A stretch of 62,591 nucleotides of DNA, filler included. It is 13 parts of 13 records of this genome, joined end to end, with 100 filler letters (N's around TTAATTAATTAA, not from the genome) between each part and the next. Parts side by side here need not be neighbours in the genome. Positions count along the whole stretch, not along the records: positions 1 to 5,145 come from SRR9670534_1647; 12 more parts are not named here. One strand, 5' to 3'. The notes under the pieces are model-generated. The model was not told where the DNA came from and searched no databases. It worked only from the letters and a program-made list of their open reading frames with translations. Shown here one piece after another: positions 1 to 62,591 of the stretch. Numbering within the stretch: the first letter of the stretch is position 1; each line of letters opens with the position of its first letter. The position numbers were made by a program, and so were the translations under genes.

Positions 1-208
1 ATATGTACCCCATATGTAGGTTATTATGGACTACATAAAATTCATTATGGGTGGTACATGTACATATGTAGTACATATATTGGGTATTAATATGTAGAAT
101 ATAGCGTAACGAGATTGCAATTGTGTAGATAAATGCCCATATCATATCTGCCATAAGTTACATAAGATTTGTAAATTTTTAGGAAAAAGAACCTTTGGGA
201 AATAGGAA

Positions 209-1865
209 ATGGCTGGTTCTAATATTCTGCTTGTTATGCTAACTGCTGTTATTGGGCTAGGTTTGCTGGTATCTGGATTTGTGAAGATTTCACCTCTTCT
301 TTCTTATGATATTCACAAGTATATGGTAGGTATACTTACATACAATAAATAAACGTGCATAGGCAATTACCAATTGAATTACCATAGGCAATTACTAATT
401 AGACTGCCTACGGTATGTAGATTAGAAACATTATCCCTGGATTCCTGAATCACAACCCTGCAGAAAACGTTTAATTAAAGGCTGCAAGTTGTATAGCTAG
501 TTGCATGAACGTTATTTACTAAATAATATTTAGGTATTGATATTACCTACGTACACTCTTTTTTATTCGTTTTTGCTAGATCCTAACCATTCAATGGTTG
601 GTGCCGTGATTCATAGGTATACTGTATATGATACTGTACTGTGTATTTATGTACTTACTTACCTATTTAAATATGTAGGTATGTACTTACCTATGTACTG
701 TAAATATACATATAACGTATGTACATACTATATACTACATAGGTATGTATTAGGTAACCTAATTTACGTATGTACTACATACTATGTACAATGTAATAGA
801 GTATTACTAATACATACATACTATGTAAAGGATTTTGCATGTACATAGGTATTGTGGAATGGCCTATACAGTAAACAATATTACATGTACAATGTAGGTA
901 CATGTGCATACAGCAGGTACCTAAATTGTTATGATCACTTATATAATTTTTATACAGTATGGTTCATATTGTTCTGTTGTTTTAGAGAAATGAATTTCTT
1001 GAGACAACTAAAACCATTCCTTGGCGTAATATAATAGGTTATCGGCCAAGCGCTTCTGAATACAGGTCATTTTATGGTTATGCTGAAATACTTGGGGGTG
1101 CAGTCTTGCTTACTTCTAAAATTGGTTGGTACTTACAATACCTAGCTGTAGACACTTAATTAATAATAATTAATTGTAGATAGGTACATTTCTTGATTCA
1201 TTAGTAATACATACAGTACCTAATATCATATTAGTACATATTACTAATTTAGTAATATGTCACATGTGAGACTCACTGTACGATGCATAATTTAGTTATT
1301 TACTTTTATTGTTACGTAATAAAGACTCTACATTCTACAGTAGAATTTCTGCTCTACTAACATTCATTGAGTACATTGCTGTTTCTATGTAATGTTATAG
1401 TAGAAATTTATTGCTGTTTATTGCTCTGTGATAAGTTACATACTGTCATAATATTATGTACCTATACTTATTTAAGCGTAAATAAATTACAGTAGGTATT
1501 TTATGTACCTATATCCTACTCTATGACCTATATCAATGTCATTATGCATTAGTCTAACCTTAGACATAACCTTAGAGTCTAAGGCTTAGACTATTATTAT
1601 TCGAATCGAACACGCTATTGTCAATACACAGTACCTATTTTCTCTAGGCTTCTTTGCAAATTTTGTAACACTTACCTTGGGCATATTATCTGCTGTTAAC
1701 GTTTACAGCCATATGACGTTGAAGCATAAAACCTTGCAGACCTTACCGTCACTTATCGTATGTGGTGCTTTACTAATTCGGTTCATACTGGTACTGTTTT
1801 CCTCACAACCCATAAAACCCAAAGAAAAAGAAGAGAAGGAAGAGAAGGAAGAAAAGAAAGAGTAA
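209..1865 (+). CDS. TMEM35: NACHO/TMEM35-family nicotinic acetylcholine receptor chaperone, 3 exons (209-325, 986-1124, 1648-1865), about 157 aa
   Basis: GT-AG splicing with consistent phases gives MAGSNILLVMLTAVIGLGLLVSGFVKISPLLSYDIHKYM|RNEFLETTKTIPW...YRSFYGYAEILGGAVLL...ANFVTLTLGILSAVNVYSH...LPSLIVCGALLIRF. This fits the TMEM35/NACHO pattern (GxxKL/IxP, YRxxxGxxEI, AN, H, PxL..R) with 4 hydrophobic segments. Only the last exon is in the ORF track. Confidence 0.85.
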
Positions 1866-2126
1866 TGGCGACGTTTTCTATTTTAAGATTGTTAGCTTTA
1901 TAAAATTTAAGATTATTACATATTATTAATTAATAATGTATGAAGTTTGGTGATTTTTGAGTTATTATCGTTGTTATTATCATTAAAATTAATATTACAT
2001 AATAAATTATTACCAATAATTTACCTGTTTTGCCTTTTTTGCTCGTTATTTGCTTGATTGGTTTTATTTTTAATATTTCATCTTAAATTAATTCAAATAA
2101 TATGCACCAGTTGCCTTTTATAGGAA

Positions 2127-3953
2127 ATGTTCTCATCCATCAAAAATATTGTTACTGGAAAACTAGAATGGAAGGTCGTGGAAACTTCGGACTTTGCCTT
2201 AGAAATAGCCAGGTCAGCCTACGCAGACATGTTGCATGATCACGAAAGGAATTACAAATATGAAATTGCTTTATCAAATGTTATAAAGAATGTCAAAGAT
2301 AAAGTAGGCGTGAAAGACGTTAAAGTTTTAGATATTGGAACAGGAACCGGACTATTATCCATGATGGCAGCAAGACATGGTGCATCAAGGGTCTATGCTT
2401 GTGAATCCTTCAAGCCTATGGCAGACATAGCAAAAAACGTCATTTCTGCCAATGATTTTACAGATAAAATTGAATTGTACAACACTCATTCAACAAATTT
2501 ACAACTTTCTAAAAAATGTGACATTTTGGTAGCAGAACTCTTTGATACTGAACTAATTGGTGAAGGTGCCATCAGATCCTACAATGATGCTTGTCAAAGA
2601 CTTCTGAAAGAAAATCACTTTTTAATCCCCTATAAAGCAAAAATAATGTTGCAAGTTTTTGAAAGTCCTCATTTGTATAGATATCACAAGCATGATTCAG
2701 AATATCCTGCTCACTCTGTTTTGCATGATGTTCAACTAAGCCAAGTGAATTTTGAGACCGTTAAATTATTGTCCAAACCTTTTGAAACATTTGACTTTGA
2801 ATTTGGATCTGGTAATTCCAAATCATCGCACAAAATCATCGAAGTTGATTGTAATCAAACAGGAAAAGCTCATGGTGTATTTATGTGGTGGAAATTGATG
2901 ATGGATCCATTTGATGAAAGCAACATTTTAGATTGTTCTCCGCATACTGGACAATGGCGAGAGCATTGGTTGCAATCGGTATTTTATTTTGATGTTCCCG
3001 AAATTATTTCCGAAAATGACGTTTTTAATTTGACAGCATTTCATGATGAATACAGTTTGAAATTTTCGCTTGGTGATACCATTAGTCAAAGTCAACATCG
3101 AACAATTTGTAGCAGAAGTAGAGTAGCTCAATTGAATGATGATTATTTTTTAAACAAATTAAAATCATTTCTAAAGTCAAGAGATGTTCTTGCAATTGGT
3201 GAAATGTTTCCTTTAGACAATCAAACCGAAGTTATCAACAGTGAAACACCTGAAGAAAAGATACCGGATGGTAAGAAATATGATCTTGTTATCGGTGAAC
3301 CTTATACCAAAGAATCCTTTTTACCGTGGCATGATCTCCATTTCTGGTATTTTATAAATTACTTGAAAACGTCGAAGAATTGCCAATTTAACCAAATTTT
3401 ACCGGTGTCAGCATCGCTAAAAGTTGTCGCTGTTTCTTTCGTCAACTTGCATAAAATACGTCAGCAAGTTGATAAAGTTACTGCTAAAACTTCTTTTGAT
3501 ATCTCTTACTTTGGTAAAGTTATTGAAGGTGCAATAAATAAAGCGGACATGTATTGGGAAGGACATTACTTGTGGGAATATCCGTGTGATCTTTGCTCGA
3601 ACATTGAAAATGTCATAACTTTTGATTTTGCTTCACCTGTTTCTTCCATTTCTAAAGAAATAGACTTGTACATTTCTAGAGGTAGCGAAGTAAATGGTTT
3701 AGTTTGTTGGTTCGAATACGATTTTGGTGATGGTTTAAAATTCTCTAGGGGAATATTGCCTGATGATCAAATACCAGATTATTATAAATTTTACAAGGTT
3801 CACAAGAATGTTTTTTGGCATCCGTACCATCGTCAAGCGTGTCATTTATTTTCTAAAACCTTGAGCGATGAACGAGTTTTAAAATTAAGCTTTAATTTTT
3901 CTTCTGAGACTGGTGATGTTAGATTTGAGTTAGTGCAATCTAATGATTATTAA
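2127..3953 (+). CDS. PRMT7: Protein arginine N-methyltransferase 7, intronless, 608 aa
   Basis: EIARSAYADMLHDHERN, SAM-binding VLDIGTGTGLLSMM, double-E loop AELFDTELIGEG, WREHWLQ, and a degenerate second PRMT module (GEPY..SFLPWHDLHFWY, LWEYPC). Confidence 0.95.
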   Translation: MFSSIKNIVTGKLEWKVVETSDFALEIARSAYADMLHDHERNYKYEIALSNVIKNVKDKVGVKDVKVLDIGTGTGLLSMMAARHGASRVYACESFKPMADIAKNVISANDFTDKIELYNTHSTNLQLSKKCDILVAELFDTELIGEGAIRSYNDACQRLLKENHFLIPYKAKIMLQVFESPHLYRYHKHDSEYPAHSVLHDVQLSQVNFETVKLLSKPFETFDFEFGSGNSKSSHKIIEVDCNQTGKAHGVFMWWKLMMDPFDESNILDCSPHTGQWREHWLQSVFYFDVPEIISENDVFNLTAFHDEYSLKFSLGDTISQSQHRTICSRSRVAQLNDDYFLNKLKSFLKSRDVLAIGEMFPLDNQTEVINSETPEEKIPDGKKYDLVIGEPYTKESFLPWHDLHFWYFINYLKTSKNCQFNQILPVSASLKVVAVSFVNLHKIRQQVDKVTAKTSFDISYFGKVIEGAINKADMYWEGHYLWEYPCDLCSNIENVITFDFASPVSSISKEIDLYISRGSEVNGLVCWFEYDFGDGLKFSRGILPDDQIPDYYKFYKVHKNVFWHPYHRQACHLFSKTLSDERVLKLSFNFSSETGDVRFELVQSNDY

Positions 3954-3964
3954 TTTTTAGCCAT
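3954..3964 (+). promoter_or_regulatory. 11-nt intergenic spacer containing a 3' splice acceptor (TTTTTAG), candidate trans-splice site
   Basis: PRMT7 TAA (ends 3953) is followed by tttttag-ccat and then the REP ATG at 3965. Confidence 0.55.
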
Positions 3965-5075
3965 ATGGACCTAAGTGAACTTCCCAGACAATTTGACGCC
4001 GTCGTTTTTGGAACAGGTTTCGTACCAAAAAATTTATATGTATTATGTAACTACATATCTGTTACGTCATCATTTAGGCCCAACGCAATCTATAATAGCT
4101 GCAGCCTTGTCTAGACATGGTAAAACTATCTTGCATCTTGACCGGTATACTTATTTTATCTTTAAATTTTAAATTTCAATTTGAAAGATTAAATTTTACA
4201 AATTTTTGATTTTTTAGAAACCAGTTTTATAGTGCTGAAACGGCATCACTTGGTTTCACTCAAATTATTGAAATGACAACAAATAACATCATATCACAAG
4301 CGAGTAAAGGTGGTGACACTGAAAAAACTGAAAATATCCCATTCATTTATTCGGATGTCAAGGAAACATGGTCCCCTTCCATTACCGATGAAGAAAAAGA
4401 ATTTATAATTTCAAATTCGAGACGTTTTAGCTTTGACCTTGCACCCAAAGTTTTGTATAGCAAAGGTGATCTCGTTGAAATTCTTATTAAGTCCGGTGTG
4501 GCAAGATATTCAGAATTCAAGTGTTTAACACGAATTTTATTTTGGGATGATGATAAAAAGAAGTTCATAAAGGTGCCATGTTCAAAGAATGAAGTTTTTT
4601 CTGCTGCAGATTTTAATTTGAAAGAAAAACGACAAATTATGAGTTTTATTAAAGCTGTCAAGACTTCTTTTGAAGAAAACACATTAAATGCATCTGATTT
4701 TGGTATTTGATTTTCTTGAAAGTATGTTCAAGTTATCAATCTAATGTAATTTTTAGATACTTTTGATAATTTCTTGAGGCAACCACAATTTTCTCATATT
4801 TTGACGGACAAATTAGCTAAAGTGGTCTGCCAATCGATGGCAATGGTGGATGGTTCATCACCAAGTCAAATCGCTTTAGAAAAACTGAAGACATTTTTGG
4901 ATTCTTTAGGACGCTTTAATGGAAAAACGCCTTTTTTGTATACTATGTATGGGACTGGAGAGTTATTTCAGGGTTTTTGTAGATTATGTGCCATATTTGG
5001 TGGCATCTATTGTTTGGATAAAGATATCATTCAAATTTCAGAAGTTGAAAAGTCTGAGGAAGATGAATTTTCTAT
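3965..5075 (+). CDS. CHM: Rab escort protein (REP/CHM, GDI superfamily), 5' part; exons 3965-4016, 4078-4144, 4218-4702, 4757-5075; truncated by contig end
   Basis: Spliced translation MDLSELPRQFDAVVFGTGPTQSIIAAALSRHGKTILHLDRNQFY..., SRRFSFDLAPKVLYSKGDLVEILIKSGVARYSEFK, VPCSKNEVF, SLGRFNGKTPFLYTMYGTGELFQGFCRLCAIFGGIYCL. These motifs favour REP over GDI. Confidence 0.92.
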
Positions 5076-5145
5076 GTAAGCAATGCTTACTAAGCATACA
5101 TATATGAACTTTTTATTTAGGTAATAATACAAACATTTATTAACT

Positions 5146-5245
5146 NNNNNNNNNNNNNNNNNNNNNNNNNNNNNNNNNNNNNNNNNNNNTTAATTAATTA
5201 ANNNNNNNNNNNNNNNNNNNNNNNNNNNNNNNNNNNNNNNNNNNN
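5146..5245. other. Artificial contig-joining spacer N44-TTAATTAATTAA-N44 (first of 12; the others start at 7527, 12664, 15771, 20476, 23078, 28194, 33054, 35523, 42992, 57347, 59755)
   Basis: The same 100-nt block, with a palindromic six-frame-stop 12-mer, appears 12 times; genes are cut off at these points. Confidence 0.99.
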
Positions 5246-5662
5246 AATTATCGGTGGAGCGGGCGTCATAAATCATAAAGAAGAATCTTATGATATTATC
5301 ACGATTATTAGTAATAATAAACACCATGAGATACCTAAGTAAAGTATTATTGTAAGTATTTAGTTGCTACCCAATTCCCATCATATTGCAATTAAGTATA
5401 GAAACCTTATTAGTAGTACTAAAGCAAATTGATTTATTTTAGCATGCATGGAAAAACATAACGCGAGTAACAGACCAGACCATGTAGGCGGAGTAAAATG
5501 TAAAGCATAGATTCATCATATTATACCCATAATATATGACCTGTTGATACATCACATCTCCATTAATTATTAACCCATTTTTGCATATTTTTATTATTTC
5601 CTTTTCAGCGTCATTCAGTCTTTTCTTTATTAGTAATACCTTTATTCATAACTTATTTTGAG

Positions 5663-6903
5663 AAGAATATCGTGGTTTTATTAATAATAATAATAATTCA
5701 AACTTCTATGTGAACTCGTATTCAAAGAGAACACCATATACTATGACAAACCAAGTTAATAAAAAAAAAACATTTTTTGAAGAGGTAACGAATAAGCACA
5801 TCTGTCTAATGATAACATTTGTCATTAAATATATTCCTATAATGGGTATTATATAATTAATAACAAAATTTTACCTAATTAAAAAATGAGATTAGAAAAT
5901 TTCATAATAATATTACATAATTCAGGAAGAATGTTTTAACAGAACAAACCCAGTATCTGAAACACCAATGGAATATCTTGAAAAGTTTTATTCATCTTCA
6001 AGCTTTTGTGAAATGAAACCTTCACTTCTCACTTCATTTACAACTTGTATCGAAACCTGCATGGATAAAACATCTAAAAATCAGGCACAGGTTATTGCTT
6101 TTTGTTAATTATGACATAATTTAAAAAATAAATTAAAATTGTTAAAATTTATTTAAAATAAATTAAAATTCATTTTAATTACACTAAATCGATTGTCATT
6201 TATAAAAATTTTGGTAAATTTAATAACAAATTTAGTTATGATTTTTATATTTTACAATTAATAAGCTATATTTAATAATAAAAATATTTTAGCTATAACT
6301 TTTAAATTTTTGCAGAAAATTTTAAAATTAAGTTACATTTCAAATATGCCTTTTAGATAAATGTTTACAGTTATTAATTTTTTGAAAACTATAATGTAAA
6401 ACAAAAAAGCACGTAAATTAAAAAAGCAGCAGTACTTCTTATCATACACTACATAAATAAATAAATCTCGGCTGCTACTGAAAGTACATATAACTCTTAT
6501 AATAATACAGGAGGTATTATTATTAATGCATTACATGTATATACAAGTTGTGTCTTTAATGTGAATATAATAAGAGATGTCTCTAATACCTCTTGTACTA
6601 TAAGAGTGACATCTCTTTTATATACAATAAATATACAACTTATTATTATTAATACCTCCTGTATTATAATAAGAGTGACATCTCTTATTAAATTAAACAC
6701 AATTTATTAAAAAAGCCTACTTGAATGTATAGGAACCAAGATACTTTCTTCATGAAGCTCCTCGAAATTCGAATAGTCATAATGGTTGTACATGTGACAC
6801 AGATCATCAACCAGTGAACCTTTTTCATGAATCTGCTATATCTAAATATGACATCCAAGACAATCAATCAGCAACTACTTCTGTACCTATAAATAAAACC
6901 TCT
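5663..6903 (+). CDS. Internal exons of an unidentified gene (about 5663-5784, 5926-6090, 6733-6903)
   Basis: AG/GT-bounded, stop-free segments with compatible phase-0 junctions (EECFNRTNPVSETPMEYLEKF...|EPRYFLHEAPRNSNSHNGCTC...), more GC-rich than their flanks. No family recognised. Confidence 0.45.
6502..6667. repeat. Intronic inverted repeat (18-bp arms) with internal direct repeats, MITE-like remnant
   Basis: ATAATACAGGAGGTATTA (6502-6519) and TAATACCTCCTGTATTAT (6650-6667); TAAGAGTGACATCTCTT occurs twice nearby. Confidence 0.5.
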
Positions 6904-9099
6904 GTAAGTTCCAAGTTGAACTATATTTTCTAATTAATAAATACAATTGTATTGTGTTTTCTGACTCAGTATTACGTGAAATGTACAAAATTTTTAAAAT
7001 TAATAGCCTAGAAAGAGGAGAACGAAGCACACGTTAACTGGATTGCATAAACGAAAAAGACGTTCAGAACGCATACTTAATCATAAGCGTATTATGGTAA
7101 GACAGAATGCAAACAGCCCAATCAATGATGTTTTTGCTTCTCATGAGACATTGGTGACAATTTCTTATGCTTAAAATCCTCTAAAATCATATACTATTTA
7201 TCATAATGAAAATATTGATAGCTTATATTTTTATCAGGTTTCAAAATCATATTTGCATAAAAATTACTAACAATAGCTTTTTCATATGACCTTTATAGAA
7301 ACTATTTATGGTTGTTTATAAATCATACAAAAATAGGGCATATTATTAATATTTAATAAATATTTAATTAATATTTAATGAGTATTTAATATCAATCATA
7401 TTATTAATATTTAATAAATATCTAATATTAATTAATATTTTTATACTTTAAATAAATATATAATGAAATAAATTACTTATAAATATAATAAATAATATAA
7501 TATTATTATATAATTAATAATATGTTNNNNNNNNNNNNNNNNNNNNNNNNNNNNNNNNNNNNNNNNNNNNTTAATTAATTAANNNNNNNNNNNNNNNNNN
7601 NNNNNNNNNNNNNNNNNNNNNNNNNNCAACCCACAGGTTCCCTACATATACATATAGCCATACCAAATGTAAATTCTATGATAATATGTTTAAGTATTTT
7701 ATAATAAAATTAAAAATAATAATATATTAATTTACTAAATGCATAATATAAATATGTATAATAATATTTATTATATAAAACTTTTAAAATAAAACTAAAA
7801 AGAATAGGTAATATATACTTATAACTAAAAATAAAACTAAAAAGAATAATATATATTAGCACAGCAATTTGATGATAAATAGGAAATTAACATAATAGTT
7901 TATTTTATAAGCATTTTATTTTCTTAAGAAAATTTAGCTAAGATATAAGCATAAATATTCATGCACTAATCATTATTTAATAATGTCGAACTTTTTTAAC
8001 TACAACGTATCAATGTTAACTTTAAATATTTTTTATAGAGCACTTATTTGGTGTAAGTATTATAATAACAAAAAATGTTACTAATTATTATTAATTATTA
8101 CATATATACTTTTTAATAAGATAGCTATTTTATTAATAATCTTATTAATATTTATAAACAATAGTATATAATTCATATATGCTATTTTTTTATTTTTAAA
8201 CTTTGTATTGTTACAAAGCCACAATGTTTTTTCATAATTTAATATTACTCTATAACACATCTATTCTTAATAAGTAAATAAGCTAAATATTATTCATATG
8301 AAGTAATTACATTATAATTAAGCTTTATTTATCAGTAATAAACATCAAATTTGACATACCTAACCAATTTATAAATGAATGAACTTTTCCTAAATATTAC
8401 TATTAACAACAAACATCTTTTATTATCAACAGCAATGATAGGTATTTTAAACATTTTAAATAGTGTAGTGTAAATAGTTGAGAAAAGGTTCATTCAAATT
8501 AAATATAACATTATAATGTATATTAATAAGTTTTTTTATAAAAATATTGTAAATATATAATAATCTAAAAAATGAAAAACTATAAATATAAACTAATGTA
8601 TATTATAAAATAAAAAAAGATATTGAAATATATTGTTTTTTATTTTTAGTTTAATATAATATTAACAAAACTTTTCAAAATTATTATTGTTAAATAAAAG
8701 AATATTAACAGAATTATTTCACAAATAAATAAACTTTTTGCTTAATAATAAACATCACTTATTGTTATTGTATTAATGCTACATATTCTTACTCAAATAC
8801 ATCTACTTCATGATAACTTATTTGAAATAAACTTTTACTAAATATTACTATTAATAACAACAAAATCCTTTATTAATAATAATCATATAATCCAACTATA
8901 TAAATAGATTCCAAAAACCTCTGTAATACTAACAAGTATTGCTTATTATTAATAATAGGAACAAGTTCATGACATGACATAATGCTCATAGCTGCATAAC
9001 TATATTATTAATATGATAATAATAATAATAATAATGGATATTGATATACTTTACTGAAAATTTATTTGAATTACTAAATAGTGCTATACGTATGTAACT

Positions 9100-9357
9100 T
9101 TATTTGGTTTTGACAATGTTCTTTGACAGGGCAAATTCAGCACAGACAGTAACATAATCTTGACATCCTTCCATGACACCCAACAAGACTTTGACATTCT
9201 CCCCTTGAGTATACCAATCCAAACCCAGCTTTTTATAATCTTCTATAGCTGTATGAATTGCATCTTTGCAGGTTCCTGGGCAGTCTTCTCTTTCTGACAA
9301 AACTCCCATAATTTGACCAAATACCAAAAATATTGCCAATGTATGAATAAGTGCCAT
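9100..9357 (-). CDS. Small secreted 4-cysteine protein, paralog A (85 aa)
   Basis: Signal peptide MALIHTLAIFLVFGQIMG, then DCPGTCKDAI...EDY..LGLDWYTQGEN...MEGCQDYVTVC. A short 5'UTR intron ends just before this ATG. Clear homology to 9828-10106. Confidence 0.8.
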   Translation of the reverse strand: MALIHTLAIFLVFGQIMGVLSEREDCPGTCKDAIHTAIEDYKKLGLDWYTQGENVKVLLGVMEGCQDYVTVCAEFALSKNIVKTK

Positions 9358-9827
9358 CTTTCTATAAAATATTAGGAATATTATTATTATAGTATTCATA
9401 AATCATAATAAACATACAACCCTAATGTGAAGATTATTAGTTGTATTTTATGATTATTGATTTTAAATAATAATATTTGAACTATTATAAATAGTAATAG
9501 CATAGTTAAAAATAGATTTGTTGAAGGATATAATTAATAATTTGTAATATTTTGAGACAGCTTTGCATATATGCATATTATGCATTGCATAATAAAGAAA
9601 ACTTACTAGCTATGTTCTATTTATAACTTATAATTATTAATAATAAACAGTAAGGTGAAATGAAAGTATAACAATGAAAGCATTGTTGTCAATAAATGTT
9701 GAAGAGTTTGACAAACTACAATAACTTGAAGTTAGTGATAAGAAAACATTTCCAACATTTCCCCTTTGAAAGTCATTTAATAATTATAATAATTATTAAT
9801 AATAACTTATGCCATATGTGGAAAAAA

Positions 9828-10106
9828 TTATGTTCTTTTGCCAGTTCTTTTCTTTGTTTTTTCTATTTCGCCCATAACAAAAACATCACAGGGTTCAAGG
9901 TACTTTTTGCAGCCAGGCATTAGGTTCAGAATGACTCCAATGTTTTCATGTTGGGTAAACCAATCCAGCCCAATCTCAGCGTAGTCTTCCAAGGCATCTG
10001 CAATGGCGTCTTTACATATTTGAGGACAATCCAAACCTCTTGAAGTTGCCATTCTGCAACTGAGCAGGAAGGTTAGAAACAGGCAAATGATCACGTGACC
10101 TTTCAT
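9828..10106 (-). CDS. Small secreted 4-cysteine protein, paralog B (92 aa)
   Basis: Signal peptide MKGHVIICLFLTFLLSC, then DCPQICKDAI...EDY..IGLDWFTQHEN...MPGCKKYLEPC, with a basic tail KTKKRTGKRT. Confidence 0.8.
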   Translation of the reverse strand: MKGHVIICLFLTFLLSCRMATSRGLDCPQICKDAIADALEDYAEIGLDWFTQHENIGVILNLMPGCKKYLEPCDVFVMGEIEKTKKRTGKRT

Positions 10107-11621
10107 GGTGTTCTTAGTTATCTTGTACCTACTGAAATATGAATGAGTAAATTTTAAATTTTAAATGTATACATTCTTACTATTTTATTAATAATAATAG
10201 CAACAAAATAACTTATGTTGTTTAGATATTGTACTTATAACAAACTTATTAATAATAAAATACTTATTAATAAATTTCACAGCAATAATAACATTTATTT
10301 AGTAAATTTCAATAATTTTTATTAATTTTAATAACTTTTAATACTTTTTATAAATTTTAATAATCTGCAATACTTAAATAAAAAATAACTAAGTTTTATC
10401 TTATTGGTAAACATATTCTAATATTTTGTTATTACTAAATATTAATAATAAAATCCTTTAATTATATAAAAGTGACCTGTAGTTATAGCTTTGCAATAAC
10501 TCACCAAAATATTATGATAATAATTACTTACTAACTTTTTACTGAAATATAATAAACAAGGTTGGAACATAATAAACAATGGCCTGTGTGTAGTATACAT
10601 TTTATAAGTAATGTGAGAAAAGACTTTAAGAATAATAATGAACAAAAGAAATTACTGAAAATATTGGGTCCTTATCATTTCCTCATATTAACAGTGACAT
10701 CTTTTTTTATTTCTTCCAAGAAAGTTTATTCATGTGCAATATAAAAAATTGCAGCGGATGCAGAAGCCATATTTAAATGTTTTTGGTTAAATTTCCTGCC
10801 ATTCTGATAAGGTATATTCCAAATGGCAAGTTTTGCTGACAAAGTATGCTTGAGACTCTTTAGTATTTGGATGAAAATTGTGACATGTGGCAACTATTTT
10901 CTATTTTGTATATGTGGGACAACATGTGGATTGGCTGGTTTGTGCTATGGAATTAACCTGCTTATGTTACACAAACTGACCACTGGGACTGTGGGCAATA
11001 TTTGCTGTATGCAAATTCTAATATCTATTAATCAAAATCTAATTTATTGTGATAGTCTTATTGAACAATGACAAATTTTAATAAAACAACTTAATTTCTT
11101 AATTTTATAATTATTATTAGCATGTGAGTTGTTAAATTATAGAATGCGGAAATGAATTTTAATTAATTTAAATATTTTAATAATAAATTTAATTTCTTAA
11201 TTTTTTAATATATACAATAATTTGAAAGATATTTTACATTTGATTAATAATTATTATAATAACTTTATGATATTATTATCACTAATTTATTTTTCATTTG
11301 TTATTATTATTATTAATAACAATAGTTATTATAATTATTAATAACTTATTATTATTACCAATACACAGGTGAAATGGAGATGTGTACTGATGAATACTGC
11401 ATGATTAGAACAAGAGAAGAAATTAAATGGATAATTATGATGAAAGTTCAAAATTTTATCTACCTAATATCTACCTTGGCAATTAATCTAGCAATAGGTA
11501 TATGTGTAATCCTTTTTATTACAAACTCAGAATACTACTAATATGATATAATATTGATATAATCAAATGTCAGTAAAGGATGACTCACAGTTATAAGTAA
11601 TAGCTCCATCTTTTTGATTGC

Positions 11622-12624
11622 TTATATCACGAATAGCTTATAAACATAAAGAATAATAAATACAGGTAGTATTTGAAGAAAAGCCTTTTCATTGTTATCA
11701 ATGAAGAAATGAGGGCTATAATTAGATATAATAACTCCAATAGTAGAATGGTAGTGGTTGTTGTTACTGGTTGTAATTACAACATTGTCATAAATATTTT
11801 CAAGATTATTTGTCACAGCTTGTAATGTATTGCATTTTGTACCATTTGCTGCACAACAAATAAGTCTTCTTTGAACAATGGCAGTTGTCGCCAATGCTTG
11901 GTCCATGTTTTCTTCACAGTCATTGAGAAAACCAAAAGAAAGCCAGGAAATGGATTTATTTAGATTTTGGAATAGATCTGCCTATAAATTGCATTGTAAT
12001 TTATTAATAAAATTATGATAAACTTTGAAATTTAAATTTAATGATGAAATTTACATAGCAAAACTTCGTTTCCATAGAATTTTGGAAAATGGTGCCAAAA
12101 TCAAGTTCCATACAACTTGATGAAATAGCCCACATATTCGATGGGATTTTTTCACAAGTAATAACACCATTATTACAAGATATCTTCAAAGGTGCACTGG
12201 TAGTTGTCATTGATGACGTAGTTGTAGTCGCTGTTGTTGTTGATGTTGATGATGTCATCATTGATGTGGTGCTGGTGGTGGAGGAGGTTGATGTGGTAGT
12301 AGAAGTTGTGGTGGATGTCACAAGCGTTGTAGTGGTTGTAATTTGCTGAAATAGATATCGCCATTATTGGCACTATTTGTAGTTACTATCTTACTTTACA
12401 ACTCAATCCTGAGTAAAGGTGAAGATTATCTTCATCTGCGCCATTGTCCAAATCATTAATTCCATCGCAAATATGTCTTCCTCTAATGAGATAGTTGTTT
12501 AGTTTTATGATACCCATGTTTCTATAGTAACCTAAAAATTATTGTTATTGGTATTATTATGAATATGAACTTTAGTAATGTTACAGTTGTTTTCATCTTC
12601 TCTCTTAGGGCAATTTCTGTATCC
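11622..12624 (-). CDS. Cell-surface protein, 3' part: LDLa-like repeats, Thr/Ser mucin stalk, three-finger (Ly6/uPAR-like) Cys domain, C-terminal GPI/TM segment; exons 12624-12585, 12531-12395, 12345-12055, 11981-11622
   Basis: Phase-consistent splicing gives GYRNCPKREDENNC...ICDGINDLDNGADEDN...TTTSTTTSTSS...ISCNNGVITC...SSSC...TKFCYADL...FG..NDC...ICCAANGTKCN...AFLQILPVFIILYVYKLFVI*. Confidence 0.75.
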
Positions 12625-13398
12625 CTAAATTTAGCATTATTATTATTATTATTATTAATAATANNNNNNNNNNNNNNNNNNNNNNNNNNNNNNNNNNNNN
12701 NNNNNNNTTAATTAATTAANNNNNNNNNNNNNNNNNNNNNNNNNNNNNNNNNNNNNNNNNNNNTATAAATTATAAATTATAATTTATAATACATACATAT
12801 GTACTACATGTACGTATTAGGTATACATGTTTATGATACTGTAGTTAGGTTATGTCATTCATTAGGTGTACGCCATAACTATACGTAACCGAAATGCGGT
12901 TACCGCATTACATGCGAAGACTGTTACAGTCTGATTGTACCGAGTCGGTAACCAACATTATGTACTCGTACTATTGGTTCGGTACAGTCTTCGTCTTTGT
13001 ATTATTGGCAATAGTAGGTACAAAGACGTAGTACAAAGACGAAGACTATACCGAACTAGTAGTTTATTGCAGTCAGGTTTTGTTAGTTGTATAAATTATA
13101 ATAATGCTGGAGTAATATGCATAACGATGATACAGCTAGTAGCTACTAGTATAAATTGTACTGTACAATCATACGAATACATACCTACCTAATACATAAT
13201 TCGAATCGACGGCGTTGATACAATTTTTGCTAAATTACGTTTCTTTCCCATATATAAATCGAATTCACTGTGAATTATTCACACATGTAGCCTACGTAAT
13301 TTACAGTACTTACCTATATGTGTTCTCCGGTTAGCTCTATATTAATCAATAATCATAAGACCACTAGGTTTTCTCCTGTAGATCTATATTCGAATGTA

Positions 13399-15506
13399 AT
13401 GGTAATGAATAACACGGACAGAAGATTTCTCACTCAAAGTGACTGCTTACCAAAAATGTGCTATTTTTTGGCAAATAAGTTGAATCCTTTGTTGGGTTAC
13501 CTCAGAGCTCAGCAAGTTCTTCTCCAACCTGACATGAATAGATTTAAAAATTCAAAAGAGTCAATGTTCACATTGGTAACGAACTTATTTGACCTTATGA
13601 CGAAGCGCCAAAGAGCAAATGATGAGCCCGTCGTTGATAAATTAGCAAAATGTTTCGATCAAATGGGGCACAATCAGGTCGCAGGTTATGTTCGCAAAAG
13701 GGGCAAAAGTGAACTTGGTACACTTCTCAAATTTCCAGAAGTTTCTAAAGATGACAAAAGTCGACTGAATGAATGTTACGTTCAAGTTTCCAATTTAATA
13801 TTCGAAGATATTGATAGAAAATGTAAAAGTGAACTTCAACCAATTTTACCCGAATACAAACGAAAAGAAATTATTCAGCTTTCGGACAATGGTGAACGAA
13901 TGGACGCATTGATTGACGCTATTTTATTGTCCGATAATATCGATGCGGTAAATATCTTCGCAAATGCCTTGATTTTGGGATTTGGTGATGGGTCTATTAG
14001 AAATTGGTGTCCAAAGCTTTTTGAAGGAATACCATTGCATCATGGTGTACAAGAAAGTACACGAAATGTGGCGTCATCCCATCAACCAAGCGAGGACACA
14101 GATTCAGAACAGATTTTAAGGGACATAGAAGAACATTATGAACAAATGCTGCACTATCGAAATGATGCATGTCGTTTTGGAGAATTTCTCCTTTGTTTCT
14201 AAAAATAGTAACAAGCGAATTTCTCTTTAGGTACATGAAGATTATCCAGAAAAGTACATTCCATACGATCCTGTCAACAATACAATGGACGGAAGGCACG
14301 CGAAATATTACGGTCACGTCTTTATTATATGCAATATTAAGTATGGCGGTGAACATACAAGATTTGGGGGACAATTTGATCTGTCAAAATTAATTGTGGC
14401 TTTTCATCAAAGAAGATATTACGTTCATGCTCCTTATTGTGATTTTAGATCAAGACAGGTATCTTATTATGTATTGTTTATAATATTATTATAGTACTTC
14501 CTTTTATAGTGGGGTCCCTACCTCCGAGTTAAAAAAATTTACCCCCATCATGGCTATCAGCGCCATCTGTTTATCACCTATCTGATATCTCTCTTGTACT
14601 TTTCTGACTGATAAACAGATGGCGCTAACAATTTTGATGGCGCTAACAATTTTGATGGCGCCATCTACTTTGTAATAGCGCCATCTGTATGGTTGTTTCA
14701 AGCCTTATGATATTTTGTTATTATTAATTAGGCAGAAGCTTTTGAATACCGTATTGCATCAAATATAATTATAGGAAATGGATGCAATTTTGGCTGAAAT
14801 AAAACAAGTTGTTGACAATAATGACATGGGCTTATTTGTCCTTATAGTAATGGGGCATGGTGGTCACTCACTATATGACCAAAACATTGCTGACTCATGT
14901 CTTAAATTTGTAAGTACTGAGGAAGGAAATCCTGAGGAAGAACGTTCCATTTACCTTAGAGACATCTGCACTTATTTCAGTGATAGAGATTCCCCAAGAC
15001 TTAGGGGTGTTCCCAGGTGGTTTATTTGCAACATTTGCAGAAAACGTGAAACTCCTGCCATTGGAGATAATAATCGTGTATATCAAACTGATGTACAAGT
15101 TGATACACAGCCTTTCTATGAAAGAGCACCATCAGATCTGGAAAACAAGATTTTAGCTAATAGAAGAGATATGTTAATTTCATACTCTTGTGATGAAGGT
15201 TTTGATTGCTTCAGAAATGTTCATAATGGCTCCTTGTTCATTCAAAAAATTTGTCAAATTTTAATGAAACCTGAAAACAATCTTCTTCCAAGAATTTCTA
15301 TTACAGATGATATTTTGCTAAAGGTCATTTTTAATTTTTAAATAAATAAAAATTTTAATTTTGAAATTTTTTAGGTTAGTAGAGAGGTGCAGGAAGAACT
15401 TGCACGAGATGGGGACTTAACTGGACAATATTTGAGCCAAATTCCATGCTCTCTTAATCTTCTTGGAAAAAGGATATTTTTGCCTGAAGTCTCAATGACG
15501 TCATAA
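13399..15506 (+). CDS. Initiator-type caspase with two CARD-like prodomains; exons 13399-14166 (GC donor), 14231-14458, 14775-15323, 15375-15506
   Basis: N-terminus MVMNNTDRRFL resembles a caspase-9 CARD start. p20: GHVFIICNIKY..TRFGGQFD, IVMGHG (catalytic His), SPRLRGVPRWFICNICRK (catalytic Cys). p10: DMLISYSCDEGFDCFRNVHNGSLFIQKIC, KVSREV, QIPCSLNLLGKRIFL. Confidence 0.9.
14558..14687. repeat. Cluster of GATGGCGC/GCGCCATC motifs with an inverted repeat, in caspase intron 2
   Basis: AGCGCCATCTGTTTATCA (14559-14576) and TGATAAACAGATGGCGCT (14609-14626) form an inverted pair; two tandem AACAATTTTGATGGCGC units and a further TAGCGCCATCTG follow. Confidence 0.75.
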
Positions 15507-16769
15507 ACGCTAACATGTAATAATTATATTAAAATTTGTCTACCTTTATTTATAGACTCCCATTTTATAATTGCAATTGATATTGGTAAACTTTTTGGCG
15601 ACATCTATGTGTTCTCCACTTTAATCATATAGTCCTTTTATTGTATAGATTTTTTAGTTATGCTAGATTATTATTAATGTTCAATAATTGTTTATTAGAT
15701 TAATAATAAATAACAACAATTAAATTATTATTAATGTTTGCTGTCGTGGTGCAGTAATCCATATTCAAAANNNNNNNNNNNNNNNNNNNNNNNNNNNNNN
15801 NNNNNNNNNNNNNNTTAATTAATTAANNNNNNNNNNNNNNNNNNNNNNNNNNNNNNNNNNNNNNNNNNNNTGGCTCATTTCACGAATTGGTCGTAACAAT
15901 TATAAGCTAATACTGTCAGTCCATAACTTCACTATAAGTCTTATTATCAGTAAGCCTAGCATGCACTTAAATCCCTATTTCCATACAATGATAACTTACA
16001 TTATTGTTAGCAAGTTGCTATTATCATTAACTCTGATGTATAGGTAGATACTATTCTGTTACTGTTAAGTTTTCTATGGTAAAAAGTTTTTAAAAAACTG
16101 CTTTTATTATTATGAATAATAATAAACACTGAGAAACAGAATTAGCGGGAACACCCTTTTTCAATACATTTTCAACAACCATAGTTATAGGTACTAAGTT
16201 AGTACTACTAACTGAAAAAGGAAGCCTATAATATAGGCTCTATATCACAACTTTTCATATAGAACATAAAATAAAAACTAGCACGAAAGGTTGTAAAAAT
16301 TTTAATTTAATATAATTTTAAGTTTAAAAAATTCAACAAAATTTACAGTAAGAAAACAAAATAGCAACAGAAAATGGCGATTCTCTTCCCGCCAAGAGGT
16401 GTACCGGCTTATTGTGTTTATACTTGTAGATAATATACTAAATTAGTGTTACTAATATGACATTAAAATTATTGTCTTACAAACTTACAATTAGTATTTT
16501 GTGGTATATTACTTTCAATCTAGATGTGTTTTTATCATAAGTTTTATGCATGGTTTTGAATTTTTGTATCAAGTTCTAACTTATTCAAGAAAGATGTTAT
16601 AACGTGACGTTATAACGTCCTCGTTCAAGCTAGAAGTTGTATTACAACTTCTAACCTATTTTTTTAGGTCTGAACTTCAGACTCTGAATCAGATTATTAT
16701 TAAGTTCAGACTCTGAATCATTTATTATTACACTTACTAATCTCTTGATATCACATAGCATTTTTGATA

Positions 16770-18034
16770 ATGGAGCCATTTCCAGAGACCACAACACCTG
16801 TGCAAGAAATGACCATTCAGAGATATCTGTTTCAGAAATATTTGGCCATTTCAAATAAGGTGGCTTATTGGTTTAAGAGACCACATCTTCGCTGGCCAGG
16901 AGAAGTTCAAAACGAAAACAATAGAAATTGGTATACTACGGTATGGAGAAAGATTTGTCCCCACAGGGAAAGTTCATTGGTTCTGTCTACTAGAAGCGCA
17001 GATGGTAGTGAAATCAATTATGAGGAGCCCACAATTTTTCAAGACTTGCATAATATACAAGACCGCTTTGCAAACAACTTAGAAATTAGAACACTCAAGC
17101 AAAGATTTATAGGCGATAGTACTACTGCAACAACAATTGGATCTCGCACATTTCCTTCAAGCACGCGCGACCTACCAAACAACCTTGCAGATACACGTCT
17201 GCAGTTGTGCCACTTAATAGAGAGATTTCGGGAAAACTCGTTTTTTGCAGACGCATGGCATGGCTGTAGGAGAATATTTGCAAATATTTTGAATAGAATA
17301 GGTCGTAGGTGAGTATTACTCACTGAGTAATGCATACTTCATCCTAAAACAATTTGCAATGTAAATTTTACATTAGAAGTTTATGTAATCAGCGAACCCT
17401 TTTCAGGCACATTTGGTTAGATGTGCAAGGAGGTAGAACACCTGAATACAACCTAGCAAATGAAATAGGTCAGTCTAACTGAGTGAAATTACATATCATT
17501 ATATACAGAATCTGTACGGTACAGATACACATTGTTATAATAATATGATATCTGTAAAGTAGACACTTATTTCGTAGAAATACCTGTGATTTAGATAGTC
17601 CTATGCTGACATTGGATTTTGATTGTCATGCAATGTCTGCCAAAAGAATGTTTAGAGACCCCAATAAACCGATATTTGACAATGATCGTACAAAAAGCGA
17701 AACTATAGCACACCTAATTTACACAATTAGAGAATTATCCCAAAATGAAAGCAGCCAAAGAATTATGATGTTTGATGAAATTTGTCGAACACTTGATGGA
17801 CAACCAACTGAATATGAAGAAAATATTATAACCGCAAATACTGTGGTCAACCCGCGAAATCGATTACGTTTTCAAAACTTATTGTTCCATGATCCCCTTG
17901 ATCCCCTTCAATTTGAAGCGAGTGCAATACCTAATGAATGCAATATAAATTCCTTCTTAAAGGCATTGTTTCAGGCTTGCGATATAGCACTACATTACGC
18001 ACAAATCACCTCGGGATCAGAGTGGCCATTGTGA
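16770..18034 (+). CDS. Uncharacterised 3-exon protein (16770-17308, 17407-17468, 17595-18034), about 346 aa
   Basis: Two ORFs from the track are joined in frame through a 62-nt exon (RHIWLDVQGGRTPEYNLANEID) with canonical GTGAGT/GTCAGT donors. No family recognised. Confidence 0.7.
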
Positions 18035-18692
18035 TTCTATTCTTCCCACGTTTTTAATACAATAACAGAAGTATATTGTAGATAATAATCACATATTATG
18101 CATAGCTAATAGCTATTAGCTATTCGTATCATGAGCTTCATAATAATTATTCATTACTGTACGCCACATAAACAAGTTTAGTATTTTGTATTAAATTACT
18201 TATACGGTATAGGCTATACCATTTTAAAGTCTAACAATGTTTTTGAGTATTCTGCTGGCAATGTCAGCCTGGTATGTTTTTAGTTTTATTATTAATAATA
18301 AATAGCTATCATGTATTTAATTTTATTATAGGACAATTTTATTAGTAATAATATCTCTCATAGTGTAATGATAATCGGATTACACTGTAATCATAGGCTT
18401 TGGTTGCATGACTATCATAGGCTTTTGGTTTTCTAATATATTGTGAAATTAATAATAATTTCAAATTATAATCATCAAAATGTAATATCACATACTAGAA
18501 ATGTCATCATAACAAATGTCTGTGACGCTACGTGACATTGCTAGTAATGACAGTTACGTGAAATTGGTAGTAACAGTTTGTTACATCTTGATGACAAATG
18601 ACGTAACATTAAATATATAAGTAGCTTTTCTGTTGTAGGTAGGCGTTACAGGAAGAATGACCTATTAACAAAATTTAAGTTTGGTGCTTTGC

Positions 18693-20475
18693 ATGGAAAG
18701 CAATGAAATAACCAAAACCGCTACGGTATCGCTAAACGACAAGCTGTGGTTGGGTTACAATCTTGAAAGTATTATTGATGCGGTTACGTCCTATGGACTA
18801 AATAATTTCATAAACCAACTACTAGCAGCTGAAGACACTGGTGATGATCGTGATGTCATTTGTGCTTGTAAAGATATTATAATTGAAATTCGAGAAATCT
18901 ATGGGTCAGTTGGATTTGGATATCTTCTGAAGACAGTTATTTTGTCATCTAAAACATTGGCTTGTTTATTAAATATCAGACCATCAACTGAAGCAACTAT
19001 CCTGAAGATACATTCAGAAATACCTGAGAAAATTGAGAAGTGGCAGCAAGCTTTGATACTTGCAAAGATAGATGTTCTAGTTTCTTATCCAACACTATTC
19101 GATGAGCTGTCAGACCTGCTTTCGACTTTAGAAATTGAAAATTTTCACACAATCGCAAAAGTTCCAGTTGAGTGGAAGCGAACGTTAAGATTCCTTGATA
19201 CACTTGTTGAAACAAATAGCAAATCTATTTTTGATGAATTTATTAACATTTTGAAGAATATTGGAGCATCAAACTTTGCTAGGTAATTTGACAATACAGT
19301 ATAAATTATAGGAATACGACTAATTGTAAACGTTTTTGTTGCATAGATTGCTAGAACAGTGTTCACAGACTGCAATTGACACCTTTACCACTGAAAATGT
19401 AAATATTACTTCTTCCCAAATTATTGGAATGGGTGGTGAAGCAATAATTTATCGGTTAAATTTGCAAAATTATGGTGACGCTGTCTTTCGAAAAGTAGAT
19501 CCTTTACCTAGAGCTTGGTCCAATGTGTTAGATAAAAAAGATGAATCTATAGTTCTGAAAGAAATAAGAAAATATGAACTCCTGCTCTTAAAATTTAGCT
19601 TACATCCTAACTGTGTTGCCATTTATGGAAATGTGATAGAACCAGGTCATTATGGTATTGTTATGGAATATTTGGAAAAAGGCAACTTGAAGGACTACCT
19701 ATGCATGTTGAATATAAAATCTGAGCAAAGTATATCTGTTAAACAAAAGCTGAAATGGTGCTTTCAAATTGCCTCTGCTTTAAAATTTTTGCATGGATAT
19801 GAACCAATAGTAGTTCATGGTGATATAAAATGCAGTAACTGCCTATTAGCAGATCCAGGTTTAACAGTGAAACTATCCGATTTCAATGGAAGCCAATTTC
19901 ATAACATGACACTTAGCAACTTAGGTTCAGAAAGAAAAAAGTTTACACCAACACATTGTCCTCCAGAAGTGCTAAGAGGTAGCAAATATGAATTCGCAGC
20001 TGATGTGTATTCTTTTGGAATTTCTACAGTTGAAATGTTTTTTCCTGAAGACATAGAACCTCACAAGAGTAAATTTCCACTGGTGTTAGATTTGATCAGT
20101 ACTGAAATTCGGTCCAATGATGTTGATCCAATTGAAAGTATGATCAATGAGTTACCACAAGCAAGACCAAGCACTACGTTAACTTACAAGACTTTTAAGA
20201 AACTTCTGTTACTGTGTGAACAACCTATGAAGGATTTGTCAAACTCAAAAAAGATAAGTATGCTGCTAATTTTGGTACATATAAATATTATAGGTTTAAC
20301 TTATTATTAATAAAGTATGGCTATCTTAATAAAATAAAGATTATACTGCATAATTTATACATGGTGTAAAAAATAATTAAAACAATAATACAATACTTTT
20401 AGAAAAGGACACTATACTTGAATTTCCCTTTCAAGCGAAAATCGGCGTGGATATCGTAAATCTAATGTTGCAAGC
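18693..20475 (+). CDS. Tandem death-fold (CARD-like) plus TKL/RIPK-like protein kinase; exons 18693-19282, 19347-20257, 20403-contig end (partial)
   Basis: CARD-like KWQQALILAK...LRFLDTLVETNSKSIFDEFINILKNIGASNFARLL. Kinase motifs IGMGGEAIIY, HPNCVAIYG, YGIVMEYLEKGNL, HGDIKCSNCLL, KLSDFNGS, THCPPE, ADVYSFG. Confidence 0.85.
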
Positions 20476-20575
20476 NNNNNNNNNNNNNNNNNNNNNNNNN
20501 NNNNNNNNNNNNNNNNNNNTTAATTAATTAANNNNNNNNNNNNNNNNNNNNNNNNNNNNNNNNNNNNNNNNNNNN

Positions 20576-23077
20576 TCTTTGTTTAGTTTTAGTCATAAGA
20601 TAGAATAGTGGTAAATGATAAACCATCTTGCCTAAGACATAGGTTTCAAGATATGCCTTTATGCCACCACGAGTAGAAATGCCTTTTAGACGTTTAATCC
20701 TAACAAAGGCCATACCCATAATTCTTTTATATCTATTGTAAGTAAAATCAAAGTCCATTTTGCTATCTATATGATAGCCCAAGTATTTAATTTCATTTTT
20801 GACCCATAGATCTTTATTATTAACTTTAATTGGGTAGGGGGCATGATTATGCCTATTGTGGTAGACCACCATTAACTCAGTTTTATCCAAATTAATGTGA
20901 AGACCATTGGAATGAAAGTACCTACCTAAAATCAATGATTCTAACTCAACCCATTTTTGTAACGTACCCATATTAGTCATTCCAAAACTAACAATTAAAT
21001 CATCTGCATAAAACGTATATCTAGGACATTGACATTCAGCCAACGTACCCCACATTTTACATTGATCACATTTAAACCTAGTTTCTTCTATATCAGAAAT
21101 AGCCAAAGAAAACAGAATAGGACCAAGTACTGAGCCTTGAGGCACCCCAGTGGTCATATTAGCTGAGAGATCACCAAATTGGTTACTATTAAATGATCGT
21201 GATGTCATATAATTATCTAGTAATCTCCTAGTTGCCGTAAAGCCTAGTGACTGAGATATTTTATCTCTTAAGATTCTATGATCAATGGAGTTGAAAGCTT
21301 GTGTTAAGTCTATAGCCAAGAGAGCTGTATTCATTTTCCTTTGTTTGTTAGATGAAATGTGGCTTAGAACATTTAACAGGGCATCTCTCGTACCCAATTT
21401 GTTTCTAAATCCAAATTGGTTATTAGGTAAAATACCTCTTGCTATTAGAGTGTATTTCAACCGTTCCTCCATCATATATTCAAGTATCAAATTAAAGCAT
21501 CTAGACAATGCAATAGGTCTATAGTGCTTAGGTAAATAGGGATCTTTAACCTTGTTTATATATGTCAAATATGTACACTTCCAACCTTTTGGCCAATAGC
21601 CATTGTCCAGTATATCATTATAGAGTGCAAGAAGACTATTACGGTTATCATTATCAAGAGAGTCAATAACCTTCCTTTTTACATCTACTAAGGGACCTGC
21701 TGCTTTCTTATTGAGTTTTAAGATGGCATTATCAAGTTCATCTCTGGTAAAACCCATATTAAGCATATTTCTGTTTTTAACACTTAGTGATTTTTTACCT
21801 TTAAGATGATTATAGAAGCGTTTATGAGAAGTCTCAATCTCATCAGATGTTATTGGATTTAGTTTATCTAGGTTATTACCAATGTCCGCGTTAAATTCCA
21901 TAAGGCATTTATGTGCCTCTTTGTTATGGACAATGTTACCATTATTATTAACTGCTATATCCAATTTATCCTTGTCCTCACATTTCTCATCACCTGTAAT
22001 GTGTTTTACAATTTGATGCCATTTCTTAGGCTTATTTAATCTATAATCTTCCATGTTAGACATAGCATCCTTTTTTTCTAGTAACTTAAATTTATTTCTG
22101 TTGTACCTGGCACGAGGTAGCAAATTGTCCTCCAGTTTCTTAGCAGTGTTGGAGAGACGATCACAAATGTCATCAATATTTTTATCATCCTTTTCAATAC
22201 ATCTTGTATAGTCAAAGAGATACCTTAACTCTTTGTTAAATTCATCAGTTTGGAATTTATCCCACTGGGGGAATTCAATGTAATTGTTACCATTATTATT
22301 ATGTATATTGAGAATTTCTGCAATAACAGGGTAATGATCACTAATATATTCTTCAAATATAGTACCTTTAATTTCCAAATGCTTGGCAAAAACATAATCT
22401 ACCTGATTACCAGTTATCCCAGAGACACCACCAGTTTTCCTGGTTTCATTAGATGGCCTAGTTATACCATATAGGTCATCAGAGTATTCATGAGTGACAC
22501 TCATTAACTCAGCAAACTGCTTATCAGGGTTGTTTTTTAGGTCAAAATCTGGTCTTTTAATATTAAAGTCACCAATAACAATTTGTTTGCCAGAAATCCC
22601 ATTATCCGAGTTTGCTAAGAAAGCATATAAGTCCTGAAAATTGTCATAACCTGGAGATCTGTAAAGTGCACATAACCTAAAGTGATCTTTTTTAACCTTT
22701 AAATCCAACTGTAGGCCTTCAAATTTGAAGCCAATAGTTTCCTTGGTGTCCAAAATTTTTATATGTTTTTTAACATATATTAGTATACCTCCAGATTTAT
22801 TATTAGTTTGTCTATTAATAAATCTTAACTGATAACCCAAGTGTTTGGGTGGAGTTACATCATTAATACACCAAGATTCAGTAATAACCATTATATCCGG
22901 TTGTATTTTATAGATTATGTCATACACAAATATGGATTTCTTATCAATAGAACCCATATTCATATAAAGAACCACCAGAGATTTATTATTTGTTTTAGAA
23001 AATTGTTCCAAATTAAGCCATTCAAATTCCAAGGTACTGTCATTATCCGACAGACTATTAATTGATGTGTCAGAAAC
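20576..23077 (-). mobile_element. Non-LTR retrotransposon (LINE, Jockey/CR1-group-like) ORF2: APE endonuclease plus reverse transcriptase, open across the whole contig
   Basis: APE motifs YMNM, ITESW, SGGILIYV, ALYRSP, GDFN, VDYVF, SDHYPV. RT motifs HYRPIAL, NQFGFR, IDLTQAFNSIDH, GVPQGSVLGP, FYADD, KYLG. No stop codons. Confidence 0.95.
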
Positions 23078-23563
23078 NNNNNNNNNNNNNNNNNNNNNNN
23101 NNNNNNNNNNNNNNNNNNNNNTTAATTAATTAANNNNNNNNNNNNNNNNNNNNNNNNNNNNNNNNNNNNNNNNNNNNCTTACCTTTTGGCCTTATGATTC
23201 CTTATGATCTATCGATGATATTCTAATAATACTATAATTAGCACTAATGCAGTTAATTAGAACACCAGTATAATTGACTCTTTTTTTTTGAGAATGTTCT
23301 AAAAATTTTGTGCCCCTTATTAGCGTTTTATTTATCGTTGTTTACTTACCTCTTCCCTTTTATAATTGTATGTAACAATTGGTAGCTGCCCCGTATAGTA
23401 CGATTCGTATTAATACTAATTAGGGTTATCTTGCTGAAGTTAAAGTTGATGTACAGAAACTGCTATAGCATATATATAAGTTATATATATATAAACCATG
23501 ATAAATATGTAGTTATTAATAAACATTTAATGAAGAGCAATGACAATATAATGTATCTATTAG

Positions 23564-26500
23564 GAAATATCTGACCAAATTTATTCCACAATGAAAAAAG
23601 CTGATGAATTGGGTACTAAGGGTGATACACATGGGCAAAAAGCTGAAATAATTAATGAATTGTACAAGGTTAATAACAGATTTCAAGCCAGAGTTAATGA
23701 GTATAAAACTTTGCTGAATATGTCAGTTAGATTCTTCAAGAGCCTAGATCAGGTACCTTATAATTGTTGTTATTTAATAATATAAATGGCACATGACTAT
23801 TGTATTTTAATAAAAACTTTAACTTGAAATTTTCAAGTAACCAATACAAACTTTTAGTTGGATAATATTATTCAAACTACGCAAAAAACTTATTCTGAGC
23901 ATTGCTGTCCTAAAGACCTTTTATTGGCAGAGAAAGAGTTAAGTGATCATAATAAAGAGAAAGAAAAAATCCAAGATTTCTTTGGCAGAACTTTTAATGA
24001 AGGGGAGGAAATTGTTATGCGTGTTAGACAGCAAAGTTCTGAAGCCTTAGCAAGGCAAGATGTCGCAAATATAATAAATCTGGCCGAACAGAGAAAGGCT
24101 AGTTTTGATAGAACATGGGAATCGCAAAAGAAAAGGCTTGTAGACAATATCAAATATTGCCAATTTGTAGATTTGTTGGGTGAAGTGTACAAAGACATAG
24201 ATAACTTTATGAACGTTGTTCATCAACAGAAGAAGGCTACAGTTTCTGGAACAGCATTTACGCAGCTTAAAACTCATATTGATATCGTTGACAAAAAAAT
24301 TGAAAACGTTATTGAGGTGGCAAATTCATTGATAGCAGATGACCATGGCAACAAAGACCAAATTGAAAAGGACAAAGATGATCTTAATAAGAAACGCTCA
24401 CTTTTCCATACAACAGTTAATGAATACGGAACATCTGTGGATAAAGGAGGGATTTACGAAGCGCTTGTTAATGAAGTTCAAGTGTGGAATGAGCAAATGA
24501 ACCAGATTATGGTAAATGTTGACAACGAAAGTAATAAGTTGAAAGAGCCTCAAGGTCTTCAAAAATTAATTGACGTAGTTGATACAGCAATTAATAGTGG
24601 AAAGGATAAACCTGAACAGCTTAAGCAAATTTCAGAACATGCTGTGGAGATTTATGGACCAAACGCCCAAAATCAAATTCAGCCTCTTGTTTATCAAACG
24701 CAGGAGACATTTCAAAACATTAACAATCTTAAGGCTTCCTTGGTGGCAATTCAAGCTGAAGTGGCAAATAAACCTCCTCTTGAAGAAGTTATCAAGTTGC
24801 AAGAAATTGATACCATTATTGAAAAGAAAGAAACCGATGAAAAAATGATGCAACCTATAAAAGCAGATGATCAAGAAATACCTATTATGAAGGTTATAAT
24901 TGGTGACGAAGAATCAGCACCAAGTCAAACTGCTCGGCCAAGTATTGAAGAAATAATAAACAGTGCTCCTGAATCTATTTCAGTATTTGAAGAAGTTGGT
25001 TATCCAGTATTGGTACAACCTAAAAAAGGAGGACCGGTGATGTTGCATCCAGACATGCCTGCAGAAGGAGAAGTAGTAACTTTTGAAGAAGTTGAAGTTA
25101 CAGAATCAGTAAAAGGGATTTTTGACATTCAAACTGAACCTTTATCAGAGCCTTCAGCAGTACCTTCGACTGTTCCTGAAAAAATTCCTCAATCCTTGTC
25201 TGAAGCCATGGCTCCATCTGCGGCTATAGTTCCATTAGCTCCTCCCCTTTCATACCCTGAAATGCCTTTGTCTGCTGAAGGAGAAGATGTAGTTTATGAA
25301 GATGTTGAAGTTTCAGAAACAGTAGATGGGACATTTGATGTTCAAACTGTGCCGTCAAATGTCTCTGTGTCTCAAGAACCTCAGCAGATCACTCCGATTG
25401 CTGGTGCAGAAGGAGAAGTTGTAACTTTTGAGGAAGTTGAAGTTACAGAAACAGTAGATGGACAATTCGACGTTCAAACTGTGCCTTCAACAATGCAGTT
25501 ACCTTCAACTACCGCTGTGACAACTCCTCAACCTGCTACTCAAGCACCTCAAGAAGTATCTGCAGTTACTGCACCACATCCAGTAGCTCCGCCTATCTTT
25601 GTTAAGGAATTAAAAAGTGCTCAAGTTCTTGAAGGCAACAAGTAAGTATTGAAGTTCATTATAAAGAATTTTATTATATAGCCCTACTGTATATTTTTGA
25701 CATTATTATTCTATTTGTAGGCATAGATTTGTTTGTCAACTTGAACCACACGTTCAAGCTCAAGTCACTTGGTATAAGGATGGAATTCTAATCGTTAATC
25801 CTGATTACATCGTTAATGTTGAAAATGGTGTTTGTACTCTGATTATAGAGGAAACTTTTAGCGAGGATACTGCAAAGTTTTCATGTCGTGCAACAAATGA
25901 ATTAGGTACAGCAGAAACGTCTGCTTTTCTAAAGGTTATAGAATCTGAACGACCACAGCTTATATCACCAGATTTTATCAAAACATTGGAAAGTAAAGAA
26001 GTTTTGGAAGGTCAAAAAGTAACATTTGAATGTGAAGTACTGGGCTTTCCAAAACCAGAAATATCATGGTTTAAAAATAGCACACAATTAATGGACTGTC
26101 AAGAATTTTCTATCACAGAAGCTGAAAACAGATGTTTGTTAACCATCAATCCGACTAAGAAACAACCGCATGAAGGACGGTATACTTGTAAAGCTGTTAA
26201 CAGAATGGGAGAAGCCAATTCTTCTGCAGTTTTGGCAGTCAGGAGTATGGGAAAAATTCTTAATAACAATATAATATAGTAATACTAGAATTAAAATACG
26301 TTAATATAATTGTATGAATAGCTTTGTATGAATTTTATTAATAATAAAGAAGATACTAGAGCGCTAGATTTAATAACAGATAGTCTATAATAATTATATG
26401 AACATTTGTTATAGAACAACCATTAGCCAGACAGCCTGAAAAACCAAAAATAATCGAAGGATTGAAACCAAATTATCAGGCATTAGTAGGCAAACCTATT

Positions 26501-28193
26501 CGAATGAACTGCAGATATGAAGGCTATCCAGAAGTGGAAATTGTTTGGTCAAAGGATGATCTTCCTTTGAAAAGTACACCAGATTTGCGAATTGTGATTG
26601 AATTAGGTAATACAGCGGTTGAAATTAAGAAAGCAAATCCTGAACAAGCAGGAACCTATGCGGTAACAATCAAAAATGATCAAGGACAAGTTTCACAACG
26701 TTCAGAGTTAATAATAAATGTTCCGAAAAAGGGTACTCCAGACGTGGAGACGTTTAAACCAAAGTTAACTTCACCATTGAAAGATACTAGAATCACTCAA
26801 GGTCATAGAGCAGAATTCGATTGCACAATTATCGGACAACCAGAACCAGAAGTCATATGGTATCATAATGATAATCCCGTAAAAGAGTCCGAAAATTGCA
26901 AATTACTTTTTCAAAATGATTCTTGTCAAATGGTTATTCACAAGGCTTCTCAGACTGATGCTGGGCGATACAAGATTAGGGCTGTGAATGCTCTTGGGGA
27001 ATGTGCTAGTCAAGCAAATCTTTATGTGGAAGGTTAGTAGGTCTATAATAACAAAGGAAACAGATGTCGCTAGCATTTACGCGAAAACTCTTTTTGTAAT
27101 TTAGTTGAACCAATGCAATTCAAGCTACCACCAATTACAAAGCATGAAGCTAAGTCTGGAAGCCCACCTAGATTTATTCAAGTAATTCATGACTATGTCG
27201 GAAGTGAGGGTTATCCTCTGAGGATGGCATGTAGAGTTGTTGGAAATCCTCCACCACAAGTAAAATGGTTTAAGGATGATTCTGAAATAAAGAACTCTTC
27301 AGACTTTCAAGTACAATTATTTATAATACCTACTTATTATTAAACAAACAATTCTTATATTATTAATATAACAACTGTTTCAGATGAGTAAGCATCACGA
27401 TACCCATACTATGGCAATTTCTGAACCTTTTCCTGAAGACTCTGGTAATTATACAGTGAAGGCATTTAACCCTATTGGTGAAGCAAAATCATATGCAAAG
27501 GTTATTATAAAGCCTAAGGGTAGGTTAATAAAATAATTCTAAAGAAAGACGTGATTATTAATAATCTATTTGTTACATTTTTATTTTAGAACAAGTCGCT
27601 ACTAAAATTATCACCAGATCTGACGTAGTTCACTCTCCTCCTGAATTTAAGCTTCTTTTTCATGATTTATACGTTAAGCCAGGAGAACCAGCTTTGCTTG
27701 AATGTATTGTGACAGGAATACCAAAGCCACGTGTACATTGGACTAAAGACAACGGTCCTATTACTAGTCCAGAAATAAAAGTTAAGATGGAAGGTGACAA
27801 GCATACACTGTTGATACCTGAGTCATTTGAAGAGGATGCAGGCAGATACTCCATACACGCTGAAAACATGTCAGGCAGAGCAACAAATTCTGCTGTTTTG
27901 TATGTTGGTGATCAATATGAGGGCGGGCAGAAAACTCCTGACGAATATTTAAAGCTCCCTACTGCACAAGCAAGGCCAGATTTTAGTACGTCATTAGTGA
28001 GGCAAGTTCACCAAGAGCCTCTTCGTAGTCCCATAACATCTGAAAAAATATTTTCTCCCACAAAAATGCTTACCCACGAAGGACCCCATTTCAAGCCAGT
28101 TCAATTTAATGTAGAAAAACCTGTCCCACCCAAGTTTATTCAGCCCTTGCATTCAGTTATTGCAGCTGAAGGTCAAAGGGTTGTTTTAGAAGC
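23564..28193 (+). CDS. Invertebrate titin-family muscle protein (zormin/sallimus-like), multi-exon fragment: spectrin-like repeats, Pro/Glu/Val-rich linker, multiple I-set Ig domains
   Basis: Helical spectrin-like repeats at 23564-24780, a PEVK-like linker, then Ig domains such as NPDYIVNVENGVCTLIIEETFSEDTAKFSCRATN, ECEVLGFPKPEISWFK, DCTIIGQPEPEVIWYH, ACRVVGNPPPQVKWFK, ECIVTGIPKPRVHW. Truncated at both ends. Confidence 0.88.
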
Positions 28194-28470
28194 NNNNNNN
28201 NNNNNNNNNNNNNNNNNNNNNNNNNNNNNNNNNNNNNTTAATTAATTAANNNNNNNNNNNNNNNNNNNNNNNNNNNNNNNNNNNNNNNNNNNNTTAAATT
28301 TCAATTTGAATTTTAAAATTTTGCTAAATTTCAATTTAAAAATTATGTTGAAGTTGGTTTCAGAATCATAATTTGCTTGATTTAAAAGTTTTGTAATTTC
28401 AATAGTTGCAACGTCGTAGGAGTAACAAACCTTATGTATCATTGCTTCATGGTTATGATAATTTTAATAG

Positions 28471-28796
28471 GCTTAGAAGATTGGGCAAGATTATACGGCT
28501 ATAAGCCCGAATGGCTGTTCAGTAGAGATGCATTTGTCAATCCATACACGCCAAGCAGATTTCTTCCCAAGATGGAGCCTATCGTCAGCGTCGAATCCCC
28601 TATCTTTTATTCCTCTCGCCACATTGGTCGCCAAGTCTATTCAAAACTTTCGCTAACACCTGAATCGCGAATACTATCTAGTCCTCCGTTCTCATGGCAC
28701 CATCAAAATGGTAATTATGATGATAGACTTACCTATGAAAAATTTGCTGTAAATAATTATAAAAATCTGTTATCAATAAGCAAAAAGGATTCTTGA
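28471..28796 (+). CDS. Probable terminal exon of an unidentified gene
   Basis: An acceptor (ttttaatag, ending 28470) precedes an open, more GC-rich frame LEDWARLYGYKPEWLFSRDAF... to a stop. Upstream exons are lost at the contig edge. Confidence 0.45.
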
Positions 28797-29565
28797 TAAC
28801 AAGTAGATCATTGTAATACTTTCTTTTTGTACGTTCGGTAGTAATAATGATTGCTAATTTTGTATTTTTGCTCGTTATTTTATTTTAGTGCCAAAAATGT
28901 GTAAACAATTTTAACTTTTATTAATAAGCAAAAATTGTATATTTTATACTGATAATCTGTTTTTTGCTTGTTTTTTCCCACATAGTAATAATAATGCATG
29001 TATTCACTACAAACAATAAGATTTTATACAGTACATGTAACATCCATCCCAAGCATCTTATTCTTGTGTTAATTTTTTTTAAAAATAGATCTATGATTTT
29101 GAAACAGCTTGTAAGAATAAAGCAATAGATGAAATGAGCTGATACTGATACAAATAAGCAATAATGCATACTGACTGATTGTATTGCGTGTATACTTGTG
29201 TTGCCCTCTTTACTTTCACATATGTAAGTTTTCACACAATCACTTATAAATATGTCGAAGGACTGGTAAAAAGACTGTAAAGAAGATGAGTGATATTAAT
29301 AACATATGTTGTTCATCGCGGTTATTTAGTCCCTTCTTTTGGGAAAGCGCTAAAAAACTTTTGCTAATTAGTATTATCGAGCCATCTAAACTGCACCTGA
29401 CAATTGAAAGGTTCTTATTACCATAATTGATGCTGATAAGAACGATGACATATGATTGATGACTTTAATTTTTCAAAATATACAAATTGAAGCAATGATC
29501 GTTTTGATAAAATTTTTAAATTATATTTATGTTTTCAAAAAATTTAAAAATTTAGATAAATCGGA

Positions 29566-29648
29566 AAATTTTCAAATTTTAATTTTAACAAATTTTCAAA
29601 TTTTAATTTTAGCAAATTTTCAAATTTTAATTTTAACAAAATTTTCAT
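29566..29648. repeat. AT-rich 24-bp tandem repeat, about 3.5 copies
   Basis: AAATTTTCAAATTTTAATTTTA(A/G)C repeated. Confidence 0.8.
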
Positions 29649-31442
29649 TGTCCATTTTTAATCAAGTCATGAAATTTGAATTTAATTTTCATTCAAATGA
29701 CTGACTGCCTACACACCCTTTGACATTGGTTCTTTTCAATTAGTCGCTTCGATTTCCTCCAAATTTTTAAGGTTGATTAATAAAATCAATCGTTCCCTAT
29801 GTTGTTGATTCAACATGGATGTTAAATCCTACGCAGTAAATTAAATCATATTGTGTTGCAATTATTAATGCTAATATTGACATAGCGTAGTTTTTGTGTA
29901 ACCAATGTATTACTAATAGTAATTAAATCACTTGTTCATTAATAACAATACTTGTATATATGATCCTTATTATTCTTTATTTGATTTTAGCTTCCGTTAT
30001 TTAATATTAATAACAAATAATAAGGGTTTTGCTACTGCGACTCAATTCTTCATGGGAAGCGACTATTGTAGATTTTATAATGGCAAATTATGATAATTAA
30101 TAACGTCTTGTTAAGCTGACTTTGTGGATTTAATCTGGAAAATTAGCAGTACATTTACATGAGGTGATGCGGATAAATATGCCCATGGCCATTGAACCTC
30201 AGGGTTTTAACTTATTATTAATATATTATAATATGTCCTGATTACAGCAACGTTGATTAATAATAATAATAATAATAAAGACCTTATTATTATTAGGTAG
30301 TTACTAGGTATAACATAGCGCATAATGATGTCATAAATAACATTATTAACTAATATGAAAATGTAGTTATATCTAAATATAAAATATTAAATTTTGAATA
30401 AAGTATAATTTTTAAATTTTATTATTAAAATACAAATATAAATATAAATTTTAAACTTTAAGTTTAAAGATATAAATTTTAATGATATAAGTTGTTATTA
30501 ATAATAAAACATAGTATGTGAATAAAATATAAATTGTAAATATAATATGTATGTAATGTGAGAATTTGTAATATCAATAAGAATGTTTATATTTATTATA
30601 AATAAACATAATGTATTGAAATTTATAATAATAAATATAATCAATATAATGTGGTAAATAAACAAATATTGCAAAATTATATAGCATTATAAAATATAAT
30701 AAATTATAATAAAGACAGAGCATAAGTAAGACATTGGATTAATAACAAACTAAAAATCTACAAATTTTATTAGATTATAATAGTATTTCATCAGAAAAAT
30801 ATATATATTATAATTTTTAAATTTATAAGACATTAGTAAATTAACCATGGTCATTGAGTCTGAGGGTTTTTGCCTGATTATTATTATTATTAAAAATCAT
30901 AATCACAACAAGGCCGATCTTTATTGATAAAAGCAATCATAACATGTTTAAGCTTACGTTAATTCATTAGGCAAAACAGCATCACAATAGGCTATATAAT
31001 AAGCTATAAATATTTATTAACCAGCAGTGCTGCTAATTAAATGGAGCGAAAACAATAGGCACAGTAGTAATAATCTATACCGAACTAGTAAAGCTCTATT
31101 GTTATTAAATGACAGTTTGAAGCATATGTGCGCAGCGCACAATTCTTTAAATATTGATGATCACTATCCCCATCGTTCAACCAGTATACTATATATTAAC
31201 ATGTCGATGTATGTTTGTTCTCTACCAGCAAGAGAGACTAGCTAGGCTATTTATTCATTCTTTATATAGCAGTGATCCTCTTTTATGTTTGCTTTTATTA
31301 TTGTTGTTTAGCCATTTTCTTGTATAACAATCGTTCTTTTCTTAATAAATTGCTACTTCATTTACGTATATTACACTTCCTTTGAATGTTGGGGGTATTT
31401 TTACCTACGGCATAATTTATCTAAGTAAATTTTTTTAGTTAG

Positions 31443-33026
31443 ATGGAGGAACGGTTGGGCCTTGTCACTGGAATTTTCTTTATTTTCTTGCATTTGGTAA
31501 CCGCAATTACGTATGATTGCACTGATAAGGACAGAAATTGCAAATGTGATTTGGATGAAATTTTATTGGGAAATACCTATCTTCATTATGGAACTGTGGA
31601 GTGTACAAACCTAGCCTCAATGCCCATATTCACCAGGACTGATAATTACTTTGAATTTCACATGAAAAAATTTTACCCTACTCAATTGGGAAATGAAGCA
31701 TTTTTTGGTTCAACGTTTAACACTATTGAAATTTCATTTTCAAACGTGACAGTTTTAGCACCACATGCATTTTTTGGTCTTGAACATTTACTTGAAAAAC
31801 TCTTAATTGTGAACAGTAAGTTATCAACCGTTCCAAAAGAAGCTCTGAAGAATCTTGGAAGGCTCAAAAACTTAGATTTGGAAGGTAATAACATAAAAAC
31901 CATTCCAGCAAACTTTTTCACAAAAGCAGCCTTTCCATATTTATCCTCGATCAATTTAAATAGGAATAAAATTGCTTCATTGCCTTCAAATGCATTTTAT
32001 CAGCTAACCTTATCGTCCTTTTACATTGAAAATAACAATATGAGATCCATGGCACTAGCAGCTTTTAACAAAATTAATTCTACTGGAGCTGCATTTTCAT
32101 TTCAAAATAATGCTCTGGAGACTCTACATGGTGATGAATTTGAGGCCTGTGAAATTTATAGAATAGATCTGAGATCAAATGGAATGAAAACCCTTTCTGA
32201 GGGTCTTATTACAAAGAATAAAATTCTTGACACCATTTATGTTGGTGGCAATAATTTCAGTTGTGACTGTGAATTGCAGTGGATAAAAAATTACATGCAC
32301 AAATTGAAGACAAGTGATTTATCTCATTCTGATGCCATATTTTGCTATTCTTGCCCTTTCCAAATAGGTGGTAATAACTGCCCATCTGCTAAAATTTCCG
32401 TTTTTACTTATGACATTACATACGAAGACTGTCTTGTTAAGAAGTCATCAATTGGTACTGTTGGCATTGTAGCAAGCGTGTCGGCTGGCGTTTTGATTAT
32501 GATCATTGCAATCTGTTGCATTTGCAGAAATGTACAGAAAACGAAGCAAAAACGAATACTAAATGAACAAAATGGTGGCTTTCACCATTTTCAGAAAGCG
32601 AGTTCCCAGTTTAGCACCTATAACAACACTCCCAGTGAAGAAGGACCTAGAACTGAGGAAGATCAATGGAATGATGAAGAAGAACAATCCCTACCAGATG
32701 ACCATGAAGAAACGAAGCCTTTGAGAAAAGAACCTAAAAATACCTACAGAAAATTAAATTCCCCAAGACCAAACAAGAAGGCATCATTAGAAAATGGTAC
32801 TATTAGGGTCAATCCTCAAGATGATGATGACCCTGAACTTCTTGGTCAAATATCATCGAATGGAACCGTGCCACGAGCTAATGGAGTTGTCAAAACACCA
32901 ACTTCATCCAAAAAGCAAGCACCAAGAAAACCCAAACACCATAACCAAAGTCTGTATAATAATGACATCAGTAACCCAGAACAACCTTCTCAAGATATTC
33001 AGTCCTCTCCCATATCCAGTGTATAG
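31443..33026 (+). CDS. Single-pass leucine-rich-repeat membrane protein, 527 aa, single coding exon
   Basis: Signal peptide, LRRNT (CTDKDRNCKC), typical LRRs (LKNLDLEGNNIKTIP, LSSINLNRNKIASLP), LRRCT (GGNNFSCDCELQWI), TM (VGIVASVSAGVLIMIIAICCIC) and a disordered tail ending SSV (class I PDZ-ligand-like). No TIR domain. Confidence 0.92.
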   Translation: MEERLGLVTGIFFIFLHLVTAITYDCTDKDRNCKCDLDEILLGNTYLHYGTVECTNLASMPIFTRTDNYFEFHMKKFYPTQLGNEAFFGSTFNTIEISFSNVTVLAPHAFFGLEHLLEKLLIVNSKLSTVPKEALKNLGRLKNLDLEGNNIKTIPANFFTKAAFPYLSSINLNRNKIASLPSNAFYQLTLSSFYIENNNMRSMALAAFNKINSTGAAFSFQNNALETLHGDEFEACEIYRIDLRSNGMKTLSEGLITKNKILDTIYVGGNNFSCDCELQWIKNYMHKLKTSDLSHSDAIFCYSCPFQIGGNNCPSAKISVFTYDITYEDCLVKKSSIGTVGIVASVSAGVLIMIIAICCICRNVQKTKQKRILNEQNGGFHHFQKASSQFSTYNNTPSEEGPRTEEDQWNDEEEQSLPDDHEETKPLRKEPKNTYRKLNSPRPNKKASLENGTIRVNPQDDDDPELLGQISSNGTVPRANGVVKTPTSSKKQAPRKPKHHNQSLYNNDISNPEQPSQDIQSSPISSV

Positions 33027-34066
33027 TCAGTCATCTATTTTTAAGACTTTGTTNNNNNNNNNNNNNNNNNNNNNNNNNNNNNNNNNNNNNNNNNNNNTTA
33101 ATTAATTAANNNNNNNNNNNNNNNNNNNNNNNNNNNNNNNNNNNNNNNNNNNNATCTCCTGGTGCTAAGATGGCCCATGGCATGAAGATGGCATGAAGCA
33201 TTAAGAAACTTATGAAGCAACTGGATTATTATTCCCAAACATTAAAACTATATGTTAATGTGATATCTTACGTAACATATTTTATGATCCATGCATAGAT
33301 ATTACACTACCAAGATACATGATGTATTACATCTGACAGCATGCTAGTTATTAATAATAAATAGTAACAACAAAAAATGGATGCAGCAAACAGTATATCC
33401 ATTTTTTGTTTTTGTAGATCAGCATCATTTATTTAATAATTACAGTAGATACATTTTGTCAACTTGGGCAAGGTTAATAAGGCTTTTAGTTTCATCATTA
33501 TAAGACTTTAGCTTGTAATGTAATATCAAGCTATATAGTTCAACATATGTTCTTACTCATCAACGAAGTTATAATAGAGTACATTTTTTGTTTTTGGCAT
33601 TTAAAATGTTAGCATTAAAATTTAAATTTTAAGTCTTAGCATTTAAATTTTAAAGTAGCCTAAATATAACTATAGATAATCATGGTCATTATATGCATTT
33701 ACAATAAAACATTAACAATGTTCTTTTGTGTTTACATTGTTCTGTTATATGATAACTTATATCATATAGATATTACAATGTTCTTCTGTCTTTACATTGT
33801 TCTGTTATATCATGATAATATTACTTATATCTAACATAACAACTATCATAATTGAATTATATCAACCTGGTTACTGGGGCAATATAACAGCTAGCATACT
33901 AAATATTATTATTATTAATAGAAAAACTACAATCTTTTAATGTCAATTTTTTGTTTTTTGGTTAATTGGTTCACATTTAATAAATTAAAGTAGGTAGAAA
34001 ATGCATTATGATTTTATCTGTTTTATATGTAAGTGCCATTTTTATAAATTTGGTGAGGATATAGAC

Positions 34067-34137
34067 TAGATGCATAATTTGAGAACAATTGGGTACTTGA
34101 AATTCAAGTACTCAATTGTCCTCAAATTATCCATCCA
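34067..34137. repeat. 71-nt near-perfect palindrome (35-bp arms, 4 mismatches, 1-nt loop)
   Basis: TAGATGCATAATTTGAGAACAATTGGGTACTTGAA-A-TTCAAGTACTCAATTGTCCTCAAATTATCCATCCA. Confidence 0.85.
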
Positions 34138-34604
34138 ACGCTGTTGCTATTATTCTTACCACCTGGGGTAATGATTTAGAGGAAGCAATCACTTATAATG
34201 GTTATGAGTATATTCTACATGCTATGTGGTAGTATATACTACAGAGTATTGTAGTATAATACTATTGTATCGATCTTCCGTGATTAGTAGAATGGAATTG
34301 GTAGCGCTGCTACCTTCATTAGTTTATTCATTCATAACGACAGCTTTGTTTTCAAAATAATATAAGTTACTTGCCCGATCAATGTATATGTATGTACAAT
34401 ATAGTGTATCGATTTTTTAACATTACATAGTATTTGATAAGATTGGGCTGCTGCTGCAGCGGTGGTTCATTCATTATTAACAATATTAATAATGTATTGT
34501 TTTACTTTTAAAGCAATACTTTACCTTGCTTGGGTTTCCTTTATAACATTGAAGAGAAACCATATTATTGACATATATCCCATATTTTGTTAACTTAGTG
34601 TTTT

Positions 34605-35522
34605 ATGGCTTCTATTACCATTTGGAAATTAGCTCTTCAGAAGAGCAGAGATGCTATTTTAAACAACATAAAATCTGACACAAAGTTCTTCCTAGAAAAG
34701 CTTACCACAGCGAAGGTTTTGAGTGTTTCACAGGCACTTGACATTGAACGAAAGGGAGAAACTGCATTGGATAAAGCAACTAAGATATTCGATATTTTGA
34801 CGGCCAAGAGCAAAAGAGATTACTTGGCATTTCTGGAAGTGTTAAGGGAAAATGGGAGACATCATTTGGTGATGGAGCTGAACATTCACATGGAACAAAT
34901 TTCCATTGGAATTGGAGGGAAGCACTTGGATACGCTACATAAAATGGAGTTGATCGTACTCAGACAATTTCCTAATTTCTACTCTGAATTCAAGAAAAAC
35001 TTCAAAGCGAGAGAACTTTTACCTCAAGACAATTTTAAGATAATTGATGAATGCTATGGTGAACATGATAAAAATGTCATGTTTTTTAGAATACTTTCTG
35101 AGGTTTCCACTGAGCTATCTTTTAAGGAGTTTATAAAGTGTGTCCGAGAATTTGATGTGGATAAAAAGTATCAATGTTTGACGGATGAAATCTACCTGGC
35201 TGAATTTCAGCATGATATCAAGGGTGTTTGTGTTACCCCAAAGAGCATCCTCAATCATGAAGAATGTTGGCAACTTATCGGATGTGGCACTTTCGCAAAT
35301 GTTTACAAAGTCATAGCTTATGGCTTTGGATGTTGTGCTTTTAAAAAGTTCAAAAGACTTTCAGAAACGTTTGATGAGAACCTGATGTGCAAACCAATCT
35401 TTGAAAAGGAAATAAAGAAGCAGATTGAAATATCTTCAAGAATAAGCCATCCAAATTGCATCCAAGTGTTTGCCTTCGTCAGCGATACAAGCTGCTATGG
35501 TATTTTGCAAGAACTCTGCTCT
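34605..35522 (+). CDS. CARD-CARD-kinase (5' part; kinase truncated by contig end)
   Basis: Clear CARD (WKLALQKSRDAIL...FLEKLTTAKVLS...DKATKIFDILTAKSKRDYLAFLEVLRENGRHHLVMEL), a second CARD-like helix bundle, then a kinase N-lobe IGCGTFANVYK...CAFKK...SHPNCIQVFA...YGILQELC. Confidence 0.88.
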
Positions 35523-36297
35523 NNNNNNNNNNNNNNNNNNNNNNNNNNNNNNNNNNNNNNNNNNNNTTAATTAATTAANNNNNNNNNNNNNNNNNNNNNN
35601 NNNNNNNNNNNNNNNNNNNNNNTGACTTTTTGTTTGTGCATGTGCCCCATTAGATTATGGTAGACACCTAATGATGTGTACATACATGTGTATGTACATA
35701 CTTGTGGAGGCTCTGTTATTTAAGATTGTAGTAATTCATTTGTTCATTAGCTGCAGATTTCAGGATTATAATCTCAAAAATTTTCTTAATCAATCAATGT
35801 TCTGAATCAAAATCAAATATCCTCATTGTAAGAACTCAGTTAATGAATCAATCTCATGCTTATTATTTTAATAAGAAGGAAACAATCCCTTCTTCAATGA
35901 AGAATTGTTAAAATTTGCATAATTTATTGCCTTACAGAATTAATATACAATTCTGACATCATTCACTTTGGAAAATTCAAATTTAAAGCTAATTTATTAA
36001 ATTAAGGCAAAATTTAAATTACAATATCTACAAATTCATAGAAAATTGATTCAAAAAATTTTTAAGTTAAATTATAATCTCTACAAATTCATAGAAAATT
36101 GATTCAAAATCTTTAAGTACTGAATTTGAAATTTTGTTTTTGTGACGAATATTGAAAAGTTGATCCTAAATTAATACTGCATCTGATAGTCAAACCATTG
36201 GCATTTTGAATTGAACATGAAGCATGCTTAATTTACAAAGATAATAATCTGAATTATAATTTCAGATAGTACCAAGAAAGATTTCTAAAGCCGAAAT

Positions 36298-39200
36298 ATG
36301 TCAAGAATTAACCAATCATACAACAGAAACAATCAGTATTCCAGCAACCACAATGGATCAAGAAATGAGGATTTGGCAACAACTGTTAAAGAATTGAAGA
36401 AAGAATTGCAAGAGTGCAGCGATTTTTTCTCTCAATGAATTCAGAATAATTTCAAGGCTATAGCACAGAATACCGAACAACTATATATAGATGTGAGAAG
36501 ATCACAGCAAGTGCAGTCTGGCATAATTAAGATACTCTGCGAGATGCAGAAAATCCTCCACAAAGGAGAGTTGGTTCTGAAGGGTATGATAGAAGAAATC
36601 AGAGAGTCAAAGGAGAATTTGATGGCTATTACAGCTGAAAAACTTCAATGTGTAACAGAACTAACAGATTGGCGTAAACAAATCTACAATGTCAAGAGAT
36701 ATGGGCAAAACTTTCTAGGCCATAAAACCTTTAGGCCTATACACATAAAGCTCAAGGATTTAACCCTCTCTGCATTGATTATGGCTGAAGCATTTGCAAA
36801 AAGATCTCCAGAGGTCAGAATCTAACATTTCATTCTAACGATAAGGAAGATGATGATCCAATATAGCATTAGAAATGGATTAGTATCTAAGGGTACTAAT
36901 ATGGCCAACTTACCAATAATCAATGGAATCTTGCATTATGGTAATAAAGGCTTGGTCAGTGCGGATGCAGTGTTTGTTTTAGCTATTACGAACTATAAAA
37001 AGTAACATTTTCCAGCTAGCAATTTTGTGGGTAATCCAGCAGCAGATGTCGATACTGTAATTTTGGCAACTACAGGGCAAATGGCAGACACTTTGCAGCA
37101 AAACATAATGATGAACAATAATGCAATGGTACCACTAGCATTGGATGTAATTTTGTTATTAAGTAGGCTGACATATGACTCACCTTCAAGAGAGGTTGCT
37201 GATGATGATAACCAACGAAAACCAAGACCAAGATTCAGGGATACATCAAGAAGAAGAACTAGTAGAGGTTATGCAAGCAGGAGCAAATTAAGAGATAGAC
37301 ATTGCAGAACAAGGAGCAAATTGAGAGGAAGGAGCAAGAATAGAAGGAGAAGTCATAGCAGGCTCAATATACGTGAACTCAGCTATAAACGAAGTTCAAA
37401 AGAGAGATCTTTCAAGAGAAACAAAAGGTGCAGATCTAGGTCTGGCTCTGAAAGTGTTGAAGGGCACAACAAAAGAAAGAGAAGAAGCAGCAAGAATAAT
37501 GACAAAAATACCTTGGCAGGGCTAGATAATGAATCTGTGAGAATTCTTTCGTATTTAGCAAAAGACCTGTCGAAAAAGAAGGTTAAAGAATGAGAAAGGT
37601 TAAAATCTCCTCCATAGACCCCTATAATTACAAGACCCCCTACAGTTAATAGTGTGGTCAAGCTGGTTAACAAAGAACCGCTGAAAGAGATATCGAATCT
37701 AAGCAAAGTGATGAGCAAAACTAGCTCCAATGTTACTGATGTCATCAACCTGATATCAGTGGATGATGTGGTTAATCAAAGCAACTCCAATGGCCCTATA
37801 ATGAAATTAACCCCCAAAGATAAGCCCCAGTCTGTCGATGAAGTAGTTAATGGTACCTATAACAAGTCAAGTTCTGGAAATGGTTCTGGTTCCGATTGAC
37901 TATATGGCAGACACAAAAACAAGCAAAAAATCACCTGCAATATTTCTGTAAATAAAAATAGCCTTACATGTAACCTGAAAGCCCTAGTAATTAATGCAAA
38001 ATCTCTCATCTTCTGGAAAAGAAAGCAAGCTTTTGAAGTTAAACTGTTAAATCCTCAGACTTTATAGCAGTATGTAAAACATGGCACTGTGAAGCAACAT
38101 TTGCAAGTATAACATTCTATGGATACGATTCTTATGCAAATGGGCATCCTGAAGAAGATGACAATGGTTCTCTAAATTGTGGTAGTGTAGTACTTCTGGT
38201 ATCCAGCAAATGGTGCAGCAAACAAGTATCCTTACCTGATGGGATATCAAAGAATGCAAGAGAAAATATACTGTTAGTAGAAGCCATAATTGCAGGTACC
38301 ATGATTTTAATTATTGTTATGTATAATGCACCTTATGGCAGCTGATATTGATTTGGCTAGATTGACCTTGCTAAAATATTAAAGCACTGTGTCAATTCTG
38401 GCTATGATCAATTTTTGCTATATGGTGACATCAATAGAAATGACTCAAAATCGCATGCAATGGAGAAATATATTCTAGAATCATGTTTATATTTCTGTTC
38501 CCTAAATTCACTATTAGATGAATTAGAGGAAACAAAAATGTTCATTGCTCATTCAAAAAATATCACCCACAATAAGGCTTTATTAGATAATATCGCAAAT
38601 TTAGCCTACTCTGATGATGATAATAATCCAATGTTAGATCATGGAATTTTTTGTTACAATTTTAAATTAAAATCTGAGGAACCATCTGTCAAAATATCTA
38701 ACACAGAATCAGTTCACCCATTGTTACAGCCTGAAGTGGCTAATAATATTAGCAATAATGAAAAATTGTACAAACTATTTAAAACTATAGGTTCTTATAA
38801 CGTCAATAGATATAGTGATGAAGACATCCTAATGGCTTTCAAACATATTGATTTTAAAGATTGTTGCATGGGTAACATGGAGATTGACACTCTGAATTTT
38901 TACTTAAATATAGCCACAGGATTACATAATCTTGGAGATGGCCAAACTGCATGGAAAAGGAAGATGTCACTGTCTATAAGCCCTGAGAGTAGTAACTTAT
39001 TGCAAAAGTTACACTTTAAACTAAGACACAGTAAACCTATACCTGATGAACTATATCATAAAATTATTGAAAGCTTAAAATTGGATCAGTAAGTTGTAAA
39101 CAATCACATAAAAGGTAATGGAAGAAGATTAACAGAAGTTTATGAGCACTTAAGGAAAAAAAAACCCAAGAAACTACCTGTGTTGATAACAGATGATAAT

Positions 39201-41056
39201 AATAATGCCTATATAACAGCCTTTAAAAAAGCGTCAGCATTCACGAAACATTTTCTAAATGTTTATCAAAATTGCCCTATAAGTAAAGATTTATAGATAA
39301 AACTATCAATGATTGTGAAGGTAATGATGAAGTTATCTATCCTTCTCAGGCAGAAATACTCAGATACATTCAGCAGATAGATGTCAGTAGCACTGTCAGC
39401 ATTGATAGAGTTAGTGGCAAACTAAACAAAATATTGCGATATAAATTAGCACTGGTAATACAATCTTTCTATATTAATATATGCAAGTCAGGTGTCTTTC
39501 CAAAAATTTGGAAACTAGAGGTGATACATCCGATCCCTAAGGGGGGTATTGCCTAGGACATTAATAACTATCATCCTATTACTCTCCTTCCTGTCATTAG
39601 CAAGCTTGTGGAGAAAATATTCCTGCACAGGTTAGAATTGTTAGCATCTGTAGATACAATAATATACCAATATGGTTTTAGAGAATTTTTGTTAACTAGG
39701 ATTGCCCTATTTAACTTCCAGCACACATTGGTGGCAAAACTGGAAGAGCAAAGAACAGTTGTAGTCTGCATATATCTAGACTACAAGAAAGCTTTTGATA
39801 TAGTAAAGCATCAATCCATCTTGAAAAGGGTACAACAATTGGGGCTTAAAAAGCATATGATATCAGCTTTGGCATCTTATCTTTCAAAAAGAATAAGTGA
39901 GGTGATGGTAGATGGAAAGTATGATGAATTTGGGAAATGCAACAGTGGGGTGGGCCAAGGTCTACCCCTGAGTCCGAAATTGTTCAATTTAACAACATAT
40001 CCCATTTTAATAATAGTGTCCAAAGAAATAATATATCTATATGCTGATGACAGCAAACTAATCTATAGTTTTTCCAAAGAAATGAGAATTGATGAAATTG
40101 GTAGGCTAATAATCATTAAGCTAGATTTAATAGCTGACAAGGCCAAAGAAGTAGGCCTGGTATTAAACCTGCATAAGTGTGCAAAAGTCACATATCGAGG
40201 GGACAAAAATATGCCCATTTATATTAAAGGGGAATTGGTAGAGGAAAAACCTCTACAAAGAGATCTGGGAATCCACTATTCTCCTACTTTACACTTCAGT
40301 GAATAAATCAATATGTCAATAAAAAAAGCTAATGCATCATACTTTGGTGTGATGCATTTGATAATGGATGAAATTGATTCATTGGAAAATGCAAACATAT
40401 ATAAACAATATGCACAATCACTAATAACATTCGGAAGTGAAATTATGCCAATCACTAAAACTGACATGCAAAAATTGGTCAGTTTCAAAAAAGAAATTGT
40501 TATGCATATTTTGAGTCATTTTGTTGAATATATCAATTGTTGTCTTCACTTCAATATGTTACCAATACCATTGGAAATATTGAAGTGAAGAATATTATTG
40601 TTACATGATATTGTAAACAACAACATTAACAGTTTAATTAAACATCTGAACAGTATAATTGTAGATGGGAACTGTCTGAAGATTACTGAAGATTTCTGCT
40701 CAACATCAAGAGCCAGGTCAAGCACCCTACAGGATACCATTAGGACAGTGAACAATTTGCCCAACTCAATAGGATTTGAAATGAGCCTGTTGTTCTGATA
40801 CCCATTAGATGAGTACATGGAGACTTATGTCAAGGAATATTTTAAGCTGTTAGATACCTGTACTTGGAAATTGTGCTGTAATTGCCCACAATATTTAATG
40901 AAAAGACTCAAGCCTCTAGAAATACTGCTTATGAAAAAGTCTCAAAGCCTGAAGAACTCAGCTGAACTTGTAAATCAAGAAGAAATGGAAGAAGAGATTT
41001 TCCAAAGATCTGAATCACTGTTGCAGTTATCTCAAGATTTATTGTTATTGTTATAA
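36298..41056 (+). mobile_element. Decayed near-full-length LINE: ORF1-like coiled-coil and Arg/Ser-rich basic region, then disrupted APE-RT ORF2
   Basis: APE remnants (YGDIN, LLDNIA, LDHG) and RT remnants (IYLDYKKAFDIVKH, SGVGQGLPLSPKLF, YLYADDSKL, RDLGI) are split by stops and frameshifts. Boundaries are approximate. Confidence 0.85.
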
Positions 41057-43556
41057 ATATGTACCTTCAAAAGCCTGCTCACTTATTTATCTATAACACA
41101 TACTTTTTTTGTGATTTGTCATGCATATTTTATTATAATCAACTCCTAGTGCAAGTAAAACTTATTGTTTTTTCTCACAGGAAATTTATGTTTCTCTACA
41201 CATTAGTATTAGCATATAGCGATACTATAAGTTTACCAATGTATTATTGCATGTTTCAATTATAATATTTTTCAATTATAATAGCAAAATTTATGGTGAA
41301 TTGTTCACATCAATTATTATTATAAACAGCGCAATTTTTTTCTTTACATATGGTGCATAATAATAATCATTTATATTTTATAAAATATTCGACAATGTTG
41401 TGCAATTTTCATTCCAATACAAGTTTTAATTGCTTTTTTTCAATTAATTGTCATTGCATTCCTTAATGTTTATGTCATTCTTTACCTACACATACCTAGT
41501 TAAAAACTCTCAATCATTCATAATTTCAAAACTTTCATAAGGTAGTAATATCTACTCATAACAATGTCTTTTTAATTCAATCATCATATGGCAATGTATT
41601 CTAAGGAATCTCTTATATTAAATTGATAATGTGTTGCATAATTGAATAGCAGAGAAAACATAGACATCTTTTTGTAAATATCAATTTATTTCAAATATTT
41701 AGTAATCTGAGGAAGAATTAACTGGATTACATTAAATAGTATTACTCTAATGTATTACAGTTTTTGATAAACCTGTGATCTGGAAAAATTATCAATCAGA
41801 CACAGGATTATCAATACACAAACTACAACAAAACTAAAGCAAGTTTGTAAAGAATTTACAAAAATTTTATTAATATCATGAATCAATATTCTTACAGTTA
41901 TGATACAAAATCTTGCTATTATTTCCAATTAATATTCTTGCAGTTATGATAGCAAAGGAAATCTTACTTGGTAGGACAGATTTGTCAAAGATCAGGACTG
42001 ATTGAATTCTCAAGGAATTAATAAGAGTACTACAAATACCCTTGAGCATCCACTTCTGTGGCTCTGCTTTACTATATGATCTGAATCCTTTTCAAAAATA
42101 AAATAAAATAACCCCATTGGGCAACAAACCATTAAATACTATCTAATATATTAATATATATAGTCTATATTTAAGCTTATTAAAACTATGGCCATAGCTT
42201 AGATACTGTAGCATTTAAATATAATTATAGTTAACTAATAAGCTACTTTTAATTTAATAAAAGCAACTTTATAATAACTTATTATAGTTAGCTATAGTTA
42301 TAGCTAATATATAAATATAGCTATTTTTTAAGATCTAGTAAAATTTAGTTTCTTACTATGTAAAAGATATATTATAAATAATAAATAAACCTACATAAAA
42401 TCATAACCTACATATGATCATGATAAAAATATTTTAAAACTTTAATGAAAATATTTTATTAATTAAATTATAAAAATCTTTAATTTAATAAAAATTATTA
42501 TTAATAAAAAAATTTTTAAAAGCTGAATTTTAAAAGTTATAAAAATTATTATTAATAAAAATGTTATTTTTTAATTTTGTAACTAAAGCTGATAGTTTTG
42601 ATATTATGAAAGATTTGCTATAAAATATATGTCTATTGTTAATAATAATTCATTAACTATTATATACTATAGTATAATAGGTAATAAATAAATATTATAT
42701 AGTATACTATATATTATGTATTTAAAACAAATAATATTTTAAAATTTTTAATATACTTTTATTATAGTAAAAGCTACTATTTTTTTGCATTCTAGAACTA
42801 AAGCTAGCAGTTTGAATATTTTTATAAAAAAAAGTTATGAAAGTAAGAGTTAAACTTTTATTAATTAGTAAAAGTTGTATTCAATAAGTTCTAAAAAATA
42901 TATAAGCTGGTAAAATTGTTAATTGTTAATTTAATAATAAACTAAAATGAAATTATAATATGTTTCTGTAGTTATTAAACTATTATTATTANNNNNNNNN
43001 NNNNNNNNNNNNNNNNNNNNNNNNNNNNNNNNNNNTTAATTAATTAANNNNNNNNNNNNNNNNNNNNNNNNNNNNNNNNNNNNNNNNNNNNGCCTGCATA
43101 TAGTCCCCCTATTTTGCAATATCCCATGTTTACCCAACCTTAACCTAGGTATTCTGAATACCATATTCAGAAGCAGAGTACTGGCAATAATTCCAATTGA
43201 TTTAACAAATTGGTAACAACTTGTTACTAAGAAGACCTTACCATTTCATGAAATAGCCAATTCTTCTATCCATATCATGAAATGGCTCATTTCACAAAAT
43301 ATATATGTACCTATTATAGCCTATAATTTATAGGTAACCTATATAGAATAAGTATGTATGTACATACTAGGTAAATTGTTGCTGTGTCACTTGATATTTT
43401 GGCTGTAATACCTACAATTGCATACCTACCTACCTAGGTAGACATGCTTATTATCATTGTTTTTATTGTAGTAACTTTCATAGTGGGAAGATATTGGTAG
43501 ACTAAGTATATCACATTTTTTTTATCGTCATTACCATCAAGTACATTCTAGAAGTC

Positions 43557-46500
43557 ATGGCAGATTACAGAGATGATCAAGACTATATAGACGCTGAAGA
43601 AGCTTATGCAGAATATTACGGAATTGATGAAAATGAAAAGTCGCGTAGAGGTTACAGGCGTGAACGATCTAGATCACGCTCTATTGAACGACGGAGGGGT
43701 ATGGAAGCTGTATGCGCCGATGTACAGTATAGTGAATTATTAAAATACACTGTACATACTACATTTGTGTTTAAATCGTATACATACATACCTACCTGTA
43801 TGTACTGAGGTAGCTGTTATATCTGCTAATGATGCGTACCATCAAATGTATCCACTATTATATTTTGTGAAACATCAAATGACACATCAATAGGGAGGAA
43901 TTTGAACATGTACATATGTACCTACATATGTAGGTAATAGGTATCTACATAATAAGGTAGGTTGTTGTGTAGGTATTGAACATTTTTTGTTTGGATACGT
44001 ACATAGGCCACCTACATTACCTACCTACTTTCACCGCAACATGAAACTGTACAGTGCTTACCACAACAAAATCATCAAATGTTGTATGTTTCATAAGTTC
44101 CGGCTTCAAATGACTGCCGATATCGACGGCAGTTTTTTTGTATACGTTTTTGATTACGGTACGAAACGAGAAAACTGCCGCTGCTGATATCGGCAGTGAT
44201 GTGGATGCACCTTTATGACGTACCTCTGCTATAGTACATACAAGGTTCGTACTACGATTTGTAGTCTACGAACCAAGAAGAATATGTAGTACATACCGTA
44301 GTTCCGGCTTTTCTGAACAATGTTGAAAGGACTTTACTGTACGTTTGGTCAAGTGCTTCAAAGACACAAGTAGGCCTTTGACATAGTGTGAGGCTTTTGC
44401 GACATATAGGTATAGGTAAATATGTAGCTAATACTAGTATGGTGAATGCTTTCTGCTTATTAACTTTGTGCATAGCTGATGTTTATTAATAATCAGTTGT
44501 TGATGCATTGTTACTGAATGGCATTTTAAATGCTGATGTGATTGATGTACCTACATACCTATCTAATGTGATATATTTTATGTTAAATTGGTACTCATGA
44601 ATGGTAAATTACAGTAAACTCCTGTTATAACGAATCCCCCGATATAACGAATTTATTTAGTGTGCTCTTTGTAGGAAAACGCACATAAATTTTTCCCGAT
44701 ATGTATAACGAATCTCCCATTTTAATAACGTAGGTATGTGTTTTTCAATTTGTTGTTGGTAACGGGAGTTTACTGTAGTGGTAGAGATTTGTACTTTACA
44801 GTAAAATCAACGAATCGTGGAGAACGGTAGTGGACGGTACCTTATACGTAAGAACGGTAGTTTAATTAAATTTGTTACGTTGTAATTTACAGATTACAGA
44901 TCAGATCATAGATCACATGGTAGCAGCCACAGTAAGCATAAAGTTGAGGAAAGTCACAGCTTTCCGCGAAGGTATGCAGAGCGGTCACCTTTCAGCACTA
45001 CCGCTAAAAGCCGTTATGATCCATTGGTAAGTGTTACCTGATTTATTGTCTGTTCCACTACTTGTCACAGTACATACAGTAGTAGTAGTACCTGTTTGTA
45101 TTGCATGACCTCTGTTTTATCCAAAAACTTTGAGTTGTTAATACTAGTAAGAATGAATATCTGTAATTTTAATTTTCTGTATGTTCGACAGAAACATGCA
45201 ATTGTAATGACATGCGGTACATTAGGTACCGTAGTACGGTAACCGTACCAAGTACCAACCCCTGTACCATACGGTAACCGTACCAAGTTTGTACTATGTA
45301 CATACTACCAACATGATGTTGGCATTATTAACCGTCCTAACAGTCTGGTAACTATCAGATAGACATAGACATCTATTTTTTTATATTCTGCTCTTTTTCA
45401 GTCTGATAAGCGTAAGACGTACAGCAGTAGTAGCACCACAAGTATAGAAAATGTTGGTGATTATAGGCAACAGATACAAGTACCATCTTCTACTATTATG
45501 CTGAAAGGTCTTCCACCTTATATTGATGAAAGACAGGTAAATAATTTGATATTCGTTTAAAATCATTTTAACAAAATGCATTGTTGATAACTTACTAGAT
45601 ATCTGAGGAACTTCATCGTGGTGGTGCTTCTTTTAAATCAGTCAAACTTGTTAGAAGACGCGATACTGGTGCGTGATTTGTTATATTGATATGTACCGCC
45701 TATCTACTGCTTGCGTAGTATGTACGTAGTAGTATAATTGTTATACTGATTTTTAATTTCCTTTTGTTTCTAGGAACATCGAAAGGTTTTGCGTTTGTTG
45801 AGTTTGATAGTATCCCTGATGCCCAAAGATGGATGGATTTAAACCAGGGTGAAATGTTCATTGGTGGTGATTACAGAATTAATATGACATACGGGTTTGC
45901 TCACAGTGTTAACAAGTTTCAAACAAAAAAGAGAGAATTTTCCAAACCTGCGGATGCAGGTGCAGATGAAATAGGGCATAATCCATGCAATAGTAATTCA
46001 TTTGTTATTACTTTGACAAGTTTAACATTTTTAACATATAAATTTAGCATTGTTAATGCGTGGTTTGGATGCGCTAACGGGAGAATCGAAGCTTATCAAG
46101 GCCTTGAGTGATGTATCTTTCATAAATGTTCAGAACGCTTACGTTGTGCGTGATCCAGTAACAGGAGCATCTCGTACATTTGCGTTTGTGGAGTTAAAAT
46201 CTGTTGCCGCCGCAACACAGCTTTTGCAAGACGTTCGTGCTTCAGAGCCAATTTTAGAAATTGATGGTAAACAAATTATGGTAGACTACGCCAAAAATAC
46301 GTTTCAAACGGTAATGATTCAAGTGAGAGAAGAACATGAACAAGCTTTAAAGGATGCTGGATATGATACAACAACGCTTGAGAAAACTTTGAAAGAACAA
46401 CAAGAAAGGGAAGAGAGTTACCAGTCTGACTCAGTGAATGCAGCAGCTGCTGTGGCTCAGAAGGCTATGGAAGAGCTCAAAAGATCCAAAGCACGAAAGC

Positions 46501-47774
46501 AGAAACATCGAAGACACAGTAGTGAATCTGGTAGTGACGAAGAATCCTTGAAGGACAGTGTCAATCTCAACAACAGCAGCAAATATGTAGCCCCAGAACC
46601 TGTCGTGGAAAAACATTTTTCAGAGAAAACTTGGGATGAAATGACAGACCAGGAAAAGCTAGCCTATCAGTTTCAACAGCAATATAATATCCCCCCAAGT
46701 ACTCAACCTACAGCTAATTTGACTGCAAGTGAACTTGCAAATTACCCGAAATATCCAGCACCAGATGTCTCTAAATATCAGTACGATGCAGGAACAGGGT
46801 ATTACTATGATCCCATGACTGGCTTGTATTATGATGCAGCAAGTCAGTATTATTACAATTCTCATACCGGCCAGTTCTTGTATTGGGATGGACAACATTC
46901 AACATATCTTCCAGCCCCTGGATCTGAGGACGCTTCAAAAAAAGAAAGTGAACAAAGCGCTGAGGAAAGTGCAGAAGCCGCTAAGGTTGCAAAAGAAATG
47001 GAAAAATGGGCTGAAACCTTAAATCAACAGCAAAAGATGAAAAAGGCAGAAACTACAGGCGGGTTTACTGCAACCTTAGCAAATGCTGCGTTCTCGATGT
47101 TGCAACAACAACAACAGCAACAGCAGCAGCAACTGCCAGTACCAAAACCCGTTACTTCCGTTCCAGAAATTTCATCACCTGAACCTGAGAGTTTTGCAGA
47201 TTTTAGCAAAATGGCATGTTTGTTGTGCAAACGTCAATTTAACACCAAGGATGTATTGCTTAGACATATGGATCAGTCTCAGCTACACAAAACTAACGTG
47301 GAAAATTACCATAGACAATTTCTCATGACAGAAGCTAATCAAGTTCCAGTACGTCTATACGATTTAATTTATGATCATTTTTATGCCAGTAAGTTTTAGT
47401 ACAGAGACAGAGCTCAAGAGCGGAGAGCTAAGTATGGTGTTGAAACAGGTGAAATCCAGACTCCAGGATTTGGCCATCTTTCATCCCCAGGTAGTAAGCA
47501 AGCAGTAGCACCGGTAGCGCCGGTAGCACCAGTAGCACCTCCTCCTGTTTCTGAAGCGGATAACGTTGGAGCTAAATTGCTCAAAGCGATGGGTTGGTCT
47601 GAAGGTAGTGGATTGGGAGCACAAGGTCAAGGTGTGACAACTCCCATTTCAGCTGACTTACGCCTACCTGGTGCGGGTCTTGGTTCGTCTGCGACAGTTA
47701 GCATGGCTGGTGAGCCATATAGAGACACGATGAAGAGGGCAATGGCACAGAGATATGCGGATTTAAACCAATAA
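43557..47774 (+). CDS. RBM5: RNA-binding protein RBM5/RBM10 family, about 7 exons
   Basis: RS-rich N-terminus, RRM1 (PSSTIMLKGLP...GTSKGFAFVEF), RRM2 (LLMRGLD...SRTFAFVEL), OCRE (YQYDAGTGYYYDPMTGLYYDAASQYYYNS), VAKEMEKWA, C2H2 finger (ACLLCKRQF...H...H), YRDRAQERR and G-patch (GAKLLKAMGWSEGSGLG). Confidence 0.93.
44095..44214. mobile_element. Degenerate hairpin MITE (possibly PIF/Harbinger-type) in RBM5 intron 1
   Basis: Nested inverted repeats ACTGCCGATATC / GATATCGGCAGT and CGGCAGTTTT / AAAACTGCCG. The right end reads GTGGATGCACC-TTA; the left end is degenerate. Confidence 0.5.
44612..44775. mobile_element. Tc1/mariner-pogo (Tigger-like) MITE in RBM5 intron 1
   Basis: TIRs CAGTAAACTCCTGTTA and TAACGGGAGTTTACTG, flanked by TA on both sides, with subterminal TATAACGAA repeats. 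Confidence 0.8.
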
Positions 47775-47936
47775 AAAACCAATAAATATTCTATTGAATG
47801 TTTCTTAATCGTTGTTTGCTGTATTTAGTACAGTGTATTAGGGATTTCTTAATTTTTCTCTTTTCTGACCATGTATTTGTACGGAATTCATTTCATTTGT
47901 CAAGTGACTTTTTTTCAGGTCTGGTTTTTAAGATAG
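47775..47936 (+). promoter_or_regulatory. 162-nt RBM5-twinfilin intergenic region: polyA signal, U-rich tract, TTTTTTTCAG acceptor
   Basis: AATAAA at 47770 and 47781, a T-rich stretch, and an acceptor AG at 47917-47918, 18 nt before the twinfilin ATG. Confidence 0.55.
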
Positions 47937-50525
47937 ATGTCGCACCAAACCGGGATTGTAGGTCAGAATTTCTGCATTATTTCAATTGTAGATTGATGAG
48001 TTGTATATTGTAACAGTGTCTTTTCAGGAAGTGAACAACTAGGTGAAATTCTTGTAACTGTGAAATCTGCGGATACAGACTATAGGATTGTAAAAGTTTT
48101 TATTGAAAATGGTAAATCCTATATTTTTAATGCATGTAAGAACTATAGTTGTCATCGAAGAAATGTTCCCTATAATGGAACATCTTCGATTAATTCCCTC
48201 CTCAAATTACCACCACTTGAAGTGGTTCATTTAACTAAACGCCTCGTTCCCTTGCTTAACCGCTTTTCGAACTGATATAATAAGCATTGTTTATAAAAGC
48301 TTTCTATATGTACTTTAATAGACTTAATAGAGTCTACTTCAAATCAGATTTTACAACCGCTGTAGTAAAGCATACCATATTATTCGAATACAACGTACTG
48401 AAATGATTTATGGCGCGAGTGAAACCTTTATTGCACTCGAAGAACTACGTTAATCAATTTTAATACGATGTTATGTTACTTTTGAATAGAGCAACTTGAA
48501 CCTTCCGATGTCATTAAGATAAATGGTGACTTTCAAGATGACTTTTACTTAATTCAGGAACTTGTTCAGCAAAGGATTCCGTGCTATATATTTTACCGTC
48601 TTGATTGTAGTAATCATTTGGGTTATCAATGGCTGTTCATATCCTGGTGTCCTGACAACGCTCCTGTTAAGGACAAGATGATGTATTCAGCAACAAAGGC
48701 GACTTTAAAAGAAATTTTTGGCGCTGGTTTAATTAAGCATGATATTTTTGCCACATTACAGGTATGAAGTTCATACTATGAATGTTCTAACTATTTGTGT
48801 ACTTATTAATGATAAATTTTATTTAAATGGTTTAGAATGAGTTGTCCCTTGAAAGCTACCTAGATTATATTGATGCGAAAAGATCACCAAAACCTATGAC
48901 TAGGCAAGAAGAAGAACTTGCAGAAGTTAAAGCTGCTGAGGCAAGTTTTAAGTCCACTTTTATTGGTTAAAATTGTTTCAGTGTTGAATTATTTCAGTAT
49001 TTATAATACATACACTGTTAATTATTGTAAATTATAACATGATACAGTAATAATGTTAAACATATTATATCTTTAAGAAGTAGTTATGACACTATCTTTG
49101 CAAACCTTGAAATGATGATTTAACTATATTATAGTACCATCTTTCGTCTGAAAGAACCATGTCAGACATACTATTTTCTGATCAATGTTATTGTAATTAT
49201 GCCTAGAACATTACTCGTAACGTTGTAATTATAATGCAGTACATTGTCGTCTGAAAAGAAGCATGTCAGACATACTGTTATAATACAGTACATTATTATA
49301 CCTAAACGCATTGATATTACGGTATTACCTATTAACTTAATAGTATTATTAAGTAAAATAACTATAGTAATTAATATATACTATGTATACTATATAATTC
49401 TAGAGTATTATAGAATAATATATAGTATATACATAAGTACACTAAATACTAGTAGTATAGCACTATACATCGAAGTGTGCCATAGCAGCTATAGCTATTA
49501 TAATGCAATCTGTGCAGGTTGTAGAAGCAATTAACGTTCATTAAAAGCGTAACTGTTTGTTTTAGCATAGGCAGCATATCAATGTTAACACCAGACATCA
49601 AACTTTACCAGGTGTGCCGTTCAAAATCGATTCTGATGCTTTAGACGCATTGAAAGCTTTTTCTAGTAGAGAGCTTTCATACGTTCAGTTGGTACGTAGT
49701 ACAATATCTTGATATAAGGCAAGTTTTTGACATGTGATCTAATTGTCATTTAGGGAATTGATTTGAAGGAGGAAATAATTGTTCTTCACAAGACTTTGCC
49801 TTCTTGCTCTGGTGATGATTTGCCCAATTTAGTGCCTTCGGAAAATGCCCGCTATCACTTGTTTAATTTCACACATCGTTTTGAAGAAGAAACGCAAAAT
49901 GGCATTGGTGATTATTATTCATAACTTCTATTGCTATTGATAATGACTTCTAAAATGATGTTAAAGTACAATTTAAAAATTGTAATATCCCCTAGAAAAC
50001 TTTATAGTATGGATTGTTTATTGAATCCAAATTTAAATTGCTAAAATGTTAATTTCACGACATTTAAATTTGTAAAATTAAAATTTTTTAATTCGTATTA
50101 AATTCGAAAGCTTTAGTTAAAAAAGAATTTGAAAAAATGAATTAACAATTTAACATTACAAAAAATTAAAAAAATATTAGTGAAAACTTTTAGTTTTTAT
50201 TTATTCCATGCCTGGGTACAGTTGCCCAATAAAAGAAAGGATGTTGTACAGCACTGGAAAGGAACCGTTAATACAATTTATGTACAATTCACTTCAAATT
50301 GATGTTGAAAGAAAAGTATGTACATAAGCACAGTACTCTATTATAATGGTTCCTTGTAATATAATTAACTTTCTACAGCTAGAGATTGACTCAGGACATG
50401 AACTTTCTGAGGAATTTCTTTATATGGAATTTCATCCTCCTAAGCAAGAAAATGTTAAAAAGTTTTCCAAACCTGCCGGTCCAGCACGTAGAGGTCCTAG
50501 GAGAGTTATAACTAAACCAGAGTAG
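47937..50525 (+). CDS. TWF: Twinfilin (two ADF-H domains), 8 exons; the ORF track catches only part of exon 2
   Basis: Spliced translation MSHQTGIV...YRIVKVFIENEQL...PCYIFYRLD..NHLGYQWLFISWCPDNAPVKDKMMYSATKATLK...KPMTRQEEEL...RHQTLPGVPF...YVQL...ARYHLF...VFIYSMPGYSCPIKERMLYS...RKLEID...KKFSKPAGPARRGPRR. One GC donor at 48941. Confidence 0.95.
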
Positions 50526-52003
50526 AAAAGAAATTACAATAAGCATTTTGTCTCTCATGATTTATCAGTTATCATTGTATATTACATAATCCACTATTGT
50601 GTCTTTTTTGATTACGTAATCACTGTCATAATTGATTATTACCTGAGTATTTTTGTATAACAGCTGGCTTCATGCTAGTCAGATGTTATCATTTTTATGT
50701 TTATAAACTTTGATTATTATTATTTTCCAAAGTCTTCCAACTTAGGTTTAAAATCCAATAAAAAAGTGAATTGCCTGTGTGATTTTTAAATGAACGCGAT
50801 AATAATCATGTTCAATCAATACTAATGTAAATCAAAGTCTTGTTTATTGTCTTGTTACAATAATAAGGACAACTTACTTACTGTGAATGTGTGGACGGTG
50901 GCAATAAAAGGCATTGATTTATGATTGTGGTGCTACTTATTGGTGCCTATTTGATATGTTAATAATAATAATAATAACCTAAATAGGAGGATTTTTGCTT
51001 TTACTACATGTTTAATACCTAGTTACTCCTAGTAAATTGCAGCTGAGACAATAATAATGTCAGCACCACGCAAGTTATTAACGAACTAACTAACTAACTT
51101 TTGCAAATTCAATTTTTAAAGTCATTATTTTTGTTTGACAGAGCAGCATTTATTAATTTAAGCCAAAACAGACCTCTGATTTGAGTTGGTGTTGTGTCAA
51201 CATGGTATTAATTCCAAAATTATGAGGCAGTAAGCATTACCTGGTTATTAGTAGAAGCTTTGCCACCTGAAAACTCCACTTGACCATGTATTGTGACGTC
51301 AGCGCATACCTCTCCATTGTAATACTTGCGTAAATCCCTAAATAACAGGAGGGTGTGTACTTGACTATTTATCAAAAATATTTAAGTTTTTGATTCCGGT
51401 ATAGCTGAGGTAAGTGTCTGAATCAATGATCGACAAAAGATGACTTATCGTTGTATATTGGCTTCTATGGTGATGACGGGTGTGTCTGCCTTTTTGGAGG
51501 TATTTCTGGCGCCATGCCAAGAAATTTCACTCAATTGTAATAGTATTTATATACACGGATTTTCATTGATCCGGTTAGTCTAGTTGTACTATTGCACAAC
51601 TAACCATCAAGTTTTGAAATAAATTTTTCCCTTTTATGACCTTGTTCAACAGCTGCTATTGGAATTTAGTGAAAAATAGAACTTACCTTGCGCATTTTTA
51701 ATTTGCTATGTAATGTATAACATATACATGTATGCATAGTTCCATGTAATTATAGTAGGGACATATATGACATATAAGGGTATATATGCCATTATAATAA
51801 GACAGTTTTATGTGGCATAGTATTCTAACATATTGCGTCTGCCGCCCACGTGTACGATACTTGGCTTTGTTCCAAAACTTTGAATACCTGACGTAGTATA
51901 AAAGTATAAAACACTGTTAGAGCAATAGAAGCTTATATTCTGCAATATTTTAATTCATTATTATAATCTATTCTCAGATTCAAATCATTCAACTTTTTTT
52001 CAA

Positions 52004-53163
52004 ATGATCATTATGAATGAAAAATTTTTAATTAAATGTTTCCTATGTTTGGCAGCAATTATTCATGGAACAGGTAAATTTTTCTACAAATTTTAATATA
52101 TGTTAATATTATTGTGTTAACTTTTAGCATGTACCAAATGTACTTGTTATAATGATGTGGAATTTTGCGCCGATGAATCAACTGAGACATGTGAAACTGA
52201 TGATGGTGTTTGCTACTTTGGCTATGATTTCCAAGCAAACCATATTGTAAAGGGATGTGTTACGGGTTCAAATGTTGAGCAAAACTGCTTTGAAAACAAC
52301 AAAATTCCTGGTTCATTTTCAGCTAAATGTTGTTTTTCTGATTACTGTAATGGTATACCATCTACCAGACCTGAGCAGCAAGTTAATGTCATTAAAAGTG
52401 ATGAACAAGCACCTAACGAAAAGACTGGTAATATATGATTATTATTAATAATAATGAACATGCTATTATGTTTATGTCACGTGACTATTACTAGCAACGC
52501 TTTATTATGGTAACATCAATAAAATATACATTTGTAGCGTTTTATTATAGCTAAGTTGATTGAAAATGATAAACTTTTGTTTCAGTGAAAGGTGAAAAGA
52601 CTAAAAACTCTGAAAATGGTCTTTTGAGGGTTGATGAGGCACGAAACATCATTATTGAAGCGACCTCAAGTTTTGCCAGAAAACCCTCGCTCAGCTTGAT
52701 AGATGCTTCAACAGTTGATGATCATCCCTTAATAACACATGCTAATGGTTCCACGGGCTCTGATGATCCCCTTAAGGATTCTATGACTAATGAAGAACTG
52801 GACACTGTGGAATATTTGACAGTGATTGACTCCAAATCCTTCATGTACATATTTCTAACGTCTCTCATGTTGGTGGCAATTCTGGTTCTCATAGTAGCAG
52901 CTCTATTCCTTCTGAGAAAATGGCACATCAAGAAGCAGCAAGAAACCATCTGTTCCTCTGGCGATTGTAAAAATTTTCGTCATAATAATAATGTATGTGG
53001 AAATTATTACCAACCAAATATTTTCGAAACTCGGCAACCTGTACCATCTATAATAAATAATAATGCCAGCAGTGACGAATCTTCCTCAGACGGCACTGCA
53101 AATTCTGATGGCATTTTATCCTCTACGTACACTCATTTGCCTTTAGTTGGACAAGCTGTATGA
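52004..53163 (+). CDS. TGF-beta/activin type I receptor-like ectodomain plus TM, with no kinase (BAMBI-like pseudoreceptor); exons 52004-52073, 52128-52427, 52586-53163
   Basis: Signal peptide, then KCTCYNDVEFC...TCETDDGVCYFG...KGCV...NC...AKCCFSDYCN, a long stalk, TM (FMYIFLTSLMLVAILVLIVAALFLL) and an ~80-aa tail to the stop with no GS box or kinase. Confidence 0.8.
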
Positions 53164-56100
53164 TCTGAATTTGAGACTTTGTCTAACAAACCCTTCTGTA
53201 CAGAGTCTATGTTACAGAACACATGTGTGCTTTTCCACTTTTTGATTTCGTAAAAATCTTCTTTTGTCAACTAATTTATTCTATTAATTACCATTTGATA
53301 TAGTCAGACTTTTATAACTACATCCTGAATCAGGATTCCTGATCCATATTTTGGATATTATTATGAATGATATTCATAGTTATATATATAATTTATTCTC
53401 GTTGGTCTGTGTGTTTTATAGACCCAAAATATATTATAACTAATGTAAATACAAAAACTATATTGAATAAAATTTTGATTTGTTTTCAAATTATCATTAT
53501 TAATAATAAGAAACTTACTCTTTGAAAGCGAATAGGTAGTATTGAATATATAACAGTACAAAAAAATTTAAACAAGACAGAAAGTGACGAAACGGATTTT
53601 ACCTAAATGAGGTCAGCCATCGATTTTTCTCAGGATATTGCAACTACGCGGAAAGTTTTGTTTTCAATATAAGTTGCACATTCCTGTCAAAAAGGATATT
53701 ACCTTTATTACCTTTATTAATATATTATTACAGATATATTACTAGCTATCAAATTCAAGAACAGGTGCGAATAATGTTTATTATTATTATTAATATTCAA
53801 TATAACAATTATGATTATAGGGAAACAACTCATTAATCTAAAAAAAGGAGGTAAAATAAATTTAAAAAATACACAATAGATACAGTAGTTTAGTACAATA
53901 GTTCCTTGATCAAATGATCACACTGATTTATTAATATACTATTGTTTATTAATTGCTATAACAATCGAGTCTATTTGAGTTTCATCATTATTACTATTGT
54001 ATATGTACCTATTAATAATAATAATAAAATCATTATATTCAAAGGGCAAAGACGCTGTGTAAATAAAAGCGCGATGACGGTATGATTGAGTATTATTGTA
54101 TATGTATTATATTATAGTATCGACTGACTTACTGTTTGCATAGATCAAAAAGATGTCGCTATTATTATTTATTAGGTGGTTTAGAACATTTTAGATTGAT
54201 ATAAGCGACTGAACCGAAAAATTTTTATCACGAATTAATTGACTTTTATATCAGTCTCTTTATATTGAGGTTTATAGGGCACTACTCTGAAGTAGCTAAT
54301 TAGCTTTAAAGCAGTTCACAAATATGGTCGACATCTTTTTGGAATTATTAGTATTGTAATTCATAGCCTTAGGAGCTTTAAGGAATTCTTCGTTTTTGGC
54401 ATCTCATATTAGACTATTTATTAATCATCGCCATTTTAGCTTACTAATTTTGCTAGCATTAATTCAATCAATTAGGTATACTGCTAATGTTATAACATAT
54501 TATAATAAAAAAGTTCACTATAAATAATGACATTGTTTGTCTTTCCATAATAACGTCGAAAATTTCATTTTAAGCTAACGTGGTTCATTTCTTTAGAACA
54601 CTTGATATATTTTAACCTGTTCACTTTTATTTCGATAATTTTTACCTTATTATTAATTATTGAGAGCACAGCATGTATAGGCAACTGGTCAAGGGTATAA
54701 TTAAAAGCAAATTTCTCTCCTCATGTGTTCATTCTCCACCTTATAATATTATTAATGAGAAGTACACTCTAATAAGTCTGTGGAGTCAAATAATAATAAC
54801 AGCTATGACGTACTTTATGTTTGCCCATAATTATTGTTATAAATAATAATTATTATTTATAGTATGAGGGAAGGGCGTATGGGAAGGGTAATAAGCGAAA
54901 TATTTCCTTAAGTGCTGCCCATAACCTTCTTGTGTCAATTGCATCTTGAATTGATCCTAATGATCTCACACCAAGCAAAAACTTGCACCAAACGGAAAAA
55001 TCTGCTATTTAATCGTTGTTAGATAGTGACTGGGACCCACTGCCTTCTCAAATTATAAATTATACCCTTCAGCCCCTTTCTTTCTATAACCATAATAACA
55101 TAGAGTAGTTTCAGAGTACATTGTTACTAATGCTGAAGATTACTCAATTATGGCACTGAACGCTCTGACAGCAAATGTCCAGAAACACAGCTGTGTCTTT
55201 TCTACCAAAGTGCTATGTTGTTACATGTTTCAAATTAGATTAGCAGCTTCAACCCCTAAGTTGTCTAGGTATTCAAACATGATAATGTAGAGCTCTAGGT
55301 ATTGCGCAATTAGCGTTGTTTCATGATATTTATAATATATTATAATATGTGACAATCGATATGGAATTTCCGTTTAATCTGGATAATACCATTATTGCTA
55401 TTAATAGCAATACGTTTTTGCTTAATAACAATATACTTACTACGGTTTTATTAATAATAATAACGTAATTTAAAATAAAATCTACGTGGTCAAGCATTCA
55501 GATCTCATGCCATTAATAGTGTCAAATCTGACGTGAAACCTTGCATCAGGTTCACATTATGAAGCCAATGGCCAAATCAGACTATAAGGCAGACTATTAG
55601 TATACTAATTACAACAATTATCTTGAGGCTAGAAAAAATGACTTAACGTTCTTATTATATAGGTATATCAATAAATTTGTGGTTTTATAGCGTCAATAGG
55701 CGTGGTAGTGGTACTAGATCTTCTGGTGTTATTATTTGGCAGTAGCCCCAAGAAGTAATCAATATAAATGATGCAAAAATCAGCTAGTTGGGATATTCAG
55801 TCCTGCTACTTATAACAAGTATGCTGTGTAATAACATAATTTTTCAATTCTTGTTATTGATATTATCATATTCAAGACCATAAACCATTCTTGGCTACCC
55901 ACTGGTATCTTCAATTATTATTATATAATATTATCTGCTACCGATAATAATAAAAATAATTAGTTTTTATTAGTAAACTACGATAAAATTATTATCAATA
56001 ATGATAAGATAAATTTAGAATAACATTAATAATAATAAATTTAAATTAATAATTCATGTCAATAGTTAGACATATTTTATTAATAAAAATAATATTTTAT

Positions 56101-56749
56101 AAAAAGTATATGTACAATAAGTATACTTATAAAAATTGATTAATCATAGGCTTATTTATTAATTAATAAAGTAACTACACAACAAACACATAAATAATTT
56201 AATAATAATTATTTAAGTAATCTAATCAAATGCAATAATTAGCACCTATTCTACATGCATTTATTGAAAATAACGTCAAGAAATTAGTAATATAATAATA
56301 TTGAGGGTATTTTTTATTTATAATAGCTTTAGTAAACAATAAGACATCTGAAATAATTTGACTTATTTCCCTTTACTATTGTATTACATGGTCACAAAAG
56401 GAATAATTATTATTATAATAATAATAAGCAAAAGAGAAATTGCCAATAATTTTATGGTACTGTACGTGGTTAAACAGTGACAAAGCTAATTATAAAGTGG
56501 AAATGCCTCTCAATTTGGTATAAATAATAAAAGATTTGGCAAGACATTCATTCAGTTTTGTAGTTATTTATTAATAATAATGGTTTGTCTAATATTTGCT
56601 ATCATTATGATTATCACATGATATTTTAGATAACCAAAATTGTCAACAGAAGATTCTAAGTTCAAAATGATGTTATTGATTTCTTTCCTCATATGTTCAT
56701 GGAACTTTGGTACAATTATTACCATAATTACCAAAAATAGCATCAGAAG

Positions 56750-57170
56750 ATGATTGCAAATATAACTTTTGATTACTCCTTCCTATTCAATACTACAGCG
56801 GATTTTTGTTCTTTCAACCTGACTTTGCCTTGTGCAGAACTGTTTCGACACATCTTTCAGCATTTCTTGATTCCAATTACTGTTGCCTTTGGAATTTTTG
56901 GAAATATCATTGCCATAACCATTTTGGTGAAGAAGACAATGAGATCTAGCACAAATTCCTACTTGACAGCTTTGAATCTCTTTGATTGTCTGTATTTGGC
57001 TTTACATTACGTTACAAGCGTAAAGTTTAGTATTTCGGAAATTCGATCCGAAAAACACTGGCCAAAATTCGTTTATGCACACATGTACATTTACCCTACT
57101 GCAGATATGTTCCAGCAAACAAGTATTTGGATCACAGTTGTCTTCACAATTGAAAGATTTGTTGCAATCA
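56750..57170 (+). CDS. Rhodopsin-class neuropeptide GPCR (FMRFamide/sex-peptide-receptor-like), TM1-TM3 exon; partial
   Basis: N-glycosylated N-terminus, FGIFGNIIAITIL, MRSSTNSYLTALNLFD, TSIWITVVFTIERFVAI, then a splice donor at about 57171. Confidence 0.88.
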
Positions 57171-58201
57171 AGTACAATTATTATTAATACATTGTACATT
57201 TAACTTTGTATTTTAACATTGTTATTTAATAATCTTTGTTTTCTAAAAATGATTGCTAGAAATTCTAAAATGTTACGTAATATGTTATAATCCCAGAAGA
57301 TTTCCTGGAGGAATCTTGCAAGATTCCTGCAGGAATCCTAGAGAAANNNNNNNNNNNNNNNNNNNNNNNNNNNNNNNNNNNNNNNNNNNNTTAATTAATT
57401 AANNNNNNNNNNNNNNNNNNNNNNNNNNNNNNNNNNNNNNNNNNNNATGCAAGCCCTATCTATATTATGTAAGCAATTCTAAATTCTATATCTATTACTA
57501 TCACTATATAAATTTCTAAAAATTTGTAAATTGTTTAAAAACAATTTTAAATCTAAGATTAATAATATTAAAAAAGTTTAAAGTAGAGAAAATTTAATTT
57601 ATTATACTAAAAATAATTTATTAATGGCTAGTAATATACTATATCTTCCTTATAAAAATATGTATAATATATTATACATATTATATATTATACAGTAGAA
57701 GCATTGTACAAAAATTTGCAAATAGATATTATTCAAAAAAGTAGAATTTGTAAAAATGGTAAATTTTATACATATTAACACTTTATTATATCTTTTATAG
57801 GTTTTAGGTTTTTAGGTTTTGCTTTTATTCCTGCTATATAGCTTAGAATAATAAATTGTACATAATATAACATCAAAAAAATGTAATAATGAATATGTAT
57901 TACTATTAATTAGCAACATGCTCATTATCATAATAATCAGACAATAGAATATCATTTGAAAAATTGTCAATAATAATAATAAAATTGAATATCATAGAAA
58001 ATCATCATAGATCATTTCATAATATTAACAATATAAGTAGCAAAGTAACAATAGGGAATGATAAAAATTGTTATCAGTAAGAAACAAGTTGGAGAATAAT
58101 TAAAACAAGGTAGAATCACTGTGGAATTGTCAAGAATTTTCTAAAATATGACACTCATAATAATAAATATATAGAAAATTAAGATAGCTATGATTCTCCC
58201 C

Positions 58202-59718
58202 CTAGAGATTTCCACTTTTGTACATCCAAAAGATGTCTCTTAAGGTGATACTTGAATAAATCAACTGAAACTTCATCAGGGAAAATCCCATTATCAAGAT
58301 GGTTTCACTGATCAGTACACCTATGTATAATGAACTTTCTATATTTAGTATCCTTGCCTGCAGGTGCTTGTAGCTGATACTTGTGGTTCCTCTTGGGATT
58401 AACTTTCTCAAAAAATAATTTCATAATTTCAGAATATTTTTCAACCATAACAATGTTATATAAAAATACTAACGAATAATAATTAAGAGTATTTTCTACT
58501 GATAACATATTGATATCACATAAGCATTGTTCATAGGAGATGTAGGGCTTATTTTTAATGCCAATTAATGAGTTTATCTATTTGTAATCCTAAATTCTTT
58601 TGTGATTCAACCCTCAAAAGTTCTTGCCCATTCATATAAACCTTACCATCAAAGTCAGGTCTAGTGAAATAGGTAATATAATGGCATTTCTTGATTGAGA
58701 AAGACATTTGCCAATCTTCAGCCCACTTAACTAAATCTTCATATCATTAGCATATTTAGATACATTCACATGTAAAAATACCTCATCAACACTATTAATA
58801 AGCATGTTGAAAAGAAGGGTCCCCAGGACATTACCCTGGGGTACCCTACTTGTAATTGATCTAAAGTCGCTGAAACATTCATTCACCCTTACACACTGTC
58901 TCCTAGAATTTAAAAAATTTTTAACAAAAGATCCAATACATCCCTCAAAACTGCAATGTGGTAACAATACAGCCAGTGCTTGATGACTCATGCAATTGAA
59001 CACTTTGCTAAAATCAGTATATACGGTATGTACTGGGATGTTAGAATTATGAAATTTTAAAATATAATGCAAATACTCAGTAAGATTAGAGACACAACTT
59101 TTGTTTTTCATAAAGCCGTGTTGGCTATTATGAAGGAAATTCCTGCTTATCTAGTGCATTTCCATGCGATGTCACACCAGAGCCTTAATGATCTTGCTTG
59201 CTGAACTTGTCAGTGATACCAGGCGATAATTAGTAGGTAGCGATCTATCTCCTTTTTTGAAAATGGATGTTATTATACTATCATGCCACTTAAATACAAA
59301 CATCCCCTTACTAACTAACAAATTACTAAAATTCAAAAAAGTATTTTTAAAATTTATACCCCCTTTAATAAATATTTTAACAGGAATTAAATCTAAACCA
59401 GGCACTGCATTACTATTAGATTCATTCAAAATCATTTTAAGATTATCCATGATAAAATCCGAGTGTGTATACATTTCATCAATGCACAGGGTCTGTAGAA
59501 ATTCCTTGTCAACAGGTTTCCTATATACACTAAGAAAGAAATCATTCAAAATTTTGGCCTTATCGCTGTCATTAGAATGCAAAACACCATTACTATCCCG
59601 TAGATCAGATAATCTTTCCAGGGATTTCCTTCTGGCATTAACCTTATTACAAAAATTATTAGAGTCTTTAGCAATATCCTTAGCAAAAAGTAATTCTGCT
59701 GCAAAATTATCAAGTTAA
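58202..59718 (-). mobile_element. Decayed LINE (CR1-like) reverse transcriptase fragment
   Basis: KAKILNDFFLSVY, PGLDLIP, IFKKGDRSLPTNYRLVSLTS, VYTDFSKVFN, VPQGNVLGTLLF and YANDMK (mutated YADD), broken by stops and frameshifts. Confidence 0.88.
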
Positions 59719-61773
59719 ATATAACATATGTGAATGGGCGAGTTGGGATAGCAGNNNNNNNNNNNNNNNNNNNNNNNNNNNNNNNNNNNNNNNNNNNNTT
59801 AATTAATTAANNNNNNNNNNNNNNNNNNNNNNNNNNNNNNNNNNNNNNNNNNNNTGATCGTCGTGTTCTTCTAGTAAGGTCGTGAAAGGTATTTCGGTAG
59901 ATAAATTCATTTCACTAGAGGCAGTTTTTGTATTTGTGATAACACAAATTACAAATAATCACCTATAGATTATTAAAATTTGGTAGATTATATATGATTA
60001 TTATAATATAGAGTTATTGTGAATATTAGATGGTAACATAATATTGTAATAATATTGTTTCTCTACTGTCTACTTAATGGAAATTAGTATAGTTATGTTA
60101 ATAAAGTGCACTGGAAGCGTTTATGGTACCTAAAATTTTAATGGGTTAGATCATTAATAAAATTTTGACGGAATAGACCATTAAAACATAGCTCTTAGCT
60201 ATAGATTTTACTATAATAACCCTCATTACTGAGTCGTGCACAAGTAATTTAGAAAAAAATAAATACCACAGTAAGAAAAATAGTAATCAGCAATAAGCAT
60301 ATTATTTATAATAAATAAAATATAACTTGTTCAAGAGATGGCTCACTAGCATGACACATAACCACGCCCACTTTTAGAACTTTGGAATCTCTGTTATATC
60401 CCATCTTCTTGCTTCTTGTACGTAAATAATTATATTATTATACTAGAGTGAGAGTGAGTAGTTAGTGTGGTTAGTATGCTGTAAGAGTACTAATCAAGTT
60501 GTGTTATTAATAATAATAATAATAAAAGTAATAAAATTTGGCTTTTACAGCATATTCAGCTACCACAATATATTCCATGTAGCTGCTATCAATAATTATT
60601 ATTATTATTAATAAGGTGCACCGGAAGACTGTTGTATTGTGGAGAGTTTTGTAAACACATGCATTATTATTCTCAAACAAATCTAGATTCACTATTATAA
60701 TAATAATAAGATTGCTACAAATTCATTATCTAATTGCATAGCTTTTGTTTCTTCATAATCCGCCCATGTATTTTATCTTTGCTATAGAAGCAGTGCGCAT
60801 AATTTGTGAGTAATTGGCCTAGTAGGCGGGGCTAAAGATAAAATAAACGAAAATAACTTCCCACATACTATATAGTCTATTTCCATCATGGAGGCTCCAT
60901 GTCGCATTGCTAAATTGATGTCATAATACCGCATAAATAATAATAACTGGTTGAAACCGATTCTTTTCATCATATATAAAATTTTTATTGTAATTACACA
61001 TACATGTAATTACGTTTTCATGAGAATCCCATGATGGGATTTACGGTTTCATAAATGCTAATAGATGTCAATTTATTGTACATCACACATTTCATTGTAT
61101 AATTGAACCAAATACTATTGTATGCTGGTGTATTTGCCAAAAACTGTTGTCTAGTTATGGATAACCGACTCAATTGTATGATTGTAATTCTTTCAGAAAA
61201 TGTTATGGATTATATTTATTCTTCATTGAAAACATGGCTCAAGATGATATTTGGTTGCTAAAACTCATCCAATCAACTAGCCTAAATATTCTGTTGAGTT
61301 ATGTTTTCGTAAATGAAGACAATAACGAAGGAGAAGAAGAATAGCTATCACAAGTTATTTCAAATAACTTATTTGGAGGTATCGATATGTAATTATAGTC
61401 TATGCCGTACAATGTAAACACTTCACTTTACGCCCTAGAAAACAGACAAGATTGCAAAGGGAACATCCATGGATTTGTGAGCGATGATTTATGGAAGAAC
61501 AAGTATGAATCTCATGAACTAGTTGAACAATTGGGTAATTTATGTTCTGCGTAATTAATGTCATGTAAAATTTGCCTACCTTCTTCAATCACAATGTAAG
61601 CATTCGTAACAATAGCTTCTGTAGAAACCAATTAAAGTGTATCAAATTGTGAAAAACCTTTGTCATTATTTTCAGCGCACTTTATTATAGACATATAATA
61701 ACAATGATCGTTTGTGAGCATGCATGTTATTTATTGCTGTTGAGGGGGAAACCCCTATTATTATTATTAGCAT

Positions 61774-62262
61774 TTGATCCTTTGTAATACAAGTTTGTAT
61801 TACAACATTTTCCGAGATATTTGGCAAGATTGCAACAATTCTAGTGAAGTACCTACCAACTTGCAAGTGCGCATCATGATTTCATTAAAGCAAGGGAGAA
61901 AAACGCCTCTTCACAGAACGGAAAACCTTACAGAAGGAACGAGTGCTCGAGAAAAATGGGATGAAATGCAGAAAAATAAGAGTCCACGTGATGATACTTC
62001 TACTAATCATAATAAAATCCTGAGTGCGAAGAAAGGTCAAAAGGACTGGTCAGCAAATTTCTTGTCGAGAGAACAGATTGGAAATCAATCCTTACAAGGA
62101 AAGGAACAAACTCGGAAAGTGATTGAAAAAGAAGAAAAGATCCTCCTACCAACAGTTAGCTGGACAGATGACTTAGAAGGCGAGAGACTCCGTAAAAAGC
62201 GAAACCTTACCCGATCCAACAGCAACTCTTTGCCATCAATACCAAGCGTAATAACAAACTGA
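61774..62262 (+). CDS. Possible terminal exon encoding a basic, low-complexity/disordered tail
   Basis: A 162-codon open frame with higher GC than its flanks and a possible acceptor near 61844. No domain recognised. Confidence 0.4.
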   Translation: MILCNTSLYYNIFRDIWQDCNNSSEVPTNLQVRIMISLKQGRKTPLHRTENLTEGTSAREKWDEMQKNKSPRDDTSTNHNKILSAKKGQKDWSANFLSREQIGNQSLQGKEQTRKVIEKEEKILLPTVSWTDDLEGERLRKKRNLTRSNSNSLPSIPSVITN

Positions 62263-62591
62263 AAGCTAGACTAGTTTTAAAAGTAAAATTGACAACTTTA
62301 AATTGTTGACATTTTTTTAAAATTGAATATTTAATAAGTAGCCGTATAAAATTTATACTGCTACTTAAACATTCAATCTTAAATAAATACTATAAATATA
62401 AGTTTTTAATATTGAAACATAAGCTTTGTATATAATATGTACTACATATCTACCAGGTGATGTAATTGATTCGAAAATAATTAGTGTAAGATAAAATAGA
62501 TAAATTAATATAAGATAATATGAAAATAAAATTATTATTAATAGAAGTATATTCGGGTGATCCACGAATTGTGTCGCATGCTACTATTATG

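Follow-up and report, generated by a model that had tools for sequence, protein, structure and literature searches.

A Candidate Spacer-Less, Trans-Spliced Operon Formed by PRMT7 and a Rab Escort Protein Gene

Operons in which one gene follows another without a spacer are a kind already known from Ciona, Oikopleura and the spliced-leader 1 (SL1)-type operons of C. elegans, as described in the parts of the sources used here. In Ciona intestinalis, 16 of 18 operons without intercistronic DNA had no canonical AATAAA in the upstream cistron, and it was proposed that their processing events are either coupled or exclude one another (Satou et al. 2006, PMC1488885, in the part consulted). The SL1-type operons of C. 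elegans are without, or nearly without, sequence between their cistrons, and the trans-splice site lies by the end of the upstream gene (parts of PMC1488885 and PMC7986045), and the three characterised ones carry AATAAA in the upstream cistron (PMC1488885). According to the same portions of these works, the operons of Oikopleura dioica have spacers of 23-30 nt and upstream cistrons without AATAAA (PMC1488885, PMC7986045). The nematode SL2-type is built otherwise: its intercistronic regions span some 100-130 nt from the poly(A) site to the trans-splice site, and a Ur element (TAYYTT) is found roughly 50 nt upstream, as given in part of PMC7668243; an operon of Hydra is described as having taken in a horizontally transferred gene (PMC3273482, in the part consulted).

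The locus studied here lies at the beginning of the window, the whole stretch of 62,591 nt of DNA that was analysed. On its plus strand, a gene for a small membrane protein (209-1865, exons 209-325, 986-1124 and 1648-1865, stop codon 1863-1865) is followed, after a spacer of 261 nt (1866-2126), by PRMT7 (2127-3953), a complete ORF that runs through 608 codons and a stop without any intron, with its ATG at 2127 and its TAA at 3951-3953. After a gap of only 11 nt (3954-3964), consisting of five T, an AG (3959-3960) and four bases, the ATG of a Rab escort protein (REP) gene is found at 3965-3967, and exons 1-4 of this gene (3965-4016, 4078-4144, 4218-4702 and 4757-5075) occupy the positions up to 5075. 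The exon defined by this AG would start at 3961, 4 nt 5' of the REP ATG, and the PRMT7 stop is placed 5 nt before the AG. These coordinates were obtained both by direct reading and with scripts, and they bear out the 11-nt separation of PRMT7 and REP and the 261 nt from the co-oriented upstream stop to the PRMT7 ATG that had been proposed in the original prediction.

The ORF of REP is read in another frame than that of PRMT7, (3965-2127) mod 3 being 2, and this, together with the match of both termini to homologues, indicates that the locus holds two distinct, complete and unrelated genes, co-oriented and arranged head to tail. Neither a promoter nor a 3'UTR or poly(A) signal would fit between them, as had also been claimed for this junction: none of the eight poly(A) hexamers tested is present over positions 3840-3964, which comprise the last ~120 nt of PRMT7 and the gap, and the first such hexamer past the PRMT7 stop is an ATTAAA at 4188, already within REP intron 2. 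A fusion or readthrough product of PRMT7 and REP was considered separately and rejected, because the frames differ and the PRMT7 frame meets another stop past the 11-nt gap.

The identity of PRMT7 is supported by Pfam matches to PRMT_C and methyltransferase domains, and by the best database matches, all of them named PRMT7, at 32-35% identity. The protein aligns with the PRMT7 of mouse (4c4a, E 5.9e-81) and of C. elegans (3wst, E 1.2e-69) from residue 5-6 up to query residue 607, which corresponds to chain residue 654 of 655, and this nearly end-to-end alignment to solved PRMT7 structures shows that its start and stop are genuine. It has two tandem methyltransferase modules, in which the SAM motif and the double-E loop are conserved in the structure-chain alignment. 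In the downstream gene, exons 3 and 4 match the GDI family of Pfam, and exon 3 is closer to REP-1 (1vg0/1ltx, E 4.2e-19) than to GDI (E 2.1e-9), so by sequence similarity the product is assigned as a Rab escort protein rather than a Rab GDI. A search of exon 3 against the longer proteins of a large protein database gave no match. Exon 2 matches positions 13-39 of the 436 of the GDI profile (weakly, E 0.065), a position that makes the 17-codon exon 1 the N-terminus. The REP gene is cut by the end of the contig at 5145, and three introns interrupt the 926 nt of coding sequence present. Regarding the upstream gene, hydrophobic ORFs in three exons with GT/AG borders were recognised; it had been called NACHO (TMEM35) earlier, and its exons, searched singly, gave no significant match in Pfam or PDB.

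To score the splice sites, an acceptor weight matrix was built from 16 internal acceptors of four genes of the same window. The AG at 3959-3960 reached a score of 4.83, equalled or exceeded at only 40 of the 125,142 positions of both strands and expected by chance 0.0035 times in 11 nt; the 16 real acceptors, each left out in turn, had a median score of about 1.0. The 3' acceptor announced for the PRMT7-REP gap is thus present, and it is strong. The one announced for PRMT7 is also found in place, with its AG at 2122-2123, 3 nt before the ATG, and it proved to be weak, with a score of -2.2 and 0.39 such sites expected per 30 nt, in such a way that taken alone it is no more than chance. Before the upstream gene, a strong acceptor-like site with a score of 4.1 lies 26 nt ahead of the ATG. 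When eight start codons chosen by the analyst were compared with all ATG triplets, using this same-window matrix and thresholds that were inspected post hoc, an acceptor-like site scoring at least -2.36 was found within 30 nt upstream of seven of the eight starts and of 930 of 2579 ATGs (36%, P=0.004), and at a threshold of 1.0 the figures were 4/8 and 260/2579 (P=0.005). A cruder acceptor rule gave five of the eight start codons against 313 of 2586 ATGs.

The other spacers of the window were also studied. That between the upstream gene and PRMT7 (1866-2126) contains an AATAAA at 2001, 123 nt before the exon start at 2124, a T-rich stretch at 2058-2081 and a TAYYTT at 2065, which is 59 nt before the PRMT7 acceptor and is expected 0.12 times per 40 nt. 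A direct repeat with 81-nt spacing (1989-2038 and 2070-2119) was noticed in the same region upstream of PRMT7. A second tight co-oriented pair (43557-50525, plus strand) is located on another contig and consists of an RBM5/10-like gene (ATG 43557, stop 47772-47774) and twinfilin (ATG 47937, stop about 50523-50525); the 162-nt spacer of this pair has AATAAA at 47770 and 47781, a T-rich stretch at 47845 and an AG at 47918-47919; this acceptor scores 3.5, 18 nt before the twinfilin ATG, and AATAAA lies 139 nt before it. T-rich stretches are found 55-75 nt before the acceptor in both of these longer spacers, and TAYYTT in one of the two, the spacer upstream of PRMT7. All five adjacent pairs of recognised genes, on two multi-gene contigs, are co-oriented, and the genome in this window is not compact: introns reach about 1.2 kb, remnants of retrotransposons are present, and 1.5-3.6 kb separate genes elsewhere. 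With its habit of placing acceptors before ATGs and its second operon-like pair, the window resembles what an organism with trans-splicing would show.

The best reading of the locus, held tentatively and with a confidence just short of even, is that of a polycistronic precursor resolved by spliced-leader (SL) trans-splicing. Having no room for a promoter in the gap, the REP pre-mRNA must begin within or upstream of PRMT7, and REP is probably read from a transcript shared with PRMT7. RNA polymerase II would run through PRMT7 after a start that probably lies at the upstream gene for the membrane protein or ahead of it, and the 5' end of the REP mRNA would most likely be made by splicing at 3960/3961, at the AG 3959-3960, with the branch point and pyrimidine tract falling within the last PRMT7 codons. 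The likeliest donor would be an SL RNA, making the unit an operon with essentially no intercistronic region; we infer co-transcription, usage of the acceptor and the trans (SL) character of the splice. With the branch point and tract so placed and no poly(A) signal before the acceptor, each precursor would either couple the formation of the PRMT7 3' end to the trans-splicing of REP or undergo just one of the two, as in the proposal for Ciona. The trans-spliced operon of the original prediction is partly supported, in what concerns gene completeness, spacing and the REP acceptor; on the other side, an Rfam search found no SL RNA in these 62.6 kb, either at the gathering threshold or with E up to 5. 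The tRNA search of the window found none, and a literature search for an operon of PRMT7 and a Rab escort protein yielded, among the papers listed, none that dealt with these two genes together.

The host is probably a fast-evolving ecdysozoan, nematode or arthropod, judging from protein similarities. The nearest LRR clusters comprised three from Nematoda and seven from Arthropoda, and one exon has mostly insects among its named relatives; insects are not known to trans-splice, and both things together count against the SL reading. The ecdysozoan affinities make a nematode origin possible, and in a nematode the PRMT7-REP arrangement would be ordinary. PRMT7 itself remains unplaced, on a long branch of 1.7 (FastTree, 121 rows) or 2.37 (IQ-TREE C20, 36 rows), and the tunicate PRMT7s cluster with those of vertebrates, away from the window protein. 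Its deletion runs are shared with the PRMT7 of Plectus in 4 of 13 cases, and only a bivalve protein, probably mis-modelled, shares more, a signal that is too weak, and a kinase exon gave distant TKL/IRAK-like matches only, which are taxonomically uninformative. That the host might be an ecdysozoan outside the SL-using groups (not a nematode, copepod or amphipod), with a true spacer-less SL operon that captured a cDNA-derived PRMT7, is a long shot; if so, it would imply an independent origin of Ciona-type operons, or ecdysozoan trans-splicing and operons far older than accepted.

Such a capture touches on the structure of PRMT7 itself. L001, which with up to 45% identity is the closest relative that was found, carries a PRMT7 interrupted by introns and split in seven frame pieces, and this PRMT7 is followed by a thioredoxin/PITH gene and not by REP, so the PRMT7-REP adjacency is not conserved, as judged from this one usable relative, the sequence of L002 being too short for the comparison. 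The 608 codons without intron, in front of the introns of L001 PRMT7 and of the neighbouring REP, are a retrogene feature; among the other hallmarks, no A-tract was found after the PRMT7 stop and no direct repeat flanking 2127-3953. The intron-free state suggests that PRMT7 arrived or was remodelled here via a cDNA intermediate, and that it may be expressed through its membership of the unit.

Mid-scoring GT donors were found at 1950 and 3913, which would allow cis-splicing to the same acceptors, and two explanations make use of them. In one, a shared promoter would produce a noncoding first exon joined alternatively to 2123/2124 for PRMT7 or to 3960/3961 for REP, so that PRMT7, itself without introns, would sit inside the first intron of REP; one leader spliced to two coding sequences was already the alternative named in the original prediction. 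The AG sites directly before both ATGs agree with this, as does the intron-free PRMT7, like the nested gene of the model; the donor at 1950 scores 1.1, near the median of real donors, although donors reaching that median are expected by chance about 0.004 times per nt, and the PRMT7 acceptor is weak. An alternative leader needs no trans-splicing and suits an arthropod origin, but the PRMT7 3' end would still be needed inside REP, where the ATTAAA at 4188 is the first hexamer, and the acceptor-like sites at most starts and the RBM5-twinfilin pair are left unexplained. We consider it unlikely, yet still to be taken seriously. The other donor would serve a REP promoter located inside the PRMT7 coding region, with overlapping independent transcripts and a leader that either is unspliced or loses a mini-intron of 48 nt (3913-3960). 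The size of this intron is close to that of the shortest ones here (51-61 nt), and a CTAAT branch-like motif is found 17-21 nt before the AG; the GT at 3913 scores 1.2, which is nevertheless at chance level. Such a promoter would have to occupy conserved coding sequence, a leader begun upstream of 3913 includes the ATG at 3868 and earlier ones, and an ATG-free unspliced leader must start at most 21 nt from the REP ATG, in such a way that this explanation appears distinctly unlikely.

Two further explanations dispense with splicing at the junction. REP might be translated from a mature dicistronic mRNA, by termination-reinitiation or internal entry. Leaky scanning is excluded, as 46 ATG triplets precede the REP start on an unprocessed dicistronic mRNA, and the presence of so strong an acceptor in the gap would have to be accidental (0.0035 expected). 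The core of TURBS-like upstream elements is TGGGA, and this core is absent from 3750-3953. Such absence is relevant since the known cases of reinitiation downstream of long ORFs depend on a particular upstream element, even if the 11 nt from stop to start fit the limit of at most 20 nt described for viral reinitiation after long ORFs (both in the part consulted of PMC10275272), and we regard this mode of expression as very unlikely. Finally, two loci could have been wrongly joined or collapsed at the PRMT7/REP border. The assembly is very fragmented, with linkers connecting the 13 contigs of the window, each some 2-14 kb long, but the junction lies within a single contig (1-5145), no repeat was found at the border, and it reads cleanly as stop, acceptor and start, so an artefact is hardly probable at all.

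If the SL trans-spliced operon is confirmed, the locus would illustrate very cleanly how a eukaryotic operon can lack any intercistronic region, in that the last PRMT7 codons double as the splice signal of REP. It would also provide a probable case of a promoter-less, intron-free gene copy expressed via a polycistronic unit, and would place SL trans-splicing among the processes used by this fast-evolving ecdysozoan. Regarding annotation, gene starts would have to be set at acceptors, and gene models would run the risk of wrong fusion.

In the cholinergic locus, the gene of the vesicular acetylcholine transporter is nested in the first intron of the choline acetyltransferase gene, and both share the first exon. 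The locus described here resembles it in having an intron-free gene that lies, on the same strand, just upstream of the exon with the ATG of another gene, acceptors preceding both ATGs, and differs from it in that no shared first exon was identified here and that PRMT7 and REP have no known functional link. The operons described above can be compared in the same way, within what the consulted parts of the sources report. The two longer spacers of the window recall those of the nematode SL2-type, being T-rich and with AATAAA 123 and 139 nt before the acceptor and TAYYTT in one of them, which is weak motif evidence, whereas the PRMT7-REP junction has no such spacer. With Oikopleura dioica the junction shares a very short spacer and an upstream cistron without AATAAA, in another taxon and in a genome that is not compact. 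The likeness to the SL1-type operons of C. elegans is in the near-zero spacer and in a possible ecdysozoan host, and the difference is in the AATAAA of the upstream cistron, since none of the eight hexamers was found here in 3840-3964. The arrangement in Ciona is alike in the juxtaposition of unrelated co-oriented genes, in the acceptor at the boundary and in the lack of AATAAA near the end of the upstream cistron; here, no poly(A) hexamer lies within 40 nt of the boundary and the cistrons are juxtaposed at the AG. Unlike this locus, which is known from genomic sequence, those of Ciona had the SL and the poly(A) site mapped with cDNA; moreover, the host here is not a tunicate, and the 3'UTR of PRMT7 would be of only about 7 nt. 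As to Hydra, it is a cnidarian, and the intron-free state is the sole sign of cDNA origin here, but its operon, where a promoter-less arrival came to be expressed by joining a trans-spliced unit, offers a model for the capture of an intron-free PRMT7.

Two of the genes on the first contig (1-5145) are separated by only 11 nt, and the original prediction had read them, a PRMT7 gene and a Rab escort protein (REP) gene, as members of a candidate trans-spliced operon with an upstream gene called NACHO. Re-reading and a scripted check confirmed all of its coordinates. PRMT7 is a single open frame from the ATG at 2127 to the TAA at 3951-3953, the 11-base gap (3954-3964) holds a T run and an AG at 3959-3960, and the REP ATG lies at 3965; the preceding co-oriented gene (209-1865) has its stop at 1863-1865, 261 nt ahead of PRMT7. 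The NACHO identity of this three-exon membrane protein was not confirmed, with no significant match in exon-wise Pfam and PDB searches.

That PRMT7 and REP are two separate real genes is borne out by their domains, homologue alignments and differing frames. The PRMT7 protein (608 residues) has PRMT_C and methyltransferase domains (Pfam), its best database matches with a source name are all named PRMT7 (32-35% identity), and it aligns to PRMT7 from mouse (E 5.9e-81) and C. elegans (E 1.2e-69), the alignment beginning at residue 5-6 and ending with query residue 607 opposite residue 654 of a 655-residue chain; the SAM motif and the double-E loop are both preserved. As the alignment with solved homologues runs nearly end to end, the PRMT7 start and stop are genuine. 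The REP exons belong to the GDI family (Pfam); with E 4.2e-19 for REP-1 and E 2.1e-9 for GDI, exon 3 is nearer to the former. Exon 2 matches positions 13-39 of the 436 of the GDI profile (weakly, E 0.065), in such a way that the 17-codon exon 1 is the N-terminus, with no coding exon further upstream. The differing frames, together with a second stop in the PRMT7 frame just past the gap, rule out a fusion or readthrough protein.

Acceptors were scored with a weight matrix trained on the window itself, using 16 internal acceptors from four of its genes. It gave the REP acceptor 4.83, real sites left out in turn ranging from -6.3 to 6.7 (median around 1.0); counting both strands, only 40 of 125,142 positions reach this score, with 0.0035 expected in 11 nt. 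Before PRMT7, the predicted AG is indeed present at 2122-2123, 3 nt ahead of the ATG, but its score of -2.2 is at chance level (0.39 expected per 30 nt), so that alone it provides no evidence. None of eight poly(A) signal hexamers was found in 3840-3964. The last PRMT7 codons must contain the REP acceptor's branch point and pyrimidine tract and, as there is no room for a promoter between the genes, we firmly infer that the REP pre-mRNA begins inside or upstream of PRMT7. The arrangement is genuine and beyond chance.

With two complete co-oriented genes and a strong acceptor, the operon is the most likely reading, although unproven: PRMT7 and REP would form a spacer-less polycistronic unit with spliced-leader trans-splicing at 3961, a proposal that we give slightly under an even chance. 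A candidate donor at 1950 (score 1.1) could instead provide a shared cis-spliced leader, leaving PRMT7 nested in the first intron of REP, which is unlikely, although the sequence by itself is compatible with either trans- or cis-splicing. A start within PRMT7 could also come from an internal promoter, with or without a 48-nt mini-intron (3913-3960), and this seems more doubtful still. The 11-nt distance matches viral reinitiation cases described in the available extracts of the literature, as expected if REP were translated by termination-reinitiation from an unprocessed dicistronic mRNA; however, 46 ATGs precede the REP start, the TGGGA core is absent from 3750-3953 and a strong acceptor occupies the gap, making this improbable. 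Misassembly at the PRMT7/REP border has the smallest probability, a very slight one.

Acceptor-like sites were also sought within 30 nt upstream of eight starts whose position homology or a signal peptide could fix (those of the upstream gene, PRMT7, REP, CARD-caspase, LRR protein, RBM5/10-like, twinfilin and GPCR). In this small sample, chosen by ourselves and with thresholds inspected after the fact, seven of the eight had one at the lenient threshold versus 930 of all 2579 ATGs (P=0.004), and four versus 260 of 2579 at the strict one (P=0.005); a cruder pyrimidine-count rule gave 5/8 versus 313/2586, two start coordinates being 2 nt off in that count. Recognised neighbouring genes form five pairs, each with both members in the same orientation. 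A second operon-like pair, RBM5/10-like and twinfilin (43557-50525, same strand), lies on another contig and is 162 nt apart: AATAAA occurs at 47770 and 47781, at the RBM5/10-like stop (47772-47774), followed by a T-rich stretch, and the twinfilin ATG (47937) has an acceptor AG at 47918-47919 (score 3.5), 18 nt ahead. The spacer before PRMT7 has a like layout: relative to its acceptor site, TAYYTT is 59 nt upstream and AATAAA (at 2001) 123 nt upstream. This spacer also contains a 50-nt direct repeat (1989-2038 and 2070-2119, 74% identity, 81 nt apart), whose first copy bears the AATAAA and whose second ends at the PRMT7 acceptor.

The DNA is animal and AT-rich (GC 21-41% in 2-kb steps over 62,591 bases). 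Its 13 contigs, of about 2-14 kb, are separated at 5146-5245, 7527-7626, 12664-12763 and nine more places by twelve copies of one 100-base linker (a 12-base word with stops in every frame, flanked on either side by 44 N); inter-contig order and orientation are meaningless, and the PRMT7/REP finding is confined to the first contig. Two decayed retrotransposon copies with RVT_1 domains and many broken frames (36439-41262, plus strand, E 5.2e-25; 58734-59714, minus strand, E 8e-11) indicate that the genome is not compact. Short palindromic GTAC/TA-rich low-complexity repeats, with numerous inverted-repeat pairs, crowd introns and flanks (1-208, 330-985, 1130-1647, 43090-44890). Other genes are the CARD-caspase (13300-15338), a long gene whose last exon encodes a divergent TKL/IRAK-like kinase (16749-20307), and an activin-receptor ectodomain gene (52005-53162; Pfam E 1.2e-4) with a single membrane span and a short tail lacking a kinase domain, which we take to resemble a BAMBI-type pseudoreceptor. 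Its ATG, at about 52005 and outside the scored set, has a similar acceptor look by eye. A twinfilin intron holds a C/D-box snoRNA-like element (49104-49189; Rfam SNORD51, 33.5 bits, E 0.055, under the gathering score of 50), with a seemingly similar stretch, by eye, around 120 nt downstream.

A metagenome scan gave two environmental PRMT7 relatives, L001, whose identity reaches 45% across 353 aligned columns, and L002. In L001, PRMT7 (70-2736) is divided into seven frame pieces by at least 6 introns, so that the intron-free state of PRMT7 in the window is derived. Its stop is overlapped by AATAAA, and a thioredoxin+PITH gene (2950-4320), with an acceptor-like AG 16 nt upstream of its ATG, lies 213 nt 3' of it; thus, the PRMT7-REP adjacency is not conserved. 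A second PITH-like gene is found further downstream. REP itself carries introns, three of them in the first 926 bases of its coding sequence. A cDNA-mediated origin of the intron-free PRMT7 is plausible; inspection of the locus revealed neither a poly(A) tract nor a target-site duplication flanking it.

The window PRMT7 has a very long, unplaced branch (1.7 in FastTree, 121 rows; 2.37 in IQ-TREE with a site-heterogeneous model, 36 rows), outside the cluster that tunicate and vertebrate PRMT7s form in both trees. L001 and L002 cluster with a nematode, chelicerates and pancrustaceans (SH-aLRT 87, IQ-TREE). A 595-residue exon of a spectrin-repeat and multi-Ig muscle-type protein (23858-27340; kin named unc-89 or CCDC141 in arthropods) has 37 relatives among 1.84 billion representatives; 20 were looked up, of which eight have a named source (five insects, one scorpion, one amphioxus, one flatworm), the best three named matches being insects. 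For the LRR protein, the nearest ten Atlas clusters listed are three from Nematoda and seven from Arthropoda. These affinities point to a probable ecdysozoan host that evolves fast, either a nematode or an arthropod. Which of the two matters because, to our knowledge, all nematodes trans-splice, whereas the documentation covers, among arthropods, only copepods (PMC4664967). Amphipods trans-splice as well. Interest would rise if the host lay outside known trans-splicing lineages.

Nematode intercistronic regions have a median of 129 bp and a Ur motif around 50 bp upstream, according to the available portion of PMC7668243, distances similar to those in the two longer spacers of the window, although TAYYTT is present in just one of these. 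In C. elegans SL1-type operons, as far as the available sources describe them, upstream cistrons bear AATAAA, unlike PRMT7. Spacer-less operons are already known as a kind, and the arrangement read for PRMT7-REP resembles those described in Oikopleura and in Ciona; for the latter, PMC1488885 counts 16 upstream cistrons out of 18 with no AATAAA within 40 nt.

Follow-up and report, generated by a model that had tools for sequence, protein, structure and literature searches.

What does an open reading frame encode that begins inside a short contig and is still open at the contig's last base? An earlier sequence-only reading had seen in it a fusion of a CARD, a second CARD-like domain and a kinase N-lobe, and had grouped it with a second kinase gene and a caspase gene into one candidate lineage-specific signalling pathway. 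In animals, innate immunity and cell death rely on core relays that join a death-fold domain to a kinase (IRAKs, Pelle, RIPK1, RIPK2). The window, that is the whole stretch of DNA analysed here, comprises 62,591 bases with a G+C content of ~30%. It is made up of 13 contigs, a number given before and borne out by the spacers of the form N44-TTAATTAATTAA-N44 that stand between them in the sequence. The contig in question occupies positions 33154-35522 (2,369 bases, record SRR9670534_1682). We consider it reasonably probable that the frame, termed P0001, is the beginning (306 codons) of a genuine protein-coding gene from an AT-rich invertebrate, and that its product carries two CARD-type death-fold domains followed by a TKL-like kinase. 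The features discussed below are collected in Table 1.

Table 1. Features of the P0001 gene, its paralog and the caspase gene. Positions count along the whole window.
Feature	Position	Strand	Basis
Pyrimidine-rich stretch ending in AG	34581..34598	+	Read from sequence
P0001 ORF, probable 5' gene part, ends with the contig	34605..35522	+	306 codons; shuffle control
CARD 1, residues ~5-97	34617..34895	+	Pfam CARD match; predicted fold
Second death-fold domain, residues ~104-205	34914..35219	+	CARD-like by predicted structure
Protein kinase N-lobe, residues 221-306, ends at hinge	35265..35522	+	Pfam Pkinase; alignments
Paralog exon 1, helical N-terminal region; second half homologous to P0001 domain 2	18693..19282	+	Sequence comparison
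Paralog intron, 64 nt, GT-AG	19283-19346	+	Splice sites
Paralog exon 2, complete TKL-type kinase domain, HGD/DFN/PPE	19347..20257	+	Pfam; solved relatives
Paralog possible second intron, 145 nt	20258-20402	+	Splice sites by eye
Paralog putative exon 3, 24 codons, open to contig end	20403..20475	+	Splice sites by eye
Caspase gene: prodomain with weak CARD match, caspase domain in at least 2 further exons	13399..15341	+	Pfam

The open frame and the domains of P0001

The ATG at 34605 is preceded by an in-frame TAG (34596-34598), the start context is intact, and from this ATG the frame runs open up to the contig's final base. The longest frame on the contig had 308 codons and the next longest 81. 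As a control, the contig was shuffled 1000 times. The longest frame obtained in this way had 150 codons, and none of the 1000 shuffles reached 308. Shuffling with the composition of the ORF itself (1000 times) gave a longest frame of 170 codons, and again 0/1000 reached 308. Thus, the frame is well above chance length. The G+C content was 36.8% in the ORF and 27.9% in the 1.45 kb upstream of it, a region without any frame longer than 60 codons. The AG that closes the pyrimidine-rich stretch lies six bases 5' of the ATG and is part of the in-frame TAG; judged from the letters, the stretch is a possible splice or trans-splice acceptor. Further upstream, a ~36-base AT-rich motif was seen by eye in two copies 60 bases apart (33716-33811). 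Tandem Repeats Finder did not report these copies; its sole result was an 11-base duplicate at 33177-33198, unrelated to them. The gene is incomplete, since its C-terminus, along with the catalytic loop and the DFG motif, lies beyond the contig end, and this counts against our preferred reading.

Next, the N-terminal domain was compared with known CARDs. Pfam CARD (PF00619) matched residues 10-93 over profile positions 3-83 of 85 (E 1.1e-6), with a score of 29.0 bits at a cut-off of 23.9 bits. An AlphaFold2 model of residues 1-215, built from a three-sequence alignment, had a mean pLDDT of 73, with values of 80-88 over residues 11-90. The predicted domain 1 is a six-helix death fold that lies nearest to solved CARDs. 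In the fold search CARDs ranked above DD chains, which appeared only at rank 26 or lower. A home-made profile of nine CARDs, taken from the CARD repeats of the database proteins P0005 and P0006 described below, was matched by domain 1 with an hhalign probability of 96.8%.

For the second domain, residues ~101-215 gave no match to Pfam CARD or CARD_2 at E up to 10. The region was modelled alone, with the equivalent region of the paralog as the sole other row of the input. The resulting model had six helices, a mean pLDDT of 84 and a pTM of 0.79, and the five models ranged from 81 to 84. Again, the predicted structure is a six-helix death fold nearest to solved CARDs. The best Foldseek rows were CARDs (Apaf-1, TM 0.68/0.75), albeit with a best E of 0.15 and 0/172 rows at E 0.001. 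In another fold search, DD chains were found only at rank 41 or lower, below the CARDs. When the domain 2 alignment of the two paralogs was compared with the nine-CARD profile, hhalign gave a probability of 31% and an E of 5e-4 over 87 in-register columns, while the single sequence reached a probability of 6%. The kinase piece, which served as control, gave an E of 0.36 against the same profile. With another HMM, domain 2 scored 9.8 bits, but domain 1 was among the seeds and only six sequences were scanned. As there is no Pfam match, the profile match is weak and the support comes mainly from predicted structure, we do not call domain 2 a Pfam-level CARD. It is CARD-like, a death-fold domain that is most like CARDs in its predicted structure. 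How the two CARDs are oriented to each other was predicted without confidence (pTM 0.45; across both domains the rmsd to duck RIG-I was 13.5).

The kinase N-lobe was recognised by Pfam, by solved kinases and by the paralog. Pfam Pkinase (PF00069) matched residues 223-305 over profile positions 5-80 of 263 (E 5e-4). The score of 20 bits remains under the cut-off of 31.7 bits because P0001 holds only a third of a kinase domain. In an 11-sequence alignment, consisting of P0001, the paralog, a 105-residue kinase fragment and eight TKL kinases, the glycine loop (G226-C-G228-T-F-A231) is present and Lys247 stands in the lysine column of beta-3 (VAVK). An HPNC motif occupies residues 282-285. Taken together, the open frame, the Pfam matches and the predicted structure confirm the fusion of CARD, CARD-like domain and kinase in one uninterrupted frame. 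The alpha-C glutamate column holds Gln273, both in the TKL alignment and in the HMMER alignment to PLK4, with Glu275 two residues on. As two independent alignments place Gln273 in this column, the P0001 kinase may be inactive, a further point against our preferred reading.

A diverged paralog and the question of kinase activity

The gene at 18693-20475 had been read as a highly diverged relative, and the comparison identifies it as a true paralog with the same domain order. Residues 118-303 of P0001 and 128-304 of the paralog were joined in one colinear alignment (24.9% identity over 189 residues, E 3e-11). Because the paralog is colinear through domain 2, linker and N-lobe, a chimeric contig is argued against. 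Compared as separate pieces, the two proteins gave an E of 3e-4, and one of 1e-8 for the N-lobe (32% identity). The motifs HPNC and YGI, which had been noted as common to both, indeed fall at aligned positions. The W-x2-AL motif, offered as a common CARD start, opens domain 1 in P0001 (W7) and domain 2 in the paralog (W116). This match carries no weight because it falls in non-equivalent domains. When six death-fold-like pieces were compared pairwise, only the second domains of P0001 and the paralog were detectably similar (E 3.7e-5). The pairwise comparison of the two first domains revealed no detectable similarity, which counts against our preferred reading, and the first domain of the paralog had no Pfam match.

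The spliced model of the paralog has 524 codons and no stop, and only 24 codons follow the kinase. The 64-nt intron splits its helical front from the kinase, and at the equivalent point the P0001 gene is uninterrupted. The contig of the paralog also has two frames of 187 and 158 codons that lie upstream of it on its strand (16749-18034). Neither had a Pfam match, and the two might represent a neighbouring gene that lacks annotation.

The paralog kinase keeps the catalytic Asp, the Asn and the Asp of the DFx motif. Other positions are off consensus, with HGD for HRD (non-RD), DFN for DFG and PPE for APE. In the beta-3 lysine column (the position of the VAIK lysine) an Arg is found, followed by Lys. 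Its best solved relatives were ZAK/MLT (6e-20), CTR1 (1e-19), a JAK-type kinase and IRAK1 (5.8e-17), followed by WNK, SOBIR1, ITK and TAK1. No RIPK was present among the best 60 of 269 solved relatives. In a search of longer database proteins, 16 of the 2,412 candidates matched the paralog kinase at E of 1e-10 or better. These 16 were generic TKL kinases with 25-34% identity, and none of them had CARD, Death or MATH domains. By its sequence, we class the paralog kinase as generic TKL type and not as RIPK2-like. The "RIP" in the proposed RIPoptosome was thus not borne out, as neither the solved relatives nor the domain order, which is the reverse of that of RIPK2, point to this family. In our preferred reading, the P0001 gene and the gene at 18693-20475 belong to a small, fast-evolving, lineage-specific family.

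Relatives were also sought outside the window. A HMMER search of P0001 against 1.84 billion protein representatives gave three proteins up to an E of 0.001, two of them through domain 1. The architecture of two CARD-type domains plus kinase occurred in none of the three. The closest CARD sequence was P0005 (E 1.5e-11), an unnamed protein of 842 amino acids in which Pfam CARD matches six stretches. It was followed by P0006 (XP_013400484.1), an uncharacterised protein of 267 residues from the brachiopod Lingula anatina (E 4.6e-5), which has two tandem CARDs like P0001. Unlike P0001, both P0005 and P0006 are CARD-only proteins without a kinase, and their significant match is limited to CARD 1. 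Word-indexed homolog searches with P0001, at near and at longer lengths, gave no match at E 0.01 or 0.001, and a scan of metagenome contigs gave 116 pattern matches, of which 0 were confirmed. In the ESM Atlas, whole P0001 found only short kinase-fragment clusters (0.90-0.92), and residues 1-215 found no usable match among the named clusters. No ortholog of P0001 in any other organism was detected in the representatives, the homolog searches or the metagenome searches, and this, too, counts against our preferred reading.

Based on these data, the main rival is a scaffold or pseudokinase role, because of the Gln273 substitution and the odd motifs of the paralog. The kinase-like domain would be catalytically dead, and the protein would act as a CARD scaffold or decoy that tunes a CARD signalling hub without substrate phosphorylation. 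IRAK3/IRAK-M, Tube and CARD-only proteins act as such scaffolds or decoys. Besides Gln273, the Arg-Lys pair in the beta-3 lysine column and the HGD, DFN and PPE motifs of the paralog fit this explanation, and so does the very fast evolution of the family, whose paralogs are 25-32% identical. Against it, Lys247 and the glycine loop are intact in P0001, and the paralog keeps the catalytic Asp, the Asn and the metal-binding Asp. Moreover, Glu275 could serve in place of Gln273 if the register of the helix differs, and the P0001 sequence stops before the C-lobe. We regard a dead kinase as unlikely, albeit as the alternative that deserves most attention.

The caspase gene and the other genes of the window

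The caspase gene lies on a contig of its own (12764-15770), separate from both kinase contigs. Its caspase domain matched Peptidase_C14 (E 9.7e-16), and the start of the large subunit is found in a separate exon (frame 14231-14494). In the part at 14775-15341 the His region reads GHGGH; the histidine is kept in unusual surroundings. In the same part, NICRK stands where we would expect QACxG, which we take to be the active-site pentapeptide, and the cysteine is kept. A tandem CARD had been ascribed to this protein as well. The first CARD remained below the Pfam cut-off (20.7 bits, E 4.3e-4, cut-off 23.9), and the putative second CARD gave an hhalign E of 0.028 against the nine-CARD profile, so that the tandem CARD of the caspase is putative. 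By BLASTP, the caspase prodomain showed no detectable similarity to the kinase CARDs. When the six death-fold-like pieces were compared by net charge and pI, no usable hint for a pairing emerged.

A NACHT or NB-ARC sensor, which the sequence-only reading had named as something to look for, was sought within the window. There are 58 frames of 90 or more codons, of which 42 were scanned as other ORFs. The 16 frames left out were 5 death-fold, kinase and caspase frames that had already been scanned and 11 that overlap longer frames. A NACHT, NB-ARC, TIR, Death, CARD or kinase domain was found in 0/42 of these ORFs at E 0.001. Many of the ORFs belong to typical animal genes, such as PRMT7, a GDI/REP-like protein, titin-like I-set Ig domains and an LRR membrane protein. 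Further ORFs encode an OCRE/G-patch protein, cofilin, an activin-receptor-like domain, a Srw-type GPCR and LINE reverse transcriptases. One frame of 834 codons (20576-23077, minus strand) fills its whole contig and is open at both ends; it contains an endonuclease and a reverse transcriptase of a LINE-type retroelement. More reverse transcriptase fragments were observed at 39557-40303 and 58734-59150. At 23858-28194 lies a titin/obscurin-like gene that starts with a spectrin-like region and is cut by the contig end. It has a low-complexity stretch of repeated "EGE(V/D)V..E(E/D)VEV(T/S)E" units, followed by at least 5 I-set Ig domains in separate long exons.

These data also bear on the proposal that the two kinases and the tandem-CARD caspase form one RIPoptosome- or inflammasome-like pathway, in which the CARDs of kinases and caspase would bind each other. 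Three death-fold genes in 62 kb of unlinked contigs, and a caspase in which the His and Cys regions of the fold are retained, would be in line with such a pathway. CARD caspases are recruited by CARD-CARD pairing, according to the excerpted text of PMC11874512. The missing similarity between kinase CARDs and caspase prodomain, the score of the first caspase CARD below the cut-off, the merely putative second one, the lack of a sensor domain in the 42 other ORFs scanned and the location of the three genes on different contigs argue against it, and we consider a single pathway improbable. It is equally doubtful that P0001 is a decaying or cut gene copy (pseudogene or assembly fragment) without own function, since its end at a contig border in a fragmented, retroelement-rich assembly and the departure from the kinase consensus at Gln273 are outweighed by 306 stop-free codons in DNA of 31% G+C, the higher G+C of the ORF relative to its flank, confident folding of both CARD models and an intact start context.

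Possible mechanism and comparison with known systems

We return to the reading of P0001 as the first part of a genuine tandem-CARD kinase gene. By analogy with known death-fold assemblies, we infer that a protein of the architecture found here would oligomerise with a partner, be catalytically active and play a part in immunity or cell death. The tandem CARD would recruit the protein into a helical CARD oligomer, or would itself nucleate one. A sensor or adaptor that carries a CARD and acts upstream could nucleate such an oligomer. With the attached kinase domains crowded together, signalling might then be switched on, or the kinases might simply be concentrated. Precedents for these steps would be IRAK4/IRAK2 in the Myddosome and RIPK2 on NOD1/2. 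A bolder idea is that of a private signalling hub of this fast-evolving invertebrate, built from kinases that begin with a RIG-I-like tandem CARD and of which some end with a TRAF-type MATH domain. Receptor docking, nucleation of a CARD filament and IRAK-like kinase signalling would then be united in one chain, which could stand in for the usual multi-protein relays (MyD88-IRAK-TRAF6 or NOD-RIPK2) and perhaps pass its signal straight to a CARD caspase. We give this idea little credence, if somewhat more than the single pathway with the caspase.

Provided that its members are expressed and active, the family would represent another way in which animals rewire CARD signalling, by domain shuffling, and it would offer a compact model of proximity-driven kinase activation. 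It is one more shuffled death-fold architecture in a group of genomes known for such shuffling (amphioxus, in the excerpts of PMC2575513). We consider the finding interesting rather than startling, because death-fold shuffling is already known from this source: widespread shuffling of DD, DED and CARD domains is reported there for amphioxus, and the excerpted text describes no CARD-kinase. In the open-access full text searched, with subscription literature and supplements outside the search, no description of an N-terminal tandem-CARD kinase was found. The papers found there for a CARD-kinase fusion matched "CARD-containing kinase" only, and none of them contained "CARD-CARD-kinase". Going by titles and abstract openings, they deal with NOD/NLR and inflammasome signalling, and there RIPK2 would be meant.

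Among known systems, IRAK/Pelle and the two proteins described here are alike in placing a TKL-type kinase behind an N-terminal death-fold domain. The solved kinases that match the paralog kinase best include IRAK1 (E 5.8e-17), and the non-RD motif (HGD) of the paralog is a further likeness to IRAK/Pelle. The assemblies of IRAK, Pelle, tandem-DED proteins and the RIG-I tandem CARD are summarised in the excerpted parts of PMC11874512, and a logic of activation through recruitment into a helical death-fold oligomer would likely be common to IRAK/Pelle and P0001. In contrast to the one death-fold domain of IRAK/Pelle, P0001 has two, and both rank with CARDs and not with DDs, so that the N-terminal DD-subfamily death domain of IRAK/Pelle is not found in P0001. 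Sequence orthology to IRAK/Pelle is likewise not seen, as the closest kinases are generic TKLs with 29-34% identity.

RIPK2 resembles P0001 in having a kinase and a CARD in one chain. The arrangement differs, since in RIPK2 the kinase precedes one CARD at the C-terminus (PMC9573974, excerpted text), whereas the tandem CARD of P0001 comes first. Among the RIPK homologs surveyed in that source, as far as its excerpts go, a CARD is present only in vertebrate RIPK2. As to a closer relation, RIPKs are missing among the best 60 of 269 solved relatives of the paralog kinase, and the P0001 kinase fragment is too short to place.

Finally, RIG-I/MDA5 and NOD2 share with P0001 the N-terminal CARD pair, and the CARDs of MDA5 and RIG-I were among the top structural matches for the predicted structures of both P0001 domains. 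The effector part behind this pair is a helicase or a NACHT-LRR region in those proteins and a kinase in P0001. In summary, the finding is a real, lineage-specific variant of the theme of death fold plus kinase that is known from IRAK/Pelle and RIPK2.
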